Positions 1-64,000 of a stretch of 64,000 nt of DNA are shown piece after piece (within the stretch, counting starts at the first letter, position 1; every line of letters starts with the position of its first letter). Origin of the DNA: a virus. The notes beneath the pieces were generated by a model. That model ran no database searches and was not told the DNA's origin. It was given only the letters and a program-made list of their open reading frames with translations. Both the position numbers and the translations under genes were made by a program. The stretch spans positions 224,001 through 288,000 of IMG/VR virus record IMGVR_UViG_3300028840_006907; one strand, given 5' to 3'.

Positions 1-49
1 AGCTGTTGTAATTTCCAGTGATATTACCTCAGAGCGTATCGATAAATTA

Positions 50-595
50 GTGGAATCAGAAAAGATCTCTAAAAAAGTTGCTAGTGCATTAAAAGAAATT
101 ATAAAAACTTACCCATTAAAAGTTGAAGCTTATAAAGAAGACAAATCTGAAAAACAGATTGGTGTTCCAGGTCATTTCCATTCTTTAAATAATTTGAGAC
201 AGGATTCACATTTATCGGAATATCATCAGGCTTCAGTAGAATCTCTTCGTAAAGGTAAAAGCCATGAAGATGTTAAGGAAGAACTTCTTAAAAAGTTGTC
301 AAATGACGAAGCTGATAAAGTCCTTTTGGATGCTGTAAAGGCATTTAATGAATCTCCCGCTGGAACCAAAGCGAATGCTCCAGTGATTCCTGAAAAGAAA
401 AAATTGGTTGCCGATATTGAACCTCCAAAAGTATTACCAGACAAAGAAACGATCATTCCACAGACTCAGGAGTTTATGGATTTTTATAAAGGTTCAAATG
501 AGCTTATAGTCGATATCGATGGTAAATCTGCCAACTCAAATTTATTGGAGATAGAGAATCTGGATAGTAAGTCCGGTATTGATAATGCATTCTAG
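50..595 (+). CDS. hypothetical protein; reading frame stays open to the window start, so possibly 5'-truncated
   Basis: ORF track 181 aa; frame has no stop back to position 2; Lys/Glu-rich, no recognisable motif. Confidence 0.45.
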   Translation: MESEKISKKVASALKEIIKTYPLKVEAYKEDKSEKQIGVPGHFHSLNNLRQDSHLSEYHQASVESLRKGKSHEDVKEELLKKLSNDEADKVLLDAVKAFNESPAGTKANAPVIPEKKKLVADIEPPKVLPDKETIIPQTQEFMDFYKGSNELIVDIDGKSANSNLLEIENLDSKSGIDNAF

Positions 596-604
596 GAGCT
601 GTCT

Positions 605-1141
605 ATGGCTGATACTGAGAGGAAATTAGAGAATCTTGATTTGGATTCTGCAATTAAGAATCCTTCTCAACCTATTTCTGCAAATTTAGTGGAAGTAACT
701 GTTGCTCAACCTGAGGAATTAGCTGATGATGAAATTTGTCTTGCGATTAAAGAAGATGAATTGCCTGACACTGTTTTAAAAGCCGTTATTTTAGGTCTTG
801 CTGAAGAGCAGTCTTCATTAAAGACTTTACGTCAAAAGAAACAGAATGAAGGTAAGGATTCTTCTTATATCTCAATGAAACGTGGTATGTTGTTGAAATA
901 CATGTCTGAGACATTAATTCAACGGCAATCTTTAACTGGGTATACAGGAGAATTGGATTTAAGAGGTCCAAGATTCCGTGAAGTATTCAAAATGCTTTTG
1001 AATATTATTTCCGATACTTTTGATGAAATAAAAGTACCTCCAGAATATAAAGAGATGTTTTTTCATGCGTTATCACGAAATTTGGAGGGTTGGGAAGAGA
1101 GAGCTGAGAAGCTAGTAAAGAAGATGACACCTAAGGTATAA
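605..1141 (+). CDS. hypothetical protein, possible terminase small subunit by position
   Basis: 178 aa ORF ending 3 nt before the terminase large subunit start; call is from synteny only. Confidence 0.35.
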   Translation: MADTERKLENLDLDSAIKNPSQPISANLVEVTVAQPEELADDEICLAIKEDELPDTVLKAVILGLAEEQSSLKTLRQKKQNEGKDSSYISMKRGMLLKYMSETLIQRQSLTGYTGELDLRGPRFREVFKMLLNIISDTFDEIKVPPEYKEMFFHALSRNLEGWEERAEKLVKKMTPKV

Positions 1142-1143
1142 GA

Positions 1144-3036
1144 ATGAGTCTTTCTGAACTTTGTACAAATTATATAGGTTCTAATAGGTTAAAAGATGAG
1201 ACTGAGCGAAATATCATAGAATTTGCTGAGGCTCAATGGGGCCTAGGTATGGGTACTATGCCTGGTATCCCGCCTTTATTTCCTGTACAAAAGTTCATTT
1301 TTAAGACTTATTATAATATTCCTCTTGATAACGGTGATGACCGAATAATAATTGTTAAAGACAAGTTTAATGAGAAGGTCAGATACCGATTTAATGAGAA
1401 AGAATATTTAAATTTCTTGTTCAATGAAGGTCGTATAAATATCAAGGAGGTCACTGGAGACCCTAAAGATTCCAGAACTGACCTGGTATTAGTCATAGGA
1501 AGAAGAGGTCTAAAAACAAGTAGTATAGCGGTTTTAGTAAGTTTTGAAACTTACAAACTTCTTAAAAAAGTAAGTCCTCATGAGTATTATGGTATTATGC
1601 CTGATGATGAGATTCGGGTATCATGTGTTGCTACCAATAAAGAACAGGCTGGTGAACTCTTTCGAAGAATCAGTGGCCATCTAGAGCGTTCTGAATATTT
1701 TAAAAAATACCGTGAAAAACCCACATTGAGTTACATGAAATTAAGTACTCAACGTGATATTGAGGAGTACGGTCCTGGTAATAGATCCTCACTTCGTATT
1801 GTTGCCTCTCCCTGTACCGGTAGAGGACTTAGAAGTTATAATAATATCATAGCTGTTTTAGATGAGATGGCTCATTTCTTTGAGTCTGATACATCCACAG
1901 ATAAGTCAGATAAAGTGATTTATGATTCTGTTACTCCTTCTGTTGCAAAATTTGTCACTCCTGAAGGTGATCTTCATGGGAGAGTTATAAGTATATCATC
2001 TCCAAATGATCGATCAGGTAAATTCTATGAACTCTATGAGCGTTCCATGGAAGCTGATTGTGACAATATATTAATGATTCAGGCTCCTACCTGGGAAGTA
2101 GACTATACTCTTTCACCTAAATACCTAAGAGCGAAATATCTAGAAAATGCTGTTTCATATATGAGCGAGTTTGGTGCTGAGTTCTCTGATAGAGTGTCTG
2201 CTTGGATAGATAATGAGCAAATGTTAAGGATTAACATTATTCCAGGTTTGAAGTTAAAAAAGATAAGCTATGAGCGTACGCCTCATTTTATGGGTATTGA
2301 CGTTGGTCTTAAACAGGATGGAACTGCTATTGCAATTTGTCATATAGTAAAAGAAATGATTGGTGATATTGAAAGAAATTTGATTGAATTGGACTGCATA
2401 GATGCACGTTATGCAAAAGATGAGGATAAAGAATATTTCCATCCGGATGAAATAGCGGATTGGATAGCTACTTATAATGAGAAGTTTTACATTGTAAAAG
2501 GTATTATGGACCAATATTATGGTTTAGCTATGATACCTAAACTTCATGAAAAAGGTATAAAACAGATTAATGCAGCCCATTTCAGTCGGGATTTTAATTC
2601 AAAAGTATATCAAAATTTAATGTCGAAAATGCTCGATGTCTCATTAAGAATTCCAGAAGGTGATGAACATTTAGTTGATGGTAAAAAAACAAAGGATCTT
2701 GATTTAGTTACAGAAATGTTAAAGTTACGGGCTGTTACTCATTCAAAATATTTAATTACAGTAAAGGCTCCAGATGTAAAGAATGCTCATGATGATAGAT
2801 CTGATGCTTTTGCTCGTGCAGTCTATTTGGCTACTGAATATATGGCTTCTGGAGGTGGTATAGTAAAAAATAATCGTATTGAGAGTACTGGTAAAAACGC
2901 TTCTTATCGCCAGTATTATATGAAACAAAAAAGAAATGCGATGTATACAATGCGGCCTTCATCTGCCCTTCAAATGGAGATTTCAAGAAACAGACATTTT
3001 AATTCATTAATGAGCCAGCTCGGAACGAGGAGGTAA
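1144..3036 (+). CDS. terL: terminase large subunit (T4 gp17-like ATPase plus RNase H-fold nuclease)
   Basis: Deviant Walker A GRRGLKTS (compare T4 SRQLGKT); Walker B-like IIAVLDEMAHF; nuclease-type acidic motifs GIDVGLKQDGTAIAI and DDRSDAFARAVYLA; 630 aa. Confidence 0.75.
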   Translation: MSLSELCTNYIGSNRLKDETERNIIEFAEAQWGLGMGTMPGIPPLFPVQKFIFKTYYNIPLDNGDDRIIIVKDKFNEKVRYRFNEKEYLNFLFNEGRINIKEVTGDPKDSRTDLVLVIGRRGLKTSSIAVLVSFETYKLLKKVSPHEYYGIMPDDEIRVSCVATNKEQAGELFRRISGHLERSEYFKKYREKPTLSYMKLSTQRDIEEYGPGNRSSLRIVASPCTGRGLRSYNNIIAVLDEMAHFFESDTSTDKSDKVIYDSVTPSVAKFVTPEGDLHGRVISISSPNDRSGKFYELYERSMEADCDNILMIQAPTWEVDYTLSPKYLRAKYLENAVSYMSEFGAEFSDRVSAWIDNEQMLRINIIPGLKLKKISYERTPHFMGIDVGLKQDGTAIAICHIVKEMIGDIERNLIELDCIDARYAKDEDKEYFHPDEIADWIATYNEKFYIVKGIMDQYYGLAMIPKLHEKGIKQINAAHFSRDFNSKVYQNLMSKMLDVSLRIPEGDEHLVDGKKTKDLDLVTEMLKLRAVTHSKYLITVKAPDVKNAHDDRSDAFARAVYLATEYMASGGGIVKNNRIESTGKNASYRQYYMKQKRNAMYTMRPSSALQMEISRNRHFNSLMSQLGTRR

Positions 3037-3039
3037 AAA

Positions 3040-6000
3040 GTGTCGGAAGTTTATCAGGGTGATTATGCCCCTAATTTATATAATGAGGAAAAGCGTTATT
3101 ACTTATTTCAAGCACAACAGTTGACAAATCTAACTGATGCTGAACTTCGTGATTTACATAATATATCGAACACGTATGTCCGTCGTACAGTGCAAGCTCA
3201 AATTGGTGATTGTGCAATACAAGATGGTTATAAAATTGCTGAGAATACTTCGGATAAGTCTAACAATTTTCTTATAACAGGAGGAAGTGGTACTCTTGAT
3301 GATCCAGGGATGTATTATCTTAAAGGATATCGATTATTCCTTTTAGGTGATATAGCCTATAAAGATCAAACAGATACAGGTACTATTACCGATGACGGTT
3401 ATACTAAAACTATATTACCTGCTCTGACAACGCCTACTGGGGTCACCTCCACTTTAAATAGCCTTTCTTTAAGTAATCCCACTCTTATCTGTTGTGGTGA
3501 TACGAGTGCTATTGCTAACTCTTCTGATTGGGGTCGAAATTGGGTTGATAGAAATGCTATGACATCCCAAAATCTAAATGGTTCTTCTTTAGGAGACGCC
3601 TCAGTCGGTTATGCAGTTGGTAATGTGGGAGCTGTTCTTCGTACAACTGATAGTGGAAATAGTTGGATAAATATCCGAACAAGTTTACCAACTCTACCAA
3701 CAAATTATCAAAATGTTAATTTCTTTGATGCTTATTTTGTGAACTCTTCTATCGGATGGATCACGGGTCAAAGTGGTGCCATATTAAAAACAATAAATGA
3801 TGGGACTAGTTGGACTGTACAGGGATCTGGTGTCACTACTTCAGATTTAAGTGGTGTTCATGGGACTGGATTAACTGATGTGTGGGCTGTCGGTAGTAGT
3901 GGTATGGTGGTAAAAACGACTGATGGTACAACCTGGTCTCAACAAGCTAGTGGAACTCTTTTTAATTTATCAAGAGTACATGCTATTAATACATTGGTCG
4001 CTTATGCTGTTGGTAATAGCGGTACTATAATAAAAACAACGAATGGTGGTACATCTTGGTCTGCACTTACTTCTGATACTACAGAAAATCTTCGTGATGT
4101 TCATTTCACGGATTTAAATAATGGTTGGGCTGTTGGTGATAATGGTACGATTACCCGAACAGATGATGCAGGTTCAACCTGGGATTCTTCTACTATTGCC
4201 AGTGTCGATTTAAGAGCTGTTACTTTTTATGATACCACAGGATTTACTGCTGGTGGAAGTGGTGAGATTTACAGAACTCTTGATAATACAAATTGGGTGA
4301 AATATCGTACTGATTATGTTTACATTGATTTCCATCTAGCTGAGGTTTCAGGTGATGCCACCTCAGGTAGTGAATACATAGATACAAGTTTAGTGGATGC
4401 GACTGTAGGTTATCCAAGTGCCAATAGATTGAGGGTGGTCTCTGATGTAAAAGTGTCTGAAGGGTGGCCAGCTCCAGCCGATTACACCAATACTGATGCT
4501 ACCCTTCAGCATTATATCGCTCCTCTTGCGTCAATAGAGCGTTCGGTGGGTACAAGTGATATAACTTCAGCTAACATCACAGATTTAAGAACTGTTGTTC
4601 GTACTATTGGTGAGATTGATGCTGCCCTTAAAGACGGAAGTATTGGTACTTCTGCAATAGCTGATGGAGCTATTACCCCTGATAAACTTGATAGTACTGG
4701 CGATTATACAATGGGATCACTCAGTATCTTGGGAGATTCTTCTATTGCTGGTGATTTAACTATAGGCGGTATATTAGTTGTTAGTGATTATAGAACTAGC
4801 ACTATCATGGATAATCTTGTGGTACGGGGATCTGCTCAATTAGGTGATTCAACAGCTCCATATGAGGATAGTGTTAATATTTATGGTAATATTACTCAAG
4901 TATTAGATTCAACTAAAATCGCTTATGATATACAAACATCTTCAACAACTGATGCTTCTCCAATAATTAAAATTGTTTCTGATAGTACAGGTAGTGTATG
5001 GCATGTAGAAAGTAAATCTCAAACGACATCGAGTCTTTTTGATGCTACTACACAGAATATGGGGTATGATTTCCATTTAAATCATTTAGGATATGAAGGT
5101 GGCTTATTTAAATTAAGGGATGATGCAAGTAACCATACCATTACTATATCTAAGACAGCTCCAGGATTTAGAGGGTCTGTTTTAGATGTTACAAGTAATA
5201 GCAATGACCCAACAATAAATATCGTAAACAGAGCTTTATCTGATTCAACAAGTTTAAGTATTGACCAGACTCATGGGACCATGATTACTTTGAATACGTT
5301 GGGTGATGCTTCTGGTATCGATATTTATTCACAAGGCTCTGGAAGAGACCTACATATAGATCATTCAGGTACTTTAGGAATAGCTGTAGATATTACTAGT
5401 TCCAGTGCACAGGTTGCAATGAATCTTGTAAATCAGATGGGACCTGCTGTAGTAATAACTCAGAATGGTGATGATGAAGCTCTGTTGGTTTTAAATAAAG
5501 ATTCTACAACCTTAGGAAGAGCTTTAGAGATTAACCATAGAGGTAGTGATGTTGGATTAGGTGTTTATAATACTGGTACTGGAATGGGTCAGCTAATTTC
5601 ACATGTAGGTGATTCTACTCATCCTGCATTAGATATTTATGTAGCAGGGAATGAAAAAGGTCCAGCTCTTCGTATAAATAAGGCAAATGATGAAACTGGT
5701 GAAGGTATAAGAGTATGGAATCAAGGTTTTAGCGAATCCTTAAGATTAATTCAGGATAGAACCGATTCCTCAGCTACAGTACTTTTAATTGAAAGCCAGA
5801 GTATTGGTTATGATGTTAGCTCTAGTAATTGGAATATAGATAGCTCAGGTAATATTTATACCGCTGGAAGTATTACTTCTGATTCTACTGCTACTGTAAC
5901 AAGTTCTAAATTTGCTTTTGATAGTACTTATTATATGACTTCTACAGGGATGTATCTTGATAACAGTGGCTATGATTCCTCTAATCCTGCTGTAGCTGGT

Positions 6001-9000
6001 AGGGCGTTTATAGAATCAGGTTTTTTAAGAGTCAGTGACGGTACTACAGCTTCTCCAATACCTTCATGGGGTGCTACTGGTGCCACAGGAAATACTGGGG
6101 CTACAGGATCCACAGGGGCTACAGGATCAGGGACTCAAGGAACAACAGGAGTTCAAGGATCTGCCGGGGCTACTGGAGCTACTGGACCGGCTGGAACTGG
6201 TTCTACAGGAGTCCAAGGTGTCCAGGGTGAAACCGGTATTCAGGGTCTCCAAGGTGATACGGGTGTTAGTTTAGGAGCAACAGGCTTGCAAGGTATCACA
6301 GGTCTCAGGGGATTCACGGGACTGCAGGGTCAAACCGGTGTTGCTGGGGAAACCGGAGTTCAGGGAGTGCAGGGACAAACCGGAGCTTTTGGTGGCCCTC
6401 CAGGAGAAACTGGCGTGCAAGGTGTCCAAGGAAACACTGGAGTACAAGGAACTACTGGAGTTCAAGGATCAACCGGAGTTCAAGGAATTCAAGGTCAGAC
6501 CGGAATTCAGGGAATCCAAGGAAATACTGGAGTACAAGGAATTCAAGGTAATACTGGAGTACAAGGTCAAACCGGAGTAAGTGGAGAAACTGGAGTACAA
6601 GGAACTACTGGAGTTCAGGGTATTCAAGGTCAAACTGGTATAGCAGGTCAGACAGGTATAGCAGGTCAAACCGGAGTTCAAGGAATCCAGGGAATTCAAG
6701 GTCAAACAGGTGCCCAGGGTTTAACAGGAGTAGCAGGTGAGACTGGAGTCCAAGGATCTCAGGGAAATACCGGAGTTCAAGGTATCCAAGGGCATACGGG
6801 AGCTGGGATACAAGGTACTACTGGTGTTCAAGGTTTACAAGGTCAGACTGGCTCTCAAGGTACTACTGGAATTCAGGGAGAAACTGGTGTAGGTATCCAA
6901 GGTCAGACGGGTGTTGCCGGTGTTGATGGCCAAACCGGAATTCAAGGAATCCAAGGAACCACAGGAGTTCAAGGTGAAACAGGAACTCAAGGAATTCAAG
7001 GAAATACCGGAATTCAAGGAACTCAAGGAAGCACAGGAGTTCAAGGAGAAACTGGAGTTGGTGCTCAAGGAACTACTGGAGTGCAAGGAATACAAGGAAA
7101 TACTGGAGTTCAGGGAACAACCGGAGTTCAGGGAATTCAAGGTCAAACCGGTGTTCAGGGAACACAAGGAGAAACAGGTTATATAGATTCTTCCAGTGTT
7201 AATCATAACGCTCTTCTTAATTTAACTGTTGGTGATGACCATACTCAGTATGCTTTTTTAGCTGGTCGTACTGGTGGGCAAACTATAAATGGTGGTGATG
7301 CTGCTTCAGACGTTTTAACTCTTCAAAGTACTACTGATACTACAAAAGGGAACATCATTCTTAATCCTATTAGTGGGGATGTCCCTGGTAAAGTTGGTAT
7401 AGGAGTAACATCTCCGATTTATCAATTACATGTTGGAGAGATTTTAGATGGCGGTACTGTAGGTATATGTATAAATAACCAGTATACTGCAAATGGATCA
7501 GTTGATGAAACTGCTAGTTTAATATATAGATTTGGTAGGCCACTCAGTCCTCAATATAGAGTAGCAGGTCAAGTATTAGTAGGTAAGGAACAGGATTGGT
7601 GGGATTATAATAGTACTGACGCTTATATGGCTTTTCATACTACTCGTGATACAATTTCACGTGAACAGATGAGAATTAATGCTCAAGGTTATGTTGGAAT
7701 AGGTACAACAAATCCCCAAGCTAAGCTTCATGTAACGACATTTGCTCAATTTGATGAAGGCTTTTCAACTAATATCGGTATAGGTGTTACCGCTCCTCAG
7801 GCACAGTTACATGTCGGAGAGAGTGTAACTGATGGAGATGTTTCAATAATTGTGAATAACTGGTCTTGGACTGGAGGGTCTGTAGATGAGACAGCTAGTT
7901 TACAATTCCGTTTTGGGCCTCCTCCAAGTAATTATTCTGCTGGTAAAATTTCTGCTCATAAAACTTTAGATTATATGAGTTTCGATAATAGAGACTCTTA
8001 TATGACTTTTAGTGTTGTAAATAATCAATCTGAAGTTGAGCGTATGAGGATTTTAAATGATGGAAAGGTAGGTATTGGTACAACTGATCCTCAAGAAAGA
8101 CTGCATGTAATTGATAGGGGTCAATTTGATATGGGGCTACAACAACCTATTGGTATAGGTGTAACGGCTCCATTAGCTGAATTACATGTTGGTAATAGTA
8201 CTAATGGTGGTGATGTAGGCATTATTATTAATAACCAATACAATACTACTGGATCAGTTGATGAAACAGCAAGTTTAATTTATAGATTCGGTACAGTAGG
8301 AAGTGCAAATTATCGAGTAGCTGCCAGAATTTGTGCTCATAAAGAATTAGACTGGCAATCTTTTGATAATGTCGATTCAGCTTTAGCTTTTAGGACTACT
8401 CGAAATCAATCTGAAAATGAAAGAATGAGAATAACTAGTGAAGGTGATGTAGGAATTGGTACTGTCACACCTTCAGAAAAATTACATGTAGAAGGTAATA
8501 TTTATACTACTAATGGTTTTCTTGCTGGTGGGAACATCCAAATTGAAGGGGACTTTTTAGGAGGGACTGATGGTAATTCTAATTTAGGCTCTACTTCAAG
8601 AAGATTTAATAACCTTTATATGGCTTCTTCGATAAATTATAATTCTGATCTAACCTTTGATTGTACGGGTACCCATGTAACCCTTACAACTGGTGGTAAC
8701 GTAGGTATAGGAACTACAAATCCCCAAGGATTATTTCATGTTTCTGATGATACCAATGGTGGTGATGTAGGTATTGTTGTTAGTAATCGCTATATTGGTG
8801 GTGGGTCAGTTGATGAAACAGCTAGTATGATTTATCGTTTTGGCCATCCGTTAGGAGTAGCTAATAAAGTTGCAGCCAGAATAAGTGCCCATAAAGAATT
8901 AGATTGGGCAAACTCTAATAATACTGATGCTGCTTTGATTTTCTGGACTACTCGTGATGCTGTTGAACGACAACAGATGAGAATTGATAGCAATGGTTAC

Positions 9001-10053
9001 TTAGGAATCGGTATAACTAATCCTCAGGAAATATTACATGTAGATGGTAATATCGTAGGATCATCTGGTTCTAATTTAGGGTCTGCTGCATTAAGATTTT
9101 CTAATCTTTATTTGGCTTCTTCTATAAACTATAATTCTGATCTTAATTTTGATTCAACAGGAACACATGTCACTTTTACAACAGGTGGTAATGTAGGTAT
9201 AGGTACTACAGATCCGCAAGCATTATTACATGTCTTTGATAGTACTAACGGTGGTGATGTTGAAGTTATAATTACTAATGACTATTATAGTGTTAGTTCG
9301 TTGGATGAAACTACCAGTATAACTTTTCAAAATAGAGGTCACGATGGTAATAGGTATACTGCAAGTAGAATTCTTTGTGGAAAAGAAGGAGATTTTAGTA
9401 TCTCTGATAGAAAAGGTTATCTAGCTTTCCATACAGTTAATCAAAGTTCATTTGAAAGAATGCGAATTACTTATGATGGTAATGTCGGTATAGATACTAC
9501 GGCACCTTTAGATAAGCTTTCTGTCGAAGGTCAAATGTCTGTGACTCTTGCAGGTGATCGAAAATTTAAAGTAGATAGTACAGGACAAATTTATTCCGAT
9601 GCAGGTACATCAATATTTACTCCTGCTGACCTTGCTGAATGGTCAAAGGTAGAGGGGTATCTGGAAGAATATGAGTTAGGTATGGTAGTACAACAATCCT
9701 GTGTAGATTTAACCGTTAAGCTAGCTGATAGCCCTTCTGAGAGAGTATATGGTGTGGTTACAAACCGTGCCACATTTTTGGGAAGTCTTACTGGTATTGA
9801 TAAGAAAATATTAAAAGAATTAACGGATAGTGAGATAGAAGATGAGTTCAATGCCAAAAAAATAGCAATGGTAGGGCATGTTCAAGTTCTGGTAAAGGGT
9901 ACCGTTAATATAGGTCAGTCATTGACTCTTTCTGATAAGAAAGGAATAGCACGGGGAGCTACAACTTTTGAAGAAAAAGCTCTGGCTCTTGGTATTGCAA
10001 GAGAAAGTTATGATTCAACCGATATAGGACTTATTGAGGCGAGATTATTATAA
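3040..10053 (+). CDS. giant fibre/structural protein: N-terminal Asp-box (BNR) repeats, collagen-like G-X-Y tract, five repeats of a ~120-aa module, C-terminal domain
   Basis: Repeated TxDxGxxW motifs (TDSGNSW, NDGTSW, TDGTTW, TNGGTSW, DDAGSTW); about 375 residues of uninterrupted G-X-Y; five modules each carrying GSVDETASLIYRFG and VGIGTTNPQ..LHV. Confidence 0.8.
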   Translation: MSEVYQGDYAPNLYNEEKRYYLFQAQQLTNLTDAELRDLHNISNTYVRRTVQAQIGDCAIQDGYKIAENTSDKSNNFLITGGSGTLDDPGMYYLKGYRLFLLGDIAYKDQTDTGTITDDGYTKTILPALTTPTGVTSTLNSLSLSNPTLICCGDTSAIANSSDWGRNWVDRNAMTSQNLNGSSLGDASVGYAVGNVGAVLRTTDSGNSWINIRTSLPTLPTNYQNVNFFDAYFVNSSIGWITGQSGAILKTINDGTSWTVQGSGVTTSDLSGVHGTGLTDVWAVGSSGMVVKTTDGTTWSQQASGTLFNLSRVHAINTLVAYAVGNSGTIIKTTNGGTSWSALTSDTTENLRDVHFTDLNNGWAVGDNGTITRTDDAGSTWDSSTIASVDLRAVTFYDTTGFTAGGSGEIYRTLDNTNWVKYRTDYVYIDFHLAEVSGDATSGSEYIDTSLVDATVGYPSANRLRVVSDVKVSEGWPAPADYTNTDATLQHYIAPLASIERSVGTSDITSANITDLRTVVRTIGEIDAALKDGSIGTSAIADGAITPDKLDSTGDYTMGSLSILGDSSIAGDLTIGGILVVSDYRTSTIMDNLVVRGSAQLGDSTAPYEDSVNIYGNITQVLDSTKIAYDIQTSSTTDASPIIKIVSDSTGSVWHVESKSQTTSSLFDATTQNMGYDFHLNHLGYEGGLFKLRDDASNHTITISKTAPGFRGSVLDVTSNSNDPTINIVNRALSDSTSLSIDQTHGTMITLNTLGDASGIDIYSQGSGRDLHIDHSGTLGIAVDITSSSAQVAMNLVNQMGPAVVITQNGDDEALLVLNKDSTTLGRALEINHRGSDVGLGVYNTGTGMGQLISHVGDSTHPALDIYVAGNEKGPALRINKANDETGEGIRVWNQGFSESLRLIQDRTDSSATVLLIESQSIGYDVSSSNWNIDSSGNIYTAGSITSDSTATVTSSKFAFDSTYYMTSTGMYLDNSGYDSSNPAVAGRAFIESGFLRVSDGTTASPIPSWGATGATGNTGATGSTGATGSGTQGTTGVQGSAGATGATGPAGTGSTGVQGVQGETGIQGLQGDTGVSLGATGLQGITGLRGFTGLQGQTGVAGETGVQGVQGQTGAFGGPPGETGVQGVQGNTGVQGTTGVQGSTGVQGIQGQTGIQGIQGNTGVQGIQGNTGVQGQTGVSGETGVQGTTGVQGIQGQTGIAGQTGIAGQTGVQGIQGIQGQTGAQGLTGVAGETGVQGSQGNTGVQGIQGHTGAGIQGTTGVQGLQGQTGSQGTTGIQGETGVGIQGQTGVAGVDGQTGIQGIQGTTGVQGETGTQGIQGNTGIQGTQGSTGVQGETGVGAQGTTGVQGIQGNTGVQGTTGVQGIQGQTGVQGTQGETGYIDSSSVNHNALLNLTVGDDHTQYAFLAGRTGGQTINGGDAASDVLTLQSTTDTTKGNIILNPISGDVPGKVGIGVTSPIYQLHVGEILDGGTVGICINNQYTANGSVDETASLIYRFGRPLSPQYRVAGQVLVGKEQDWWDYNSTDAYMAFHTTRDTISREQMRINAQGYVGIGTTNPQAKLHVTTFAQFDEGFSTNIGIGVTAPQAQLHVGESVTDGDVSIIVNNWSWTGGSVDETASLQFRFGPPPSNYSAGKISAHKTLDYMSFDNRDSYMTFSVVNNQSEVERMRILNDGKVGIGTTDPQERLHVIDRGQFDMGLQQPIGIGVTAPLAELHVGNSTNGGDVGIIINNQYNTTGSVDETASLIYRFGTVGSANYRVAARICAHKELDWQSFDNVDSALAFRTTRNQSENERMRITSEGDVGIGTVTPSEKLHVEGNIYTTNGFLAGGNIQIEGDFLGGTDGNSNLGSTSRRFNNLYMASSINYNSDLTFDCTGTHVTLTTGGNVGIGTTNPQGLFHVSDDTNGGDVGIVVSNRYIGGGSVDETASMIYRFGHPLGVANKVAARISAHKELDWANSNNTDAALIFWTTRDAVERQQMRIDSNGYLGIGITNPQEILHVDGNIVGSSGSNLGSAALRFSNLYLASSINYNSDLNFDSTGTHVTFTTGGNVGIGTTDPQALLHVFDSTNGGDVEVIITNDYYSVSSLDETTSITFQNRGHDGNRYTASRILCGKEGDFSISDRKGYLAFHTVNQSSFERMRITYDGNVGIDTTAPLDKLSVEGQMSVTLAGDRKFKVDSTGQIYSDAGTSIFTPADLAEWSKVEGYLEEYELGMVVQQSCVDLTVKLADSPSERVYGVVTNRATFLGSLTGIDKKILKELTDSEIEDEFNAKKIAMVGHVQVLVKGTVNIGQSLTLSDKKGIARGATTFEEKALALGIARESYDSTDIGLIEARLL
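6070..7186 (+). repeat. collagen-like G-X-Y triplet-repeat tract (9/18-nt periodic) inside the 2337-aa fibre gene
   Basis: Direct reading: GxTGxQG codon repeats; produces spurious ORFs in other frames. Confidence 0.9.
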
Positions 10054-10269
10054 TAACTTTTCAATCCTGTTGAGAATGGTGACCAGTTCACTTCGGCATT
10101 TTTCAATTTCATTGAATCTGCCGAAGAATTGGTTACTATGCATTAAATTAGCATCTGTTTTTACTTTTCTTAAATCAGAAGCTTGTTGACCTAATCTTCC
10201 TCTACGTTTTAACCATCTCTTTACAAGTTTTCTCAGATTTTCAACTTCAGTTTTTATCTCATCTTTCAT
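10048..10269 (-). CDS. hypothetical small basic protein
   Basis: 73 aa ORF convergent with fibre gene; no motif. Confidence 0.3.
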   Translation of the reverse strand: MKDEIKTEVENLRKLVKRWLKRRGRLGQQASDLRKVKTDANLMHSNQFFGRFNEIEKCRSELVTILNRIEKLL

Positions 10270-10275
10270 AATATT

Positions 10276-12027
10276 TTATGCCTTGTGAAATCGAAAACTA
10301 TTATTAAATAAATAACTAGGTTTTGACTCAACTGATCTTCCCATGTATGTTCTGGTTTTTGAGTAGCTTATATTTAAACATTTCTGAGCCCTTGTGCATG
10401 CTACGTAAAATAATCTCTCTTCCTCTTTTTTATCTACAGCAAAACTATGAGGCCATACTCCTTCTTCTACACCTACAACTAGGACTGTATTAAATTCAAG
10501 ACCTTTACTGGCATGAGCCGTTAATAACTTAACCCCATGTCCGGTATCTTCTTCCAGAAATGTACTTGCTAAAACCAGGTCCTCTATGGTTCTAAATTCT
10601 CTGATGATTTCTAAAAATGAAGTCAGCATTGTACGGTCACTATCTTTTTTAATAGTAGTTCTATAATCTGTTTTATATAAGATAGTCTCAACAGCCTCTG
10701 AAGGAGTCATGCCCTTTATTTCATTTAAGATATTTATAAGTCCTCTTATACGGGGCATTTCATAAGCCATAGTTTCTAGATAAGACCAGCCTTCTCGAAG
10801 TAAAATTTCTTTTTTCTTTGCTCCGAATCCACGAGGGGGTACATTTACGATTCGGTTTAAACTTTCTAAATCATCTCTATTCGTACTGGCTTTGAGAAAA
10901 CTCATTAAATCTTTGGGAACTCTACGCTTATAATAAGGAAGGGCACCAACAACTTTATATGGTATGTGTTTACTTGCAAAAGCTCTTTCAAAGAATAAGG
11001 ATCTTGCATTTACGCGAAACAGTATTGCGGTATTTTCGTAATCGTTGGCTCTTATAAGGGCATTGGATATTTTCTCTGCCTCGTCTTCCTGACTATTAAA
11101 TCCGGTGAAAGATATTGATCCTTGGAAAGGGTTTTTAGCAACCATCTGATTACCGTATTGAATGTATTGATTGGCATGTTTTATGATCTCTGGAGAACAT
11201 CTGTAGTTGAAACTTAAGTGACATACAGTCGGTTTATGTAATTCTATAAAATGTTTTATGTTCTCAGGATGGGCACCCCTAAATTGGTAAATGGACTGAT
11301 TAAAATCAGCCACTACAAACAATGTCTTTGAATTTTTTGTGTATAGTTTATTTATAATGTCATATTGAATTAAAGATGTATCTTGAAATTCGTCTACTAA
11401 TAGATGAGGCCATTTTTTTGAGTAAAAATCAGCGCAATCTTTATGTCCTAAACAGTCATTGGCATAAATGAGTAGGTCATCGAAATCACATGCATTATTT
11501 TTTAGAAGAATCTCTTGGTAAGTTTTATATACAAGTAAAAAATTTCCTTCATTCAGTTCTGATGTAAACTGCGAAAGTCTGAATGATTTCCTGACATTAT
11601 CGGACCCCATTGATTTGATATGGCTAATAGCCAAGACATATGTTTTGGGTTCTCCGGGCAATTCCCGAGATTTAATGATTGTTTTTACAATTGATAACTG
11701 ATCACCGTCATCATATATACTAAAATTAGGTTTTATTGGTAAATGCCGTGTAAAATTTCTGATTATCCCTACACATAAACTGTGAATTGTGCTGACTTGC
11801 ATTTTTCCAATAGAGTCACAATGTAACTTTAATCGCTCTTTCATTTCATTGGCTGCTTTATTCGTAAAAGTAATAGCACATATATTATCTGGAGAAATAC
11901 CTTGTTCCATAAGCCTTAAAATCTTGGCTATAAGACATCGGGTTTTTCCTGATCCTGCCGAGGCATTAACCATTGTAGGTGATGCAGCTTCAACGGCTCT
12001 GGTTTGTTCTGTATCTAATGATATCAT
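10276..12027 (-). CDS. superfamily 1 DNA helicase, UvrD/Rep/PcrA family
   Basis: Walker A AGSGKTRCL; Walker B LLVDEFQDTS; motif IV FNYRCSPEII; motif VI TAHASKGLEFNTVLVVG; 583 aa. Confidence 0.85.
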   Translation of the reverse strand: MISLDTEQTRAVEAASPTMVNASAGSGKTRCLIAKILRLMEQGISPDNICAITFTNKAANEMKERLKLHCDSIGKMQVSTIHSLCVGIIRNFTRHLPIKPNFSIYDDGDQLSIVKTIIKSRELPGEPKTYVLAISHIKSMGSDNVRKSFRLSQFTSELNEGNFLLVYKTYQEILLKNNACDFDDLLIYANDCLGHKDCADFYSKKWPHLLVDEFQDTSLIQYDIINKLYTKNSKTLFVVADFNQSIYQFRGAHPENIKHFIELHKPTVCHLSFNYRCSPEIIKHANQYIQYGNQMVAKNPFQGSISFTGFNSQEDEAEKISNALIRANDYENTAILFRVNARSLFFERAFASKHIPYKVVGALPYYKRRVPKDLMSFLKASTNRDDLESLNRIVNVPPRGFGAKKKEILLREGWSYLETMAYEMPRIRGLINILNEIKGMTPSEAVETILYKTDYRTTIKKDSDRTMLTSFLEIIREFRTIEDLVLASTFLEEDTGHGVKLLTAHASKGLEFNTVLVVGVEEGVWPHSFAVDKKEEERLFYVACTRAQKCLNISYSKTRTYMGRSVESKPSYLFNNSFRFHKA

Positions 12028-12338
12028 TAATTATAATTCCAAAATCTTGTTTTCATACTTATAACTGAAGCACCCGCTACAATGTTAACGAGTAATCCAT
12101 AATTATAAGTATGGTTAATGTTATGTTTCTTTTTTACATCGTAAAGTTTTTTTAATGTTAATACTATTTCAGCTACTTCTAATAATAATGGAACTTCTTT
12201 TATTTCCTCTGAAGACTTGACTACTGGTTTATATAAATCGCTAAAAATCTTTTTAAAATAAACTTCTACCTCTCCTTTATCCGTCTTGAAAAAAATTCGA
12301 TACCTCCCCTTACCATTCTTTTTTAGTACCTCCATCAT
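12027..12338 (-). CDS. hypothetical protein
   Basis: 103 aa ORF in minus-strand block; start overlaps helicase stop. Confidence 0.4.
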   Translation of the reverse strand: MMEVLKKNGKGRYRIFFKTDKGEVEVYFKKIFSDLYKPVVKSSEEIKEVPLLLEVAEIVLTLKKLYDVKKKHNINHTYNYGLLVNIVAGASVISMKTRFWNYN

Positions 12339-12416
12339 AAGTCACTGCTAGTTTGGCTTTAATTAGCATTTTACCTAAATCTTTTCCGTCAACAAAGAAA
12401 TAAGTCATGAATTTAG

Positions 12417-12638
12417 TCATGTTTTATTCTTATTTTTTGAATTGCTCTTTTCATCGATTATATATTTTTTAATAGTATATACCTTTATTATTCCGAGTTT
12501 TTTAAATATATAATCTTGAAATTCTTTTTCTAATTTATCGAAATCATAACTTACTAATTCTAAAGCCCATTTTACCCTGAAATCTTTTTCAGCTAATTGA
12601 ATCAATTTTATTTGAAATTCTGTTTGTGTTAATTCCAT
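12417..12638 (-). CDS. hypothetical protein
   Basis: 73 aa ORF. Confidence 0.3.
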   Translation of the reverse strand: MELTQTEFQIKLIQLAEKDFRVKWALELVSYDFDKLEKEFQDYIFKKLGIIKVYTIKKYIIDEKSNSKNKNKT

Positions 12639-12658
12639 AAATTTTAAGAAAAGTCCTT

Positions 12659-12934
12659 CTATATTTTAGTTAATGGCTCGTCGTATTTTTCAAGAGTTTC
12701 ATCTCTTTTAACCAATTTGCAGTTTACAAATTCAGGCATTCTCGGGTCTTTATTAAATGTATCCACTAATTCCTGAGCATCATCTTTAAATAGACAACAT
12801 GCTTCGTGTGGGTCTTTCACGAAATGTGTCCATGAGTCATTCTCTGAACTGCGAATTTTTTTCATAGCATAAAAAGTACCATTCGGGTGTTGGATTAAAT
12901 AATCCTGGCTAGTATCTGTGTAAAAATCGTTCAT
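12659..12934 (-). CDS. hypothetical protein
   Basis: 91 aa ORF; contains HPNG but no downstream Cys, so not a confident E2. Confidence 0.4.
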   Translation of the reverse strand: MNDFYTDTSQDYLIQHPNGTFYAMKKIRSSENDSWTHFVKDPHEACCLFKDDAQELVDTFNKDPRMPEFVNCKLVKRDETLEKYDEPLTKI

Positions 12935-13089
12935 AATATACCGCCTTTTGAATGAGTGTGAATAAGTTAATAGTGAGTCCTTTATAAATATTATACCAGT
13001 CTACCCTTGAAACTCTCCCAAAAAAATTTTAATAAAAAATGTGATGGTTTGTAATTCGTTGAGAAGTATAAAATTATAAAACAAAAAAA

Positions 13090-13428
13090 TTAGTCTAAAA
13101 ACTTCTCAATATTTTCTATTGAATTAATGATTTTACCATTTTCTTGTATGAAATAAAATCTTTTTCCACATTTTATACAACTTATTACAGCCATGTTGGG
13201 AACAACTTCTTTAAAATGAAATTGATTATTGATTTGATCTATTACTGATTGCATATTTGAGAAGATGGTATTTCTTTGATATAATGTGAAGACATATTTA
13301 CAGTGAGGGCAGATAATTCGATGAGGATCAACAATTTTTTCCTTATGTTTTTTTATAAGTTCTATGATAAAACTTATAATAATGTAAATACTGAGAAAAG
13401 TCATGGGAAAAATTAATAATTCTTTCAT
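13090..13428 (-). CDS. hypothetical membrane-anchored zinc-ribbon protein
   Basis: N-terminal hydrophobic segment; CPHC...CIKCG paired-Cys motifs. Confidence 0.45.
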   Translation of the reverse strand: MKELLIFPMTFLSIYIIISFIIELIKKHKEKIVDPHRIICPHCKYVFTLYQRNTIFSNMQSVIDQINNQFHFKEVVPNMAVISCIKCGKRFYFIQENGKIINSIENIEKFLD

Positions 13429-13429
13429 T

Positions 13430-13813
13430 CTAAAGATAATCCTCTATTCGTTTAGCCTTTTCATTCAGATATAATAGGACTTTTTCATCATCTTTGATTT
13501 TACCTTTATCATCGATATATGAAGTCATCTCAATAGATTTGATAGGTTTAACAGTCCCATGATTGATTTCAATTTTTCTATGTACTCCTTTTACTAACAA
13601 GTCAATTTCTTCTTTCTCATCTGAGTCCCAGTGGTACTCTGGGAATAAATAATTAATCTGATTCTTACCATAACCTTTAAATCGACTCAGGATGAAACTG
13701 TTATCAAATTTGTTAAATATGCCTAAAGTCGAATTTCTTGCCATTATAAGATACAGGCAATTGTGTATACATTTATTTAATGGGACATATGATTTAAATT
13801 TCTCTATGCTCAT
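13430..13813 (-). CDS. hypothetical protein
   Basis: 127 aa ORF immediately downstream of E1-like gene. Confidence 0.4.
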   Translation of the reverse strand: MSIEKFKSYVPLNKCIHNCLYLIMARNSTLGIFNKFDNSFILSRFKGYGKNQINYLFPEYHWDSDEKEEIDLLVKGVHRKIEINHGTVKPIKSIEMTSYIDDKGKIKDDEKVLLYLNEKAKRIEDYL

Positions 13814-13828
13814 TGAGTAATATATTTT

Positions 13829-14470
13829 TTATCTATCAAATTCTGAAATTTTCATATCTTTTAAAGTGATTATATAATTCTTTTTAACACCACTCTCAAT
13901 GAATTTGATTAATGACTCCGATGCTACTGCCACTGCCAGAAGTATAATATTCCTGGCCAATGGGTACTCGCATACATCAGGAGCTATCGTGTCTTTTGGG
14001 ACGGTATAAGATTCGTTCCATATTATTTCCGCGTAATCCTGAGACAGCCCGACATGTAAACAGCTCAAACCATTATCCTTACAATATTGATAAACTAATT
14101 TTCGGCTAATATTATTATCAAAAGAATCGATGATAATATTTGGTTTTTTCAAATATTTACTCACAGTAGTTTTATTAAGTTCTTTACTATTGGCATTCAA
14201 AACAGTTTTGGTTGAAGCATATGCTCTCATTTTCATAGTCGCTACTTTGTAGGTACCTTTTTCATTTTGGTTCCAGATCTGGGTACCATTATTGTGAGGT
14301 TCAATTCTGTCTTTATCGATAATTGTAATTTCTTTGAATCCCTGTCGAACTAAATTATCACAAAGATTTGACCCTATTGCTCCGACACCACAGAGTGTAA
14401 TTGGGGTTGTTGATAATTTACCAACTACTTCTTCAGATCGATACATTCTTTCATGTATTAATAAATCCAT
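13829..14470 (-). CDS. ThiF/MoeB/E1-like adenylyltransferase (ubiquitin-activating-like)
   Basis: Rossmann glycine loop LCGVGAIGSNL followed by IIDKDRIEPHNNGTQ (E1 DxDxVExSNLNRQ-like); 213 aa; adjacent to JAB protein. Confidence 0.65.
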   Translation of the reverse strand: MDLLIHERMYRSEEVVGKLSTTPITLCGVGAIGSNLCDNLVRQGFKEITIIDKDRIEPHNNGTQIWNQNEKGTYKVATMKMRAYASTKTVLNANSKELNKTTVSKYLKKPNIIIDSFDNNISRKLVYQYCKDNGLSCLHVGLSQDYAEIIWNESYTVPKDTIAPDVCEYPLARNIILLAVAVASESLIKFIESGVKKNYIITLKDMKISEFDR

Positions 14471-14474
14471 AATA

Positions 14475-14999
14475 TCATCCTATCCTAGCTATAATGCGAT
14501 CTTTTAACAAGACAAAGGGAATTTCAATACAACCTACAATCCGGTCTTTGTCTCTTTTATATAAATAAAATCTTTGTACTTCTGATTTGATTCCACATAA
14601 TAACGGTTTACCCAAAGCTTTGACCCAACCAGTCATAGTTTTATCATCTAAGGATGAAGGTTCCATTATATTACTTGGATGAGTATGATTAAAACCTACT
14701 ATTTTATTTCTGTCTCTGATTACTTTTTCCCAGTCAAAATCAACTGAACCAGGACCACCAGTGGATTCATAGATTAGTCTACCATAAATCCATTTGCAGT
14801 ATTTTTTACCATATATGATCCAACAATTTTCGTTAATTGTTTGTACTACTTCAATAGCTTCTATTGTTAATTTATTTTTATTGTAAATACCTTTATATGT
14901 TCGACCACATTCTGGGCATGGCATTCTTTGTGTTTCATTTTCTGTAATCCAGCATATATATTTTCCGCACTTACATGTAAATTCACTGCTTTCGGGCAT
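14475..14999 (-). CDS. JAB/MPN+ (JAMM) metalloprotease with N-terminal zinc ribbon
   Basis: Exact JAMM signature HTHPSNIMEPSSLD (HxHx7Sx2D); N-terminal CKCG...CPECG. Confidence 0.7.
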   Translation of the reverse strand: MPESSEFTCKCGKYICWITENETQRMPCPECGRTYKGIYNKNKLTIEAIEVVQTINENCWIIYGKKYCKWIYGRLIYESTGGPGSVDFDWEKVIRDRNKIVGFNHTHPSNIMEPSSLDDKTMTGWVKALGKPLLCGIKSEVQRFYLYKRDKDRIVGCIEIPFVLLKDRIIARIG

Positions 15000-15025
15000 A
15001 GGGATATATCCTTATTTTAGATTTT

Positions 15026-15925
15026 CTAATACAACGTTCTACTTATTTGATGAGTGCGTTGACCCTCTTTTATTACAGAAATTAATGCTTTTAAATCATA
15101 GTCTTTATCACCAACATGACCTGTTTCATGGTCGGTTAAACAGATGCCTGCAGTAATAACGTGGTGACTTTGATCTTTAGTAACAATAGTATTAAATTTC
15201 TCTCCATCGATTTCATATGTTACATAAATATGATCCGATTTTTCATCACTGCTCAGGTATTTACCTCCGGCAAATTCTATATCACGTTGAATCTTTGTTT
15301 TTTTCTTTTCTTCAAGTGCTCGTTCACGTTCTTCTTTGATTTTTAAATCGATTTTGTATTTTATGTTAAAAGCAATTTTCTCCTCCAATGTCAGACCAGA
15401 GAATTTTAATTTAGATGGGTCTCTGAATTCTTTCAGGGACTCATTAAGATAATCTGTAATCATCGGATCGGCTGACATATCCATTGAATCAAACCAGATA
15501 TTAGCTCCGTCAAATCGGCATAGACATTTAGAAAATGTTGTAACCATATCATCGAAAAGAAGAACTGGGTATAATTCTGATACTTTTAATCCCAGATGAT
15601 TACTCTTTATCGGGATCCCAAGATAAAAATCTTTCTTTTTATGTACTAAAACCATTCTTATCTTTGGTAAATATTTAAGATAAGATTGAATCTCATCTAT
15701 TTCCGCTAAATCTATTGCTTCAGCCCGTTTATTATCAAGTGCTTTGAATTTGTACCATCCCGGTTCTGTTTTCGGGATGTTTAAGTAATGAATAATTCCT
15801 TGAATACGGATAATGATTCGGTCATTATAATACACAGGAGAAATGATAGTCTTTTCAGTCATCATTTCTTCCTGTTTCCCTATTTTATCAATAAGGTTTA
15901 AAATATTATCTTTTCTTACGGTCAA
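15026..15925 (-). CDS. hypothetical protein
   Basis: 299 aa ORF between JAB and Ro60-like genes; start overlaps Ro60-like stop. Confidence 0.5.
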   Translation of the reverse strand: MTVRKDNILNLIDKIGKQEEMMTEKTIISPVYYNDRIIIRIQGIIHYLNIPKTEPGWYKFKALDNKRAEAIDLAEIDEIQSYLKYLPKIRMVLVHKKKDFYLGIPIKSNHLGLKVSELYPVLLFDDMVTTFSKCLCRFDGANIWFDSMDMSADPMITDYLNESLKEFRDPSKLKFSGLTLEEKIAFNIKYKIDLKIKEERERALEEKKKTKIQRDIEFAGGKYLSSDEKSDHIYVTYEIDGEKFNTIVTKDQSHHVITAGICLTDHETGHVGDKDYDLKALISVIKEGQRTHQISRTLY

Positions 15926-17462
15926 AAGATTTCCTCACGGGTAAAGGTGTATCCATGATCTCATATAGAAGATCGAGTTTTGATTTTCTGGATAGCAATG
16001 GAATTAATCCAGGCAATCCATAGTAATCGCTACCTTCAGGTTCATAGTAATCGAAAGGTATTCTAGCTTGTTTTAAATACATGCTGAATTCTTTACGACT
16101 CCATGAACTTGGAATGTAAATAATAGTAATAGTAGGAGTCACATTAAATTTTTTAACATAATTATCCCATATCTCAACGAAAAATGGATTATTATTTTCA
16201 CCTTCATCAGTGACCACTATTATCTGTTCTACATAATAGTTTTTTCTAATAAGGTAATCTAATGCTATACCTATGGAAGTCCCACCATTACTTTTTACAG
16301 GTCTGAAAGCCCTTTCCCAGGCAGACATATTCGGTTCATTAGCTGTGATCTCTCTGGCCATTGTATCAAAAGTAATAGCATAGAGAGGAGCTTCTGTAGC
16401 ACCTGAAATAAGAGCCGCAACATTTTTTCCGACTTCGATGGCTTGAGTCATAGAACCTGATTTATCGATAAAGACTGCAGTAGGTACTTTTATAACACCT
16501 TTCTTTTTAATTTGCTGATCTGCAATTTCATCGAGGATCTTTTGAGATTCCTCATTTTTGATCCGACCTGTTTTCTTTGCTTCTTTGGATTTTAAAGCTG
16601 ATACATTTTTAGCTTTTTTAGCTTTTTCCAATTTAGCCGTAATCAATGTTTTTGTATCCTCATTGTCCATGGCACCACGTTCTTCTAGGGAAGCATAGTT
16701 ATTAATAACTTCCTGTGGAGACATAGCATTGATTAGAGCAATCAGAATTGTAGGAGTGATTTGATCAACCAAACCTACAGCCACCGTATAAGGTACTTTA
16801 TGTTCTATAATCAGCTTTGCCACTTCAGTCGGATTATCAGCTTGTGCTATTTTTTCGAAAACATTTAATTTACTGTCCGTAGGACGTTCATTTCCGAAAA
16901 GAATCTTCTGAGCACGTTCACTAGGTGCTATACGAAGAGTAGCATATAATCCTTTAAGATCTTTTGGACTTTTTAGGGCAATAGCATCAAAAAGATCGTT
17001 GTTGGTTTCAATATATTGAAGAAATTTCTCAACATCCCTTTTAAAGGCAGTAGGAATATTTTTGTAAAGACCTACATTTTTTTCTTCAATTTTTACTTCA
17101 TCGATCATTTTTTTCTTCATTTTTATTTTTTTGCCCGTTTTATTTCTGATCTTTATTTTTTTACCTTTAATAAAACCGACCACACGTCTTTTAAGATATA
17201 CAGGTATTTCCCTGAAGAGGGCTAGCCCAACTTCACGGTTGTCAAGAAATTCATCAACAATAAGTGAACCGATGAATACTTCTTTATGATCCCGAATATC
17301 TCCATTCTTGTAGTACCAGCTTCCAAGGTGGGCATAAAACAGCGGATCTGCTTTTTGTAATTCAAGATGGGTATTTTTTAATTTATCTAGGTCCCGGTGA
17401 GGGCAACTCAGAAATGAGTTAAGCATGTTAACTCTGATATCATTTTCGTTAGCTTGGTTCAT
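15906..17462 (-). CDS. rsr: Ro60/Rsr-like protein (TROVE module plus C-terminal vWA domain with MIDAS motif)
   Basis: MIDAS motif AVFIDKSGSM in C-terminal third; IVVTDEGEN resembles Ro60 IVFTDNETF; N-terminal GSWYY motif resembles Ro60 GGTYY; 518 aa; structured tRNA-like RNAs encoded divergently. Confidence 0.7.
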   Translation of the reverse strand: MNQANENDIRVNMLNSFLSCPHRDLDKLKNTHLELQKADPLFYAHLGSWYYKNGDIRDHKEVFIGSLIVDEFLDNREVGLALFREIPVYLKRRVVGFIKGKKIKIRNKTGKKIKMKKKMIDEVKIEEKNVGLYKNIPTAFKRDVEKFLQYIETNNDLFDAIALKSPKDLKGLYATLRIAPSERAQKILFGNERPTDSKLNVFEKIAQADNPTEVAKLIIEHKVPYTVAVGLVDQITPTILIALINAMSPQEVINNYASLEERGAMDNEDTKTLITAKLEKAKKAKNVSALKSKEAKKTGRIKNEESQKILDEIADQQIKKKGVIKVPTAVFIDKSGSMTQAIEVGKNVAALISGATEAPLYAITFDTMAREITANEPNMSAWERAFRPVKSNGGTSIGIALDYLIRKNYYVEQIIVVTDEGENNNPFFVEIWDNYVKKFNVTPTITIIYIPSSWSRKEFSMYLKQARIPFDYYEPEGSDYYGLPGLIPLLSRKSKLDLLYEIMDTPLPVRKSFDRKKR

Positions 17463-17483
17463 AATATCTCATCCTCCTTATGT

Positions 17484-17813
17484 TCAGGTTTCAATTTTTC
17501 CGAAAGTAGCATTTGGTCTAACTGTAATGTTACCATTTTTATGGTGTTCAACAACTAATTCAGCAAATTCTGATGCTGGTCTATCATAATGATCTACTAA
17601 AGCCAATTTAATTTGTTCACCAGTTATATTATCCGATGTGATCTCGGTTCCTGGTTCAATCCCGAGTTGTTCCCATCTGTCTTCTGGGAAAAGATCTTTG
17701 AGATTAATATCTTCAGTTTGACCATCATACATTATATGGACTTCACTCATATGAGCCTCCTTGTAATAAGTTAAAAAAAGAGTCCCGTATATTATACGAC
17801 ACGAGATTAACAT
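17484..17813 (-). CDS. hypothetical small acidic protein; true start probably at internal Met (MSEVH) preceded by AAGGAGG
   Basis: ORF track 109 aa; strong SD upstream of internal ATG near 17750. Confidence 0.4.
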   Translation of the reverse strand: MLISCRIIYGTLFLTYYKEAHMSEVHIMYDGQTEDINLKDLFPEDRWEQLGIEPGTEITSDNITGEQIKLALVDHYDRPASEFAELVVEHHKNGNITVRPNATFGKIET

Positions 17814-17867
17814 TTCATTAAGTAAAAAATTGGGTAGAATATAAATTCTTGTGTGTCATCATGGTAA

Positions 17868-17896
17868 ATAACTTTTTTAAAAAAATTATTGACACA
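17868..17896 (+). promoter_or_regulatory. sigma70-like promoter (TTGACA, 17 nt spacer, TATATT) upstream of the tRNA and structured-RNA array
   Basis: Direct reading of consensus -35 and near-consensus -10 with 17 nt spacer, about 60 nt upstream of tRNA. Confidence 0.6.
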
Positions 17897-17955
17897 CTTA
17901 AAATTTATGGTTATATTATTGACAGTTCTGCACTCTAACTTTTGATGCTTACATA

Positions 17956-18032
17956 GAGAAAATAGCTCAGTTGGTCAGAGCGCGAGATTTAGGTTCTTGA
18001 AGTCTTCGGTTCAATTCCGAATTTTCTTACCA
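17956..18032 (+). tRNA. canonical tRNA, class I; hand-folded anticodon UAG (decodes CUA) with encoded CCA
   Basis: Hand fold: acceptor GAGAAAA/TTTTCTT, D-arm GCTC-AGTTGGTCA-GAGC, anticodon stem CGAGA/TCTTG with loop TTTAGGT, T-arm TTCGG-TTCAATT-CCGAA, discriminator A then CCA. Confidence 0.7.
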
Positions 18033-18081
18033 TAAAATTAGCACCTTCAACTTGTGCAGAACTACTTAAACCAAGAAATAA

Positions 18082-18199
18082 AAGTCAGACATTCTAATTA
18101 TTAGGGCGTACATGGCGTTAAAACCATGCTTCCTGCAGAAATCAGGAAGCAATCTCTGGGCCAAGGCTCAGGGGCGCACTGATGACTTATGTCTGACTT
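18082..18199 (+). ncRNA. structured RNA element (Y RNA-like, non-tRNA-like) closed by a 9-11 bp terminal helix
   Basis: Terminal inverted repeat AAGTCAGACAT/ATGTCTGACTT; internal hairpins CATGG/CCATG and GCTTCCTG/CAGGAAGC; shares TCTAA..GGGC.TACA motif with downstream tRNA-like units. Confidence 0.4.
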
Positions 18200-18250
18200 A
18201 ATATAGATTGTAAAGTGTTGTAAAATAAATTTGATCTTTGAAAATTATAG

Positions 18251-18436
18251 GATAATGCCTTCTAACCTGTTGGGCTTACAAATTTTACTGGTTCGACTCC
18301 AGGTTCCGCCTCTCGGTCCTTTTGTAAAGATTGTAAAGGATCAGGAGGCGGAACAAGCCGGGTGGTCTGGCGATTGAATGCAAATCAATTTATTTGAAAT
18401 TAACGCTCTTTTAACTTGGGCATTTATCCTTTTTTA
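18251..18436 (+). ncRNA. tRNA-like structured RNA unit 1 (Y RNA/YrlA-like or permuted tRNA): terminal helix, T-arm, closed acceptor-like helix, D-arm, anticodon-like hairpin (loop ATGCAAA), U-tract
   Basis: T-arm CTGG-TTCGACT-CCAG; 10 bp helix GTTCCGCCTC/GAGGCGGAAC; D-arm GCC-GGGTGGTCT-GGC; hairpin ATTGA/TCAAT; flanks GGATAATGCC/GGCATTTATCC pair; TTTTTT follows. Confidence 0.6.
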
Positions 18437-18478
18437 TAGTAATTTATAATTTTATATAAAGTGATCTTTGAAAATATG

Positions 18479-18668
18479 AGGTAAGTGCCTCCTAACATAA
18501 CGGGCTTACAAATTAATAGGGTTCAACTCCCTGTTCCCCCGCCTAAGTCTTTGTCATATAATGATTAAGATTTGGGCGGGGGAACGAGCTGGGTGGTTCA
18601 GCAATCAACGTTTAATTGATGAAAAACATTTTTACGCTCTTTTAACTTAGGCACTTACTCTTTTTATT
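18479..18668 (+). ncRNA. tRNA-like structured RNA unit 2 (Y RNA/YrlA-like or permuted tRNA); anticodon-like loop CGTTTAA
   Basis: T-arm AGGG-TTCAACT-CCCT; helix GTTCCCCCGCC/GGCGGGGGAAC; D-arm GCTG-GGTGGTT-CAGC; hairpin ATCAA/TTGAT; flanks GAGGTAAGTGCC/GGCACTTACTC pair; TTTTT follows. Confidence 0.6.
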
Positions 18669-18684
18669 AAATTGAAATTACAAG

Positions 18685-28200: not shown

Positions 28201-31200
28201 ATTATTTAGATTCAACCGATGTGACTCTTAATATAGGGCAAGAATTTCTTATTCGAGTTGAGAATAAATCGGGTGGAGCAATAGTAGATGGTCAAGCAGT
28301 CTACGTCACTGGTTCTAATGAAGATGTCCCTGAAGTAAATCTAGCAAAAGCAGATTCTTCAAATACTTCTGAGGTTTTAGGTATTGCTACTCAGGTAATT
28401 GAAAATGATACGCAAGGTTATGTTACTTGTGCTGGAAAAATACGTAACTTAAATACTAGTGATTGGACTTCAGGAGATTTACTTTATTTATCTGATAAAA
28501 CTGCTGGTGCATTGACCAATGTTCAACCTTCAGGTAATAGTAATATATTTAGTGTTCATATAGGTCTTGTTATAAGATCACATGCTAGCGATGGTGTTAT
28601 TTTTGCTCACCGTCATATTCCTCATTACCGTCCAGAACAGTTAAGAGATACCACTGCATCTTCTTTAACTGATGGTCAGGTTTTATCTTATGAAAGTAGT
28701 ACAGATAGATGGATAAATAGCACTTTACCTTCAATTACACAATCTATAGATAGAAATGAACCTGGTGGTTTTGTCAACAGAACAGACAGTACAGTAGGTT
28801 TTACTGAATCTACTCGTACTTTGCAAGTTACAACCGCGAGTTCTTATGATATCTATCAGGCTGGTACTAAATATACAATTAATGCAACCGATTCTACTCA
28901 AATTCCTGATACAAATGGTTTGCACTATATTTATTTCGATACCACTAATATGACTGTACAAACGAATCCAGCACTTCAGAATATTCTAGATATCATATAT
29001 GAAAAATCTCTTATTGCTGCGATATATTGGAACTCTTCCGATGATAGAGCTATTATAACCAATGATGAACGTCATGGTATTGTGATGGATGGTAGGACCC
29101 ATTCTTATCTTCATACTACTAGAGGAACTCAATATACATCACCAGGCTTAACTCCTGGAGATTTTGATATTGATGGAGCTGGAAGTAATGACAGTGCCAG
29201 TCAAATGAGTATTTCTGATGGGCAAATACAAGATGAAGATATTTGGTTTGAAATTCAAGATGGTAATCCTCAAATATTAGATCCTATAGCTGAAATTCCT
29301 GTTATTTATAAAGATGGTGCAGGAGCTGAATGGAAAATAAAATATTGGACAGCTTCATGGGCATCTGCAACCTCTTATCCTACTGGTACTATAATAAGAG
29401 AGAGTAATTCTTATTTTAGATCTAGTGGAGGAACTTCAGGTGGTGCTCTTCCTGCTTTTTCTGCAAATCGTGAACCAGGTGATACTATTGTTGATAATAC
29501 AATTACGTGGACAAATGTTGGTTCTCCATTGTCTCCTGTGATTAATTTTGTGGGAGGTAATTATAGATTAGCATATAATCAGTTTACTGGTGGGGCATGG
29601 CAACAAACCGAAGTAACAAATGGTAATTATGTTCTTACTCATATATTTGCTACGACTGATATTTTTCATCCTATTATGGCTATTCAAGGTGAGAATGAGT
29701 ATGGTAATGTTGCTGCAGCTAGAGCAGGAGCTTTAACAGAACTAGATAGTATTGTATTGTCTGGATTGGATTTTCCTGAATCAATATTTCTTGCTACAGT
29801 TATTTTTCAGACTAATAATACTTATACTAATCAAGTAAAAGCTCGAACTATCTCAACTGATACAGGTGATGATTTTATAGATTGGAGATTTTCTCAAATC
29901 AATGCAGCCTCAACAGGTGATCAAGGTCCTCAAGGAGAAACTGGTGTTCAAGGGGTACAGGGTGAAACCGGAGTACAGGGTGAAACCGGAGTAGCAGGAG
30001 CAACTGGTGTTCAAGGAATACAAGGCCAGACTGGAATCCAGGGAGAAACTGGAATTCAAGGAGCCACAGGTGTTGCCGGAGCAACTGGTGTTCAAGGGAT
30101 CCAAGGTCAGACTGGAATCCAAGGAGAAACTGGAATTCAAGGAACTACGGGAGTAGCAGGAGCAACTGGTGTCCAAGGAATCCAAGGAGAAACCGGAATT
30201 CAAGGAGAAACCGGAATTCAAGGAGCAACTGGTGTTCAAGGTATTCAAGGAACAACCGGAGTTCAAGGAATTCAGGGAACCACAGGAGTTCAGGGTGAAA
30301 CCGGAGTCCAAGGAATTCAAGGAACCACAGGAATTCAAGGAATTCAAGGAACCACAGGAGTTCAGGGTGAAACCGGAGTCCAAGGAATTCAAGGAACCAC
30401 AGGAATTCAGGGTGAAACCGGAATTCAAGGAATTCAAGGAACCACAGGAGTTCAGGGAACCACAGGAGTTCAAGGAATACAAGGAACCACAGGAGTTCAG
30501 GGTGAAACCGGAGTCCAAGGAATTCAAGGAACCACAGGAGTTCAGGGAGAAACTGGAGTTCAGGGGATCCAGGGTCAGACTGGAATTCAGGGAGAAACTG
30601 GAGTAGCCGGAGCAACTGGAGTACAGGGCCAAACAGGAGTTCAAGGAATCCAAGGTCAAACTGGTATACAGGGAGAAACCGGAGTAGCCGGAGCAACCGG
30701 AGTACAGGGTCAAACAGGAGTTCAAGGAATCCAAGGACAAACTGGTGTTCAAGGAGCAACCGGAGTAGCCGGAGCTACTGGAGTTCAGGGAGAAACAGGA
30801 ATTCAAGGAATCCAAGGACAAACTGGTATACAGGGAGAAACCGGGGTAGCCGGAGCAACCGGAGTACAGGGCCAAACAGGAGTTCAAGGAATTCAAGGAA
30901 ATACTGGTGTTCAAGGAGCAACCGGAGTTCAAGGAACTCAAGGAGATACTGGAGTTCAAGGAACAACTGGTGTTCAAGGTGAAACCGGTTTAGAAGCAGC
31001 TTATCATTTCTTTGCGGATCAGTTGGATAGTCCTAATAATGCTGATTGGGCTGTTAATGCTCTTGCTCCAGCTTCTGCTGATACTACAAATAATGCTCTT
31101 GTTGTACGTCGGTTTGATGATACGGATGAAGAAGGTGTAGGATTTATGGTAAATATTCCAACAGGAAGGACAAATATAGTATTTGGATTTAAGAGTAGGG

Positions 31201-31487
31201 CTGAAACAGCTCCTGGATCGGCGCATAATGTAAAACCAAAGGTATATGTCAGGGAAATACCTGATAATACTACTGTGGAAAGTTGGTCTTCTGGTTATGA
31301 TTTAAATGCTTTAAGTATGCCAACAAATACCTATTTTCAATATGATTCTCAATCTGTAGCTTTTACCGCTCTTGATATTACAGGTGGGAGATTGGCTCAA
31401 TTTGAAGTAACAAGAGATCATACGGGTGTAACTCCTGATTTAACTGGTGACTGGGACTTGCTAGAGCTTAATGTTTCATTTACCTAG
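22251..31487 (+). CDS. giant collagen-like repeat protein (3078 aa) with interspersed duplicated globular domains and a C-terminal non-collagenous domain; probable virion fibre
   Basis: RBS AAGGAG upstream; five long G-X-Y tracts; duplicated domain A (FAGFNYKAKTD... and WAGFSYNAKTD...) and domain B (PNWIDFVPQASAPSH... and VNYIDYEPQDTVPSH...). Confidence 0.8.
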   Translation: MAKTKRKWIELDWYNPNALRAQDIPYDQTESVKDAIDRAASGVLGPTGTTGSTGSTGSTGPTGPTGATGATGAGIQGETGVAGVQGATGTGGGGDTGVQGETGLPGATGIQGTTGIQGTTGIQGETGIQGHTGTVGTTGVQGETGSQGTTGIQGETGVKGETGIQGQTGIAGGAGFPGATGVQGETGVQGTTGVQGETGVQGTTGVAGATGVQGTTGVQGTTGIQGETGVQGDTGVGATGIQGTTGIQGQTGVQGITGAYGGPPGETGVKGETGVQGATGIQGLQGLQGTKGETGTQGIQGQTGVQGETGVQGQTGTGAPGATGVQGQTGIQGTTGIGLGSTGVAGATGIQGTTGVQGRTGVQGFTGAAGLGETGIQGATGVQGATGIQGTTGAGIQGATGISGDTGVQGATGIRGTTGAGIQGATGVQGIQGQTGAQGETGVQGETGIEGSQFAGFNYKAKTDNQSDTDPGIGNLKWSAVAQVTSSELYVDDADVNSTDLSNFYLTLKAADSLRIVRMEDPSQYQIFNITNVTDRTGWFRLSVTPVVSGGSTFSLNDNIILIFSISGPRGQTGVKGETGIQGTTGVAGATGVQGQTGIQGQTGIQGIQGQTGIQGQTGIQGQTGIQGQTGVGAQGATGVAGQTGVQGETGIQGQTGAGIQGTTGVQGVQGLTGVQGQTGAGIQGETGVQGTQGLTGIQGQTGAGIQGETGVQGNTGAFGGPPGETGVQGETGAQGLTGVQGQTGAGIQGATGIQGVTGVQGQTGAGIQGVTGIQGQTGIQGQTGVAGQTGVQGIQGQTGVAGQTGVQGIQGQTGIAGQTGVQGIQGQTGIQGQTGAGIQGTTGVAGATGVQGIQGQTGAGIQGTTGVQGTTGVQGETGTGIQGETGTQGIQGQTGIQGQTGIQGNTGVKGETGVQGFPGPQGTKGDTGAQGIQGETGTQGIQGQTGVAGETGVQGQTGTQGIQGQTGVAGATGAGIQGQTGVQGIQGQTGIQGQTGVQGETGIEGSLWAGFSYNAKTDDQSDTDPGTGNLKWSTVAQVNAGELYVDDTDQYSIDLSNFYLTLKAGDSLRIIRQEDPSQYQIYNITNVTDRTGWFRLSVTYVTSGGSTFSLNDNIILVFVKAGIQGQTGAQGIQGQTGVQGIQGQTGVQGATGTQGIQGPQGQIGLQGTTGVQGETGVQGTQGQTGIQGTTGAGIQGQTGVQGIQGQTGIQGQTGAGIQGATGIAGIDGQTGIQGETGIQGQTGAGIQGATGIAGIDGQTGIQGETGIQGQTGAGIQGETGIQGIQGLTGIQGTTGAGIQGETGVQGTQGQTGVQGQTGAGIQGETGVQGTQGQTGIQGQTGAGIQGVTGIQGIQGQTGIQGQTGAGIQGETGVQGETGIQGQTGAGIQGTTGVQGVQGLTGVQGQTGAGIQGETGVQGTQGLTGIQGQTGAGIQGETGVQGETGIQGQTGAGIQGVTGIQGQTGVQGTTGIQGQTGVGIQGVTGVQGIQGQTGIQGQTGIQGETGVSGATGIQGIQGQTGIQGQTGVQGETGVQGSTGVLGDPNWIDFVPQASAPSHQEARLFYDSTDHSLSYYNEESDVTLNLGRELYIRVYNATVSTITNGQVVYVTGVAAGYPTIDLADGSDLTKTNNIGVATHNIEASTFGYITLFGLVRDINTNAFSAGDEVWLSESTPGGYQSFAGTYAVKIGYVVVSDTLNGSIMVAMGDTEATIAGLNDVNLTSISDGQYLQWDSDSTKWVNVSESPQGDTGIQGATGVQGIQGTTGVQGATGVQGIQGTTGIQGQTGVQGETGIQGTTGVQGETGTAGIDGQTGVQGETGIAGIDGQTGVQGTTGVQGIQGTTGIQGETGTAGIDGQTGVQGETGTAGIDGQTGVQGTTGVQGTTGIQGTTGIQGTTGIQGETGTAGIDGQTGVQGTTGIQGETGVQGTTGIQGETGVQGTTGIQGETGVFGIVNYIDYEPQDTVPSHLEGRTFYDSTDHSLSYYLDSTDVTLNIGQEFLIRVENKSGGAIVDGQAVYVTGSNEDVPEVNLAKADSSNTSEVLGIATQVIENDTQGYVTCAGKIRNLNTSDWTSGDLLYLSDKTAGALTNVQPSGNSNIFSVHIGLVIRSHASDGVIFAHRHIPHYRPEQLRDTTASSLTDGQVLSYESSTDRWINSTLPSITQSIDRNEPGGFVNRTDSTVGFTESTRTLQVTTASSYDIYQAGTKYTINATDSTQIPDTNGLHYIYFDTTNMTVQTNPALQNILDIIYEKSLIAAIYWNSSDDRAIITNDERHGIVMDGRTHSYLHTTRGTQYTSPGLTPGDFDIDGAGSNDSASQMSISDGQIQDEDIWFEIQDGNPQILDPIAEIPVIYKDGAGAEWKIKYWTASWASATSYPTGTIIRESNSYFRSSGGTSGGALPAFSANREPGDTIVDNTITWTNVGSPLSPVINFVGGNYRLAYNQFTGGAWQQTEVTNGNYVLTHIFATTDIFHPIMAIQGENEYGNVAAARAGALTELDSIVLSGLDFPESIFLATVIFQTNNTYTNQVKARTISTDTGDDFIDWRFSQINAASTGDQGPQGETGVQGVQGETGVQGETGVAGATGVQGIQGQTGIQGETGIQGATGVAGATGVQGIQGQTGIQGETGIQGTTGVAGATGVQGIQGETGIQGETGIQGATGVQGIQGTTGVQGIQGTTGVQGETGVQGIQGTTGIQGIQGTTGVQGETGVQGIQGTTGIQGETGIQGIQGTTGVQGTTGVQGIQGTTGVQGETGVQGIQGTTGVQGETGVQGIQGQTGIQGETGVAGATGVQGQTGVQGIQGQTGIQGETGVAGATGVQGQTGVQGIQGQTGVQGATGVAGATGVQGETGIQGIQGQTGIQGETGVAGATGVQGQTGVQGIQGNTGVQGATGVQGTQGDTGVQGTTGVQGETGLEAAYHFFADQLDSPNNADWAVNALAPASADTTNNALVVRRFDDTDEEGVGFMVNIPTGRTNIVFGFKSRAETAPGSAHNVKPKVYVREIPDNTTVESWSSGYDLNALSMPTNTYFQYDSQSVAFTALDITGGRLAQFEVTRDHTGVTPDLTGDWDLLELNVSFT
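22380..23590 (+). repeat. collagen-like G-X-Y triplet-repeat tract 1 of the 3078-aa gene
   Basis: Direct reading of GxTGxQG codon periodicity. Confidence 0.9.
23950..25260 (+). repeat. collagen-like G-X-Y triplet-repeat tract 2
   Basis: Direct reading. Confidence 0.9.
25610..26870 (+). repeat. collagen-like G-X-Y triplet-repeat tract 3
   Basis: Direct reading; near-identical 60-nt blocks repeated. Confidence 0.9.
27490..28100 (+). repeat. collagen-like G-X-Y triplet-repeat tract 4 (GTAGIDGQTG subtype)
   Basis: Direct reading. Confidence 0.9.
29920..30980 (+). repeat. collagen-like G-X-Y triplet-repeat tract 5
   Basis: Direct reading. Confidence 0.9.
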
Positions 31488-31498
31488 AAGGAGTATTA

Positions 31499-32656
31499 AT
31501 GCCCGAATGGGGAATAGATACCGCAGGTACTACAACAACGACGCCGAATTGGTGTCGTGCTATGGGTGGAACCTCTCCCAATATAGACAATATGCTTTTA
31601 AAAAGTGTGTCTATATATGTAGGTTCTACTCATACTCAACAAATCCGATTAGCAGTTTATTCTGGTGGTAATTTAACGACAGGTCCTGATGGTGCAACTC
31701 TCGTTTATGATGCTGGGGTGACTTCTGGCACGGCTTTAAACACATGGTTAACTATAAATATTCCTACTGAAGTAATTCTTCCTAAAAATGCTGTGACATG
31801 GGTAGCATTTAGAAATAATGGTGGTTATATAATCCATTATTATGGTACCAGTCCAGCCGGAAATGATTTTCAAACTGCTCGTGGTAGATATAGCTCTACT
31901 GTTCTTGATGGAGATGAAACTTCAGCTTTTCCTTCTACATGGCCTTCTGATGGTGGAGCTTTTGCTGCTTTTTGGTATTCTACATATATTATTTATCAAA
32001 TAAGATATTATGGAGGATTATTTTTCGAATCATCGAGTAGTATGTATTTATCTTCCGTATCATCATTTACTCCTCCTGCAAATTGTTCTGTCTCTTTTTG
32101 GCTCTTTCATAGTAATGATGGTGGCACTCCTAGAATAGTTAGCCATAGTGATAATTGGGAAATATGGATAAATGCAAGTAATCAAATATCTAATGATATG
32201 AATTGGGGTACTTCTTTGGTATCTAGTGCTACTATTAATACTAATACACGATATTATATAGTATGTACAAGAGCTTCTGACAATACTTTACAAATATATG
32301 TAAATGGCCAATTTGATAATTCTAGTAGTGGTGGAACAGGTTCACCAGGATCGGCCACGTTTTATGTAGGTGTTAAACAAACATTATTACAATATTTTGA
32401 TGGTTATATAGAAGATTTAAGAATTTATAATAGAGTCCTTTCAGCAAATGAAATAGCCACTATTTATGGCTGTAAAGGAACAGATTCCATTACTTATGGC
32501 TTAATTCATAAATGGCCTATGCAAGAAAAGGCAATAGATGTGGTTGCTAGTGGAACCGGGTCTATAATAGATTTAGGTCCAAGTAGACTAGATTTGACTC
32601 CTAATAATAATCCTACTTATTCTGGAACACAATTGAAATTTAAAAGGTTTGGATAA
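31499..32656 (+). CDS. LamG/concanavalin A-like lectin domain protein, probable fibre-associated or receptor-binding
   Basis: C-terminal FYVG...FDGYIEDLRIYNRVLSANEIATIY, typical LamG-like jelly-roll ending; paralogous C-terminus shared with next three genes. Confidence 0.6.
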   Translation: MPEWGIDTAGTTTTTPNWCRAMGGTSPNIDNMLLKSVSIYVGSTHTQQIRLAVYSGGNLTTGPDGATLVYDAGVTSGTALNTWLTINIPTEVILPKNAVTWVAFRNNGGYIIHYYGTSPAGNDFQTARGRYSSTVLDGDETSAFPSTWPSDGGAFAAFWYSTYIIYQIRYYGGLFFESSSSMYLSSVSSFTPPANCSVSFWLFHSNDGGTPRIVSHSDNWEIWINASNQISNDMNWGTSLVSSATINTNTRYYIVCTRASDNTLQIYVNGQFDNSSSGGTGSPGSATFYVGVKQTLLQYFDGYIEDLRIYNRVLSANEIATIYGCKGTDSITYGLIHKWPMQEKAIDVVASGTGSIIDLGPSRLDLTPNNNPTYSGTQLKFKRFG

Positions 32657-34878
32657 TGGGTAAACAAATTTTTAGTTCAGAGGGTTCCGATACTTTCACT
32701 GTACCAAAAGGAGTGACTTCCATTACTGTCAAGGCATGGGGTGCAGGAGCTGGTGGTGGAGGGGGTGGAACGGCTAGTGTTGGTGGAGCCGGAGGTGGTG
32801 GAGGTTATGTTCAGGGTGATATATCTGTAACACCTGAAGAAACCCTTAATATTCATGTAGGTGGAAATGGAGGTTTAGGAACTTTTACAGGTACCGCAGC
32901 TTCTGGTGGTGGGGGAGGAGGTAAATCTTCAGTTTACAGAAGTACAACTCCTTTATTTGTAGCTGGCTCTGGAGGAGGCGGAGGTGGTGGTGATAATTCA
33001 TCAGGGACTCCGGCGGGAGCCGGAGGTGCTGGTGGAGGAAGTACTGGTGGGTCTGGTGGTTCTTCCGGAGGAGCTAGTGGCGGTAGTGGTGGCACTCAGT
33101 CAATTGGTGGAACACAGGGTTCTGGAGGTCAAAATGCAGGAGTTTTTGGAAAAGCTCGTGCAGAAACCACTTTAAATAATGCCTTAAATTTTGATGGTGA
33201 TCCTGAATATGTTACAATAGGAACAGATTCTGTTTTTAATTTTACTAATTCTTTTACCCTTGAATGTTGGATTAAACCCGATAATGTAACAGGATCTAAA
33301 AGGGTAATAAGTTCAAGATCATCTGATACCAATAATGGAGTTGGATTTGGTATTAACGGTAACAATCCTGCTTTTACAACATATGGTAAACAAGATTTTA
33401 CTTCTACTGGAACCGTTTCAGCAGGAGTTTGGGCTCATATAGCAGTAGTCTTTACTTCAGGTAATAATGCAAGATTTTATATAAATGGAGAGTTTATAAA
33501 TCAGGTAGACGGTACCCAAGCAGCTACAACTTCTGGTATATATATGGTTCTTGGTATGCTTGGTTTTTATGATGATGAACAATATTGGGTAGGTGAACTT
33601 GATGAAATAAGAATGTGGAATGATGAGCGTACTGATAAAGAGATATCTGATTATTATGCTCAAACTCTTACAGGTAGTGAAGCAAACTTAGTCGCTTACT
33701 ATAAATGTAATGAATCATCAGGTACAAATCTTCCCGACGAAACCACAAATAGTAATGATGGCACACTCCAAAATATGGAAGATGCTGATTGGGTTACATC
33801 AAGTTGGTCTCCATTGACAGACGCTGCTGATGCTGGGGCTGGTGGTGACGGTGGAATGGGTACTGGCACTGGGGGTGGTGGCTCTGGTGGCACAACATAT
33901 GGCGGTGATGGTGGAATTGGTGATAGTGGTGGCACCCCTGGATTTTCTGGCGGTGGCGGAGGCGGTGCAGGCTATGGTGGAGGTGGCGGGGGATCATGTT
34001 CGGTTTCTGGCGGAGACGCTGGTGGTGGTGGGGGCGCTGGCTCTAGCTATATTATAGGTACCGCTACGTCAACTACCAATACGCAAGCATCAGGCCAGAA
34101 TCCACCTAATACGGGCGACCCAGACTATACTGGTTCTGTAGGAGTTGGAGGAAATGGGGGTAGTACAAGTACAAATGGGAATAATGGTAATGATGGTTTA
34201 ATAGTTATCAGTTGGGTTGACCCTCCAGCATATATAGGTATGAAATTTGAATCAGATAGTTCACAATTTTTGTCTTCTGTAGCAAATTTTACCGCTCCTT
34301 CTAGTACAACTGTTACATTTTGGTTATCTTCTACTAATCTCACAGGATTAAAAAGAATTATTGGTTGGTCCGATTTTTGGGAAATAAAGACGATTGATAA
34401 TGATATATCTAATGATTTAAATGGAGAGTTAACCACTTATTCTACAACTCCATTAGATCTTAATACTCTTTATCATGTTGCTTGTACATATAATTCCTCT
34501 GATGATGCTGCGAAAGTATATATAGATGGGTCTCTTGATGGTACGGGTTCAAATACTGAAACTCCTTCTGGAACAACACTACAAATAGGTTTTAGACCTG
34601 GTGCACCTGACGGTTATTTTGACGGTTATTTAGGTGATATAAGAATTTATGATAGGGTTTTATCTGATTTTGAAATAGCCACAATTCATGCATGTCGAGG
34701 AACTGATGGAATAGTCCATGGTTTACGTAATAGGTATTTATTAAATGAAAGAGCAATGAATGTTGCTGCTGATGGGACAGGTTCGGTTAAAGATATGGCT
34801 CAGGATCAATTAAACATGACTCCAAATAATAGTCCTGTTTATGAAGGAACAACATTAAAATATAGAAGGATGGGTTGA
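32656..34878 (+). CDS. glycine-rich protein with two LamG-like domains (paralog family)
   Basis: N-terminal TFTVPKGVTSITVKAWGAGAGGGGGG glycine-rich domain; LamG-like FYINGEF...WVGELDEIRMWN and FDGYLGDIRIYDRVLSDFEIATIH. Confidence 0.65.
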   Translation: MGKQIFSSEGSDTFTVPKGVTSITVKAWGAGAGGGGGGTASVGGAGGGGGYVQGDISVTPEETLNIHVGGNGGLGTFTGTAASGGGGGGKSSVYRSTTPLFVAGSGGGGGGGDNSSGTPAGAGGAGGGSTGGSGGSSGGASGGSGGTQSIGGTQGSGGQNAGVFGKARAETTLNNALNFDGDPEYVTIGTDSVFNFTNSFTLECWIKPDNVTGSKRVISSRSSDTNNGVGFGINGNNPAFTTYGKQDFTSTGTVSAGVWAHIAVVFTSGNNARFYINGEFINQVDGTQAATTSGIYMVLGMLGFYDDEQYWVGELDEIRMWNDERTDKEISDYYAQTLTGSEANLVAYYKCNESSGTNLPDETTNSNDGTLQNMEDADWVTSSWSPLTDAADAGAGGDGGMGTGTGGGGSGGTTYGGDGGIGDSGGTPGFSGGGGGGAGYGGGGGGSCSVSGGDAGGGGGAGSSYIIGTATSTTNTQASGQNPPNTGDPDYTGSVGVGGNGGSTSTNGNNGNDGLIVISWVDPPAYIGMKFESDSSQFLSSVANFTAPSSTTVTFWLSSTNLTGLKRIIGWSDFWEIKTIDNDISNDLNGELTTYSTTPLDLNTLYHVACTYNSSDDAAKVYIDGSLDGTGSNTETPSGTTLQIGFRPGAPDGYFDGYLGDIRIYDRVLSDFEIATIHACRGTDGIVHGLRNRYLLNERAMNVAADGTGSVKDMAQDQLNMTPNNSPVYEGTTLKYRRMG

Positions 34879-34881
34879 TAA

Positions 34882-37173
34882 ATGGGACAGCAATCTTTCA
34901 GTACAGCCGGTTTAACTTCATTTCAAGTTCCTGTTGATATTACATCTATAACGGTAAAGTGTTGGGCTGGTGGAGCTGGTGGAGGAGCCGGGGGGACTTC
35001 TGGTGTTGGAGGAGTGGGTGGCGGTGGTGGCTATGTTCAGGGAGATATAACCGTCACTCCTTCGGAAATACTTAGTATTCATCTTGGGGGTGCTGGGAAT
35101 TCAGGAAGTTTTGGAGGAACTTCTGGTTCTGGAGGTGGTGGTGCTGGTCTATCTAGTGTCTCGCGTGGCTCAACACCTTTATTTGTAGCCGGAGCAGGTG
35201 GGGGAGGCGGTGGTGGAGACAATAGTAATCCGGCTGCTGGTGGAGCTGGTGGGGCAGGAGGTTCCTCTACCGGAGGAACTGGAGGCAGTTCTCTAAATGC
35301 CAATGGAGGAACTGGTGGAAGTCAAGTATCTGGTGGTACTGGTGGTACTGGTGGTATAGTTTCAGGTGCTGCTGGAGGTGCCCCTATTTCTGCAGCAGCT
35401 AATTTTGGTAATTGCCTTGACTTTGATGGAACAGATGAATGGGTCTCTTCAGCTAATTCTTATTCTAATCCTCAGACTTTTACAACTGAGTTATGGTTTA
35501 AAACTACCACTACTTCAGGAGGATTATTAATTGGTTTCGGAAACAGTCAAACAGGAACTTCTACCAGTTATGACAGAAGGATCTGGTTAAGTAATTCCGG
35601 AAATGTCTATTGTGGAGTTTATGCTGGATTAATTTTAGGAGTTCAGACGGTAAATTCTTCTGGTACATATAATGATGGAGAATGGCATCATGTTGCAATG
35701 GTCCATGACTCTGGAGGGTTTGAATTATTTGTTGATGGTATATCACAAGGAACAAATGCAAATCCTTCACAAGATACTTTTACAGGTTACTGGCGACTCG
35801 CAGGAACTACGGTTTGGTCGGGATGGTCTCCTGCTCCTACTAATAATTATTATGTAGGTCAAATTGATGAAGTCAGATTTTGGCAAGAAGCTCGAACAAC
35901 TTGTCAATTAATAAATAATGCAAATAAATATTTAGCTGGAACTGAGACTAATTTAGCTTTTTATTGGAAATTAAATGAATCTTCCGGTTCTACCGCAAAT
36001 GATGAAACTACCAATAATAATGATGGCACACTCCAAAATATGGAAGATGCAGACTGGGTTACTTCTAGTTGGAGTGGTAAGTGGATAGGTATTGGTACTG
36101 GAGGTGATGGTGGAGACGGTAATGATGGAGGGACTACTAGAGGATCAGAGGCTAATGGAGGTATCACTTGTGCTGGATCAGGTGGTACAGCCGATGTCGG
36201 TGCTGCTGGTTATGGTGGCGGTGGTGGCGGTGGCGCTGGTTACGGTGGAGGTGGAGGAGGCTCGGCTTCTCAAGCTTCAAATGCTGGTGGAGGTGGTGGA
36301 GGAGGTGGCTCCAGTTATATAATTGGTTCTGCTACGTCAACTACCAATACGCAAGCTTCGGGACAGAATCCTCCCAACACAAGCGACCCGGACTATACTG
36401 GTTCTGCAGGAGTTGGTGGAAATGGGGGTGCTACAAGTACTGCAGGATCAAATGGTAATAATGGTTTGATTGTTATTAGTTGGACAGAACCTCCGACATA
36501 TGTTGGGATAACATTTGTAGCGAGTAGTTCTCAAAGATTGGCATCAGTAGCAAATTTTACTCCTCCTCAAAATTGCTCCGTATCATGGTGGTTAAAACTA
36601 TCTTCGTTGAATCAGTTTGGGAGGACAGCAAGTCTAAGTGTTAATTGGGAAATAGGTCTATCTGATAATGCAGGTACTCCTACTGCTAATGGTATTATTA
36701 ATGCTATGAATAGTGGTGCTCTTTTGTATTCTTCAACAAGTCTTCAAGCTGATCTTCGTTATCATGTTGTATGTACAGCAACTTCTAGTGCCCGTCAAAT
36801 ATTTTTAAATGGTGTTCTTGATAATAGTGCTGCTTCTGGAGGGACTGCTCCTGCAGCAGGGACTCTTTATGTTGGATGTCAATATGGTGGAACTCTATAT
36901 TTTCTTGATGGGGCTATAGAGGATTTAAGGGTATATAATCGGATAATTACTGCAGAAGAAGTGGCTACAATTTATGCTTGTGAAGGAAGAGACGGTATAA
37001 CATATGGCTTAATACATCGATGGCCTATGAATGAAGGTGCAGCAGGTGTTGTAGCGAGTGGTACTGGTTCTGTAAAAGATGAGGCTACAAATCAATTGAA
37101 TTTAACTGCAACTAATAGTCCAGTTTATTCTGGATCACAATTGAATTATAGACGAAAATATAGGACTCATTAA
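34882..37173 (+). CDS. glycine-rich protein with two LamG-like domains (paralog of 32656-34878)
   Basis: Colinear with previous gene: FQVPVDITSITVKCWAGGAGGG..., LamG-like motifs, shared SSYIIG.ATSTTNTQASGQNPPNT block. Confidence 0.65.
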   Translation: MGQQSFSTAGLTSFQVPVDITSITVKCWAGGAGGGAGGTSGVGGVGGGGGYVQGDITVTPSEILSIHLGGAGNSGSFGGTSGSGGGGAGLSSVSRGSTPLFVAGAGGGGGGGDNSNPAAGGAGGAGGSSTGGTGGSSLNANGGTGGSQVSGGTGGTGGIVSGAAGGAPISAAANFGNCLDFDGTDEWVSSANSYSNPQTFTTELWFKTTTTSGGLLIGFGNSQTGTSTSYDRRIWLSNSGNVYCGVYAGLILGVQTVNSSGTYNDGEWHHVAMVHDSGGFELFVDGISQGTNANPSQDTFTGYWRLAGTTVWSGWSPAPTNNYYVGQIDEVRFWQEARTTCQLINNANKYLAGTETNLAFYWKLNESSGSTANDETTNNNDGTLQNMEDADWVTSSWSGKWIGIGTGGDGGDGNDGGTTRGSEANGGITCAGSGGTADVGAAGYGGGGGGGAGYGGGGGGSASQASNAGGGGGGGGSSYIIGSATSTTNTQASGQNPPNTSDPDYTGSAGVGGNGGATSTAGSNGNNGLIVISWTEPPTYVGITFVASSSQRLASVANFTPPQNCSVSWWLKLSSLNQFGRTASLSVNWEIGLSDNAGTPTANGIINAMNSGALLYSSTSLQADLRYHVVCTATSSARQIFLNGVLDNSAASGGTAPAAGTLYVGCQYGGTLYFLDGAIEDLRVYNRIITAEEVATIYACEGRDGITYGLIHRWPMNEGAAGVVASGTGSVKDEATNQLNLTATNSPVYSGSQLNYRRKYRTH

Positions 37174-37220
37174 TTATAAAATTTACATATAAGATCTATA
37201 TAACATATAAGGAGGTTCAA

Positions 37221-37736
37221 ATGTATAAAACAGCATTAGTATGTGGAGTCTGGGACAAATTGCATGAAGGGCATAAAAATATAATTAAATATTCTATAGA
37301 AAATTCTGAATTACTGAAAATTTTTGTATTAGAAATTAATATACATGATAGACATGAAGAGCCTTTTATACCTTATGAAGAAAGAAAAAAAACAGTCGAA
37401 AATTATGTCCTTTCTTTAGGGGCAAGAGATAAGGTACAAATAATAGGAAAAAAAGATGCTACGGAAGTTATGGTATTGGATGAATTGAGAACTGTAGATT
37501 GCGCCTTTGCTTGTGCTAAAGATAAAAATCAGCAAATTTTAGAAATGATAAAAATAACTCAAGATAGAGTTGCTAAATTAGAAGGCCCTGATGGACGTAA
37601 GCCATTTGTTATGGAATGGGTAGATCCTGTGAAAAATGATGAAGGAAAAATAATCTCTTCAAGTAAATACAGGAAAAAAAGCCGTTTAGAAAAAGAAAAG
37701 AGAGTAAATTCTTCAGGTGGATATGGTCGATTTTAA
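37221..37736 (+). CDS. putative nucleotidyltransferase (cytidylyltransferase-like HxGH family)
   Basis: N-terminal CGVWDKLHEGHKNII matches G.FD..H.GH signature; 171 aa. Confidence 0.45.
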   Translation: MYKTALVCGVWDKLHEGHKNIIKYSIENSELLKIFVLEINIHDRHEEPFIPYEERKKTVENYVLSLGARDKVQIIGKKDATEVMVLDELRTVDCAFACAKDKNQQILEMIKITQDRVAKLEGPDGRKPFVMEWVDPVKNDEGKIISSSKYRKKSRLEKEKRVNSSGGYGRF

Positions 37737-38959
37737 TGGCACAATATAAAGTTCGTACATCTAATGCTAACCAAGGCCAGTATATGAAAAATGCTGGCTC
37801 TCGAACTACTACTGGTCCATTACAATTTGGGAGATCTGGTAAAGGAACAGCAAATGATGTTCGAATAGCTTTAAGATGGCAACCAAATATAGATATGACT
37901 GGTAAATATATGATAGTTACTTCTGCCTATATTCGTGTTACAAGAGAGACTGAAGATACTGGCGCATTTACAGCTACAGTTAGAGTGCATAATGGTTCTG
38001 CTCCTGATTTATCTACAACTGATTTAGCTTGGGGTTATTCTGATATAGGTTATTCTCAATCATGGTCGATAGCAGATTCATGGAGTGCTGATACTGAATT
38101 TACTTCACCTGATATGAAAAGCGCAGTACAAGCTTGGTTTAATAGGAGTGCTCATTCAAGTACGGATTGGATTGGTTTCATTATTGATGATGGTGATTCT
38201 GCTGATGATGAATATAAAGGAGTCTATGATGCTGATCATTCTACTTCAAGTTATCGTCCTGAATTAGAAATAAATTATAAAATATATTCAGGAGGAGATA
38301 ATGGTGGATTATCTTTTACAGCATCGAGTTCTCAGTATTTGGAATCAGTTAGTAATATTACACCTCCTGCAACATCTTCAGTATCTTTTTGGATTTATTT
38401 AACTGAATTGAATCAATTTGGTCGAACTATTAGTCGATTTGCTTATGAAATTGGTCTATCAGATAATGCCGGATCTCCTCCTAATGGGATAGTTAATGCT
38501 ATGACTAGTGGAACTATACTTGTATCAAGTTCTCTTACAGTGAATACCCTTTATCATTGTGTTTGTACGGCCTCATCTACTGCTCGACAGATATATCTTA
38601 ATGGAGTATTGAATACTTCAGGAGGTGGTGGTACGGTATCAACAGCAGGGACTATGTGGATCGGGTCACAAGATGGTGTTGATTTTTTCCTATCTGGTCA
38701 TTTAGAAGATATACGAATTTATAATCGTATCCTTACATTAGCTGAAGTTCAAACTATTTATGCTTGCCAAGGCTCAGATAGTATTACTTATGGATTAATT
38801 CATAGATGGCTTATGAATGAGGGTCCGATAAGTTCGGTAGCAAGTGGTACTGGACTAGTAAAAGATTATGGGATAAATCAAGTAAATATGACTCCATTTA
38901 ATAGTCCAGTTTTTTTAGGAACTCAAATGAAAAATAGGAATAAGTATAGGACCCATTAG
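37736..38959 (+). CDS. LamG-like domain protein (paralog family)
   Basis: C-terminal FWIYLTELNQFGRT...IYLNGVL...LEDIRIYNRILTLAEVQTIYAC homologous to neighbours. Confidence 0.6.
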   Translation: MAQYKVRTSNANQGQYMKNAGSRTTTGPLQFGRSGKGTANDVRIALRWQPNIDMTGKYMIVTSAYIRVTRETEDTGAFTATVRVHNGSAPDLSTTDLAWGYSDIGYSQSWSIADSWSADTEFTSPDMKSAVQAWFNRSAHSSTDWIGFIIDDGDSADDEYKGVYDADHSTSSYRPELEINYKIYSGGDNGGLSFTASSSQYLESVSNITPPATSSVSFWIYLTELNQFGRTISRFAYEIGLSDNAGSPPNGIVNAMTSGTILVSSSLTVNTLYHCVCTASSTARQIYLNGVLNTSGGGGTVSTAGTMWIGSQDGVDFFLSGHLEDIRIYNRILTLAEVQTIYACQGSDSITYGLIHRWLMNEGPISSVASGTGLVKDYGINQVNMTPFNSPVFLGTQMKNRNKYRTH

Positions 38960-39048
38960 GTTGTAATAATGTATAAATATTTCATTAATAATATTACAGG
39001 AATATGTCGATTTTAAAAAGATTTGGATAAAAATAAGGAGATTTTAAA

Positions 39049-40779
39049 ATGGCAGATGTATTAAATAGAACAACGAAAGAACAGAGGTTCAGTGTTCATA
39101 CTCCCGATTATTCAGTAGTAGACTGGATAATAAATCCAGATCTATCCGGAGTGATTGGAGTCCCAGTAAAATATTGGAAAATAGATGGTGATGTTGTTTC
39201 AGAGATGAATCAATCTGAAAAAGATGCGGTTGATAGTGCTCTATTGCCTGGTATAAAAACAGCTAAAAAAGCTTCTTTAAGAACAGAGGGTGACCAATTA
39301 ATAGAAAATCAAGGCTATTCAGCAGGTAAACAAAGATCATTAATTTCTCAGCATTCTAAAAGTACTAAAATGAAACCCAAAAGAGAAAAGTATGTTAGAG
39401 ATTTTATGGATTGGATTGAGCAAGTAGATGAAGAAGTCGTATTAAAACAAGATTTGGTAGATGATCAGACTTCAGAAGCAGGAGTAAATTCTGTTATTTT
39501 AGATTCTGCAGGTCTTATTGCTGCTGATCCTGGTGTTACCATTTCAGGTACTCTTGATACTACAGATAGTTCTAGCTTAGATAATTATCTTGATACAAAT
39601 GCTGAAGTGACTGATCCATTAACCGGTATTGTAGGTCCGTGGGATCAAATGCAGATATTAAATCATCGACGTGAAATATATAATGACTCATCAAATCCAA
39701 TTTATTGGCCTGATAATACTGCCATTTTAGGTTCGGGAGGTTATTTAGAAGATCATGCCAATCGGATTAATAATCTTGAAGTGATTCATGGAAAGTTAGG
39801 TTGGCATAATCAATTAATAACTCAAGCGACTTATACTCGACCTAAAGATCTGCTCATTTATTATGGGTGGTTAAACTCTTATAATTCAGGAATTCTTTCT
39901 TGGAACAATGAGAGCGTGGCTCAGCATATGGCGAGATATAGTCTTCTTGTTTTTGGAGACGGTATTCAGGATCCTGGCCATGGAGATTATGCCAATACTC
40001 AAGTTATTGTTCCACGTGTAAAGGCTTTAAGTTGTTATTCTGAAATTTATGGCTATGTAACTGTTGATCAAACTTTTAGTGATTTTACTTCAAAAGTTGA
40101 TCAATGGGATACCTTACAAGTAGATGGAATATTTTTAGATGAAGCGGGTTATGATCATGGTCGGACTCGGGATGAATTTAATCAGAGAGTAGATTATGTC
40201 CATGGCAAAACTTATGCTAATAAATGTTTTGCTAATGCTTGGAATACAGATCATATTTTAGGAATAACCAATGATCCTAGTTATCCTGATTCTACATATA
40301 ATGACTCTTGTGCTGAATCTAATTTAACTTTAAACGATTGGATTCTTCTTGAAAGTTTTCCTGTCAATACTACAGCATATGCAGCAAATGATGGGTATGA
40401 ATCTATCAGTGATTGGGCCACAAGAGGAGTAAAAGCGAAAGATTTAAGAGCTACATATGGTGTAAATTTTGCCAGTGTTAGTATGATTTCCAATGACCAT
40501 ACAGATAATACTGCTTTATCTAACTTTGCCTTTACTTCTTCGATGATGTTTTCATTAGAAGGTCATGGAACCTCAGATACCAATTATGCTGCTAGTTCTG
40601 CTAGGGTTAATTATTTTCCTCGTCCAGATATCACACAAATGGGAGTTGTTTATAGCTTAAATTGTTCTGTCCAAATTGATGCGAATGATTCGTCAGTCTA
40701 TCATAGATATACACCGAATGCTAAAATGTCGTTAGATTTTTCTGATGGTGCTCATACAAGTACTATAGCAAAATTTTAA
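39049..40779 (+). CDS. hypothetical protein, paralog of 41276-42208 over its C-terminal ~300 aa
   Basis: Shared blocks LLIYYGWLN.YNS, VLVFGDGIQDP.HGD.ANTQ, DGIF.DEAGYD, NAWN.DHILGI. Confidence 0.55.
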   Translation: MADVLNRTTKEQRFSVHTPDYSVVDWIINPDLSGVIGVPVKYWKIDGDVVSEMNQSEKDAVDSALLPGIKTAKKASLRTEGDQLIENQGYSAGKQRSLISQHSKSTKMKPKREKYVRDFMDWIEQVDEEVVLKQDLVDDQTSEAGVNSVILDSAGLIAADPGVTISGTLDTTDSSSLDNYLDTNAEVTDPLTGIVGPWDQMQILNHRREIYNDSSNPIYWPDNTAILGSGGYLEDHANRINNLEVIHGKLGWHNQLITQATYTRPKDLLIYYGWLNSYNSGILSWNNESVAQHMARYSLLVFGDGIQDPGHGDYANTQVIVPRVKALSCYSEIYGYVTVDQTFSDFTSKVDQWDTLQVDGIFLDEAGYDHGRTRDEFNQRVDYVHGKTYANKCFANAWNTDHILGITNDPSYPDSTYNDSCAESNLTLNDWILLESFPVNTTAYAANDGYESISDWATRGVKAKDLRATYGVNFASVSMISNDHTDNTALSNFAFTSSMMFSLEGHGTSDTNYAASSARVNYFPRPDITQMGVVYSLNCSVQIDANDSSVYHRYTPNAKMSLDFSDGAHTSTIAKF

Positions 40780-40788
40780 GAGGATTTT

Positions 40789-41262
40789 ATGGATGTTTTA
40801 TTTGATGTTTATGATTCTGTTGGGGGTGTAGATGTTGATAGTGCTGTAACAGTATTATTTGATACTTCGAGATATATATGTAATAATGTGTCTTTATTAT
40901 CAGGAGAAATTAATATCTTACCTAATTCTCATAGTATAATTCCTCCAGACAATGATATCTTATTACTTATGGCAAAAGTTACAATAGATGCTGTTAGTGG
41001 GAATAATCAAACTCAAGCAAAGATATGGCTCGAAGTTGACACAGGTTCAGGTTATGTAGTGGTACCTGGAACTGATAGTTATTCTTATAGTATTTCAAAT
41101 AGTGTGGGTCATGGTACTGCTATTATAAATACCACATATCAAATTAGTAAATTAAATAAGATTATTTGTAAATTTAGAGTTAGAGCAGAAAAATCAGTGG
41201 GGAATAATTCTTTAAGTACACTAGCTCAAGCTAGTAATTTCATAGGTTTAATTAACGAATGA
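40789..41262 (+). CDS. hypothetical protein
   Basis: 157 aa ORF with RBS-like GAGG upstream. Confidence 0.45.
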   Translation: MDVLFDVYDSVGGVDVDSAVTVLFDTSRYICNNVSLLSGEINILPNSHSIIPPDNDILLLMAKVTIDAVSGNNQTQAKIWLEVDTGSGYVVVPGTDSYSYSISNSVGHGTAIINTTYQISKLNKIICKFRVRAEKSVGNNSLSTLAQASNFIGLINE

Positions 41263-41275
41263 GGGAGGATTATTT

Positions 41276-42208
41276 ATGAGACCAAAGAACCTGTTAATTT
41301 ATTATGGGTGGCTTAACGCTTATAATAGCGCAGAAAATCAATGGCAAAATGAGAACGTGGCGATTGACCTTTGTAAATATAATGTACTCGTTTTTGGAGA
41401 TGGGATTCAGGATCCAAGTCACGGGGATTTTGCAAATACTCAAGCAATACTCGCTCGAATCAGGGAATTAAACCCAGCTTCATTGATTTTCGGTTATGTG
41501 ACTGTAAACCAATCTATAACAGATTTTACTACAAAAGTAGTATTATGGAATGATCTTGAAGTTGACGGCATCTTTATGGATGAAGCAGGCTATGATTATG
41601 GGAAAAATCGTGCTGAGTTAAATAGTCGTATTGATGTTGTCCATAGTCAAGAGACAGCAAATACATGCTTTTTAAATGCTTGGAATATTGATCATATTCT
41701 TGGTATAGAAGAAGATTCAAATTTTCCTAATGCCACTTTTAATCCAGGTTTAGTAGATTCTAATGCTTATGAAGATGATTGGTATTTATTAGAAAGTTTT
41801 GCCGTTAATACTTCAGCTTATGGTACAAATGATGGGTATGCTAATGGAAGTGAATGGGTTGTTCGTGGAAATAAAGCTATAGAAAAACGAAAAGAATATG
41901 GTATAAAGTTAGCCTCAACTGGAATTATTAATGATGATAATCCTGAAGGTCAGAGTTTATTTGATTTTTGTTATAGGTCTGCATTGGCTTTTAGTTTAAA
42001 TGCCAATGGTACTTCGGATGCTTTTTATGGAGCTAGTTCTGCAGCTACTAAATATTGGGATCGTCCTAAACCTTATCATTTCACCAAAGAGGAAGAATTT
42101 TCTGTAGTGGAAGATCAGAAGACAGCTAATGCTTATATTAGATTTTTTCCATTCATGAAAGTAACTCTTAATTTCGGAACCAATAGTTCATCTATATTAA
42201 GATGGTAA
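41276..42208 (+). CDS. hypothetical protein, paralog of 39049-40779
   Basis: Same conserved blocks as 39049 gene; GAGGGAGG upstream. Confidence 0.55.
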   Translation: MRPKNLLIYYGWLNAYNSAENQWQNENVAIDLCKYNVLVFGDGIQDPSHGDFANTQAILARIRELNPASLIFGYVTVNQSITDFTTKVVLWNDLEVDGIFMDEAGYDYGKNRAELNSRIDVVHSQETANTCFLNAWNIDHILGIEEDSNFPNATFNPGLVDSNAYEDDWYLLESFAVNTSAYGTNDGYANGSEWVVRGNKAIEKRKEYGIKLASTGIINDDNPEGQSLFDFCYRSALAFSLNANGTSDAFYGASSAATKYWDRPKPYHFTKEEEFSVVEDQKTANAYIRFFPFMKVTLNFGTNSSSILRW

Positions 42209-42470
42209 GTTAATAATCTTTTGATACGAAAGCTATATATAGATAGTAATAAAATCCAAATAACAAATACAGATAGGAGATAGTATGAATCAGGTTGATA
42301 TTGAAAGAGAACGTCTTGCTTTTGATGAAAAAGTAGCACTTGCTGAATTAGAGGAAGCGAAAGCAAATCAGAGAGTGAAAGAAATTAAATATCAAAAAGC
42401 TCGTTTTTGTTTAGAAATTTTCGTAGCGAATGCTCGGGAAGAAACTCAAAAAACACAAGGATAGAATTTT

Positions 42471-42782
42471 ATGCCAGGAGAATTAAAAGATCCTGAACAA
42501 TCTATACCTTTTCACTATGACCCTAAATATGATCAAGTCCCTGGTGCTAATCAGCCAGGGGCTAGAAATACTGATGGGTATATAGAATCTATTATTATGG
42601 AGAATTTAGGGATAAGAGTCAGTCCTGAGAAGATGGAAATGATCATAGAAAAATTGGACGACAAAGGATTCTTTCATAGAAATCCGGGTAGTCAGGAGTT
42701 CAGGGATGAAGTGGTCAAACTAACTAAACGCTTTGTAATGGCGGGAAGGGTCGCTAGAAAATGCCTGATTTTAATAAATTGA
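42471..42782 (+). CDS. hypothetical protein
   Basis: 103 aa ORF. Confidence 0.4.
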   Translation: MPGELKDPEQSIPFHYDPKYDQVPGANQPGARNTDGYIESIIMENLGIRVSPEKMEMIIEKLDDKGFFHRNPGSQEFRDEVVKLTKRFVMAGRVARKCLILIN

Positions 42783-43141
42783 TAACTGAAATTGATGATG
42801 ATAGTAAAGACATAAAGATAAAATTAGGAAATTTATTTGAAAAATATGAAAATCTTTATCGGGAAGGGAATAGACAGTTTAGAACAGAGAGAATAGCTTC
42901 TGCTGGGTCAATGGATGGTCTGGAAGAATTTCGTCGTTTGATGCTTATTGTAAAAAGAAATAAGGATGTAGTGGCCTCGCTAATGCGGGGTATAGCTAAT
43001 TTTAGGTCTATTTCAAATTTTAAGTTTGTAGAAGAGGAAGTAGAAATTTCAAAACCGAAACCAAAGAAAACAAAGAAAGCTACTCCTGAAAAAGTGATCA
43101 TACCTATACCAATAGTAGCGGAGGAATTTAATGGCGAATAA
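42761..43141 (+). CDS. hypothetical protein
   Basis: 126 aa ORF overlapping neighbours by a few codons. Confidence 0.4.
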   Translation: MPDFNKLITEIDDDSKDIKIKLGNLFEKYENLYREGNRQFRTERIASAGSMDGLEEFRRLMLIVKRNKDVVASLMRGIANFRSISNFKFVEEEVEISKPKPKKTKKATPEKVIIPIPIVAEEFNGE

Positions 43142-46100
43142 ACGAATAAGAGTTGTAACAGCGCAAGATAATGTACCGAAACGGGCAACTCGAAGAAAAG
43201 TAGTCAGCAGGGATACTAATCCTAAGGTGACAAATCTTACAGATAATGAAAAAAGAGCCAGACGGATTGCTACAACAACATCTATGGGATTCGGTCTTCG
43301 TTCTGCAAGTGATATTGTAAATAGCAGTGAAGCAAACTTTTACTCCCCCCAATTAAGTACTGATTTTCTTGAGAAGCCACAGAATCTACGTGAACGTAGA
43401 GCCTTTTATAGATTCTTTTATAATACGAATGAAATTATCGGACAATCTATTGATATTCATTCCACATTACCTCTTTCGAAATTGCGTCTCGTTCCTCCAA
43501 AAGGGAGAAATAAACATCAGAACAATTACGTTTTTAAGTTTTTCCAAAAGATGTGTGATGAAATGAAGCTCTTTAAAACACTTATTGAGATAACTCATGA
43601 ATACTTTCTTTTTGGTAATTGCTTGGCTAAGTATGCCGAGGTAAAGACTCCCTTTGGGTATAAGGAAGCGAAAGAGATAGAAGTAGGTGACTTCTTATTG
43701 ACAGATAAAGGGCGCTATAGGAAAGTCTTGAAGAAATGTGTAAGACCTTCTGAAAATGTTCTCAAAGTTAAATGTTGGAAAGATTTTAGGGAATTACCTG
43801 TTTCTGAAGAACATCCTATAGAAATATTAAAAGATGATGGCTTTGTTTTTGCCCAAGCTGAGGAATTGTCCTTAAACGACTATATCCGAGTTACTTGGCC
43901 TACTGAAATATCTGATAAAGAATATGTTCCTTTTGAATTTACAGATAAATATACAAAAGTGGAAAATGGCTATGAGTTAAAATTTGAAGTACTGCGTACC
44001 AGAAATCCTCATGCTTTCCGTGCTCGAAAAGAATTATTATCATGGCTAAGTTCTTTATCTAAACCAGTAATAAGGACAAGAAAACAGTTGTCCGAAGATT
44101 TTGATGTTCCTCTTTCCACATTGAATAATGTGATTTATAAACTTGGGAAAGAACTTGATGTAAAATTTCATGAAAGAATAGGTGCTTCAGGTTTTCAAAA
44201 AGGTTCTCAAGTAAAATGGTTTCCTATTGAGGACATAGAAGTCACGGATTCCTATAGTATTCATAAAACCCTATTTTTAGATGCTATTGATGGAATTGAT
44301 ATCAATAATGATTTTGCGTATCTTGCAGGATATTGGTTGGGAGATGGCACTTTGGCTCGTGATTCGCAAAGAGGGACATGGGGTCGTGGTTTGTGGCAAA
44401 TTTCAGTAGACCAGGAATTTGAAGGTTTAAATCGGATACGAAGTATTTTACATAATTTTTTTGGTTCTGGTAATGTGATAGAATGGAATTCGGGTAATCT
44501 ACTTTATTTAAAAGTTATCTCAAATCCTGCTTTTTTAGAATGGTGGGCTGAAAATTTTGGTGAAACTTCTTTCGGTAGAAATTATAAAAGAATTCCTGAA
44601 TGGTTTATAAAACTTCCTATGGAAAAACTTCAAAATTTTCTGGCAGGTTTGATAGATTCAGATGGTTGTATTAGTGTGAGTGGTGAAAATCAGAAATGTA
44701 TAACGAATATCTCAATGGCGTCTCGAAATATAATGGATTCTGTAAGAGACATAACTTTAAAATGTGGTGTTGTAGTGAATTACAACGAAGGAACTGAAAG
44801 AGAAGTTACTTTACCACAGGGAGACAAATGTTTCTCAAAAAAAATGTATACTGTAACAGCCTCAGATGAAGAATCCTGTAAAATTTTAACTCAATATGCC
44901 ACAAAAAGTATACCTGTAGATGCCCAATTCTCAGAAATGGGAAGATATTGGATAAGAACTGATTCAGGTTTAGCCTTCAAAATTAAGTCTATAAAAACAG
45001 AAGAATATAATGATTTAGTATACAATTTTGAAGTAGAAGAAGACCATACCTATCAAGTAGCTGGTTTTAGTACTCATAATTGCTTTATTTTTGCTGAAGA
45101 AGATGATTGGAAGGAAGGTATAACTACCGAAAACATAGGACAGAAAAAAGAAGAGGCCAAACAACGTTCCCAGCTCCTTAAAGATAAATTTGATATTAAG
45201 GATAAGAATCCTCTTTATAAAGGATGGAAAAAGCTTCTTATACTTCCTCCTGACCAGGTTAGGGTTCGTAAACTTCCTCTTACTGATGAGGTAGCAATTG
45301 AATATATGCCTGATCCGGAAACTCGAAAATTTCTGACTTCTGATATACCAATTGATCCTACAGATCCTACAAGAAGGTTAGACTATTCTATTTCTAATGA
45401 ATTGCGGGAAAAAGTACGTCAAAGTGGGGTTATACCTTTGGATACCGATCCTTATACAGGTTCACATGTTTTTCATCTGGCAAGAAAGAAATCACAATAT
45501 GAGCCTCTTGGTGTATCTATCGTTGAGCGTTGCATAAATACTCTTGTTTTAATGGATAAATTGAGACAGGCTCAGACATCGATTGCATCGCGTCACATGA
45601 CTCCTATGCGTGTTGTATGGGCTGAGGACTTAAATTCGGATGATGTCGATAATTTACGTGAGCAGGTTGATCTTGCTTTAGTAGATCCTGATTTCAGTAT
45701 TATTGCCAATTATGAAATTCACTGGGAAGAAATGGGATCGAATGGCCGTTTATTAGATGTAGAAGCGGAAATGGAAAGCTCATTAAATAGATTATTTGCC
45801 GGATTAGGTGTGACTCGGGAAATGTTAACTGGTGAAGGTACTTATACAGGGAGTAGAGTTTCATTAGAAATAATGAATACTATGTATCTTCTTTTCCGTG
45901 AAGTGCTCCAGGATTATATAGAAAATACATTGTTTAAGCCTATAGCTAAAAAGAAGGGTTTTATAGAATATGATGAATATGGTAATGAGACACTTCTTTA
46001 TCCGAAAATCAGTTTTACCCGATTGGCTATTAGAGATAATGAGCAATATTTTGACGCAGCCTTTCAGTTATATCAGAAGGGTTCAATTTCCATCGATCTT

Positions 46101-46484
46101 ATTTTGGATATTCTTAATATTGATCCTGATGCGACCAGGGAAAAGATTGAACAAGATCTGTTTACTGTTAATGATAGTCTTTTCAATGAAATGATGAGAA
46201 ACCTTTATACAAATGTGGCTGCCCCACTTGTAGAGGAAACTAATGTTACTGAGAAATTGGCTAAATATCTTCATTTAGAAAAGACTGAAAAACCTGAGGC
46301 CACAGAAGGTGAATCTCGATTTAGTTCTGTTAATGGAAAGGATTACAGGAAAAAGCTTTCAAAAGTCATGAAATACTTTATTGATAATCCTGAAAAATTA
46401 AATTCCATTTTTGCAAAGAATGGACAGTTAAAACCTAAACAAGCGAGAAATAATCAATGCGTTGTCGCTCAATCCCGGAATTAA
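43131..46484 (+). CDS. putative portal protein interrupted by an intein (extein about 630 aa)
   Basis: AGGAAT/GGAGG upstream; host protein ~630 aa leads a head-gene cluster; intein motifs inside (see mobile_element). Confidence 0.5.
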   Translation: MANKRIRVVTAQDNVPKRATRRKVVSRDTNPKVTNLTDNEKRARRIATTTSMGFGLRSASDIVNSSEANFYSPQLSTDFLEKPQNLRERRAFYRFFYNTNEIIGQSIDIHSTLPLSKLRLVPPKGRNKHQNNYVFKFFQKMCDEMKLFKTLIEITHEYFLFGNCLAKYAEVKTPFGYKEAKEIEVGDFLLTDKGRYRKVLKKCVRPSENVLKVKCWKDFRELPVSEEHPIEILKDDGFVFAQAEELSLNDYIRVTWPTEISDKEYVPFEFTDKYTKVENGYELKFEVLRTRNPHAFRARKELLSWLSSLSKPVIRTRKQLSEDFDVPLSTLNNVIYKLGKELDVKFHERIGASGFQKGSQVKWFPIEDIEVTDSYSIHKTLFLDAIDGIDINNDFAYLAGYWLGDGTLARDSQRGTWGRGLWQISVDQEFEGLNRIRSILHNFFGSGNVIEWNSGNLLYLKVISNPAFLEWWAENFGETSFGRNYKRIPEWFIKLPMEKLQNFLAGLIDSDGCISVSGENQKCITNISMASRNIMDSVRDITLKCGVVVNYNEGTEREVTLPQGDKCFSKKMYTVTASDEESCKILTQYATKSIPVDAQFSEMGRYWIRTDSGLAFKIKSIKTEEYNDLVYNFEVEEDHTYQVAGFSTHNCFIFAEEDDWKEGITTENIGQKKEEAKQRSQLLKDKFDIKDKNPLYKGWKKLLILPPDQVRVRKLPLTDEVAIEYMPDPETRKFLTSDIPIDPTDPTRRLDYSISNELREKVRQSGVIPLDTDPYTGSHVFHLARKKSQYEPLGVSIVERCINTLVLMDKLRQAQTSIASRHMTPMRVVWAEDLNSDDVDNLREQVDLALVDPDFSIIANYEIHWEEMGSNGRLLDVEAEMESSLNRLFAGLGVTREMLTGEGTYTGSRVSLEIMNTMYLLFREVLQDYIENTLFKPIAKKKGFIEYDEYGNETLLYPKISFTRLAIRDNEQYFDAAFQLYQKGSISIDLILDILNIDPDATREKIEQDLFTVNDSLFNEMMRNLYTNVAAPLVEETNVTEKLAKYLHLEKTEKPEATEGESRFSSVNGKDYRKKLSKVMKYFIDNPEKLNSIFAKNGQLKPKQARNNQCVVAQSRN
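43620..45080 (+). mobile_element. intein (487 aa) with LAGLIDADG homing endonuclease domain, in frame within the putative portal gene
   Basis: N-terminal splice Cys (FGN/CLAKYAEV); block B SEEHP; two LAGLIDADG motifs (FAYLAGYWLGDGT and LQNFLAGLIDSDGCI); C-terminal block VYNFEVEEDHTYQVAGFSTHN followed by +1 Cys. Confidence 0.85.
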
Positions 46485-46816
46485 TCCGTTTAATTGCTAA
46501 AGAGATGGATAATGAGGGTGAGGTTGTTAAGAAGTTTAAGGCCAAACCAAAAAATAAACCTCCTCGTCGAAAGCCTTCTATTCAGAATGAAAGTAGTAAA
46601 TCTGATTATATGAAGAATTATATGGAAGAGTATCGGGGAGATGGTAAGGATTATCAAAAGAAGCCTGAATTGATAAAAGAACTTCGAAAGAAGCAAAGAG
46701 AACGTTTAAAGGGTAAAAAATTGCTAAAAGCTTCTGGTAATGTTGGCATAGGATCTAATACTCCTGTACGTGAATTATATATAACAGAGTCTTCTGATAT
46801 TCTATTTATAGATTAA
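46457..46816 (+). CDS. hypothetical basic protein
   Basis: 119 aa ORF. Confidence 0.4.
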   Translation: MRCRSIPELIRLIAKEMDNEGEVVKKFKAKPKNKPPRRKPSIQNESSKSDYMKNYMEEYRGDGKDYQKKPELIKELRKKQRERLKGKKLLKASGNVGIGSNTPVRELYITESSDILFID

Positions 46817-46834
46817 TAATCTTTTGATATTTAT

Positions 46835-47257
46835 TTGATTCTTCCAAGTTTAGAGAGAAGGAATAAAGGTATGTCGAAGAAAAAAGGTTTAGGACAACAT
46901 GTTGAGAAATCTCTTACTGTGATGGATGATCTAGCAAAGGGTTTAAAAGATTTTGCTCATATGCCTTTGAAAAAAGGTTTAGTTTCAAACGATACCTATG
47001 ACGATGATATAGGGAAATTAATTAATAGTGCTAAGGAAGAGGCTTTTGCCCTTATTAATAAAATCGATGATTTAAAGCATAAAGTAAAGGGTATGAAGAA
47101 AAAGCACAATAGCCGTTTTGCTAGAAATGTTGTAGCTCGTTTTCTTGAGTCTAAGACTGAGATGGAAGAGTGGGTAAAAACGGTTAAAGAAGAAAAAGTT
47201 AGTGAAGATCCTGAAAAATGGGTAAAAACAGTCAAAGAGAAAAAGGTTCAGAAATAA
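46835..47257 (+). CDS. hypothetical protein
   Basis: 140 aa ORF; GAGAGAAGGAATAAAGG upstream. Confidence 0.45.
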   Translation: MILPSLERRNKGMSKKKGLGQHVEKSLTVMDDLAKGLKDFAHMPLKKGLVSNDTYDDDIGKLINSAKEEAFALINKIDDLKHKVKGMKKKHNSRFARNVVARFLESKTEMEEWVKTVKEEKVSEDPEKWVKTVKEKKVQK

Positions 47258-47317
47258 GATTAATAATCTTCTAATAATGCTTTAAAAGGCAACAATAATA
47301 AATAAAGGTATTTAGCG

Positions 47318-47887
47318 ATGAATATTATTTTATTAGTCCCCAAAGTGGTACAAAATTATATAGGTCAATTTCCAGAAGTTAGACATAATGCATATAATTA
47401 TTTCAATTATGATAACAGAATCATAGATGAAAGAGTTAATCGTCATGATCAAAAGCCCCCTTATAAAGGGCCAGATGATTTTTCTAATCCGGATTATGAC
47501 GCTTTGATTACATATGCTAAAACTATAATAAATCCTATTCTAGCTAAATATAGTATGAAAGTGGCTCATGAGGATGCTCTTCATACAGCAATTCGTGATT
47601 TCAATAACGGTTTATTCGATGGTAAAGTTAATGCCTCTAAATTTGAAGTATTGTTGAAAGGGATGGCTTTACCTGCAGTGCCAATGCAACCTCCTTGTCC
47701 GTGTGGGGTTATGGCCAAGAAAGAAGATAAAAAAGAAAAACCTACTGAAATTAAACCTCATGTTTTAAAACAGTTAGGTTTAAGTCCTAAAGATATTCCA
47801 ATGAGACAAGTTGTTAAAAAAGTGGTGCAAAGAGGTAAGGCACCCCTTGTTGTTCGTGAAAAAGGTAAGCATATAATTAAGAAATAA
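47318..47887 (+). CDS. hypothetical protein
   Basis: 189 aa ORF. Confidence 0.45.
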   Translation: MNIILLVPKVVQNYIGQFPEVRHNAYNYFNYDNRIIDERVNRHDQKPPYKGPDDFSNPDYDALITYAKTIINPILAKYSMKVAHEDALHTAIRDFNNGLFDGKVNASKFEVLLKGMALPAVPMQPPCPCGVMAKKEDKKEKPTEIKPHVLKQLGLSPKDIPMRQVVKKVVQRGKAPLVVREKGKHIIKK

Positions 47888-47917
47888 ATTTACAAAAAAA
47901 TACTAAGGAGGATTGTA

Positions 47918-48250
47918 ATGGCTCTTAAGAATGCGAAAGAATATACTGAAAGATTAGACAAAATCGCTGATAAAATTGAAAAGATTTCTCCAGAACTTGC
48001 TCTCTGCATAGATAAAATCTCAGATGTTATTGAGGGCAAAAAAGATGCTTCTACTCTTAAGTTTGATCCAGATGAAGCAAAATACATGGCTAATCGTTTT
48101 AACTTTGATGTACGTCAACGTGAAGCTGATGAACCTTACATGGATAATTTCAACAAGAGTGATTTCGAACAAGTAATGGATGAAAAGAAAAATCCAGAGC
48201 CAATCCGTACTGCAAGCGTTCCTTATCAAAAAGTACAAGAAGAAAAATAA
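47918..48250 (+). CDS. hypothetical protein
   Basis: 110 aa ORF with strong SD TAAGGAGG. Confidence 0.5.
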   Translation: MALKNAKEYTERLDKIADKIEKISPELALCIDKISDVIEGKKDASTLKFDPDEAKYMANRFNFDVRQREADEPYMDNFNKSDFEQVMDEKKNPEPIRTASVPYQKVQEEK

Positions 48251-48283
48251 TTTTTGTTCTCTTTTGATTTAAGGAGGTAATTA

Positions 48284-48820
48284 ATGCCTGCATTATATCC
48301 ATCAGCGGTGGCACCTGAGGCTTTTAAACCAGGTGAATGCGTTAGAAGGTTTGTAACGGAATGGAATGTTACTCCCTATTTGGGTGTTGTGTCACATATT
48401 GTTCCGGCAACTAGTAAAGTATGGGTTCAATGGCCTTTTGGGTCTCAACCTGAAGATCCTGAATTTCTTGTTAAAGTAAATCCTGATGTTGCAGGAATGC
48501 CTACAGCTTTTATTGATCGAGGTTATAACTCTTATGAGAAGACTTTGTCGGAAAAGGCTTATGGAGCTATTCCTAAAAGAATAATACCTAGTCGTGACTG
48601 TGTTAAACCTATAGTTGTTACTGCTCGGGATAAAATGGCCATACGTATTGCTCATACATTTGCTACTCGGACGATAGGGAGTCTTGTTGATGACATTGAA
48701 GGTTGTTTAAAAGATGGTATGACAGATGTACAGACCTATAATAAAATCTTTAATAAATATGGGACTATATGTTCTGATTATATCATAAAATCTTCAATTA
48801 AAAAGATTTATCAATCGTAA
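48284..48820 (+). CDS. hypothetical protein
   Basis: 178 aa ORF with strong SD TAAGGAGG. Confidence 0.5.
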   Translation: MPALYPSAVAPEAFKPGECVRRFVTEWNVTPYLGVVSHIVPATSKVWVQWPFGSQPEDPEFLVKVNPDVAGMPTAFIDRGYNSYEKTLSEKAYGAIPKRIIPSRDCVKPIVVTARDKMAIRIAHTFATRTIGSLVDDIEGCLKDGMTDVQTYNKIFNKYGTICSDYIIKSSIKKIYQS

Positions 48821-48830
48821 GGAGATATCA

Positions 48831-49127
48831 ATGATACATAAATGGACTACTAAGTTCGGGCCAGTAGTTTTAATTACTCCCGAATCAGAAGGTAGAAGGA
48901 GACCTACAGTAGGAATTTTTTCAAAAGGTTATGAGGGTTACGCTGTAGGTAATAAAGCAAATGTGCTTAAGACTCTTATAGAGACTAAAGCTCATTTTAC
49001 TCAGGAGAAAGATGAAAAACCCGATGTTTCAGATAAAGTAAAAAGCCCTATTAAAAAGTTTTCATTTGCAAATGTGATTCGTGTTTATGCGAAAAAATTA
49101 GAGGAGAAGAATAATGTTTCTTCATAA
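48831..49127 (+). CDS. hypothetical protein
   Basis: 98 aa ORF; AAGGAG upstream. Confidence 0.45.
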   Translation: MIHKWTTKFGPVVLITPESEGRRRPTVGIFSKGYEGYAVGNKANVLKTLIETKAHFTQEKDEKPDVSDKVKSPIKKFSFANVIRVYAKKLEEKNNVSS

Positions 49128-49416
49128 ATATAAGGATGAATCAGGGACTTTTTATGGTTTGACGGGTTCGAGTAATTCTAATAATGTGAAGCTATTAGCA
49201 GATTCTGTAGGAAAGAATGTTATCCCGGCTGACCGGGTTAAGAATGCTCTTGCCCTTATAGAAGCTGCCTTTAGGGAGAAGCCTGAGGAAAAGAAACCAG
49301 AACCTGAGAAAAAGAAACCCGAGAAAGAAGAGAAGTCTGAAAAAAAGGAAAAAACAGCTATTTCGGATGTAATCCGTAAATACGGGCTGACGCTAAATTC
49401 ACTAGATAAGGAATAA
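49114..49416 (+). CDS. hypothetical protein with Lys/Glu-rich tail
   Basis: 100 aa ORF. Confidence 0.4.
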   Translation: MFLHKYKDESGTFYGLTGSSNSNNVKLLADSVGKNVIPADRVKNALALIEAAFREKPEEKKPEPEKKKPEKEEKSEKKEKTAISDVIRKYGLTLNSLDKE

Positions 49417-49420
49417 TTAT

Positions 49421-50989
49421 ATGGCAATGCTAAAATACGGCTCGGCTGTTATAATCGATTCTGAAGTAAGCACTGATCAGTGGTCTAAGAGTGTTTGTTG
49501 CGGTAATAAAGGTAAACATTCTTGTGGTGAAGGTAAATGCCGGGTCAAGATTGCTAAAAATGTATTTGCTAAATATACTCCTGAGAAATACTTATTGAGC
49601 CATTGTACGATTATAGCTGCAGTTGATACTGAATTAGCTAATCCTTCTGATCCTAAAAGTGATTATTATATCCATCCTAATTTTTCCAAATATGTAAATA
49701 ATAATGGTGATGCATGGTCAAAGCAGATGCTTGCTTCATGTTACCGTTCTTTTATAGGTTCCCATAATTACTTGGAACATGTACAAATACCCGAACTCAG
49801 TAAGGGGAGGGTAATTGATGCTATTCTGAGAGAAGTCCCTATAGGACGAGATAAACAGGGTAAAGAGTTAACAACCTATTATGTTGATATTCTTGTTGCT
49901 ACTGAGAGAAAGCATAAACAGTTAATAGCTGATATTCAATCAAAGAAGCTTAATTCTCTTAGTATGGGATGTAAAATAGCTTATAGCATATGTACTAAAT
50001 GTGGTAAAAAGGCAGTAGATGAAACAGAGGCTTGTCAGCATATTCGTTTTGAAAAGAACAATATGTTTTATGATAATAATGGTGTTCAACGTAAGGTAGC
50101 TGAATTGTGTGGCCATTATTCTGAGCCTGAGAGTGTTACTTTCATCGATGCTTCATGGGTAAAAAATCCTGCATTTACTGGTGCTGTAATTCGAAATATC
50201 GTTAATCCACCAGAAAACATCTTGGCTAAAATTGAGGAAGCTAGTAAAAAAGAAAGTTATCTGATTCAAGAAGATGATTTTCTTAAGGCTGCTCATAAAA
50301 TAGCCCAGGATCCTCCAGCAGAAGAAGAACCTCCTGCAGAGGAAGAGACTGCTCCTGATACTGAGGCACCAGAAGCTCCTCCTGAAGAAGCTACTCCAGC
50401 CGATGAAGGTGGTGCTGTTGAAGAGCCTCCTGCCGAGTTACCTGAGGTAGATCAGAATAATGTCAAGACTTGGAAAAATGAGGTAAAGAAAAAGGTCCTT
50501 CAAGAATTGGGTGATGAATTAGTTGAAGAGATGACAAAAGAAGATGATATGGGACCTCGTGAATTAGAAACTTTGGATGATAGTTTAATTCAACCAACCG
50601 CATCTCAAGCATTAAAGCGTATGTGGGTATTAAAGGAAGGTTGGAATAAATTCCTGAAGGAAACGACAAATGGTTTAAGTAAAGATAATCATGATCGGTT
50701 AAAATTCGGTGCTTTCATAATGTTGAATAGCAATGATCCTAAAGTTTTATCTCATTATGGTTATAACCGTAGGGATTTTTTAGCAGTGATGTCTTACATA
50801 GATCAATTTTTTAAGAATCGTTTACCAGTAAGAGTGAAGAAAGCAGTAGCTAAGCTCAATGGTACGAAGGATTTATCATTAAAAGATACTGTACATTCTT
50901 TACAAAAGCTTTCGGGAAAAAGGCTTGCTGAAAAAGAAATTAAGAAGTCTTTAGTGTGGTTAAAATTAATGGATTTGTACAAAGAATAA
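49421..50989 (+). CDS. hypothetical head-module protein with Cys clusters and acidic Pro/Glu-rich linker
   Basis: 522 aa; CCGNKGKHSCGEGKC and CTKCGKK...CQH motifs; PAEEEPPAEEE region; position between portal and capsid genes. Confidence 0.5.
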   Translation: MAMLKYGSAVIIDSEVSTDQWSKSVCCGNKGKHSCGEGKCRVKIAKNVFAKYTPEKYLLSHCTIIAAVDTELANPSDPKSDYYIHPNFSKYVNNNGDAWSKQMLASCYRSFIGSHNYLEHVQIPELSKGRVIDAILREVPIGRDKQGKELTTYYVDILVATERKHKQLIADIQSKKLNSLSMGCKIAYSICTKCGKKAVDETEACQHIRFEKNNMFYDNNGVQRKVAELCGHYSEPESVTFIDASWVKNPAFTGAVIRNIVNPPENILAKIEEASKKESYLIQEDDFLKAAHKIAQDPPAEEEPPAEEETAPDTEAPEAPPEEATPADEGGAVEEPPAELPEVDQNNVKTWKNEVKKKVLQELGDELVEEMTKEDDMGPRELETLDDSLIQPTASQALKRMWVLKEGWNKFLKETTNGLSKDNHDRLKFGAFIMLNSNDPKVLSHYGYNRRDFLAVMSYIDQFFKNRLPVRVKKAVAKLNGTKDLSLKDTVHSLQKLSGKRLAEKEIKKSLVWLKLMDLYKE

Positions 50990-51101
50990 GTGAAAAAAAG
51001 TTAAGTACAATAGTTTCAATTATTAATAATCTTTTAATATTGGTATGATGGACAACAAAAAAGATTAAAAATAAAAGATAAATATTCATAGGAGGTTAAA
51101 C

Positions 51102-51935
51102 ATGGCGAGAGAAAGATTGAGCTGGGATAAGAAGAAGGAAGCCGAACAAAAGAAACAGGCTGATCCTTACACAATGAATCAAGATCATACTAATCCACCA
51201 GCTTCGAAATACGATATTGGTGGTCCTTCTGAATTTGCAGAAGATCCAGATATGAAAACTCCATGGAAAAATGAGGGTCGTGTTGAGACTGGTCATCCTG
51301 CTCCAGCTCGTGAAGCAGTTAAAGCTGCTCGTCAGTTGGAAGACAAAGCTCTCAAATGCATTACCATTGCTCAGAGAATACTTCCAGGAGCCTCTGATAA
51401 CATTATCGAAGATCAAGCGACTGATTTTATGCATTTACCTGACAAATGCATCCTCGCTACTCTTCAACGTCAAGCTGAATTAGCAGAAAAGCTTGCTAAA
51501 GATGATGAGAAGGACGAGGAAAAAATGGAAGAAGAAAAGGAAGCTAAAGAAGAAAAAGTAGTTGAAGAAAAGCCTGCTGAAAAAGAAGCAGCTAAAGAAA
51601 AAGAAGAACCGGAAGAAGAGGAAGAAAAGGAAGCTAAAGAAGAAAAAGTAGCTGAAGAAAAGCCTGCTGAAAAAGAAGCAGCTAAAGAAAAAGAAGAGCC
51701 GGAAGAAGAAGAGGAAGAAAAGGAAGCTAAAGAAGAGCCAAAAAAAGAAGCTACCGCAGAAATGGATATTGAATTAGGTGGTGATAATAGTGTGGATCTT
51801 CTCGATTCAGTATTTGCTGCTGAAGAAAAACAAGGTGCAAAAAAACTTAGTGGGATAGTGAAACAGGCTTCATCAGAAGGTGAATTGGGTAGTCTCTGGA
51901 CTTCTCCACCTGATGTGTCTGAAGCTTTCAAATAA
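51102..51935 (+). CDS. acidic Glu/Lys-rich repeat protein, possible scaffolding protein
   Basis: SD AGGAGG; tandem ~30-aa EKEAKEEKVxEEKPAEKEAAKEKEEPEEEE repeats; sits just upstream of putative capsid genes. Confidence 0.55.
   Translation: MARERLSWDKKKEAEQKKQADPYTMNQDHTNPPASKYDIGGPSEFAEDPDMKTPWKNEGRVETGHPAPAREAVKAARQLEDKALKCITIAQRILPGASDNIIEDQATDFMHLPDKCILATLQRQAELAEKLAKDDEKDEEKMEEEKEAKEEKVVEEKPAEKEAAKEKEEPEEEEEKEAKEEKVAEEKPAEKEAAKEKEEPEEEEEEKEAKEEPKKEATAEMDIELGGDNSVDLLDSVFAAEEKQGAKKLSGIVKQASSEGELGSLWTSPPDVSEAFK
51532..51740 (+). repeat. tandem ~90-nt repeat (two copies plus partial) encoding acidic EKEAKEEK... units
   Basis: Direct reading of near-identical 90-nt blocks. Confidence 0.8.
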
Positions 51936-51985
51936 AGAAGATATTCGCAATTAACAGAATTTACTAACTTAGGAGGTTAAGATTT

Positions 51986-52549
51986 ATGGCTAGTTCAAAT
52001 CTCCCGCTCCCTAATGCGCATTGTAATGTTCTGTATCGTCAGACTTTCAATACTTACGGTACAATCGTTGCTGCTGGATTAACTCAGAATAACCGCGTAG
52101 GGAACGCACAGAAAGCGAACAATACTCGCCTGAATGCAAATACCAATTTAGGTATTCTCGCAGGTAGTGTTGTTGCTGTAGCTGGAAGTGGTACAATTGG
52201 GCCGTGCGCCGGTGACGCTTCTGCAAATGACCTTGCAGTAGGTATTGCAGTAAATGATGCTGTCGGTAACGCCTATGAGTCAAGTTCCGCTGTAGCATCG
52301 AACAGAGTAGTTTATGCCCATGGAACCGGTACAGTCTTTAATACCGATATCTATGAGACAAAAGCAACGGACGGCACCGCTGCTGTTACCTATACTGCAG
52401 GTGACAGATTGTATTCATCCCAGAATGGGTTGCTTACAAATTCAAGTGGTATGGCCTTAGTTCCTAGTGCCTATCATACTATGATTGGCATTGTTTTAGA
52501 AGTTCCAACTGCTTCTAATCCATATATGACCGTTCAAATGAGAATATAA
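51986..52549 (+). CDS. hypothetical virion protein (Ala/Gly/Thr-rich), possible capsid decoration protein
   Basis: SD AGGAGG; GC content visibly higher than background; adjacent to putative major capsid gene. Confidence 0.5.
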   Translation: MASSNLPLPNAHCNVLYRQTFNTYGTIVAAGLTQNNRVGNAQKANNTRLNANTNLGILAGSVVAVAGSGTIGPCAGDASANDLAVGIAVNDAVGNAYESSSAVASNRVVYAHGTGTVFNTDIYETKATDGTAAVTYTAGDRLYSSQNGLLTNSSGMALVPSAYHTMIGIVLEVPTASNPYMTVQMRI

Positions 52550-52564
52550 GGGAGGTGAGTCTCA

Positions 52565-53437
52565 ATGGCTGAAATTAGCAATCAAGTAAAACAAGAAATT
52601 ATTGCTGAGTATATTAAAACTGCCGGTGGACGTGCGAAACTCGCTGCGTCAATGACTCAGCCTTTACGTCTTAGGAGAGACTACACCAGTGTAGGTCGTA
52701 AGACTTTCTTGGTAGAACAGCTCCCTGACGGTGCATTACCAATTTATGACAAAGATCCTAATGTCACAGCATATGTGATTGGTGAAGAAGGTGCCAACAT
52801 TTTGGCTATCACCAAACCTCGCCGTGTCATTTTTCCTTTGTTTGAAATTGCATCCAATCCGGAAATTCCGTTAACTCAAATCAAAGAACGTCGTTTCGAT
52901 CTCATCGAACGTGCTCAAGACCTTGCTAAATCAGAAATTCAGGCTGAAGAAGACACACGTGTTTTTGAAGTTCTGGATGCTGTAGCAACAAATGGTTTTG
53001 ATAACATCGGTGCAACGAATGCAGATATCCCTGCAACTGCTCCTCTTACACCTTCAGACCTCGCTGATGCTTTTGCACTAGTAGAGCGCCATGATCTGCG
53101 TGTAGCAAGAGTATTTGCCAATGCACTGGATTACAGTGACATTCGTAAGTGGGGACGTGATGTTCTTGATATCGAGAGTCAGGCAACATTACTTAAAACT
53201 GGTCTTATGGCAACCGTTTGGGGAGCCCAGATCATAGTTTCAAGAAAAGTTCCTGTAGGATACATCTATGTATGTGCAGAACCTGAATTCTTTGGCCGGA
53301 TACCTGTCCGTACAGAGCTTACAGTTCTCTCTGCTGATGATCCACGTAACCGTACAATCGGATTTTCATGTTTTGAAAATCTTGGTATTGGTTGCCACAA
53401 TCCTCTCGGCTTGGATCGTGTCGTACTTTCTCGATAA
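52565..53437 (+). CDS. putative major capsid protein
   Basis: SD GGGAGGTG; 290 aa; locally high GC suggesting strong expression; followed by strong intrinsic terminator; downstream of portal and scaffold-like genes. Confidence 0.45.
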   Translation: MAEISNQVKQEIIAEYIKTAGGRAKLAASMTQPLRLRRDYTSVGRKTFLVEQLPDGALPIYDKDPNVTAYVIGEEGANILAITKPRRVIFPLFEIASNPEIPLTQIKERRFDLIERAQDLAKSEIQAEEDTRVFEVLDAVATNGFDNIGATNADIPATAPLTPSDLADAFALVERHDLRVARVFANALDYSDIRKWGRDVLDIESQATLLKTGLMATVWGAQIIVSRKVPVGYIYVCAEPEFFGRIPVRTELTVLSADDPRNRTIGFSCFENLGIGCHNPLGLDRVVLSR

Positions 53438-53460
53438 GAATTGATACTTATTGATAAAAA

Positions 53461-53506
53461 GGGCTATTAGAGGGACAGTCCCCACTAATGGCCCTTTCTT
53501 TTTTTA
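53461..53506 (+). terminator. intrinsic terminator after the putative capsid gene
   Basis: GC-rich imperfect hairpin GGGCTATTAGAGGG...CCCCACTAATGGCCC followed by TTTCTTTTTTT. Confidence 0.65.
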
Positions 53507-53526
53507 TGAATTAAAGGGAGTAAAAA

Positions 53527-53892
53527 ATGAAAAGTCTATCATCGTTTTTAAAAAAGATAGCTTATCGTATAGCTACTGAATTCCCTGATACTTCAGAATT
53601 ACGCGAGAATGAACCTGATTGGTCTGAGCTAAATAAAGAGTCTCTTCCATGGCAGGCATTTGCTAATTATAAGTCCATGGATAAAGAGAAAAAATCTACC
53701 TGGAAATATCCTCATCATTTTATAGCTGGAGGTAAAAAAGAGGATGGGATTTTTACATCAGGTACGATGTATCTTCATAAAGGTGGTTTAAACGCTGCCT
53801 GGGCTGCTGCTCAAGGTGCTCGGTCAGGAAAAAAAGCTACTCCAGAAATTATCACTCATTTAGAAAGACATCGTAAAGCTATAAAAGAATAA
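53527..53892 (+). CDS. hypothetical protein
   Basis: 121 aa ORF; GGGAG upstream. Confidence 0.45.
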   Translation: MKSLSSFLKKIAYRIATEFPDTSELRENEPDWSELNKESLPWQAFANYKSMDKEKKSTWKYPHHFIAGGKKEDGIFTSGTMYLHKGGLNAAWAAAQGARSGKKATPEIITHLERHRKAIKE

Positions 53893-53989
53893 GCTAAAAA
53901 AATTTGTAATTATTCTTCATTTAAAACGTTTTGATTTAAAAGAAGTTATCATATTTTATGGTAACTTTTTTTCATTTGTTTAAAAAATT

Positions 53990-55063
53990 TTGCTGTTCGT
54001 TTCCCTTCTAAACCTTGTATTAATATGTATGGGAAAGAAATGCAAAGATAAGCACTGTTTTAATGATGCTGAAATAAAAGGTTATTGTGTAAGGCATTAT
54101 TTTAGCCTACCTAGATGTGAGTATCCTGGGTGTCCGAATATTACTCTTGTTAAAAACGGCCTCTGTAAAAAACACTCTGAATTAGATCCAAAAGACATAC
54201 CTAATTATAAACCGAAAAGAAGACAGGAATCGGTTAAAAGGGAAATTAAGTTTCCTAAAAATTGGAATCATTTTTCTTTGGAACAGAAAAAAATCCTTCT
54301 TAATAAGGAAACGAAGTCTAAATTAATAATATATATCTTAAAAAAGGATCAAAGTTTTGATGTAAAGAATGCTTGTAAAAGGAGGCTTCTGGAATTAGGG
54401 TGTGAAATACCAAAAGATTTAACGTATAAATGTAAAGTCCCTGGTTGTGATAATGGTCCAAGTTCGTTAAATCATTATACTAGTGGATTTTGCCAAACTC
54501 ATTATCAGCAATATCTAAAAGGAATAATAGATAAAGACGGTAAATCAATCAGGGATTTGGTAGATGTAGGGAAACACAATGCTAATATATCTCCTGAAAG
54601 GGCTATATTATCTAAATATAATACTTTAATTAAAGGCATACACCATATCAGGAAAGAATTGCGAAATCTGAGAGATATGTCCTTTGACATGGATTATAAA
54701 TTTAATTTCTTTCCGCAATTAGGGTTTGTTGAAGACAGTTTAAAATTTATTTATAGTCCCCATTTTATTCTGAAGAATACATCGTTTTTGAAAAACACTA
54801 CATTAAAGGAGATCTTGGGAGAGAAAGAAGAACACGCACAGGTGATGTTGAAATTAGATGGCAATGAATATAAGGGGGAATTGATTCAGGGAGATGAATC
54901 AAAAATATTCATTACTGATAAAATAGATAAGAAAGGTTCAGTAGTTCTTTTTTTGAGAGGTATAGAAGATTTTACAGAATATCCTTTTGAATGCAAAGCT
55001 TATGATAAGGAAACTAACATAGTACAGAATATACGAATAGAGGAAATTCGTGAAGATAAGTAG
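53990..55063 (+). CDS. hypothetical Cys/His-rich protein (repeated CxxxC...GxCxxH units)
   Basis: Three units such as CKDKHCF..GYCVRHY, CEYPGCP..GLCKKH, CKVPGCD..GFCQTHY. Confidence 0.45.
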   Translation: MLFVSLLNLVLICMGKKCKDKHCFNDAEIKGYCVRHYFSLPRCEYPGCPNITLVKNGLCKKHSELDPKDIPNYKPKRRQESVKREIKFPKNWNHFSLEQKKILLNKETKSKLIIYILKKDQSFDVKNACKRRLLELGCEIPKDLTYKCKVPGCDNGPSSLNHYTSGFCQTHYQQYLKGIIDKDGKSIRDLVDVGKHNANISPERAILSKYNTLIKGIHHIRKELRNLRDMSFDMDYKFNFFPQLGFVEDSLKFIYSPHFILKNTSFLKNTTLKEILGEKEEHAQVMLKLDGNEYKGELIQGDESKIFITDKIDKKGSVVLFLRGIEDFTEYPFECKAYDKETNIVQNIRIEEIREDK

Positions 55064-55249
55064 GTTTTATGATTATAACGACTCTTTCTTGTGCCATTAT
55101 TTTAATCGCAATATTTTTATTGATATTGTCTTTATTATCTGATTGTGAGCCTTTTGGGATAAGTCGAGATCTAATAGTCACTCTTTTTCAGATATTAAAT
55201 GCTATTTTAGCTGGAGCTATAATCATTTATCATAATTGGGGTTAATTTA

Positions 55250-55459
55250 TTACCACTTATTGTAATTTCTGCCATATGAATTATTTCTATGGTTTTGATT
55301 GCTTCCATTCCTATCATCTTTTTCGGCTTTTCTTTTTTTCCTACAATCTGGACATCTTACTGGATCGCTGAAACCTTTTTGATTAAAGAAATCCTGTTCA
55401 CCGGCTGTGAAAGTAAAATTATTACCACAATCTCTGCAAGCTATCTGTCTGTCAGACAT
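55250..55459 (-). CDS. small zinc-ribbon protein
   Basis: CRDCG...CPDCRKKRK; 69 aa. Confidence 0.45.
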   Translation of the reverse strand: MSDRQIACRDCGNNFTFTAGEQDFFNQKGFSDPVRCPDCRKKRKAEKDDRNGSNQNHRNNSYGRNYNKW

Positions 55460-55473
55460 ATTTTCTCCTTTGG

Positions 55474-56361
55474 TTATTCCTCTAATTTTTCTACAATCGA
55501 TTTCAATTTATTAATATGTTCTTGTTCTTCTTGTATTTTTTCTTCCCATAGATCAGAATCTTTAAGTGAGGTAATAGTCCGGTCTATAAGATTTACGAGA
55601 ACACTCGGTTCTAATGCATCCAGTTCCCAGCTTTCTTCTCCAAATTTTATAATATATGATTGATATCGGGAATCAGTAGTTTTGGCAGGATTGGGAGGAG
55701 GGCTAAATTCCTCTATTTGATTAAAGTTCAGAGCGATACGTTTTACTTCCATTCCACCCATAAATAATTCTAATCGATCAGTTATGTCCCTAGTCATATC
55801 GATCCCAGATGGATCATGATCGCCTAGATGGATGACAATAGGTATCTGTGATTTACCTTTAAATTTCATTGCATGTCTTCTGAATCTGCGACCTGCTGAC
55901 CACATTTCACTTTGAGAAGTATAACCTCTACATGAAAAATATGGCACATCATGTTGATTACATATCCTGTCTATAACTCCGACAAGAGCATCTTTTTCTA
56001 TCCAGACTTCGGGACGATATATTTGGTTTTCCCATTTATCGATTTCATATTGTTCAATACAAGTTTCGATAATTTGAGCTGGGCTGTCCCAATGAGATAA
56101 CTGTTGTAATTCTCTTGTTCTATCTTCAAGTCTATCCCAATCTACTAATCCAGCAAGTCGAGCATCATTGATAATAGATCCCAATCTTTTATACTCTGAT
56201 TGTTTATTAGCAATAAGATCTCGGGAGACAAACTGGTAGTATAATTGACGAAGAGTAAGTTTAAATCCTTGCCCTCTATATTCTTCGATGATATTATTAG
56301 CTTGATCTATTATAGTTAAGCTAGAACTTGCGAAATTTTTCTTGATATATGCTATTTTCAT
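55474..56361 (-). CDS. hypothetical protein
   Basis: 295 aa ORF. Confidence 0.5.
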   Translation of the reverse strand: MKIAYIKKNFASSSLTIIDQANNIIEEYRGQGFKLTLRQLYYQFVSRDLIANKQSEYKRLGSIINDARLAGLVDWDRLEDRTRELQQLSHWDSPAQIIETCIEQYEIDKWENQIYRPEVWIEKDALVGVIDRICNQHDVPYFSCRGYTSQSEMWSAGRRFRRHAMKFKGKSQIPIVIHLGDHDPSGIDMTRDITDRLELFMGGMEVKRIALNFNQIEEFSPPPNPAKTTDSRYQSYIIKFGEESWELDALEPSVLVNLIDRTITSLKDSDLWEEKIQEEQEHINKLKSIVEKLEE

Positions 56362-57086
56362 TGGGAGATAATATTTATTGTAGTTGGGTATTGGTTTTTT
56401 ACTATGAATTCTGCTTCTGCTTCATTTAAAGCTTCTACTGAAACAGTTTTATTATGAATGATACTTTTTTTATTATAATAAAATTCAATATTCATTTGAA
56501 ATTTTCGTTTCTTTGGTGGGGTAAAATCCTGTTGTATATCTATAAAAAAATTTTGTGGGCCTAAAATAGAAGGACCTATAAGTTTTTCAGTAGTTTCCTT
56601 TTTTATACTAATTATTTCTTTTGGAGAAAATTGGTCTTTTATTTTTTTAATAGCGTCTTCGATATCTTCAGCAAAAATATTAATTGTTGTTGGGGTTTCG
56701 AATTCTTTTGTTTCTCCTAATATTTTATTCTGATAAAAGAGTATCATTTGAACTTCAAATCGTTGATGAGTTTTATACGGCTTATTAAAGTTTTCGATTA
56801 TTCTTTTTTCAAGTGAAGCATAATCAAATTCAAATGTATTAGGACCATAATCCATTCGGCAATGGTTAGGCCATAGAGGTTGTGATTCTGGAGAATGGTG
56901 TTCAGTATATGGATTGGAGCTTTTTGGTTCACCTTTAAGTTCTGGTCTATAAAAATCTGTCCAGTCTGTCAATTGCCCAGTTTTAATAAGAAGTTTTAAA
57001 TATGCTGGATCTATTCTTTTGTATTTATGATCTTCCATAATTTTCCTTAAAAAAGATGTTTGAATTATAACTAAAATATAATTCAA
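56358..57086 (-). CDS. hypothetical protein
   Basis: 242 aa ORF overlapping downstream gene by 4 nt (operon-like). Confidence 0.5.
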   Translation of the reverse strand: MNYILVIIQTSFLRKIMEDHKYKRIDPAYLKLLIKTGQLTDWTDFYRPELKGEPKSSNPYTEHHSPESQPLWPNHCRMDYGPNTFEFDYASLEKRIIENFNKPYKTHQRFEVQMILFYQNKILGETKEFETPTTINIFAEDIEDAIKKIKDQFSPKEIISIKKETTEKLIGPSILGPQNFFIDIQQDFTPPKKRKFQMNIEFYYNKKSIIHNKTVSVEALNEAEAEFIVKNQYPTTINIISQ

Positions 57087-57215
57087 ACATCAACAAATTT
57101 TATGTAGAAATAAATTGTATGGGGAGAATCCCACAATATCTAAGTATACTAAAAAGTTTAGACAAAGACAAAGAAAAAAACTAATTTGAAGAAATAAAAT
57201 ACTATATTAAGTAAG

Positions 57216-57248
57216 AAATATACCAAAATAGCCCAAAATATACCAAAA
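57216..57248. repeat. direct repeat AAATATACCAAAA (two copies, 20-nt register) in divergent intergenic region
   Basis: Direct reading at 57216-57228 and 57236-57248. Confidence 0.6.
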
Positions 57249-57367
57249 GTTTTTGCTTATTTCATCTAAGTCTAATTTTTTGAAGTATTTGGAATAAAAA
57301 TAATATAATTTATGATTTATTATGGTTTTTCTTATTAAGTAGATCGTGTATCTAATTTTGAAAGGAG

Positions 57368-58087
57368 TTGCCTATGGCAGAAGAACAAAAGAGCTATAAA
57401 GATGTTTATCCTGAGATTGACCCTCTCATTAAAGCAGATCCTCTCCTTAATTGGGGAAGATTTAAAAAAGAGCATCCTGATTTATCTAATAAAATTACAA
57501 GATGGTCTTATCTTCGTCGAAGAAGCATAATTTTAGGTTACGGGGGTTATGGGAGTAAGATGAAAAATAAGAAAAAGAGTAAGAAAGGTGCCCGTAGAAT
57601 GAAAAAGAAAGAAACTCCAAAGAAAGTTAAAGTAGTAAAGACTATCCAGAATTTAAAAGGTGTTACTGATGAGCAGATTGTCAAGTATGTTAGTGATACT
57701 CTTCCAACCTCGAAAAATAAAAGGGAATATGTCAAATTGGGTAAAATATTAGTAAAAAACCCAGGTATATCATATCCAGATTTAAAGAAAAAGAAGTTTG
57801 TAACAATGAGCAATCCGACTTATTACATATTCAGAAAAAACTTTATTAATCATTTCAGTGCTAATGGTAAAGTAGAGCCGGAAGTAGTTGAGACGAAACC
57901 TAAGAAAAAGAATGGCTATAAAAGAAAAGGGACTATTTATAGATCTATACTTATCGATAAAGAAGCTAGTGATGTTGAGGTAGCTCAAGCGAAAAAAATT
58001 ATTGGAGCAATGAGAGAAGAAGAAAAAATGAATTATGAAGTAGAAGAATTAAAAACTGGTTATGAAATCAGAAAGTTTACTAAATAA
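57368..58087 (+). CDS. hypothetical basic (Lys-rich) protein
   Basis: 239 aa; GAAAGGAG upstream. Confidence 0.5.
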   Translation: MPMAEEQKSYKDVYPEIDPLIKADPLLNWGRFKKEHPDLSNKITRWSYLRRRSIILGYGGYGSKMKNKKKSKKGARRMKKKETPKKVKVVKTIQNLKGVTDEQIVKYVSDTLPTSKNKREYVKLGKILVKNPGISYPDLKKKKFVTMSNPTYYIFRKNFINHFSANGKVEPEVVETKPKKKNGYKRKGTIYRSILIDKEASDVEVAQAKKIIGAMREEEKMNYEVEELKTGYEIRKFTK

Positions 58088-58103
58088 TTAAGGAGGTTAA
58101 TGT

Positions 58104-58490
58104 ATGACTAGAGGCTCACTTAAGAAAAAGTTGTCGGGAGAAAAATCTTGGCTTATTATTAATGATGGCTCAGATGGGGTGAAGGTGGTAAAGGAGTTTG
58201 GTATACAGAAACGGAAAGTAATTGAGTTTTCTTTAGTTTGTGTTTCAGAGGGTATTTATATCAAACATCCTCACTATGAGTTCCGATCTACTGTATCTCA
58301 TTATTGCTCTACTCAGAAGGACATAAGATTGAGTCTAAATAAGACATTTCTTTCGTCAATTATAAAAACCCTAAGAAAGATAGGTTTGTGGGAAGCCATT
58401 GTAAACAAGGACTTTTTACAAGTCAATCGAGATAACTCAAAATCAAATAAAGGTGTCGTGAAAAGGGAATTAAGACGATTATTGGGGTAG
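58104..58490 (+). CDS. hypothetical protein
   Basis: 128 aa; SD TAAGGAGG. Confidence 0.5.
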   Translation: MTRGSLKKKLSGEKSWLIINDGSDGVKVVKEFGIQKRKVIEFSLVCVSEGIYIKHPHYEFRSTVSHYCSTQKDIRLSLNKTFLSSIIKTLRKIGLWEAIVNKDFLQVNRDNSKSNKGVVKRELRRLLG

Positions 58491-58494
58491 TTTA

Positions 58495-59253
58495 GTGAAG
58501 AGGAAAGAATCAACAAAGACTTCAGAGTTTCTAGAAAATCTTTTGAAAAAGATGGCTTCTAGGAGACTCATTCGAATTCGTACAGAAAATAATAAATCCT
58601 TGAAGATTTCCTATAAAGGGTGCAGTGATCTTTTTAGTTCAAAATGGAATATAAAAATATACAATTCAGGGACAGTTGTATGTACTGATTTAGTACCTTT
58701 AAGAAAGTATGCTGTTGGGAAATTTAAGCTTCCTGATCCGTCTTTAAAATTGATAAAATGCGACGACAGCGGCTGGGGGTTTCCCTTATGCGGAATTTTG
58801 ATAGGTCTTGAATTTAATAGAAAAATATATGTGGGTGAAATAGGTGTTGAGTATTTTAAGTCACCTTCATTTGAAAAGAAAGAGTATTTGAAAAAATATT
58901 CTGATGAGGGTATTAAAATACTTAATAAAAAAATAGGTGCTAATCCTAAAACCCATAGAATTGAAATATGTACTGGATATGTAAATGGAACTCTTCGAGA
59001 TGATTTAAGAGAATTAGGATATGATGTACGAACAGTCGAAATAACGGGTCTACTCCAGAATAAGCTAGAGATATATTATAAAATGTACATAAAGAAGAAG
59101 ACTGGAGTAGATCTCGCCTATGACCCTAAAGAAGTAACAAAAAAACAGCTAGTTTTTGAATACCACAAGGCCCTGGAATGGGGTCAGAAGTATGCACCTC
59201 ATTTATTGAAATCTGGATGGCAGTCCATGAAAGATAAAGGTATTACTGGATAA
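58495..59253 (+). CDS. hypothetical protein
   Basis: 252 aa ORF. Confidence 0.45.
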   Translation: MKRKESTKTSEFLENLLKKMASRRLIRIRTENNKSLKISYKGCSDLFSSKWNIKIYNSGTVVCTDLVPLRKYAVGKFKLPDPSLKLIKCDDSGWGFPLCGILIGLEFNRKIYVGEIGVEYFKSPSFEKKEYLKKYSDEGIKILNKKIGANPKTHRIEICTGYVNGTLRDDLRELGYDVRTVEITGLLQNKLEIYYKMYIKKKTGVDLAYDPKEVTKKQLVFEYHKALEWGQKYAPHLLKSGWQSMKDKGITG

Positions 59254-59332
59254 TACCACCCACCTAAAATATTTCCAAAAATTAATAATTTATTGATATT
59301 TTCTTTTCTGGAAAAAGCAGAAAGGAAAATAT

Positions 59333-59764
59333 ATGCGTGTATTAATATCTGATGTAATTCGAAAGACTGCTATAGATTTTAGTGTGTTACGAAAAATTCC
59401 CGGTTTTCTTAAAAATCCTATAGAAGCTGCTAAAAAATATATTGTAGATCTTATTTTAGAAGATCCTGAAAAGAATTTAATGCCTGTTTTAAATTTTAAA
59501 CCTGGTGCAAGTGCCAAAACTGCTCTTGTACCTTATCCAAAAGGAACACCCAGACCTAAAAAGAAAAAGAAGATTATGGATACAAAGACAATCCTAGGTC
59601 TTACTGCAGTAGTAGCTTTGACGTTTTTGCTTCAAATATTTGGTCCAGGATTTGTAAAGGATATTGAAAAAGATGTCCAATCTAAAATAAATGATAAAAA
59701 AATTATCCAAACTATAAAGACTAATTATGCTGAGACACAAAAAGCAATAGAAGGAGAATTCTAA
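59333..59764 (+). CDS. hypothetical membrane protein
   Basis: 143 aa; one hydrophobic segment LGLTAVVALTFLLQIFGPGF. Confidence 0.45.
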   Translation: MRVLISDVIRKTAIDFSVLRKIPGFLKNPIEAAKKYIVDLILEDPEKNLMPVLNFKPGASAKTALVPYPKGTPRPKKKKKIMDTKTILGLTAVVALTFLLQIFGPGFVKDIEKDVQSKINDKKIIQTIKTNYAETQKAIEGEF

Positions 59765-59808
59765 TTCCCGCCTTTCTTATGGTTAAGTGTTTTCTAGTAA
59801 GGGAGTGA

Positions 59809-60537
59809 GTGTATGCACTCCCTTCGAAATGGATCTCAAAAATTATGAAAATTACGATAGCTTCCTGTATAAGAAAAACTGCACTGCAATCAAAAGCTGA
59901 TCACTGGGCTTCTAAGATCAGAGACAATTATGATATGACCTGTGAGTTTGGTCCAAAAGTCTATGATGGTCATTTAATCCTTAGAGAAGTATACAATATA
60001 TTAAAACCGGTTCCACCAGCCCTTATAAAAGATTGTGGTATTAAGAAGCTCCTGATTCGGGGAGACATGGGTCCGAATAAACCGTATTATCCGAATCACG
60101 GATATTTTGTAGGTGATCAAGTAGCATTAAATGCTGATATTTTCCACCATCCTGATTTACCCGATGATTTTTTTGATCATCGTGGGTATTTTCTAACTCG
60201 TCCTCAACAGACACTTTTACATGAAGTTTCTCATGCATTCGATTTTCATAACGGTGAATTATCTAGAAAAGAAAATTGGTTAAAATTGTCTGGATGGAGT
60301 GATAGTTTTAGACCCGGTCTTAAACGTCTCATTATTAGTGAGCCTGGTACTCCTCAAATAGTTGGAGATATGTATTATGATCCTAAAGCTGAAGGATTTA
60401 CAAGATTTTATGCTCGTAGAAATAGTGAAGAAGATTGGGCTGATTCTAGTGCCTTTTATATAGGTGGGCTTAAGAATAAAGTGCCTATAAAAAAACATAC
60501 CTATTTTGATAATATTTATAAAAAATATTATCCCTAA
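59809..60537 (+). CDS. putative zinc metallopeptidase (HExxH)
   Basis: LLHEVSHAFDFH contains HExxH; 242 aa; AGGGAGTGAG upstream. Confidence 0.45.
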   Translation: MYALPSKWISKIMKITIASCIRKTALQSKADHWASKIRDNYDMTCEFGPKVYDGHLILREVYNILKPVPPALIKDCGIKKLLIRGDMGPNKPYYPNHGYFVGDQVALNADIFHHPDLPDDFFDHRGYFLTRPQQTLLHEVSHAFDFHNGELSRKENWLKLSGWSDSFRPGLKRLIISEPGTPQIVGDMYYDPKAEGFTRFYARRNSEEDWADSSAFYIGGLKNKVPIKKHTYFDNIYKKYYP

Positions 60538-60607
60538 CTTTTTAAACTATTATTTTAAATCAGAGATTATAGTATATTTCTAAGATTATACCATAAGATA
60601 TTAAGTA

Positions 60608-61783
60608 ATGATTCCAGAAAATAATTCTCTATTAGATTTGACAGGTGAAAAATTTGGAGACTGGAAAGTTATTTCTCGTGCTTCAAATATTAAAGGCCAT
60701 ACCAGATGGCTTTGTGTCTGTAATTGTGGTAAAAAAGTTCCTGTTTATACCTCAAGTTTAAGGTCAGGAAAATCAACTAGTTGTGGGCATAAGAAAAGAA
60801 ATTTCATAGATTTATCAGGTAAAAGATTTGGTAAGTTATATGTAATTGGTGAGACAACAAAAAACCCTTATACCTATGCCTTAAGATATCGTTCCAAAAA
60901 TAAAGGAAAATGTTGGGAATGTTTATGTGATTGTGGAAATAAATGTATTGTAACTTCTAGGAATTTGTTATCGGGTAATACTAAAAGTTGTGGTTGTTTA
61001 GGGATTTTTTCTGATCCCACTAAAGGTTCTAAAAAGGCTCTTTTTAGAAAATATAAAAGAAGTGCAAAAATAAGAGACCATTCTTTTAATATATCTTTTG
61101 ATCAATTTTTAGTTATGATAGATCAAGAGTGCTTTTATTGTGGAAAAAGTCCTTCTCAAACTTTTAAAGGTAATAGAGAAGATTTTCTTTATAATGGTAT
61201 TGATAGATTAGAGAGTAATAGAGGTTATGAAATAGGTAACATAGTTACTTGTTGTAAAGAATGTAATTATTTAAAATGGACAAAAAGTATTAACGATTTT
61301 TTAATATGGCTAAAAATGTGTTATAATCATTTAAATCTTGAGTTCACTGACTCCCTTTTAACTATCCAAATAAATTCAAATGAAGTGGATATTCAAAATA
61401 ATGAAAAATATAATCTAAGAAAAGATGATCCTTGTTATTACTCTAAGAATACGTTTTATAATGTTTATAAAAATGTTTGTGGTAAGAAAAGAGGGTTAAT
61501 TTTTGAATTGAGTTTTGAGGAATTCTTTTCTATTAGTCAAAGGAAATGTTTTTATTGTGGTATAGAACCTAATAAGCTCTTTAAAAAGGGTTCAAGTAAA
61601 GGATTCTTTTATAATGGTCTTGATAGGATAAATAATGACATGGGTTATATCAAAGATAATATTGTTACTTGTTGTTCAATTTGCAATGAATCTAAGATGA
61701 ATTTAGATCAAAAAATTTTTATTAATAGAATCAAAAAATGCTATGGATATTTAAAGAAATATTATTTAAAAAAATTTTTTTGA
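60608..61783 (+). CDS. Cys-rich protein with two tandem HNH-like zinc-binding units lacking the catalytic His
   Basis: Duplicated CFYCG...YNGIDR(L/I)..N.GY...NIVTCC..CN..K units; CxCxCG motifs upstream of each. Confidence 0.4.
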   Translation: MIPENNSLLDLTGEKFGDWKVISRASNIKGHTRWLCVCNCGKKVPVYTSSLRSGKSTSCGHKKRNFIDLSGKRFGKLYVIGETTKNPYTYALRYRSKNKGKCWECLCDCGNKCIVTSRNLLSGNTKSCGCLGIFSDPTKGSKKALFRKYKRSAKIRDHSFNISFDQFLVMIDQECFYCGKSPSQTFKGNREDFLYNGIDRLESNRGYEIGNIVTCCKECNYLKWTKSINDFLIWLKMCYNHLNLEFTDSLLTIQINSNEVDIQNNEKYNLRKDDPCYYSKNTFYNVYKNVCGKKRGLIFELSFEEFFSISQRKCFYCGIEPNKLFKKGSSKGFFYNGLDRINNDMGYIKDNIVTCCSICNESKMNLDQKIFINRIKKCYGYLKKYYLKKFF

Positions 61784-61800
61784 ATTTTTTGCTTAATACT

Positions 61801-61823
61801 TACCCTCCTTCGTGTCGTATAAT
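61801..61823 (+). promoter_or_regulatory. conserved promoter-like motif TACCCTCCTTCGTGTCGTATAAT about 45 nt upstream of the second glycosyltransferase gene
   Basis: Second copy of the motif at 18951-18972; contains TATAAT. Confidence 0.5.
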
Positions 61824-61865
61824 AGATAGGGTTGATCCAATTTCAACATTTAGTTTAGGAATTTT

Positions 61866-63947
61866 ATGAAACCAACAATTTCTCTTGTAATGGTAGTCTA
61901 TAATGTCAGTAAGACACTTGATAGATGTCTTAAAGGTTTTAGTCAGTGTTCGGATGAAATAGTAGTTGTTATAGATAATAAAACAACGGATAATAGTGAA
62001 GAAATTGCTCGAAAATATACCGATAAAATTTATCATTTCGATTGGATAGATGACTTTTCTGCCGCGAGAAATTTCTCTTTTGATAAGTGCACATGTGATT
62101 TTATCCACTGGTGCGATGGTGATGATTACATTCTTCCTGAAGATATAAAAATGATAAATGATCTAGATCTTACTGATTGGGATATGGTTGTTATGGATTA
62201 TGTCTATGCTCAGGATGAGTTTGGAAATGATAAATCGGTTGTCCCCAGAGAGAGAATTATAAGAAGATCTCTGGGATTGAAATGGGAGGGTGAAATACAT
62301 GAGTGTATTTTACTTCAAGGAAGAGTAAAACATACCCATATCCGAACTTATCATGATAAACAGCATGGGACTTCTGAACGTAATCTTGCCATATTAGAAA
62401 GAATTACTGAGAAAAATCCTAGTTCAAGAAATCTCTATTATCTCGGTAAAGAATATTATGATATGGGTAGAATTGATGAGGCAATTAATTATCTTTTGAA
62501 ATTTCTTGATTGTCCTGATGCCTTTTGGGAAAATGCTTATCAGGCTCATTGTAAATTGGCTATGGCTTATTTACAGAAAAAAGATGAGACTAGATTTAAA
62601 AAGCATATTTTTGAATCGATTAAGATGGAAGACCGTCAGGCAGAACCTATATATTTTCTCGCTTTATATTATATGAATAAAGGTCAATGGGATAGAGCTA
62701 TTCAGTGGTTTGAAGTATGTGCTCATATGGAGCATCCTGCAGATCTTCTAGGTGCTCATTTACCAGAATATTATACATGGTTACCTAATTTAAATCTTTG
62801 TGTTTGTTATAATGCTATTGGTGAAATTGAGAAAGCATACGAATGTAATGAAAAAGTTTTGAAATACCGTTCAAAAGATCCTCGTGCTGTCAGTAATAGA
62901 GAAATTCTTAAAAATGCTTTAAACTCAAAAAAGAAGAAAGAAGATGGTCAAGGTAAAAAACTGAATCTCGGTTGTGGTGGTAAACCTGTAGAGGGTTTTG
63001 TCAGTGTTGATATATTTAAAAGTCCCAAAATTGATGAAGTTTTTGATATGGGTGATATTCCGTATAAAGATAATACTATAGGAGCTATTTATAGTGAGCA
63101 TGCTTTAGAACATGTTTCTTTTGAACGAGTAGAAGAAGTTCTTAAAGAATGGTTTCGAGTTTTACAACCAGGGGGAGAACTTTTCCTTTATATGCCTGAT
63201 TTTGAAAATTGTTGTAAAAGTTATATAAATGCTCCGATTGACCATCCTCATTTTATGAATACTAAAGCTTGGTTTAAATATACTGTCTATGGAATTCAAA
63301 AGAGTCAGGGCGGGGAACCAGATGAAGCCCAGTTCCATCTTAGTGGCTTTTCAAAAGAGGAGATAAAAATAGTATTAGAACGGAATGGTTTTGTTATTGA
63401 TAAAGTAGAAAATTATGGTGGGGAAGGTCAGAAGCCTGATTATGGAACTCCTTCTATGGAAATCCATGCCCGAAAGCCTGAAGTAAAAAAGGAAATAATA
63501 CCTGTCAAGAAAGAGTCTGTGAAAGTGGTAGAGAAACCGAAACCTGTGAAAAAGGATTCGGGTATAAAGGTAGCCTGGATCGGGACTGAGAATTGGGTAG
63601 CTGCTCAGACAAGAATCAGAATATTAAATGTGCATCAATGGTTAAATGACCATGGTATAGAATCGGTGGTAACAAATAACTGCAAGGATGTAATCACGCA
63701 AGATTTTGATGTAGCCATTGTCGGAAAGAGATTTGATGAAGAAATTTATAATGGTGTCAAGGAATTGAAGAAGTCCAATAAAATAGTCTATTGCGATTTA
63801 TGTGAGGATGTTGTTAATTGGGCCTGGGTAAATGAGATAATGGTTGAATGTGATAAAGTTATCTGTTGTTCTAATACTCTTGCTGAGAGGGTGAAGCCAG
63901 TGAATCCTAATGTTGTAGTTATTGAAGATGCCTACGAGATGGTATAA
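61866..63947 (+). CDS. multi-domain enzyme: GT2 glycosyltransferase, TPR repeats, class I SAM methyltransferase, C-terminal domain
   Basis: GT2 region DEIVVVIDNKTTDNS...WIDDFSAARN...WCDGDD paralogous to 19016 gene; MTase motif I LNLGCGGKP and post-I LQPGGELFL; 693 aa. Confidence 0.7.
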   Translation: MKPTISLVMVVYNVSKTLDRCLKGFSQCSDEIVVVIDNKTTDNSEEIARKYTDKIYHFDWIDDFSAARNFSFDKCTCDFIHWCDGDDYILPEDIKMINDLDLTDWDMVVMDYVYAQDEFGNDKSVVPRERIIRRSLGLKWEGEIHECILLQGRVKHTHIRTYHDKQHGTSERNLAILERITEKNPSSRNLYYLGKEYYDMGRIDEAINYLLKFLDCPDAFWENAYQAHCKLAMAYLQKKDETRFKKHIFESIKMEDRQAEPIYFLALYYMNKGQWDRAIQWFEVCAHMEHPADLLGAHLPEYYTWLPNLNLCVCYNAIGEIEKAYECNEKVLKYRSKDPRAVSNREILKNALNSKKKKEDGQGKKLNLGCGGKPVEGFVSVDIFKSPKIDEVFDMGDIPYKDNTIGAIYSEHALEHVSFERVEEVLKEWFRVLQPGGELFLYMPDFENCCKSYINAPIDHPHFMNTKAWFKYTVYGIQKSQGGEPDEAQFHLSGFSKEEIKIVLERNGFVIDKVENYGGEGQKPDYGTPSMEIHARKPEVKKEIIPVKKESVKVVEKPKPVKKDSGIKVAWIGTENWVAAQTRIRILNVHQWLNDHGIESVVTNNCKDVITQDFDVAIVGKRFDEEIYNGVKELKKSNKIVYCDLCEDVVNWAWVNEIMVECDKVICCSNTLAERVKPVNPNVVVIEDAYEMV

Positions 63948-64000
63948 GGAGTACAAATGGAAGTTAGGAAATTTGAAAATGTCCGAGAACTAATAGATAG

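Follow-up and report, generated by a model that had tools for sequence, protein, structure and literature searches.

A huge phage encodes RNA4, a small structured RNA that is real and evolutionarily conserved, in an array of RNAs that lies next to the gene of a protein with a predicted Ro60 fold. RNA4 occupies positions 18082-18199 (plus strand) of the window, as we call the whole stretch of 64,000 nt of viral DNA that was analysed. Judging by its fold and its relatives, it is the second unit of the array and a 118-nt Y-RNA-like noncoding RNA of the non-tRNA type. The complexes of Ro60 with Y RNAs are among the few noncoding RNPs common to animals, bacteria and phages, and their functions are poorly defined. 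Most likely RNA4 is the phage counterpart of the Y RNAs with which Ro60 is associated in animals and bacteria, a reading that we draw from the handle common to five tandem RNAs and from the adjacent Ro60-type gene. Taken as a whole, the picture of a stable noncoding RNA, the second of five from one phage unit, whose handle docks on the Ro60-like ring protein, is one that we hold with moderate confidence.

Fold and composition of RNA4

A first-pass annotation had described the element as about 118 nt long and closed by an 11-bp repeat. The 5' arm AAGTCAGACAT (18082-18092) does pair perfectly with the 3' arm ATGTCTGACTT (18189-18199), forming the closing helix P1 of the MFE structure. The layout of the RNA is AAGTCAGACAT-TCTAA-TTATTAG-G-GCGT-ACA...GCGC-A-CTGATGA-CTT-ATGTCTGACTT, all on the plus strand, and P1 leads through an internal loop and the helices P2/P3 to a four-way junction with the hairpins H1, H2 and H3. 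The 5' side of the internal loop is UCUAA (18093-18097; YCUAAY in the family, from the column frequencies of an alignment of 67 units) and its 3' side is ACUU (18185-18188; family ACUY), directly 5' of the 3' arm of P1. P2/P3 is made of a 7-bp and a 4-bp helix with a G/A mismatch between them (18098-18104 with 18179-18185, and 18106-18109 with 18174-18177). Its strands UUAUUAG-G-GCGU (18098-18109) and GCGC-A-CUGAUGA (18174-18185) are found paired in the MFE fold and are supported by covariation, and the conserved block GGGCGUACA (18104-18112) stands at the end of the 5' strand. The annotation had counted two internal hairpins; there are actually three, namely H1 (18112-18127, AUGG/CCAU with an 8-nt loop, present in the MFE fold and in the relatives), H2 (18128-18150, GCUUCCUG/CAGGAAGC with a 7-nt loop, two-sided changes in 4 of 6 pairs) and H3 (18154-18173, CUCUGGGC/GCUCAGGG, two-sided changes in 4 of 7 pairs). 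The junction linkers are 2, 0, 3 and 0 nt, and the likeness to a cloverleaf is one of junction topology only.

The plus strand of RNA4 has an MFE of -53 kcal/mol, versus -28 ± 3.4 in 200 dinucleotide shuffles (z = -7.35), none of which was as stable (0/200). The reverse strand folds more weakly (-38.7 kcal/mol, z = -4.62). The G+C content is 0.44-0.48 across the RNA units versus about 0.25-0.33 in their surroundings. Inverted repeats of at least 11 nt number 32 pairs in the 64-kb window, so that an 11-bp repeat alone is not rare here and it is the fold in its entirety, together with the motif and the comparative data, that makes the case for RNA4.

The motif just inside P1, TCTAA...GGGCGTACA, had been proposed to be common to the tRNA-like units of the neighbourhood. 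Specifically, the 64-kb window contains three copies of TCTAA-N4-8-GGGCNTACA, all of them inside the array, versus 0.01 expected from shuffles, and four copies of GGGCKTACA versus 0.37 expected; the resemblance thus held up against shuffled controls. It is half of a two-sided scaffold. Aligning the 5' and 3' ends revealed a conserved 3' half as well, in RNA4 GCGCAC-N5-ACTT immediately before the closing helix, and on the 3' side of each array RNA there is GC(A/T)C, then 5-6 nt, and then ACTT abutting the 3' arm of P1.

As had been claimed, RNA4 has no tRNA-like module. Neither ARAGORN nor the Rfam tRNA model (RF00005) gave a match in 18082-18199, and the T-loop and D-loop consensus are absent from the same positions. 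At the gathering threshold the sole Rfam match in the whole window was a tRNA at 17956-18029, and at E ≤ 10 nothing relevant appeared over 18082-18199, neither Y_RNA nor any other curated family. The stretch CUGAUGA (18179-18185) is identical to the core box of the hammerhead ribozyme. The relatives read UAAUAAC and UUAAGAC, the Rfam hammerhead models gave no match, and we consider it a coincidence.

Relatives of RNA4 in other huge phages

RNAs of the RNA4 type, with the same shape, were found in five other huge-phage contigs (L016, L027, L018, L020 and L028). The contigs with such RNAs code for Ro60-like proteins that are 65-83% identical to the one in the window over the aligned parts. In L016, where this protein is 79% identical, the unit that follows the tRNA unit has the RNA4 architecture with a differing P1 (AAACGGGUAA/UUACCUGUUU), H2 and H3. 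Further copies (L027, L026 (= L034) and L028 (= L030)) came from a scan of metagenome contigs with a pattern taken only from the RNA, GGGCKTACA-N50-78-GMGCACTNANNACTT. In total the RNA-only scans yielded 14 stretches, 1 in viral contigs and 13 in metagenome contigs. Five of them were genuine; the other nine, lacking both a closing helix and an adjacent gene for a Ro60-like protein, were discarded as chance matches.

The six distinct sequences, RNA4 included, share 61-81% pairwise identity, and each of them folds independently into P1, internal loop, P2-P3 and H1-H2-H3 (z from -3.8 to -7.5). The sequence of P1 is wholly different from one RNA to another and the pairing is retained. Of the 27 pairs in the RNAalifold consensus of a plain MAFFT alignment, 13 show compensatory changes; pairs with two-sided changes numbered 0-3 when the partners were slid and 7.0 ± 1.6 after shuffling. 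Paired cells amount to 91.9% and the covariation score is 0.459, versus at most 0.17 in the slid controls, a signal that comes from a small sample of six sequences and agrees across all four helices. Among these RNAs, conservation does not extend to the loop sequences of H1-H3. The 5' internal loop, UCUAAU in RNA4, reads CCGAAU in one of the six (L028 only). In L017, whose protein is 75% identical, the RNA4 body is deleted and a remnant of P1 is left, so RNA4 can be lost and may be dispensable.

RNA4 is in summary a structured RNA, as the first reading of the DNA had it, with its stability matched by compensatory changes in related phages. One could argue that it is an inverted repeat that arose by chance, a palindrome of the terminator kind or a short coding region, given the frequency of long inverted repeats in this AT-rich window (the 32 pairs mentioned above) and the ORFs of 29-32 aa that overlap it. 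However, the z of -7.35 and the motif count go against a chance origin, and the comparative data refute it, with the same shape and compensatory substitutions in five other contigs. As for coding, the overlapping ORFs are short, there is no ORF of at least 60 aa in the 1.2-kb intergenic region, and the substitutions follow the base pairs. We regard any of these origins as extremely improbable.

An array of five RNAs

RNA4 had been listed as the fourth RNA of a set with shared ends. The shared ends stand and the number does not, since a true tRNA (17956-18032) is also enclosed by the scaffold ends, which makes five scaffolded RNAs in the window. Unit 1 (17924-18063, plus strand, as are the rest) is the scaffold around this complete tRNA, which carries an encoded CCA; its ends read GTTCTGCAC-TCTAAC-TTTTGATGCT-TACA...TTAGCACC-TTCA-ACTT-GTGCAGAAC. 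RNA4 is unit 2. Unit 3 (18254-18424) combines the scaffold with a permuted tRNA-like body of the YrlA kind (T arm, long hairpin, D arm), and units 4 (18480-18659) and 5 (18682-18858) also carry tRNA-like bodies. In units 3-5 the order is loop motif, (Y)UACA, T arm with a UUCGACU loop, long hairpin and D arm with GG.

Just upstream of unit 1 there is a promoter-like site, TTGACA-17-TATATT (17889-17917, plus strand), with 11 of 12 consensus matches, the best sigma-70-like site of the scanned region, and L027 has an equivalent arrangement. A hairpin followed by a T run, resembling the terminator consensus, is found after unit 5 (18899-18940, plus strand). Units 1-5 (17924-18858) appear to form a single transcription unit that diverges from the gene at 15906-17462. 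From these promoter and terminator consensus matches only, we infer that the array is transcribed, and RNA4 would presumably be processed into the 118-nt species. A motif in the spacers, GATCTTTGAAAAT, is conserved 5' of several units. The spacer motif TCTTTGAAAA, searched window-wide with one mismatch, gave 15 matches versus 18 expected, that is, no enrichment. BLASTN of the array against GenBank phages returned a trivial tRNA match only.

A common handle with variable bodies

We collected units from related loci with a detector that looked for TACA, 30-230 nt and ACTY, flanked by a helix (P1) of 7 bp or more, with a loose GC requirement. It returned 72 distinct sequences; 3 were judged false by eye, 1 had duplicate ends after trimming, and 67 were aligned (alignment A3), trimmed to the two ends. 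These 67 distinct scaffold units come from more than 20 related huge-phage loci, and units with a mismatch in P1, such as L008 1690-1850, are missed. Everywhere the order is P1, 5' loop YCUAAY, P2/P3 of about 8 bp, UACA, variable body, GC.C, 3' loop ACUY and P1, where TACA, ACTY and the paired P1 were selection criteria and their invariance is partly circular.

P2/P3, which was not a selection feature apart from the loose GC requirement, covaries strongly. Its score over the 67 units was 0.605, versus 0.10-0.18 with the partners slid by 1-3 columns, and the double-change cells were 338 versus about 95 in the slid controls; 0 of 500 shuffles reached the observed covariation. Support is good for a core of 8 bp (columns 18-25 with 36-43). 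P1 shows 5-6 pair types at every pair, in units chosen for P1 pairing. The columns of the 5' loop are conserved as C10 in 48/67, U11 in 47/67, A12 in 46/67 and A13 in 66/67 of the units. There is no covariation between this loop and the 3' loop ACUY, and pairing of the 5' AA with the 3' UU was ruled out, pair 12:49 failing in 33 of 66 units. A local hairpin of the P1-proximal bases with GGGC was also considered and was inconsistent between units on inspection. The loops show no pairing covariation and are therefore conserved as sequence, which fits a protein contact or a tertiary motif. The earlier suggestion that the shared motif resembles a protein-binding site, for instance one for the Ro60-like protein, agrees with this contact-site pattern.

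The bodies that the scaffold carries are very different, as had been noted for the smaller set of RNAs in the window. They include complete tRNAs, T-arm/long hairpin/D-arm mimics, three-hairpin junctions, and a small apical hairpin alone. Minimal units of 68-81 nt with just the apical hairpin (L011, L014, L035 and L008) indicate that the handle is a self-sufficient module. The arrays contain 3-7 units.

The shared ends might instead be processing signals, for RNase III, RNase P or a phage endonuclease, of a tRNA or tRNA-like precursor, with RNA4 as a functionless spacer by-product. Such a precursor would suit the five units in one apparent transcription unit, the complete tRNA with encoded CCA in unit 1, the spacer motif 5' of several units and the deletion of the RNA4 body in L017. 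However, units free of tRNA, the minimal ones included, are conserved with covariation, the three-hairpin body of RNA4 is kept by compensatory changes (protein identity 65-83%), and the sequence conservation of the loops exceeds what a cleavage helix needs. As both the tRNA-free units and the RNA4 body are under structural selection, we rate this explanation as improbable.

The Ro60-like protein and its neighbours

The start of RNA4 is 620 nt from the start codon of the gene of its presumed partner, a 518-aa protein (15906-17462, minus strand), well inside the 4 kb within which Y RNAs of bacteria and phages are encoded relative to Ro60. The AlphaFold2 model of this protein (pLDDT 80, built from 25 homologues) predicts a HEAT-repeat ring and a C-terminal vWA domain with a DxSxS site, in which the MIDAS-type motif reads DKSGS. 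There was no match to the protein in Pfam (TROVE included), NCBIfam or the PDB sequences. With Foldseek, the model matched Ro60 structures over the full length (E from 5e-11 to 8e-8, TM about 0.6). Among them were 9KOP and 9L5Y (Thermus phage phiLo Ro60), 9NFA and 1YVP (human and Xenopus Ro60 with RNA) and 2NVO (Deinococcus Rsr), these five with E from 5e-11 to 2e-8 and TM 0.54-0.65, and isolated vWA domains ranked lower in the list. The sequence identity to these structures is 10-15%, and only about 14% to the best match, phiRo60. The designation Ro60-like thus rests on the predicted fold, the full-length Foldseek matches being accompanied by no sequence-model match; the model supports a highly divergent Ro60-like protein. 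A PHROG match to 'HNH endonuclease' falls in the vWA region, has no HNH support and was rejected.

There are more than 1000 homologues of the 518-aa protein, on contigs of up to 512 kb, and of up to 572 kb among viral contigs. In the 120 homologues listed, vWA models were the only precomputed Pfam domains, with no TROVE. The only GenBank phage record with a member of this protein family is LR756511.1, an unannotated 595-kb uncultured phage, which also carries an array.

Two further genes belong to the cassette, both on the minus strand. The first, adjoining the array, codes for a conserved small protein of about 88 aa (17484-17750), and the second, downstream of the Ro60-like gene, for a conserved 299-aa protein (15026-15925) with predicted OB-fold domains. 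All matches to the AlphaFold2 model of the latter were OB-fold domains, many of which belong to RNA-binding proteins (IF1/eIF1A, S1, S17, CSD and exosome Rrp4/Rrp40). A Cas6-like identity suggested by PADLOC (E 0.0045) was rejected, the model matching OB-fold domains only. In close relatives the cassette of divergent Ro60, small protein and OB-fold protein is accompanied by JAB and E1-like enzymes.

The linkage between the arrays and the Ro60-like gene was analyzed in 15 viral loci fetched by protein alignment (L001-L015) and in five more contigs (L016-L020) from four closer homologues. Arrays were present upstream of the gene in 14 of the 15 viral loci, where L002 duplicates L001 and L009 duplicates L006; no array was found in L015, the weakest protein match (22% identity). 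Among the closer homologues, arrays were found in L016, L017, L018 and L020, and L019 has just 450 nt of upstream sequence. The array lies on the strand opposite to the Ro60-like gene in the window and on the same strand in L001-L014. In the other direction, all five genuine matches of the RNA-only scans, and none of the nine chance matches, lay within about 1 kb of a Ro60-like homologue. Hence the RNA array and the Ro60-like gene retrieve each other in both search directions.

The Ro60-like gene is one of three with this linkage. The proteins of about 88 aa and 299 aa are as tightly syntenic with the arrays and accompany them in practically every locus until the identity of the Ro60-like protein falls to about 32-45%, so synteny alone does not name the binder. 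The scaffold could then be real and its handle be read by the multi-OB-fold protein or by the small one, with the Ro60-like protein engaged elsewhere, for example with misfolded RNAs. The OB-fold matches of the 299-aa model would agree with this, as would L008, in which the small gene is directly downstream of the array and the Ro60-like gene 2 kb off. We consider this assignment unlikely, and RNA4 presumably binds the Ro60-like protein.

Comparison with known Y RNAs

In bacteria and in 22 phages, YrlA RNAs are encoded at most 4 kb from Ro60 (PMC4201824). Their 5' motif GNCGAAN0-1G, similar to GGUCCGA of animals, is probably where Ro60 binds; YrlB has it too, and a conserved YUAY comes after it (PMC4201824). 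At least two Y RNAs lie beside Ro60 in bacteria and phages, one of them with a tRNA-like domain, and the motif is located in a bulge between stems (PMC4201824, PMC12135203). The second Y RNAs have been proposed to extend the range of partners (PMC4201824). In the Thermus phage phiLo, Yrl1 and Yrl2 have the arrangement stem, bulge, stem with CGAA in the bulge, and their binding to phiRo60 was shown by EMSA and cryo-EM (PMC12135203; PDB 9KOP and 9L5Y).

RNA4 has the paired ends and the internal loop with a conserved motif that are expected for the stem of a Y RNA, from MFE folds and covariation. It is encoded together with tRNA-like units of the Y RNA type, shares their end motif and has no tRNA-like domain, as a second Y RNA would. 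RNA4, the loop of which is CUAA, does not have the canonical Ro60-contact motif, which is GGUCCGA in animals and either GNCGAAN0-1G or CGAA in bacteria and phages. The likeness is greatest to YrlB and Yrn2 (Salmonella YrlB, M. smegmatis YrlB and D. radiodurans Yrn2; PMC4201824), which also sit beside a Ro60 gene with a tRNA-mimic Y RNA and have an end motif in common with it. Their size is similar, about 100-120 nt compared with 118 nt in RNA4. The tRNA-like domain is missing from Salmonella YrlB and D. radiodurans Yrn2, as it is from RNA4, whereas M. smegmatis YrlB keeps a possible T arm. Having the same handle without the tRNA-like part, RNA4 may be a functional analogue of YrlB or Yrn2. The differences are that RNA4 has YCUAAY, UACA and ACUY instead of GNCGAAN0-1G, with no sequence or Rfam similarity, that its body is a three-hairpin four-way junction and not a long hairpin, and that its presumed partner is a far more divergent Ro60. 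The conserved 3' ACUY of the handle is a further departure from the known Y RNA systems.

With regard to YrlA, it is units 3-5 that are similar, with a 5' motif in the internal loop, a YUAY-like UACA, T arm, long hairpin and D arm, and RNA4 has the handle alone in common. The mimics of the T and D arms with an acceptor-like stem between them, present in YrlA, are not found in RNA4, which has neither T nor D arm, whereas units 3-5 do have such arms. Besides, the loop of this family is CUAA and that of YrlA CGAA, the arrays hold 3-7 units versus 1-2, and the array of the window is on the opposite strand while YrlA is on the same strand as Ro60 (PMC4201824). The phiLo system also has a phage Ro60 with two Y-RNA-like genes upstream and the motif in an internal bulge between stems. 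It was found through CGAA, with binding demonstrated, whereas the motif of the window is another.

In the metazoan Y RNAs (RF00019), the terminal stem is the Ro60-binding part, and other proteins attach to the variable loop region. RNA4 has a comparable modular logic, but no match to this Rfam family, no bulged helix with GGUCCGA and another transcription system. The closest known relatives of RNA4 are the bacterial and phage Y RNAs, and it is a member of no curated family.

A model for the array and its significance

We propose that one phage transcription unit, divergent from the Ro60-type gene, would give rise to five modular RNAs, RNA4 being the second. The 5' and 3' ends of each would form the common handle, that is P1, the asymmetric loop YCUAAY/ACUY, the P2/P3 of about 8 bp and UACA. 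Most likely this handle would dock on the Ro60-like ring, much as Y RNAs attach to Ro60 by their stem and loop. What the RNP is tethered to or mimics may be set by the distal body, which varies by RNA. The H1-H3 body of RNA4 could recruit or mimic something else and so widen the range of partners; RNA4 might then have a role like that of YrlB or Yrn2, and units 3-5 the tRNA-mimic role of YrlA. A tethering or gating function of the array RNAs would be in keeping with this arrangement.

A more speculative idea, which we think has a rather small chance of being right, is that the arrays are a distinct system of huge phages, with one protein-binding handle displaying interchangeable cargo in order to sense, decoy or repair RNAs targeted by host anti-phage nucleases. 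The cargo, on the same doubtful footing, would be a complete tRNA, permuted tRNA mimics, four-way junctions and bare hairpins, and the handle would operate together with the cassette described above. The anticodon arm of the complete tRNA is hypervariable between close relatives. Tethering of PNPase is a known job of the classical Y RNAs, and the job of such a system, if true, would differ from it.

The data reveal that uncultured huge phages possess a large family of proteins with the Ro60 fold, which the Pfam TROVE model does not detect and which are accompanied by arrays of 3-7 RNA units whose handle motif departs from the canonical one. The handle now has a consensus backed by covariation, which is directly testable and can be used for annotating such RNAs. 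A constant handle with natural swaps of cargo can inform the models in which Y RNAs act as tethers or gates, and RNA4 is the non-tRNA member of this series.

Motifs within and between the RNA units

We have found in the predicted Y-RNA-like RNA that lacks a tRNA (unit 2 of the array, 18082-18199, +) the box CUGAUGA, located on the 3' strand of P2 (18179-18185), with the same letters as a core box of the hammerhead ribozyme. A ribozyme was rejected here, given that the box is not kept in the related RNAs and that no ribozyme model matched, and the identity is probably a coincidence. Another short element appears in the spacers. Specifically, the motif GATCTTTGAAAAT is located at 18231-18247 and 18461-18477, preceding unit 3 and unit 4 by about 15 nt, and was seen again upstream of units in five related huge-phage loci (L016, L018, L020, L027 and L008, the last with the form CTCTTTGA...). 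Across the whole window the motif showed no enrichment. A processing site and an internal phage promoter are both possible readings.

Genes around the array

The array is accompanied by a conserved protein cassette on the minus strand (13829-17750; genes at 17484-17750, 15906-17462, 15026-15925, 14475-14999 and 13829-14470), in which a protein of about 88 aa ending in NGNITVRPxAxFG is joined by the Ro60-fold protein and by an OB-fold protein of 299 aa. The cassette of close relatives goes on with genes for a JAB-type peptidase and for a ThiF/E1-like adenylyltransferase, and the E1-like gene matched the E1 part of the PADLOC E1-E2 models. The small protein could be the Ubl of a ubiquitin-like conjugation module; such a module adjoining a Ro60 gene was not expected.

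In the related locus L017, a gene for an RtcB-family RNA ligase (8396-9560, 779 aa), probably carrying an intein, is found about 3 kb downstream of the Ro60-like gene, an arrangement that resembles the bacterial rsr-yrlBA-rtcBA operon. Among the ORFs scanned in the window, RtcB was not found. The window has an intein of its own, with a LAGLIDADG homing endonuclease inside, in a 1117-aa ORF (43131-46484, +) for which Pfam gave no identification of the host protein. Besides, two ORFs reach giant size, with 2337 and 3078 aa (3040-10053 and 22251-31487, both +), and together with several Laminin_G_3/ConA-like proteins (31499-32656, 37736-38959) they fit structural or host-interaction genes of huge phages. 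There are also two large fusions of methyltransferase, GT2 and TPR (plus GT9) domains (19016-21643, 61866-63947).

Turnover of the units and the enclosed tRNA

In the close relative L017, the counterpart of unit 2 has shrunk to the closing helix and a short loop (AAACGGGAAGCATTCGTAACTTTTACCTGTTT; ~3345-3375, -), and one tRNA-like unit of the same array also looks degenerate. The content of the array is therefore turning over. Minimal units of 68-81 nt, reduced to the scaffold and sharing an apical UACAAAC...GUUUAA hairpin, were found in L035 (LR756511.1 281735-291240; at 141-3296), L011 (2536-2932) and L014 (3630-3786). In LR756511.1, a public unannotated phage genome of 595 kb, they stand in tandem with longer units.

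Unit 1 (17924-18063) encloses a complete tRNA (17956-18032) within the scaffold. We compared it with its counterparts, all on the minus strand, in L016 (3389-3525), L017 (3408-3544), L027 (1511-1648), L028 (1000-1135) and L020 (3348-3477). There was almost no variation outside the anticodon arm, which was hypervariable, with compensatory changes in the stem and, among these copies, the anticodons UAG, UCG, ACG, UCC and UAC and an odd 'cg' loop. ARAGORN called the window copy tRNA-Leu(UAG) despite its short variable arm, and embedded tRNAs of other loci have the unusual anticodons ATT, AAT, TAT and TAA. Taken together, these features suggest, instead of a fixed decoder, either a tRNA mimic or decoy or a tRNA that is quickly retargeted.

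Follow-up and report, generated by a model that had tools for sequence, protein, structure and literature searches.

Several phages carry more than one host-binding protein next to a fibre gene. In the multi-receptor-binding-protein phages CBA120 and phiK64-1, several tailspike or fibre paralogs are present per virion, and the T-even genes gp37-gp38 form a fibre-plus-tip-adhesin pair. Two domain types found at such positions are relevant here. Laminin G3 lectin domains have been linked to tail fibres, and to further virion parts, of jumbo phages (Iyer et al. 2021, PMC7824862). In cyanophage Pam3, a TNF-like/polyglycine (TG)-type domain of gp24 is the receptor-binding tip of the tail fibre (PMC9608196), and the same fold is present in the Bxb1 tail tip (PMC13243192). 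In both gp24 and S16 gp38, the receptor-binding site is formed by the tips of non-Gly loops (PMC9608196). The DNA analysed here (64,000 nucleotides, hereafter the window) comes from a huge uncultured, metagenomic phage of about 389–470 kb and contains four genes, P1 to P4, that follow a giant fibre gene. These genes are most likely interchangeable host-binding parts, because all four share a LamG ending. We give about even chances to a fuller proposal, that the four genes form a cassette of variable content encoding modular lectin-like adhesins of the giant fibre, in which a conserved C-terminal end docks and the lectin-like faces vary. This is a known sort of phage equipment, but its arrangement is unusual.

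The features of the locus are as follows.

22251..31487, + strand: giant fibre gene, collagen-like, 3078 aa (22 stretches of Pfam Collagen, E 6e-225)
31499..32656, + strand: P1, 385 aa; domain A (31499–32008), then C module (32009–32656)
32656..34878, + strand: P2, 740 aa; Gly-rich N-half (32656–33177), nested LamG “L” (33178–33813), Gly-rich C-half (33814–34230), C module (34231–34878)
34882..37173, + strand: P3, 763 aa; Gly-rich N-half (34882–35409), nested LamG “L” (35410–36066), Gly-rich C-half (36067–36498), C module (36499–37173)
37221..37736, + strand: cytidylyltransferase-like nucleotidyltransferase, 171 aa (CTP_transf_like, PF01467, E 2e-7)
37736..38959, + strand: P4, 407 aa; N-domain X (37736–38299), then C module (38300–38959)
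39049..42208, + strand: two paralogs (576 aa and 310 aa) on either side of a 157-aa gene; they delimit the variable cassette on its conserved 3′ side

The cassette lies directly 3′ of the giant collagen-like gene, with a gap of 11 nt before P1. The initial annotation had placed the cluster right after a giant fibre gene, and this position was repeated in related phages: a giant collagen-like gene was directly upstream of one or more C-module genes in the window and in L002, L007, L011, L015 and L018. It had also described four consecutive paralogs. Four genes were indeed recovered at exact boundaries, but the 171-aa CTP_transf_like gene separates P3 from P4. NCBIfam adenylyl/cytidylyltransferase models also matched the 171-aa protein, which is no LamG paralog, with scores under their cut-offs. 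The 3078-aa fibre protein was matched by the NCBIfam collagen-like adhesin models Lcl/Scl in addition to Pfam Collagen, and its last ~200–500 aa shared 49–78% identity with the relatives L015, L016, L018 and L007. On the 3′ side, the 576-aa and 310-aa proteins were 49% identical to each other across 313 aa and 53–81% identical to their counterparts in L015, L016 and L018.

The sugar-related genes around the cassette bear on a different reading, in which the C module binds phage-added sugars on Thr-rich fibres, so that the paralogs hang on, bundle or cap a glycosylated fibre coat. Large multidomain glycosyltransferase/methyltransferase genes are located at 19016–21643 and 61866–63947, the nucleotidyltransferase gene is within the cassette, and glycosyltransferase genes adjoin the cassette in L002 and L007. 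The collagen repeats of the fibre protein are also rich in G-x-T, recalling the O-glycosylated BclA. However, no counterpart of the nucleotidyltransferase was found in L015, L016 or L018, and conservation in the C module falls on its C-terminal extension, not on the rim where LamG domains usually bind ligands. Self-glycan binding, which is purely a matter of inference, seems improbable to us.

The part common to P1–P4 is a C-terminal LamG_3 module (C) of ~215–224 aa, with pairwise identities of 43–61% (aa) and 54–66% (nt). A DNA repeat finder independently recovered the four 3′ copies (273 nt, 61–71% identity; family D1). Laminin_G_3 (PF13385) was detected in P1 (79.6 bits, E 3.5e-22, residues 179–320), P2 (154.5 bits, E 3e-45, two stretches), P3 (125.6 bits, E 2.4e-36, two stretches) and P4 (64.6 bits, E 1.4e-17, residues 199–339), in every case above the Pfam gathering cut-off of 27.6 bits, giving six LamG domains altogether. 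The related LamG endings proposed in the initial annotation were thereby confirmed, together with their motif (F.DG...DLRIYNR.L...E.ATIYAC.G.D.I.YGL) and the basic C-terminal tails (KFKRFG, YRRMG, YRRKYRTH and NRNKYRTH). A jelly-roll lectin fold had been expected from structure prediction, and this was borne out for both LamG domains of P3, the paralog that was modelled. The AlphaFold2 model had a mean pLDDT of 71.8, with 80–95 in both LamG regions, which are predicted to form two-sheet jelly-roll β-sandwiches. Foldseek comparison of this model with the PDB returned, at probability 1.0, laminin LG, neurexin LNS, pentraxin and PAPP-A domains as well as BACOVA_03559. Among viral proteins, the structure matches included a Synechococcus phage “structural protein” and a phage PaBG “putative adhesin”. 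Matches among PHROGs were to the families phrog_8510, 18802 and 701, which contain LamG and are annotated “virion structural protein”.

P1–P4 thus belong to the same Pfam family as the LamG_3 domains of jumbo-phage and cyanophage virion proteins, tail fibres included. Whereas known phage LamG_3 domains are repeats inside one giant protein, here a single terminal unit is distributed across small paralogs. The register of the unit is also shifted: it begins at the “FDG” strand and finishes with the segment that normally leads to the next repeat. A profile of the C module matched 241,125 cluster representatives across the LamG_3 superfamily in general, whose members often sit in giant multi-repeat surface proteins; the module does not stand apart as a family of its own. 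Nucleotide and tblastn searches found no matches among 50,697 reference phage records.

Each of P2 and P3 has a pair of LamG domains and a pair of Gly-rich blocks, the latter at about residues 1–175 and 390–540, and the Gly content of P2 is 21%. Long poly-Gly N-terminal domains had been attributed to two of the genes; P2 and P3 are Gly-rich as described, but the blocks are halves of one domain split by LamG. In the homologs P0099, P0100 and P0102 the Gly-rich domain is uninterrupted, which indicates that in P2 and P3 the inner LamG was inserted. We propose that the Gly-rich domain is probably a TG domain of the ALK/LTK type, with the second LamG nested in a Gly loop. Residues 9–164 of P2 matched Gly_rich_2 (PF21722) with E 2e-4 and 21.8 bits, under the cut-off of 24.3, and P0099 and P0102 gave E 0.07 and 0.009 against the TG family HMM. 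No TG-family match (PF12810 or PF21722) was obtained in a Pfam search of P3, nor a family HMM match with a construct joining the Gly-rich halves without the inner LamG, and a profile search of PDB sequences with the Gly-rich domain found nothing. Precomputed hits were present in other homologs (PF21722 in P0091, P0092, P0093 and P0097; PF12810 in P0110 and P0120). The fold assignment comes from a model of the homolog P0099, not of a window protein, which had a mean pLDDT of 48 and was confident in its beta core alone. For this model, which covers residues 1–307, the top 24 Foldseek matches all had probability 1.0 and were to ALK, LTK, the Pam3 fibre or a chain of the Bxb1 tail tip; beyond these, the probability fell sharply to 0.13 or below. 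ALK/LTK TG domains took ranks 1–3 and most of the top 24 (20–30% identity over 114–170 columns). The Gly loops, the part that would form a lattice of polyglycine-II helices, had pLDDT below 50 in both the P3 and the P0099 models. P3 has an ortholog, P0090, with 69% identity.

The best structural match of the Gly-rich domain is the extracellular TG domain of ALK/LTK. These are cytokine-binding receptor domains of animals, whereas the P2/P3 domain is split by LamG and scores below the Pfam cut-off. Among phage proteins, Pam3 gp24 (PDB 7YPX/7YFW) and the polyglycine adhesin gp38 of Salmonella phage S16 (6F45) resemble the predicted P2/P3 domain in having a TNF-like β-sandwich with long Gly-rich loops, and in that their genes adjoin that of a fibre or partner; the Pam3 fibre was among the specific fold matches, and S16 gp38 was not among the matches listed. 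The TG domain of gp24 is C-terminal to a helical anchor, but in P2 and P3 no anchor precedes it, residue 2 being its first. It further differs from gp24 and gp38 in carrying a whole LamG in one Gly loop, followed by another LamG module.

Residues 3–165 of P2 also matched phrog_863 (E 5.8e-7), a family annotated “tail fiber assembly”. Together with the chaperone-like placement of the genes directly 3′ of the fibre gene, this match would suit fibre assembly chaperones or removable caps that stay outside the mature particle, analogous to T4 gp38, Tfa proteins or Pam3 gp25. We regard this as very doubtful. A chaperone would not be expected to take the form of four large multi-lectin paralogs whose cores diverge fast, and known fibre chaperones are small, helical or β-sandwich proteins (PMC9608196). 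The phrog_863 match presumably stems from the kind of gp38 that is a Gly-rich adhesin (S16/T2) rather than from the chaperone type.

The N-terminal domains differ among the paralogs (A, TG and X). In P1, domain A (residues 1–170) had neither a Pfam match nor a PDB sequence match. It was also found inside P0098, P0100, P0102, P0101 and P0008, and A-C orthologs of P1 are P0003, P0004, P0006 and P0007. Domain X of P4 had two homologs only, among 5.8 billion proteins. A DNRLRE domain (NCBIfam NF033679), a type that frequently accompanies polysaccharide-degrading enzymes, matched the N-domains of four of six relatives (best E 5.7e-11). The same identity was rejected for domain X, which gave no NF033679 match, and a profile built from the N-domains of the six relatives scored P4 at only 3.8 bits, which is not significant.

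The DNRLRE-type domain in relatives could suggest that the proteins are enzymes (glycanases or lyases) or non-structural proteins acting in or on the infected cell, with LamG serving as carbohydrate-binding modules. Glycoside hydrolases do occur among concanavalin-like folds, and the 576-aa/310-aa paralogs just 3′ of the cassette show weak, below-threshold matches to the glycosidase-related Spherulin4. The P4 N-domain, however, lacks the DNRLRE match, catalytic families matched none of P1–P4 in Pfam, NCBIfam or PHROGs, and the best structural matches of the P3 model are non-enzymatic LG, LNS and pentraxin domains. We consider an enzymatic role the least probable of the explanations discussed here.

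Comparison with relatives showed a conserved backbone around a variable cassette. The giant collagen-like fibre, the cassette, the 576-aa and 310-aa proteins and the portal are kept at 53–85% identity. The flanks are likewise 53–85% identical to those of L015, L016 and L018, yet the number and architecture of the cassette genes differ, in keeping with the receptor-binding cassette, one that could broaden host range, suggested in the initial annotation. Cassette size ranges from one to nine genes, the largest being the nine stand-alone C genes of L002. The modules are reordered among relatives, nested insertions included (D-G(L)-A-C in P0098, A-G-C(L) in P0100, G-A-C in P0102 and G-C in P0099). 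C is nearly always last; P0092 and P0101 are without it. Such features are those expected of receptor-binding proteins: a structural region, a position next to a fibre gene with the order conserved in relatives, and gene content and binding domains that turn over faster than the flanks.

The same comparison provides some grounds for regarding the proteins as decoration lectins on the fibre or capsid, which would adhere weakly and reversibly to extracellular polysaccharide, to biofilm matrix or to particles and raise the encounter rate without setting host range or triggering infection. The nine lone C copies of L002 look less like the defined tip of a fibre than like decoration, adhesion by LamG_3 is of a generalist kind, as its 241,125 cluster representatives illustrate, and the giant fibre genes are located in a head-gene neighbourhood, between terminase and portal. 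Conversely, the phage TG domain is known from tail-fibre tips and tail-tip assemblies (PMC9608196; PMC13243192), and the order of fibre gene followed by small adhesin gene is like that of tail fibre/adhesin pairs. Decoration is an unlikely explanation, albeit one we take seriously.

Under the preferred reading of fibre-associated adhesins, each protein would consist of one or more variable N-terminal binding modules and the shared C module: A+C, TG(L)+C, TG(L)+C and X+C. The docking part of C may comprise the final strand and helix of the LamG domain, together with a four-strand extension and the disordered basic tail. Among 15 C modules compared, the last ~80–90 residues were the most conserved stretch, and it is from conservation alone that this part is suggested to dock every paralog at the same virion site, the likeliest being the C-terminal end, itself conserved, of the upstream-encoded fibre. 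It would then fall to the LamG cores, along with the TG domain and further beta-rich modules, to point outward and bind host-surface polysaccharide or protein. The cassette resembles CBA120, phiK64-1 and gp37-gp38 in its tandem host-binding paralogs by a fibre gene, modular exchange and variable number. In those systems, however, the docking part is N-terminal and the receptor-binding part C-terminal, whereas here the shared part is C-terminal, so that the usual polarity of a conserved N-terminal virion-attachment domain and a variable C-terminal receptor-binding domain is reversed. No N-terminal anchor, coiled coil or trimerisation domain was recognisable in P1–P4, and, unlike in multi-receptor-binding-protein phages, a trimeric beta-helix or tailspike fold was not seen.

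Pairwise alignment of the paralogs gave dS of about 0.9–1.5, near saturation, and dN/dS of about 0.3–0.55, with no positive selection evident from these ratios; on sequence grounds, the four paralogs are old. The LamG cores are the most diverged and fastest-diverging parts of the proteins: between P2 and P3 they share 34–36% identity, whereas identity reaches 64–68% in the Gly-rich scaffold and 54% in the C extension. No near-identical template/variable repeat pair of a diversity-generating retroelement was found in 31400–64000, where the repeats are paralogous segments of 61–89% identity. Several paralogs, combined with recombination at conserved junctions, could provide several or alternative binding specificities. 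At the L/G junction, a 72-nt stretch (repeat D11) is 89% identical between P2 and P3, against ~34% for the L cores.

In the window, a cassette of five co-oriented genes lies directly behind a giant gene (22251-31487, 3078 aa), the position that the initial annotation gave for the LamG paralogs. The giant gene ends 11 nt before the cassette, and collagen triple-helix repeats make up the overwhelming part of its product (Pfam Collagen, E 6e-225, 22 stretches). The cassette genes are tightly packed, with spacing from a 1-nt overlap up to 47 nt:

31499-32656, P1, LamG paralog, 385 aa
32656-34878, P2, LamG paralog, 740 aa
34882-37173, P3, LamG paralog, 763 aa
37221-37736, nucleotidyltransferase-like gene, 171 aa
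37736-38959, P4, LamG paralog, 407 aa

The 171-aa gene product resembles cytidylyl/adenylyltransferases and is a nucleotidyltransferase, not a paralog of P1-P4. Thus, the four paralogs described initially are present but are not strictly consecutive, because this gene separates the third from the fourth. It was seen inside the cassette in the window phage only, with no counterpart in the related metagenomic loci L015, L016 and L018. Promoter and terminator scans returned fewer sites than in shuffled sequence and were uninformative.

P1-P4 all scored well above the Pfam Laminin_G_3 gathering score, and P2 and P3 gave two matches each. Each protein therefore has the expected C-terminal LamG domain, but the total is six LamG domains rather than four. 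The C-terminal module common to all four (module C, ~215-224 aa) showed 43-61% amino-acid and 54-66% nucleotide identity, and the four 3′ ends were recovered independently by a repeat finder (family D1). The LamG motif reported from the sequence was found in these modules, whose basic tails are KFKRFG, YRRMG, YRRKYRTH and NRNKYRTH. An AlphaFold2 model of P3 (16 homologs) had a mean pLDDT of 71.8, with both LamG regions at 80-95, and Foldseek comparison of the model to the PDB retrieved laminin LG, neurexin LNS, pentraxin, PAPP-A LamG and a Bacteroides carbohydrate-binding protein, all with probability 1.0. The jelly-roll fold proposed initially was thereby recovered by structure prediction of P3. 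Single-protein searches of PDB sequences gave weak LamG or pentraxin matches only. P1-P4 might be general decoration lectins, which we regard as unlikely but worth keeping in mind; that they are enzymes is scarcely credible.

Module C runs ~65 residues past the Pfam-defined LamG (YGLIHRWPMNEG...SGTGSVKD...LTPNNSPVYSGTQLKYRR). In the P3 model this extension forms four further strands (pLDDT 74-89), and disorder is confined to the last ~10 basic residues. A C-module profile searched against 1.84 billion cluster representatives returned 241,125 matches from the general LamG_3 superfamily, with giant multi-repeat proteins on top, and defined no discrete subfamily. In the giant tandem-LamG proteins the match often continued through the extension, indicating that this segment corresponds to the stretch that follows each LamG_3 repeat in tandem arrays and normally connects it to the next. 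A similar segment (NLVAYYKCNESSGT...) also trails the inner LamG domains in P2 and P3. Module C is thus a single LamG_3 unit whose register is shifted, and not a separate family.

P2 and P3 contain 21% glycine, concentrated at residues 1-175 and about 390-540. In three homologs (P0099, P0100 and P0102) the two glycine-rich blocks are directly joined, with a junction of only ~ten non-glycine residues. In P2 and P3 the inner LamG (module L) therefore sits nested within a loop of one glycine-rich domain (module G). At the sequence level, evidence for a known family was weak: PF21722 (Gly_rich_2) matched P2 under the cut-off (E 2e-4), and precomputed PF21722 or PF12810 matches were found on several homologs. 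Neither a profile search of PDB sequences with the glycine-rich domain nor a Pfam search with an artificial join of the P3 halves gave a match; tblastn of the domain against 50,697 reference phage records was likewise negative, possibly owing to low-complexity filtering. The model of the uninterrupted G domain of P0099 had low overall confidence (pLDDT 48, pTM 0.54); its beta core was confidently predicted. In a fold search with this model, the first 24 matches were all ALK/LTK TNF-like/glycine-rich domains, the cyanophage Pam3 fibre or a chain of the mycobacteriophage Bxb1 tail tip (probability 1.0), and the next-ranked matches had a probability of 0.13 or less. Even with a low-confidence homolog model, the search was thus sharply specific for this fold (the TG fold). 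In Pam3, the tail fibre gp24 ends distally in such a TNF-like and glycine-rich unit, which binds the receptor and has its proposed binding site at the non-glycine loop tips (PMC9608196), and polyglycine-II bundles have been noted for Bxb1 gp33 and gp29 and S16 gp38 (PMC13243192). The nested LamG would be located at such a loop tip. The poly-Gly N-terminal domains noted initially are therefore real in two proteins, but they represent one domain of a known receptor-binding fold, split by a nested LamG.

Module D, found in relatives, belongs to the DNRLRE type of domain (NF033679, best E 5.7e-11). The N-terminal domain of P4 (module X), for which only two homologs were found, was suspected by eye to be of the same type; this was ruled out by HMM evidence, as it gave no NF033679 match. 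Module A of P1 matched no Pfam family, and profile searches of PDB sequences with A and with D/X found nothing useful.

The window belongs to a 388,651-bp contig of JGI metagenome 3300017963, and the same proteins were found on a 469,617-bp contig as well. Genes for a large terminase, a portal and a prohead protease are present in the window too, which indicates a huge tailed phage. Neither whole-cluster megablast nor C-module tblastn found a match among the 50,697 reference phage records. In related metagenomic contigs the backbone order is kept, comprising the giant collagen-like gene, the cassette, proteins of 576-578 aa, ~160 aa (missing from L015) and 310-323 aa, and the portal, with flanks 53-85% identical to the window. 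Within this backbone the cassette itself turns over.

Module composition of the cassettes (commas separate proteins; parentheses mark a nested module; E is a further module)
Window: A-C, G(L)-C, G(L)-C, nucleotidyltransferase, X-C
L015: E-C, G-C, G(L)-C
L016: D-G(L)-C, G(L)-C
L018: A-G-C(L) only
L007: D-G(L)-A-C only, a single 1091-aa protein
L002: nine C genes in tandem, each stand-alone, behind a collagen-like ORF

The nine L002 genes (1193-7513 of that locus; NCBI GCA_012974965.1, 211.8-kb contig) encode proteins of 127-245 aa directly 3′ of the collagen-like ORF; next in order come DUF4376, a 1233-aa glycosyltransferase and a caspase-like peptidase. Nesting was frequent: L occurred within G, within C (P0100) or within A (P0101), and in P0008 module A was nested within the C-terminal extension of C. 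In nearly all cases C formed the protein end, the exceptions being P0092 and P0101.

Conservation was uneven along the proteins. P2 and P3 were 64-68% identical in the G halves, 34% in L, 36% in the C core and 54% in the C extension; the corresponding values for P3 and its ortholog P0090 were 69-77%, 77%, 54% and 65%, so that between these orthologs, too, conservation was lowest in the C core. Among 15 C modules compared, conservation was poor over the first two-thirds (majority-residue frequency 0.31-0.45) and good at the positions matching P3 680-759 (0.54-0.73). At the junction of L with the second glycine-rich half (33736-33807 and 36001-36072), 72 nt were 89% identical between P2 and P3 (family D11), as against ~34% for the LamG cores. 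Such a pattern is consistent with L having been exchanged through recombination at conserved borders, of which the junction may be one. The paralogs are old; with dS near saturation (~0.9-1.5), their dN/dS of ~0.3-0.55 is unreliable and says little. A repeat search of window positions 31400-64000 found no DGR-type repeat.

We postulate that P1-P4 are virion components that would dock via the conserved C-terminal end of C, for which the fibre C-terminal region (49-78% identical across relatives) would be the obvious candidate partner, and that they would present their variable LamG faces, along with the TG domain and the remaining modules, to the host surface. That P1-P4 are chaperones or caps is highly improbable. 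The receptor-binding cassette suggested initially agrees with docked adhesins in outline; the differences are six LamG domains rather than four, a glycine-rich part that itself has a known receptor-binding fold, and a C module that is probably as much the constant, docking part as a binding part, reversing the usual polarity of receptor-binding proteins. In an extended model, C would be a universal plug on the phage's own giant collagen-like fibre, possibly on sugars added by phage glycosyltransferases, yielding a branched fibre whose heads (TG with nested LamG, A, X and further domains) are swapped, fused or nested almost freely, i.e., a reversed-polarity, lectin-mediated assembly of a multi-specific adsorption organelle; this is speculative and, as a whole, rather improbable. 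Docking on self-glycans of a glycosylated fibre is very doubtful. Large multidomain proteins are encoded at 19016-21643 (methyltransferase, GT2, TPR and GT9) and 61866-63947 (GT2, TPR and methyltransferase); in combination with the G-x-T-rich collagen repeats, these suggest, by inference, that the fibres may be glycosylated.

Receptor-binding paralogs that lie in tandem and recombine are well known. LamG_3 lectin domains on jumbo-phage fibres (PMC7824862) and TG/polyglycine domains at phage fibre tips (PMC9608196; PMC13243192) have already been described. The general principle of lectin-like fibre domains and tandem diversified receptor-binding genes is well established; what is unusual is the combination of three features: a TG domain with a LamG nested in it, a terminal LamG of shifted register common to all paralogs, and very free fusion and nesting of the same modules across a huge-phage lineage. 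A few beta-rich modules (LamG, TG, A, D, X and E) are recombined, fused and nested inside an otherwise conserved structural gene block, and the LamG-in-polyglycine nesting would extend the short list of known polyglycine-II proteins by a new case. Almost all huge phages are uncultured, so that little is known of how they recognise hosts, and for one lineage the locus offers a specific candidate adsorption apparatus that can be tested. If the conserved end of C is a docking element, it could serve as a marker for such adhesins in metagenomes and a handle for displaying binding domains.

Several other features were observed in the window. Over 21,158 nt, the sole difference from JGI contig Ga0180437_10000019 was at position 23994, within the giant fibre gene, where CAA (Gln) in the window is TAA (stop) in the contig. 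The stop splits the JGI copy into 581 + 2404 aa, and may reflect either a nonsense variant in the population or a sequencing error. A second giant collagen-like gene (3040-10053, 2337 aa; Collagen and a BNR/PSII_BNR-like propeller region) lies directly 3′ of the large terminase gene (1144-3036). Directly 3′ of the cassette, 39049-40779 and 41276-42208 encode paralogs (49% identity over 313 aa), conserved in relatives, with weak, sub-threshold Spherulin4 (PF12138) matches; via the Sph3/GH135 link, we presume that they may be glycosidase-like. The portal gene (43131-46484, 1117 aa) carries a LAGLIDADG/Hom_end-type intein, and the portals of relatives (612-630 aa) align to it only outside the insert. 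An AT-rich 48-nt intergenic motif (47259-47306 and 51022-51069, 75% identity), which may be a shared regulatory element, lies upstream of two structural-region genes. Behind the protease gene, a 277-aa ORF (51102-51935) contains a Glu/Lys-rich tandem repeat of ~90-nt units (51480-51725), and its product resembles a scaffold-like low-complexity protein.

Follow-up and report, generated by a model that had tools for sequence, protein, structure and literature searches.

The window, which is the whole 64-kb stretch of viral DNA analysed here, contains a gene in which an intein very probably interrupts the portal protein of a phage. The features of this locus are collected in Table 1. The intein corresponds to residues 164-650 of the precursor protein: the sequence CLAKYAEV starts at residue 164, and the sequence STHN/C, in which the slash marks the downstream splice junction, occupies residues 647-651. 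The flanking exteins of 163 and 467 aa add up to a host protein of 630 aa, with a mass of 73.0 kDa after splicing. A preliminary description of the same DNA had placed a 487-aa in-frame insertion at 43,620-45,080, and its coordinates, length, edge residues and both LAGLIDADG motifs proved to be exact.

Table 1. Features of the portal locus and sequences of the insertion site (positions are those of the window; a slash marks the junction)
Feature	Position	Strand	Description
Portal precursor gene with intein	43131..46484	+	single unbroken ORF, 1117 aa, calculated 129.2 kDa
N-extein	43131..43619	+	portal residues 1-163, C-terminal end THEYFLFGN
Intein	43620..45080	+	487 aa, 56.2 kDa; interpreted as class-1 type with LAGLIDADG homing endonuclease
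Cys1 codon TGC (block A)	43620..43622	+	first-step splicing nucleophile; precursor residue 164
Block B, SEEH	43803..43814	+	intein aa 62-65; His invariant
Extra module, ~125 aa	43917..44294	+	intein aa ~100-225; between N-terminal Hint half and endonuclease
LAGLIDADG motif 1 (block C), LAGYWLGDG	44322..44348	+	catalytic Asp kept
LAGLIDADG motif 2 (block E), LAGLIDSDG	44640..44666	+	catalytic Asp kept
Block F, VYNFEVEEDH	45018..45047	+	V467, N469, E473 and D475 invariant
Block G, FSTHN	45066..45080	+	penultimate His and terminal cyclising Asn
Cys+1 codon TGC	45081..45083	+	opens C-extein; trans-esterification nucleophile
C-extein	45081..46484	+	467 aa and stop codon; most of portal fold
Head maturation protease homologue	49421..50989	+	phrog_18299, 1.4e-12; downstream of portal gene
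Major head protein	52565..53437	+	phrog_2522, 3.5e-53; downstream of portal gene
Intein-start junction, DNA			GGTAAT/TGCTTGGCT
Spliced portal junction, peptide			TLIEITHEYFLFGNCFIFAEEDDWK
Intein-free (spliced) junction of the window, DNA			ATAACTCATGAATACTTTCTTTTTGGTAAT/TGCTTTATTTTTGCTGAAGAAGATGATTGG
Natural empty-allele junction of locus L006, DNA			GTAACTCACGAGTATTTTTTATTTGGTAAC/GCATTCCTGTTTTGTGAAGATGATGATTGG

The 1117-aa protein is present as an identical copy on six contigs, of which the one shown is JGI 3300017963 Ga0180437_10000019. With a contig of 388,651 bp, the source counts as a "huge" phage, uncultured and of about 389 kb. That the gene recurs unchanged on several very large contigs is consistent with its being functional. 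A megablast search of GenBank phages for near-identical DNA returned no match, and thus no deposited genome is closely related to the window phage. A foreign origin of the intein was also considered on the basis of base composition and was rejected, since intein and extein differ only slightly in GC (0.338 vs 0.358) and in GC3 (0.220 vs 0.262).

The intein and its endonuclease

The residues C1, H65, D475, H486 and N487 of the window intein are invariant among 31 aligned inteins. Position 62, the first of block B, is Ser in the window intein and in the related allele P0023 and Thr in most relatives; the Ser is probably tolerated by splicing. The Pfam family PF14890 (Intein_splicing) scores 33.9 bits on the intein, against a cut-off of 35.8 bits, with an E-value of 3.4e-8, and the insert has a Hint fold. 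The preliminary description had called the insert an intein, and this assignment is borne out by Cys1, SEEH, block F, the His-Asn pair, Cys+1, the Hint fold, the two-motif LAGLIDADG domain and the empty syntenic alleles described below. We expect with good confidence that the intein splices.

Two Pfam families recognise the nuclease domain above their cut-offs, LAGLIDADG_3 with 45.4 bits against 22.5 and Hom_end with 27.9 bits against 21.1, and the domain has the LAGLIDADG alpha-beta fold. We incline to regard the nuclease of the window intein as still active. The extra module that precedes this domain is predicted to be winged-helix-like, unlike the DRR of PI-SceI or the stirrup of PI-PfuI, and it is probably an accessory DNA-binding domain. 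Among 22 portal inteins, the module is confined to the nuclease-intact class of 487-491 aa. Conceivably, this winged-helix module represents a previously undescribed accessory target-recognition domain of intein endonucleases.

A tblastn search with the 22 portal inteins found no second related intein in the 64-kb window, the best match outside 43,620-45,080 having an E-value of 0.16. Weak matches at 31,383-31,424 and 58,022-58,081 were rejected as inteins, as they are "FEVTRDH"-like strings with no His-Asn-Cys junction. The two strings end a collagen-like protein and a basic protein.

Alleles at the insertion site and probable mobility of the intein

A search with the spliced extein gave 1572 homologues at E ≤ 1e-10, many of them on contigs of 200-590 kb. 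The best 120 of the 1572 were aligned together with eleven portal alleles that a search with the intein had turned up and with the window protein. In this alignment, 96 alleles are intein-free and have no gap across the junction. Gly-2 is present in all 96 of these alleles and Asn-1 in 89, and the +1 residue is A in 46, C in 21, T in 10, V in 9, S in 7, G in 2 and I in 1. A complete intein is located at the identical G-N/C point in 22 aligned alleles, the window included, and every one of them has Asn-1 and Cys+1. The intein-bearing relatives with the same site come from independent JGI, ENA, NCBI and Logan data sets. The portal motif around the insertion, H-E-Y-x-L-x-G-N/(A/C)-F-x-F-x-E, is conserved; over 84 homologues, G162 never varies and N163 is kept in at least 90%. 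Inteins usually prefer conserved host sites, and the portal insertion site fits this preference.

An empty counterpart of the window allele is provided by P0020, an intein-free portal that is 85% identical and is encoded at locus L006, which is gene-for-gene syntenic with the window. Given this synteny and an identity of 79-82% between L006 and the window in extein DNA, the two loci show a clean polymorphism for presence or absence of the 1461-nt insert. The candidate target junction of L006 is only 74% identical to the spliced junction of the window over 60 nt, so current homing into this nearest intein-free lineage is not assured.

The 22 portal inteins fall into three classes. The full class (487-491 aa, six members including the window) has the Hint domain, the extra module and a LAGLIDADG domain with GDG and SDG intact. 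The decayed class (351-363 aa, six members) is without the extra module and has mutated catalytic positions in one or both motifs, the variants being GNG, GSQ and NKG, and SSG, DSS, DSC, DSN and DSM. The mini class (150-185 aa, ten members) is without the nuclease. The 361-aa intein of P0083 shares 60% identity with that of the window across 359 aligned residues (extein 68%), which marks it as a decayed form derived from one and the same lineage. Divergence of the intein does not follow that of the extein: P0026 is 83% identical to the window in the extein and 42% in the intein, and the corresponding values for P0023 are 85% and 75%. Such decoupling fits horizontal movement or independent invasion. 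The empty, full, decayed and mini states together look like a homing cycle captured within a single gene family.

Selection on the intein was estimated by comparison with the P0023 copy (locus L008). The dN/dS ratio is about 0.05-0.16 across the Hint halves and the two remaining parts, the extra module and the LAGLIDADG nuclease domain, and about 0.14-0.16 in these last two, values that are rough because dS exceeds 1 and is saturated. Even so, they speak for purifying selection throughout the intein. The same ratios bear on a different reading of the locus, by which the intein still splices and no longer homes, persisting by vertical inheritance as a fixed passenger that is turning into a mini-intein. 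Decay is indeed common at this site, as six of the 22 alleles have lost a catalytic Asp and ten are mini-inteins, and the target DNA of the closest intein-free relative differs at about one quarter of its positions. However, the window intein, like the rest of the six-member class of 487-491 aa, keeps both catalytic Asp residues, dN/dS is also low in the nuclease domain and in the extra module, and the divergence of intein and extein is decoupled. We regard a passenger that no longer homes as possible but unlikely.

Identity of the host protein

The preliminary description had proposed that the host protein is the portal and had suggested a comparison of the extein with portal families. This comparison had a divided outcome: the spliced 630-aa extein matched PHROG 16240, "portal protein", at 4e-31 and two more portal PHROGs more weakly, while Pfam Portal_Mu reached 14.7 bits against a cut-off of 23.9 (E 0.02), and no Pfam portal family was found at threshold. 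A profile of the family, built on 84 sequences, retrieved no solved portal from the PDB. By tblastn, the extein proved homologous to two annotated portals, one from Tunturiibacter phage Tunturi_5 (37% identity) and the other, gp14, from the 498-kb Bacillus phage G (28% identity, E 5e-45), and it matches LR745208, an unannotated 485-kb uncultured phage, with 46% identity in a single uninterrupted piece. The approximately 220 extra residues of the Tunturi_5 portal were considered as a possible intein and proved instead to be a low-complexity stretch of Ala, Pro, Gly and Asp.

The structure of the portal was modelled on the natural intein-free allele P0020, which has exactly 630 aa, and not on the window extein. 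The model has a mean pLDDT of 71, with a core above 85. In a Foldseek search of the PDB, the top 50 matches were all portals, including those of Pakpunavirus P7-1, lambda (gpB), Chi, T4 (gp20), HK97 and HFTV1. The best match had an E-value of 1.5e-9 and a probability of 1.00, and 151 matches had E ≤ 0.001, with modest TM-scores of 0.39/0.53 to solved portals. The insertion point lies at a helix-to-strand junction with a pLDDT of about 93 in this model. The gene is also placed in a head-gene cluster, as the preliminary description had said, with genes for the protease homologue and the major head protein following it on the same strand. Since Pfam and the profile search of the PDB fall short, the portal call rests on the PHROG match, the annotated homologues, the fold and the gene context. 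On this evidence, the identification of the host protein as the portal is supported.

The modelled insertion point is relevant to a further reading, in which the insert would be a permanent, non-splicing portal domain derived from Hint and LAGLIDADG domains and retained in the mature protein. Exapted Hint and LAGLIDADG domains do exist, and WhiA is among the structural matches, although nothing specific to this protein points that way. Against it, all splicing residues are kept, Cys+1 is found in 22 of 22 intein-bearing alleles and in 21 of 96 intein-free alleles, the insert sits within the core of the portal fold, which is modelled with high confidence, and most homologues work without it. 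We judge a permanent domain to be highly improbable. To a similar degree, we doubt that the host is another large virion or packaging protein; the sub-threshold Portal_Mu match and the profile that finds no solved portal would allow for this, but the PHROG match, the homologous portals of phage G and Tunturi_5, the exclusively portal structural matches among the top 50 and the position upstream of the protease and major head protein genes speak for a portal. That the insert is an assembly chimera or a sequencing artefact, for which only the metagenomic origin of the sequence speaks, has a negligible probability, considering the identical protein on six contigs, the perfect reading frame and the same-site alleles in independent data.

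Proposed pathway, related systems and significance

With high confidence, we consider a class-1 intein with an embedded LAGLIDADG homing endonuclease, located in the portal of a phage of about 389 kb, to be the best explanation of the locus. We infer splicing, cleavage and homing alike, and the splicing steps are drawn from the established class-1 pathway. The 129-kDa precursor would be made as a single chain, and an N-S acyl shift would occur at Cys1 with the help of the block B His. The resulting thioester would then be attacked by Cys+1 in a trans-esterification, followed by cyclisation of Asn487, assisted by the penultimate His and block F residues, and an S-N shift would restore a normal peptide bond between the exteins. 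The products would be a 630-aa portal subunit of 73.0 kDa, able to form the ring, and the free 56.2-kDa intein. Splicing is presumably fast and efficient, because a 56-kDa insert in the core of the fold should block ring assembly. The free intein would act as a site-specific endonuclease that cuts, at the G-N/(A/C) junction, intein-free portal alleles carried by co-infecting relatives, cutting by the LAGLIDADG domain probably being aided by the winged-helix-like module. Repair off the intein-bearing copy would then spread the element, which is the homing step.

A more elaborate version of this pathway would make splicing conditional, so that it serves as a checkpoint on procapsid initiation and the intein is a co-opted timer of portal assembly and not a pure parasite. 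For example, a Cys1-Cys+1 disulfide or another trap responsive to redox or host state might keep the 129-kDa precursor inactive. We consider conditional splicing of this kind to be improbable.

Inteins have been described in the portals of other tailed phages, with six in mycobacteriophage cluster C1 (PMC5050341) and five separate portal-intein groups in actinobacteriophages (10.1101/2025.01.02.630785). These inteins likewise reside in a tailed-phage portal gene, and many have LAGLIDADG nucleases. By their description, both sets differ from the window intein in portal family (given as InterPro IPR009279 in the actinobacteriophage survey), phage lineage and genome size. A closer comparison is offered by the annotated portal of Eggerthella phage LE2-3 (MW679026, LE23_67, 1073 aa), which contains a 398-aa LAGLIDADG intein. 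The LE2-3 portal is distantly homologous to the window portal (E 3e-14), and the nuclease and C-terminal Hint half of its intein are 25% identical to those of the window intein (E 9e-23). The LE2-3 intein is without the extra module, and it is inserted at the equivalent of Q105/S106 of the window portal, 58 residues upstream of N163/C164. As the two sites differ, the portal superfamily has at least two intein insertion points. The preliminary description had regarded inteins in structural genes as less common than in replication genes, a rarity that was overstated, since portals are recurrent intein hosts (PMC5050341; 10.1101/2025.01.02.630785; phage LE2-3).

Other related systems are PI-SceI, the intein of yeast VMA1, and the archaeal VMA and PolB inteins TliVMA, PI-PkoII and PI-PfuI, which share only 11-19% sequence identity with the window intein. 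The host of the window intein is a phage portal, whereas these inteins reside in an ATPase or a polymerase. The cyanophage-like gp41-1 (PDB 6qaz, 6riz) differs in being a naturally split mini-intein with no endonuclease and a helicase-type extein. Selfish elements in essential genes of jumbo or huge phages are a known theme. On inteins in huge phages, our literature search, whose coverage is incomplete, found only general statements (Jug phages and a jumbo-phage review) and no paper on this portal family or this site.

The finding is thus only mildly new, its new parts being the four-state family snapshot at one site and the winged-helix-like add-on limited to the nuclease-intact class, and it leaves the current understanding of inteins unchanged. 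The element could also have some modest appeal as a tool, to protein engineering as a presumably fast-splicing Cys/Cys intein and to meganuclease work through a new LAGLIDADG specificity combined with a winged-helix add-on. For the phage itself, the real portal has 630 aa and not 1117, and gene callers and family models would miss or mis-size it; the precomputed Pfam matches of the 1117-aa protein comprise intein and endonuclease families only and no portal family. For the portal family, which is a large one of environmental huge phages, one conserved site in one essential virion gene with all four states provides a compact natural data set for the homing cycle and for phage-to-phage exchange.

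Insertions in related portal genes

The 1073-aa annotated 'portal protein' of Eggerthella phage LE2-3 (MW679026, 2236-5457), a distant homologue of the window portal, contains an unannotated 398-aa LAGLIDADG intein with the junctions NPVMRA/CHPAG...FASHN/CLEVY, whose insertion site is not the same as that of the window portal intein. The portal of Tunturiibacter phage Tunturi_5 (PP885688, 2869-5316) exceeds the family norm by about 190 aa; this surplus is an Ala/Pro/Gly/Asp-rich insert located soon downstream of the conserved G-E-A-F-L-F motif, in the same variable region that is found after the intein site of the window portal. The Tunturi_5 insert is of low complexity and is not an intein.

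A possible second homing-type element

A free-standing 391-aa ORF in the window is strongly matched by PHROG endonuclease families, and a Pfam search of this ORF at a threshold of 1e-3 matched nothing. It may constitute a second homing-type element of the window, independent of the portal intein.

Structural and accessory genes of the huge phage

The features of the window are collected in the table below. The single tRNA gene is intergenic with divergent gene blocks on either side, and the helicase is encoded on the strand opposite that of the structural genes. The virion structural/tail-fibre-like run, which includes the lectin-like domain, is located upstream of the head module.

Features of the window outside the portal gene
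Feature	Position	Strand	Size or matches
Giant ORF, 2337 aa	3040-10053	+	Collagen repeats and BNR/YCF48-like beta-propeller
UvrD/Rep-type superfamily-1 helicase	10276-12027	-	Pfam, E 4.5e-71
tRNA-Leu	17956-18032	+	Anticodon TAG
Multidomain sugar-modification protein	19016-21643	+	Methyltransferase, GT2, TPR and GT9 domains
Giant ORF, 3078 aa	22251-31487	+	21 Pfam-matched collagen triple-helix repeat stretches, E 6e-225
Virion structural/tail-fibre-like run	31499-37173	+	PHROG 'virion structural protein'
Laminin_G_3/ConA-like lectin domain	31499-32656	+	
Free-standing ORF, 391 aa	60608-61783	+	PHROG HNH endonuclease and endonuclease VII, E 1e-27 to 7e-29
Multidomain sugar-modification protein	61866-63947	+	Glycosyltransferase and SAM-methyltransferase

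The products of both collagen-repeat ORFs presumably serve the huge phage as fibre or decoration proteins, and the two sugar-modification proteins suggest glycan modification on the virion or the host surface.
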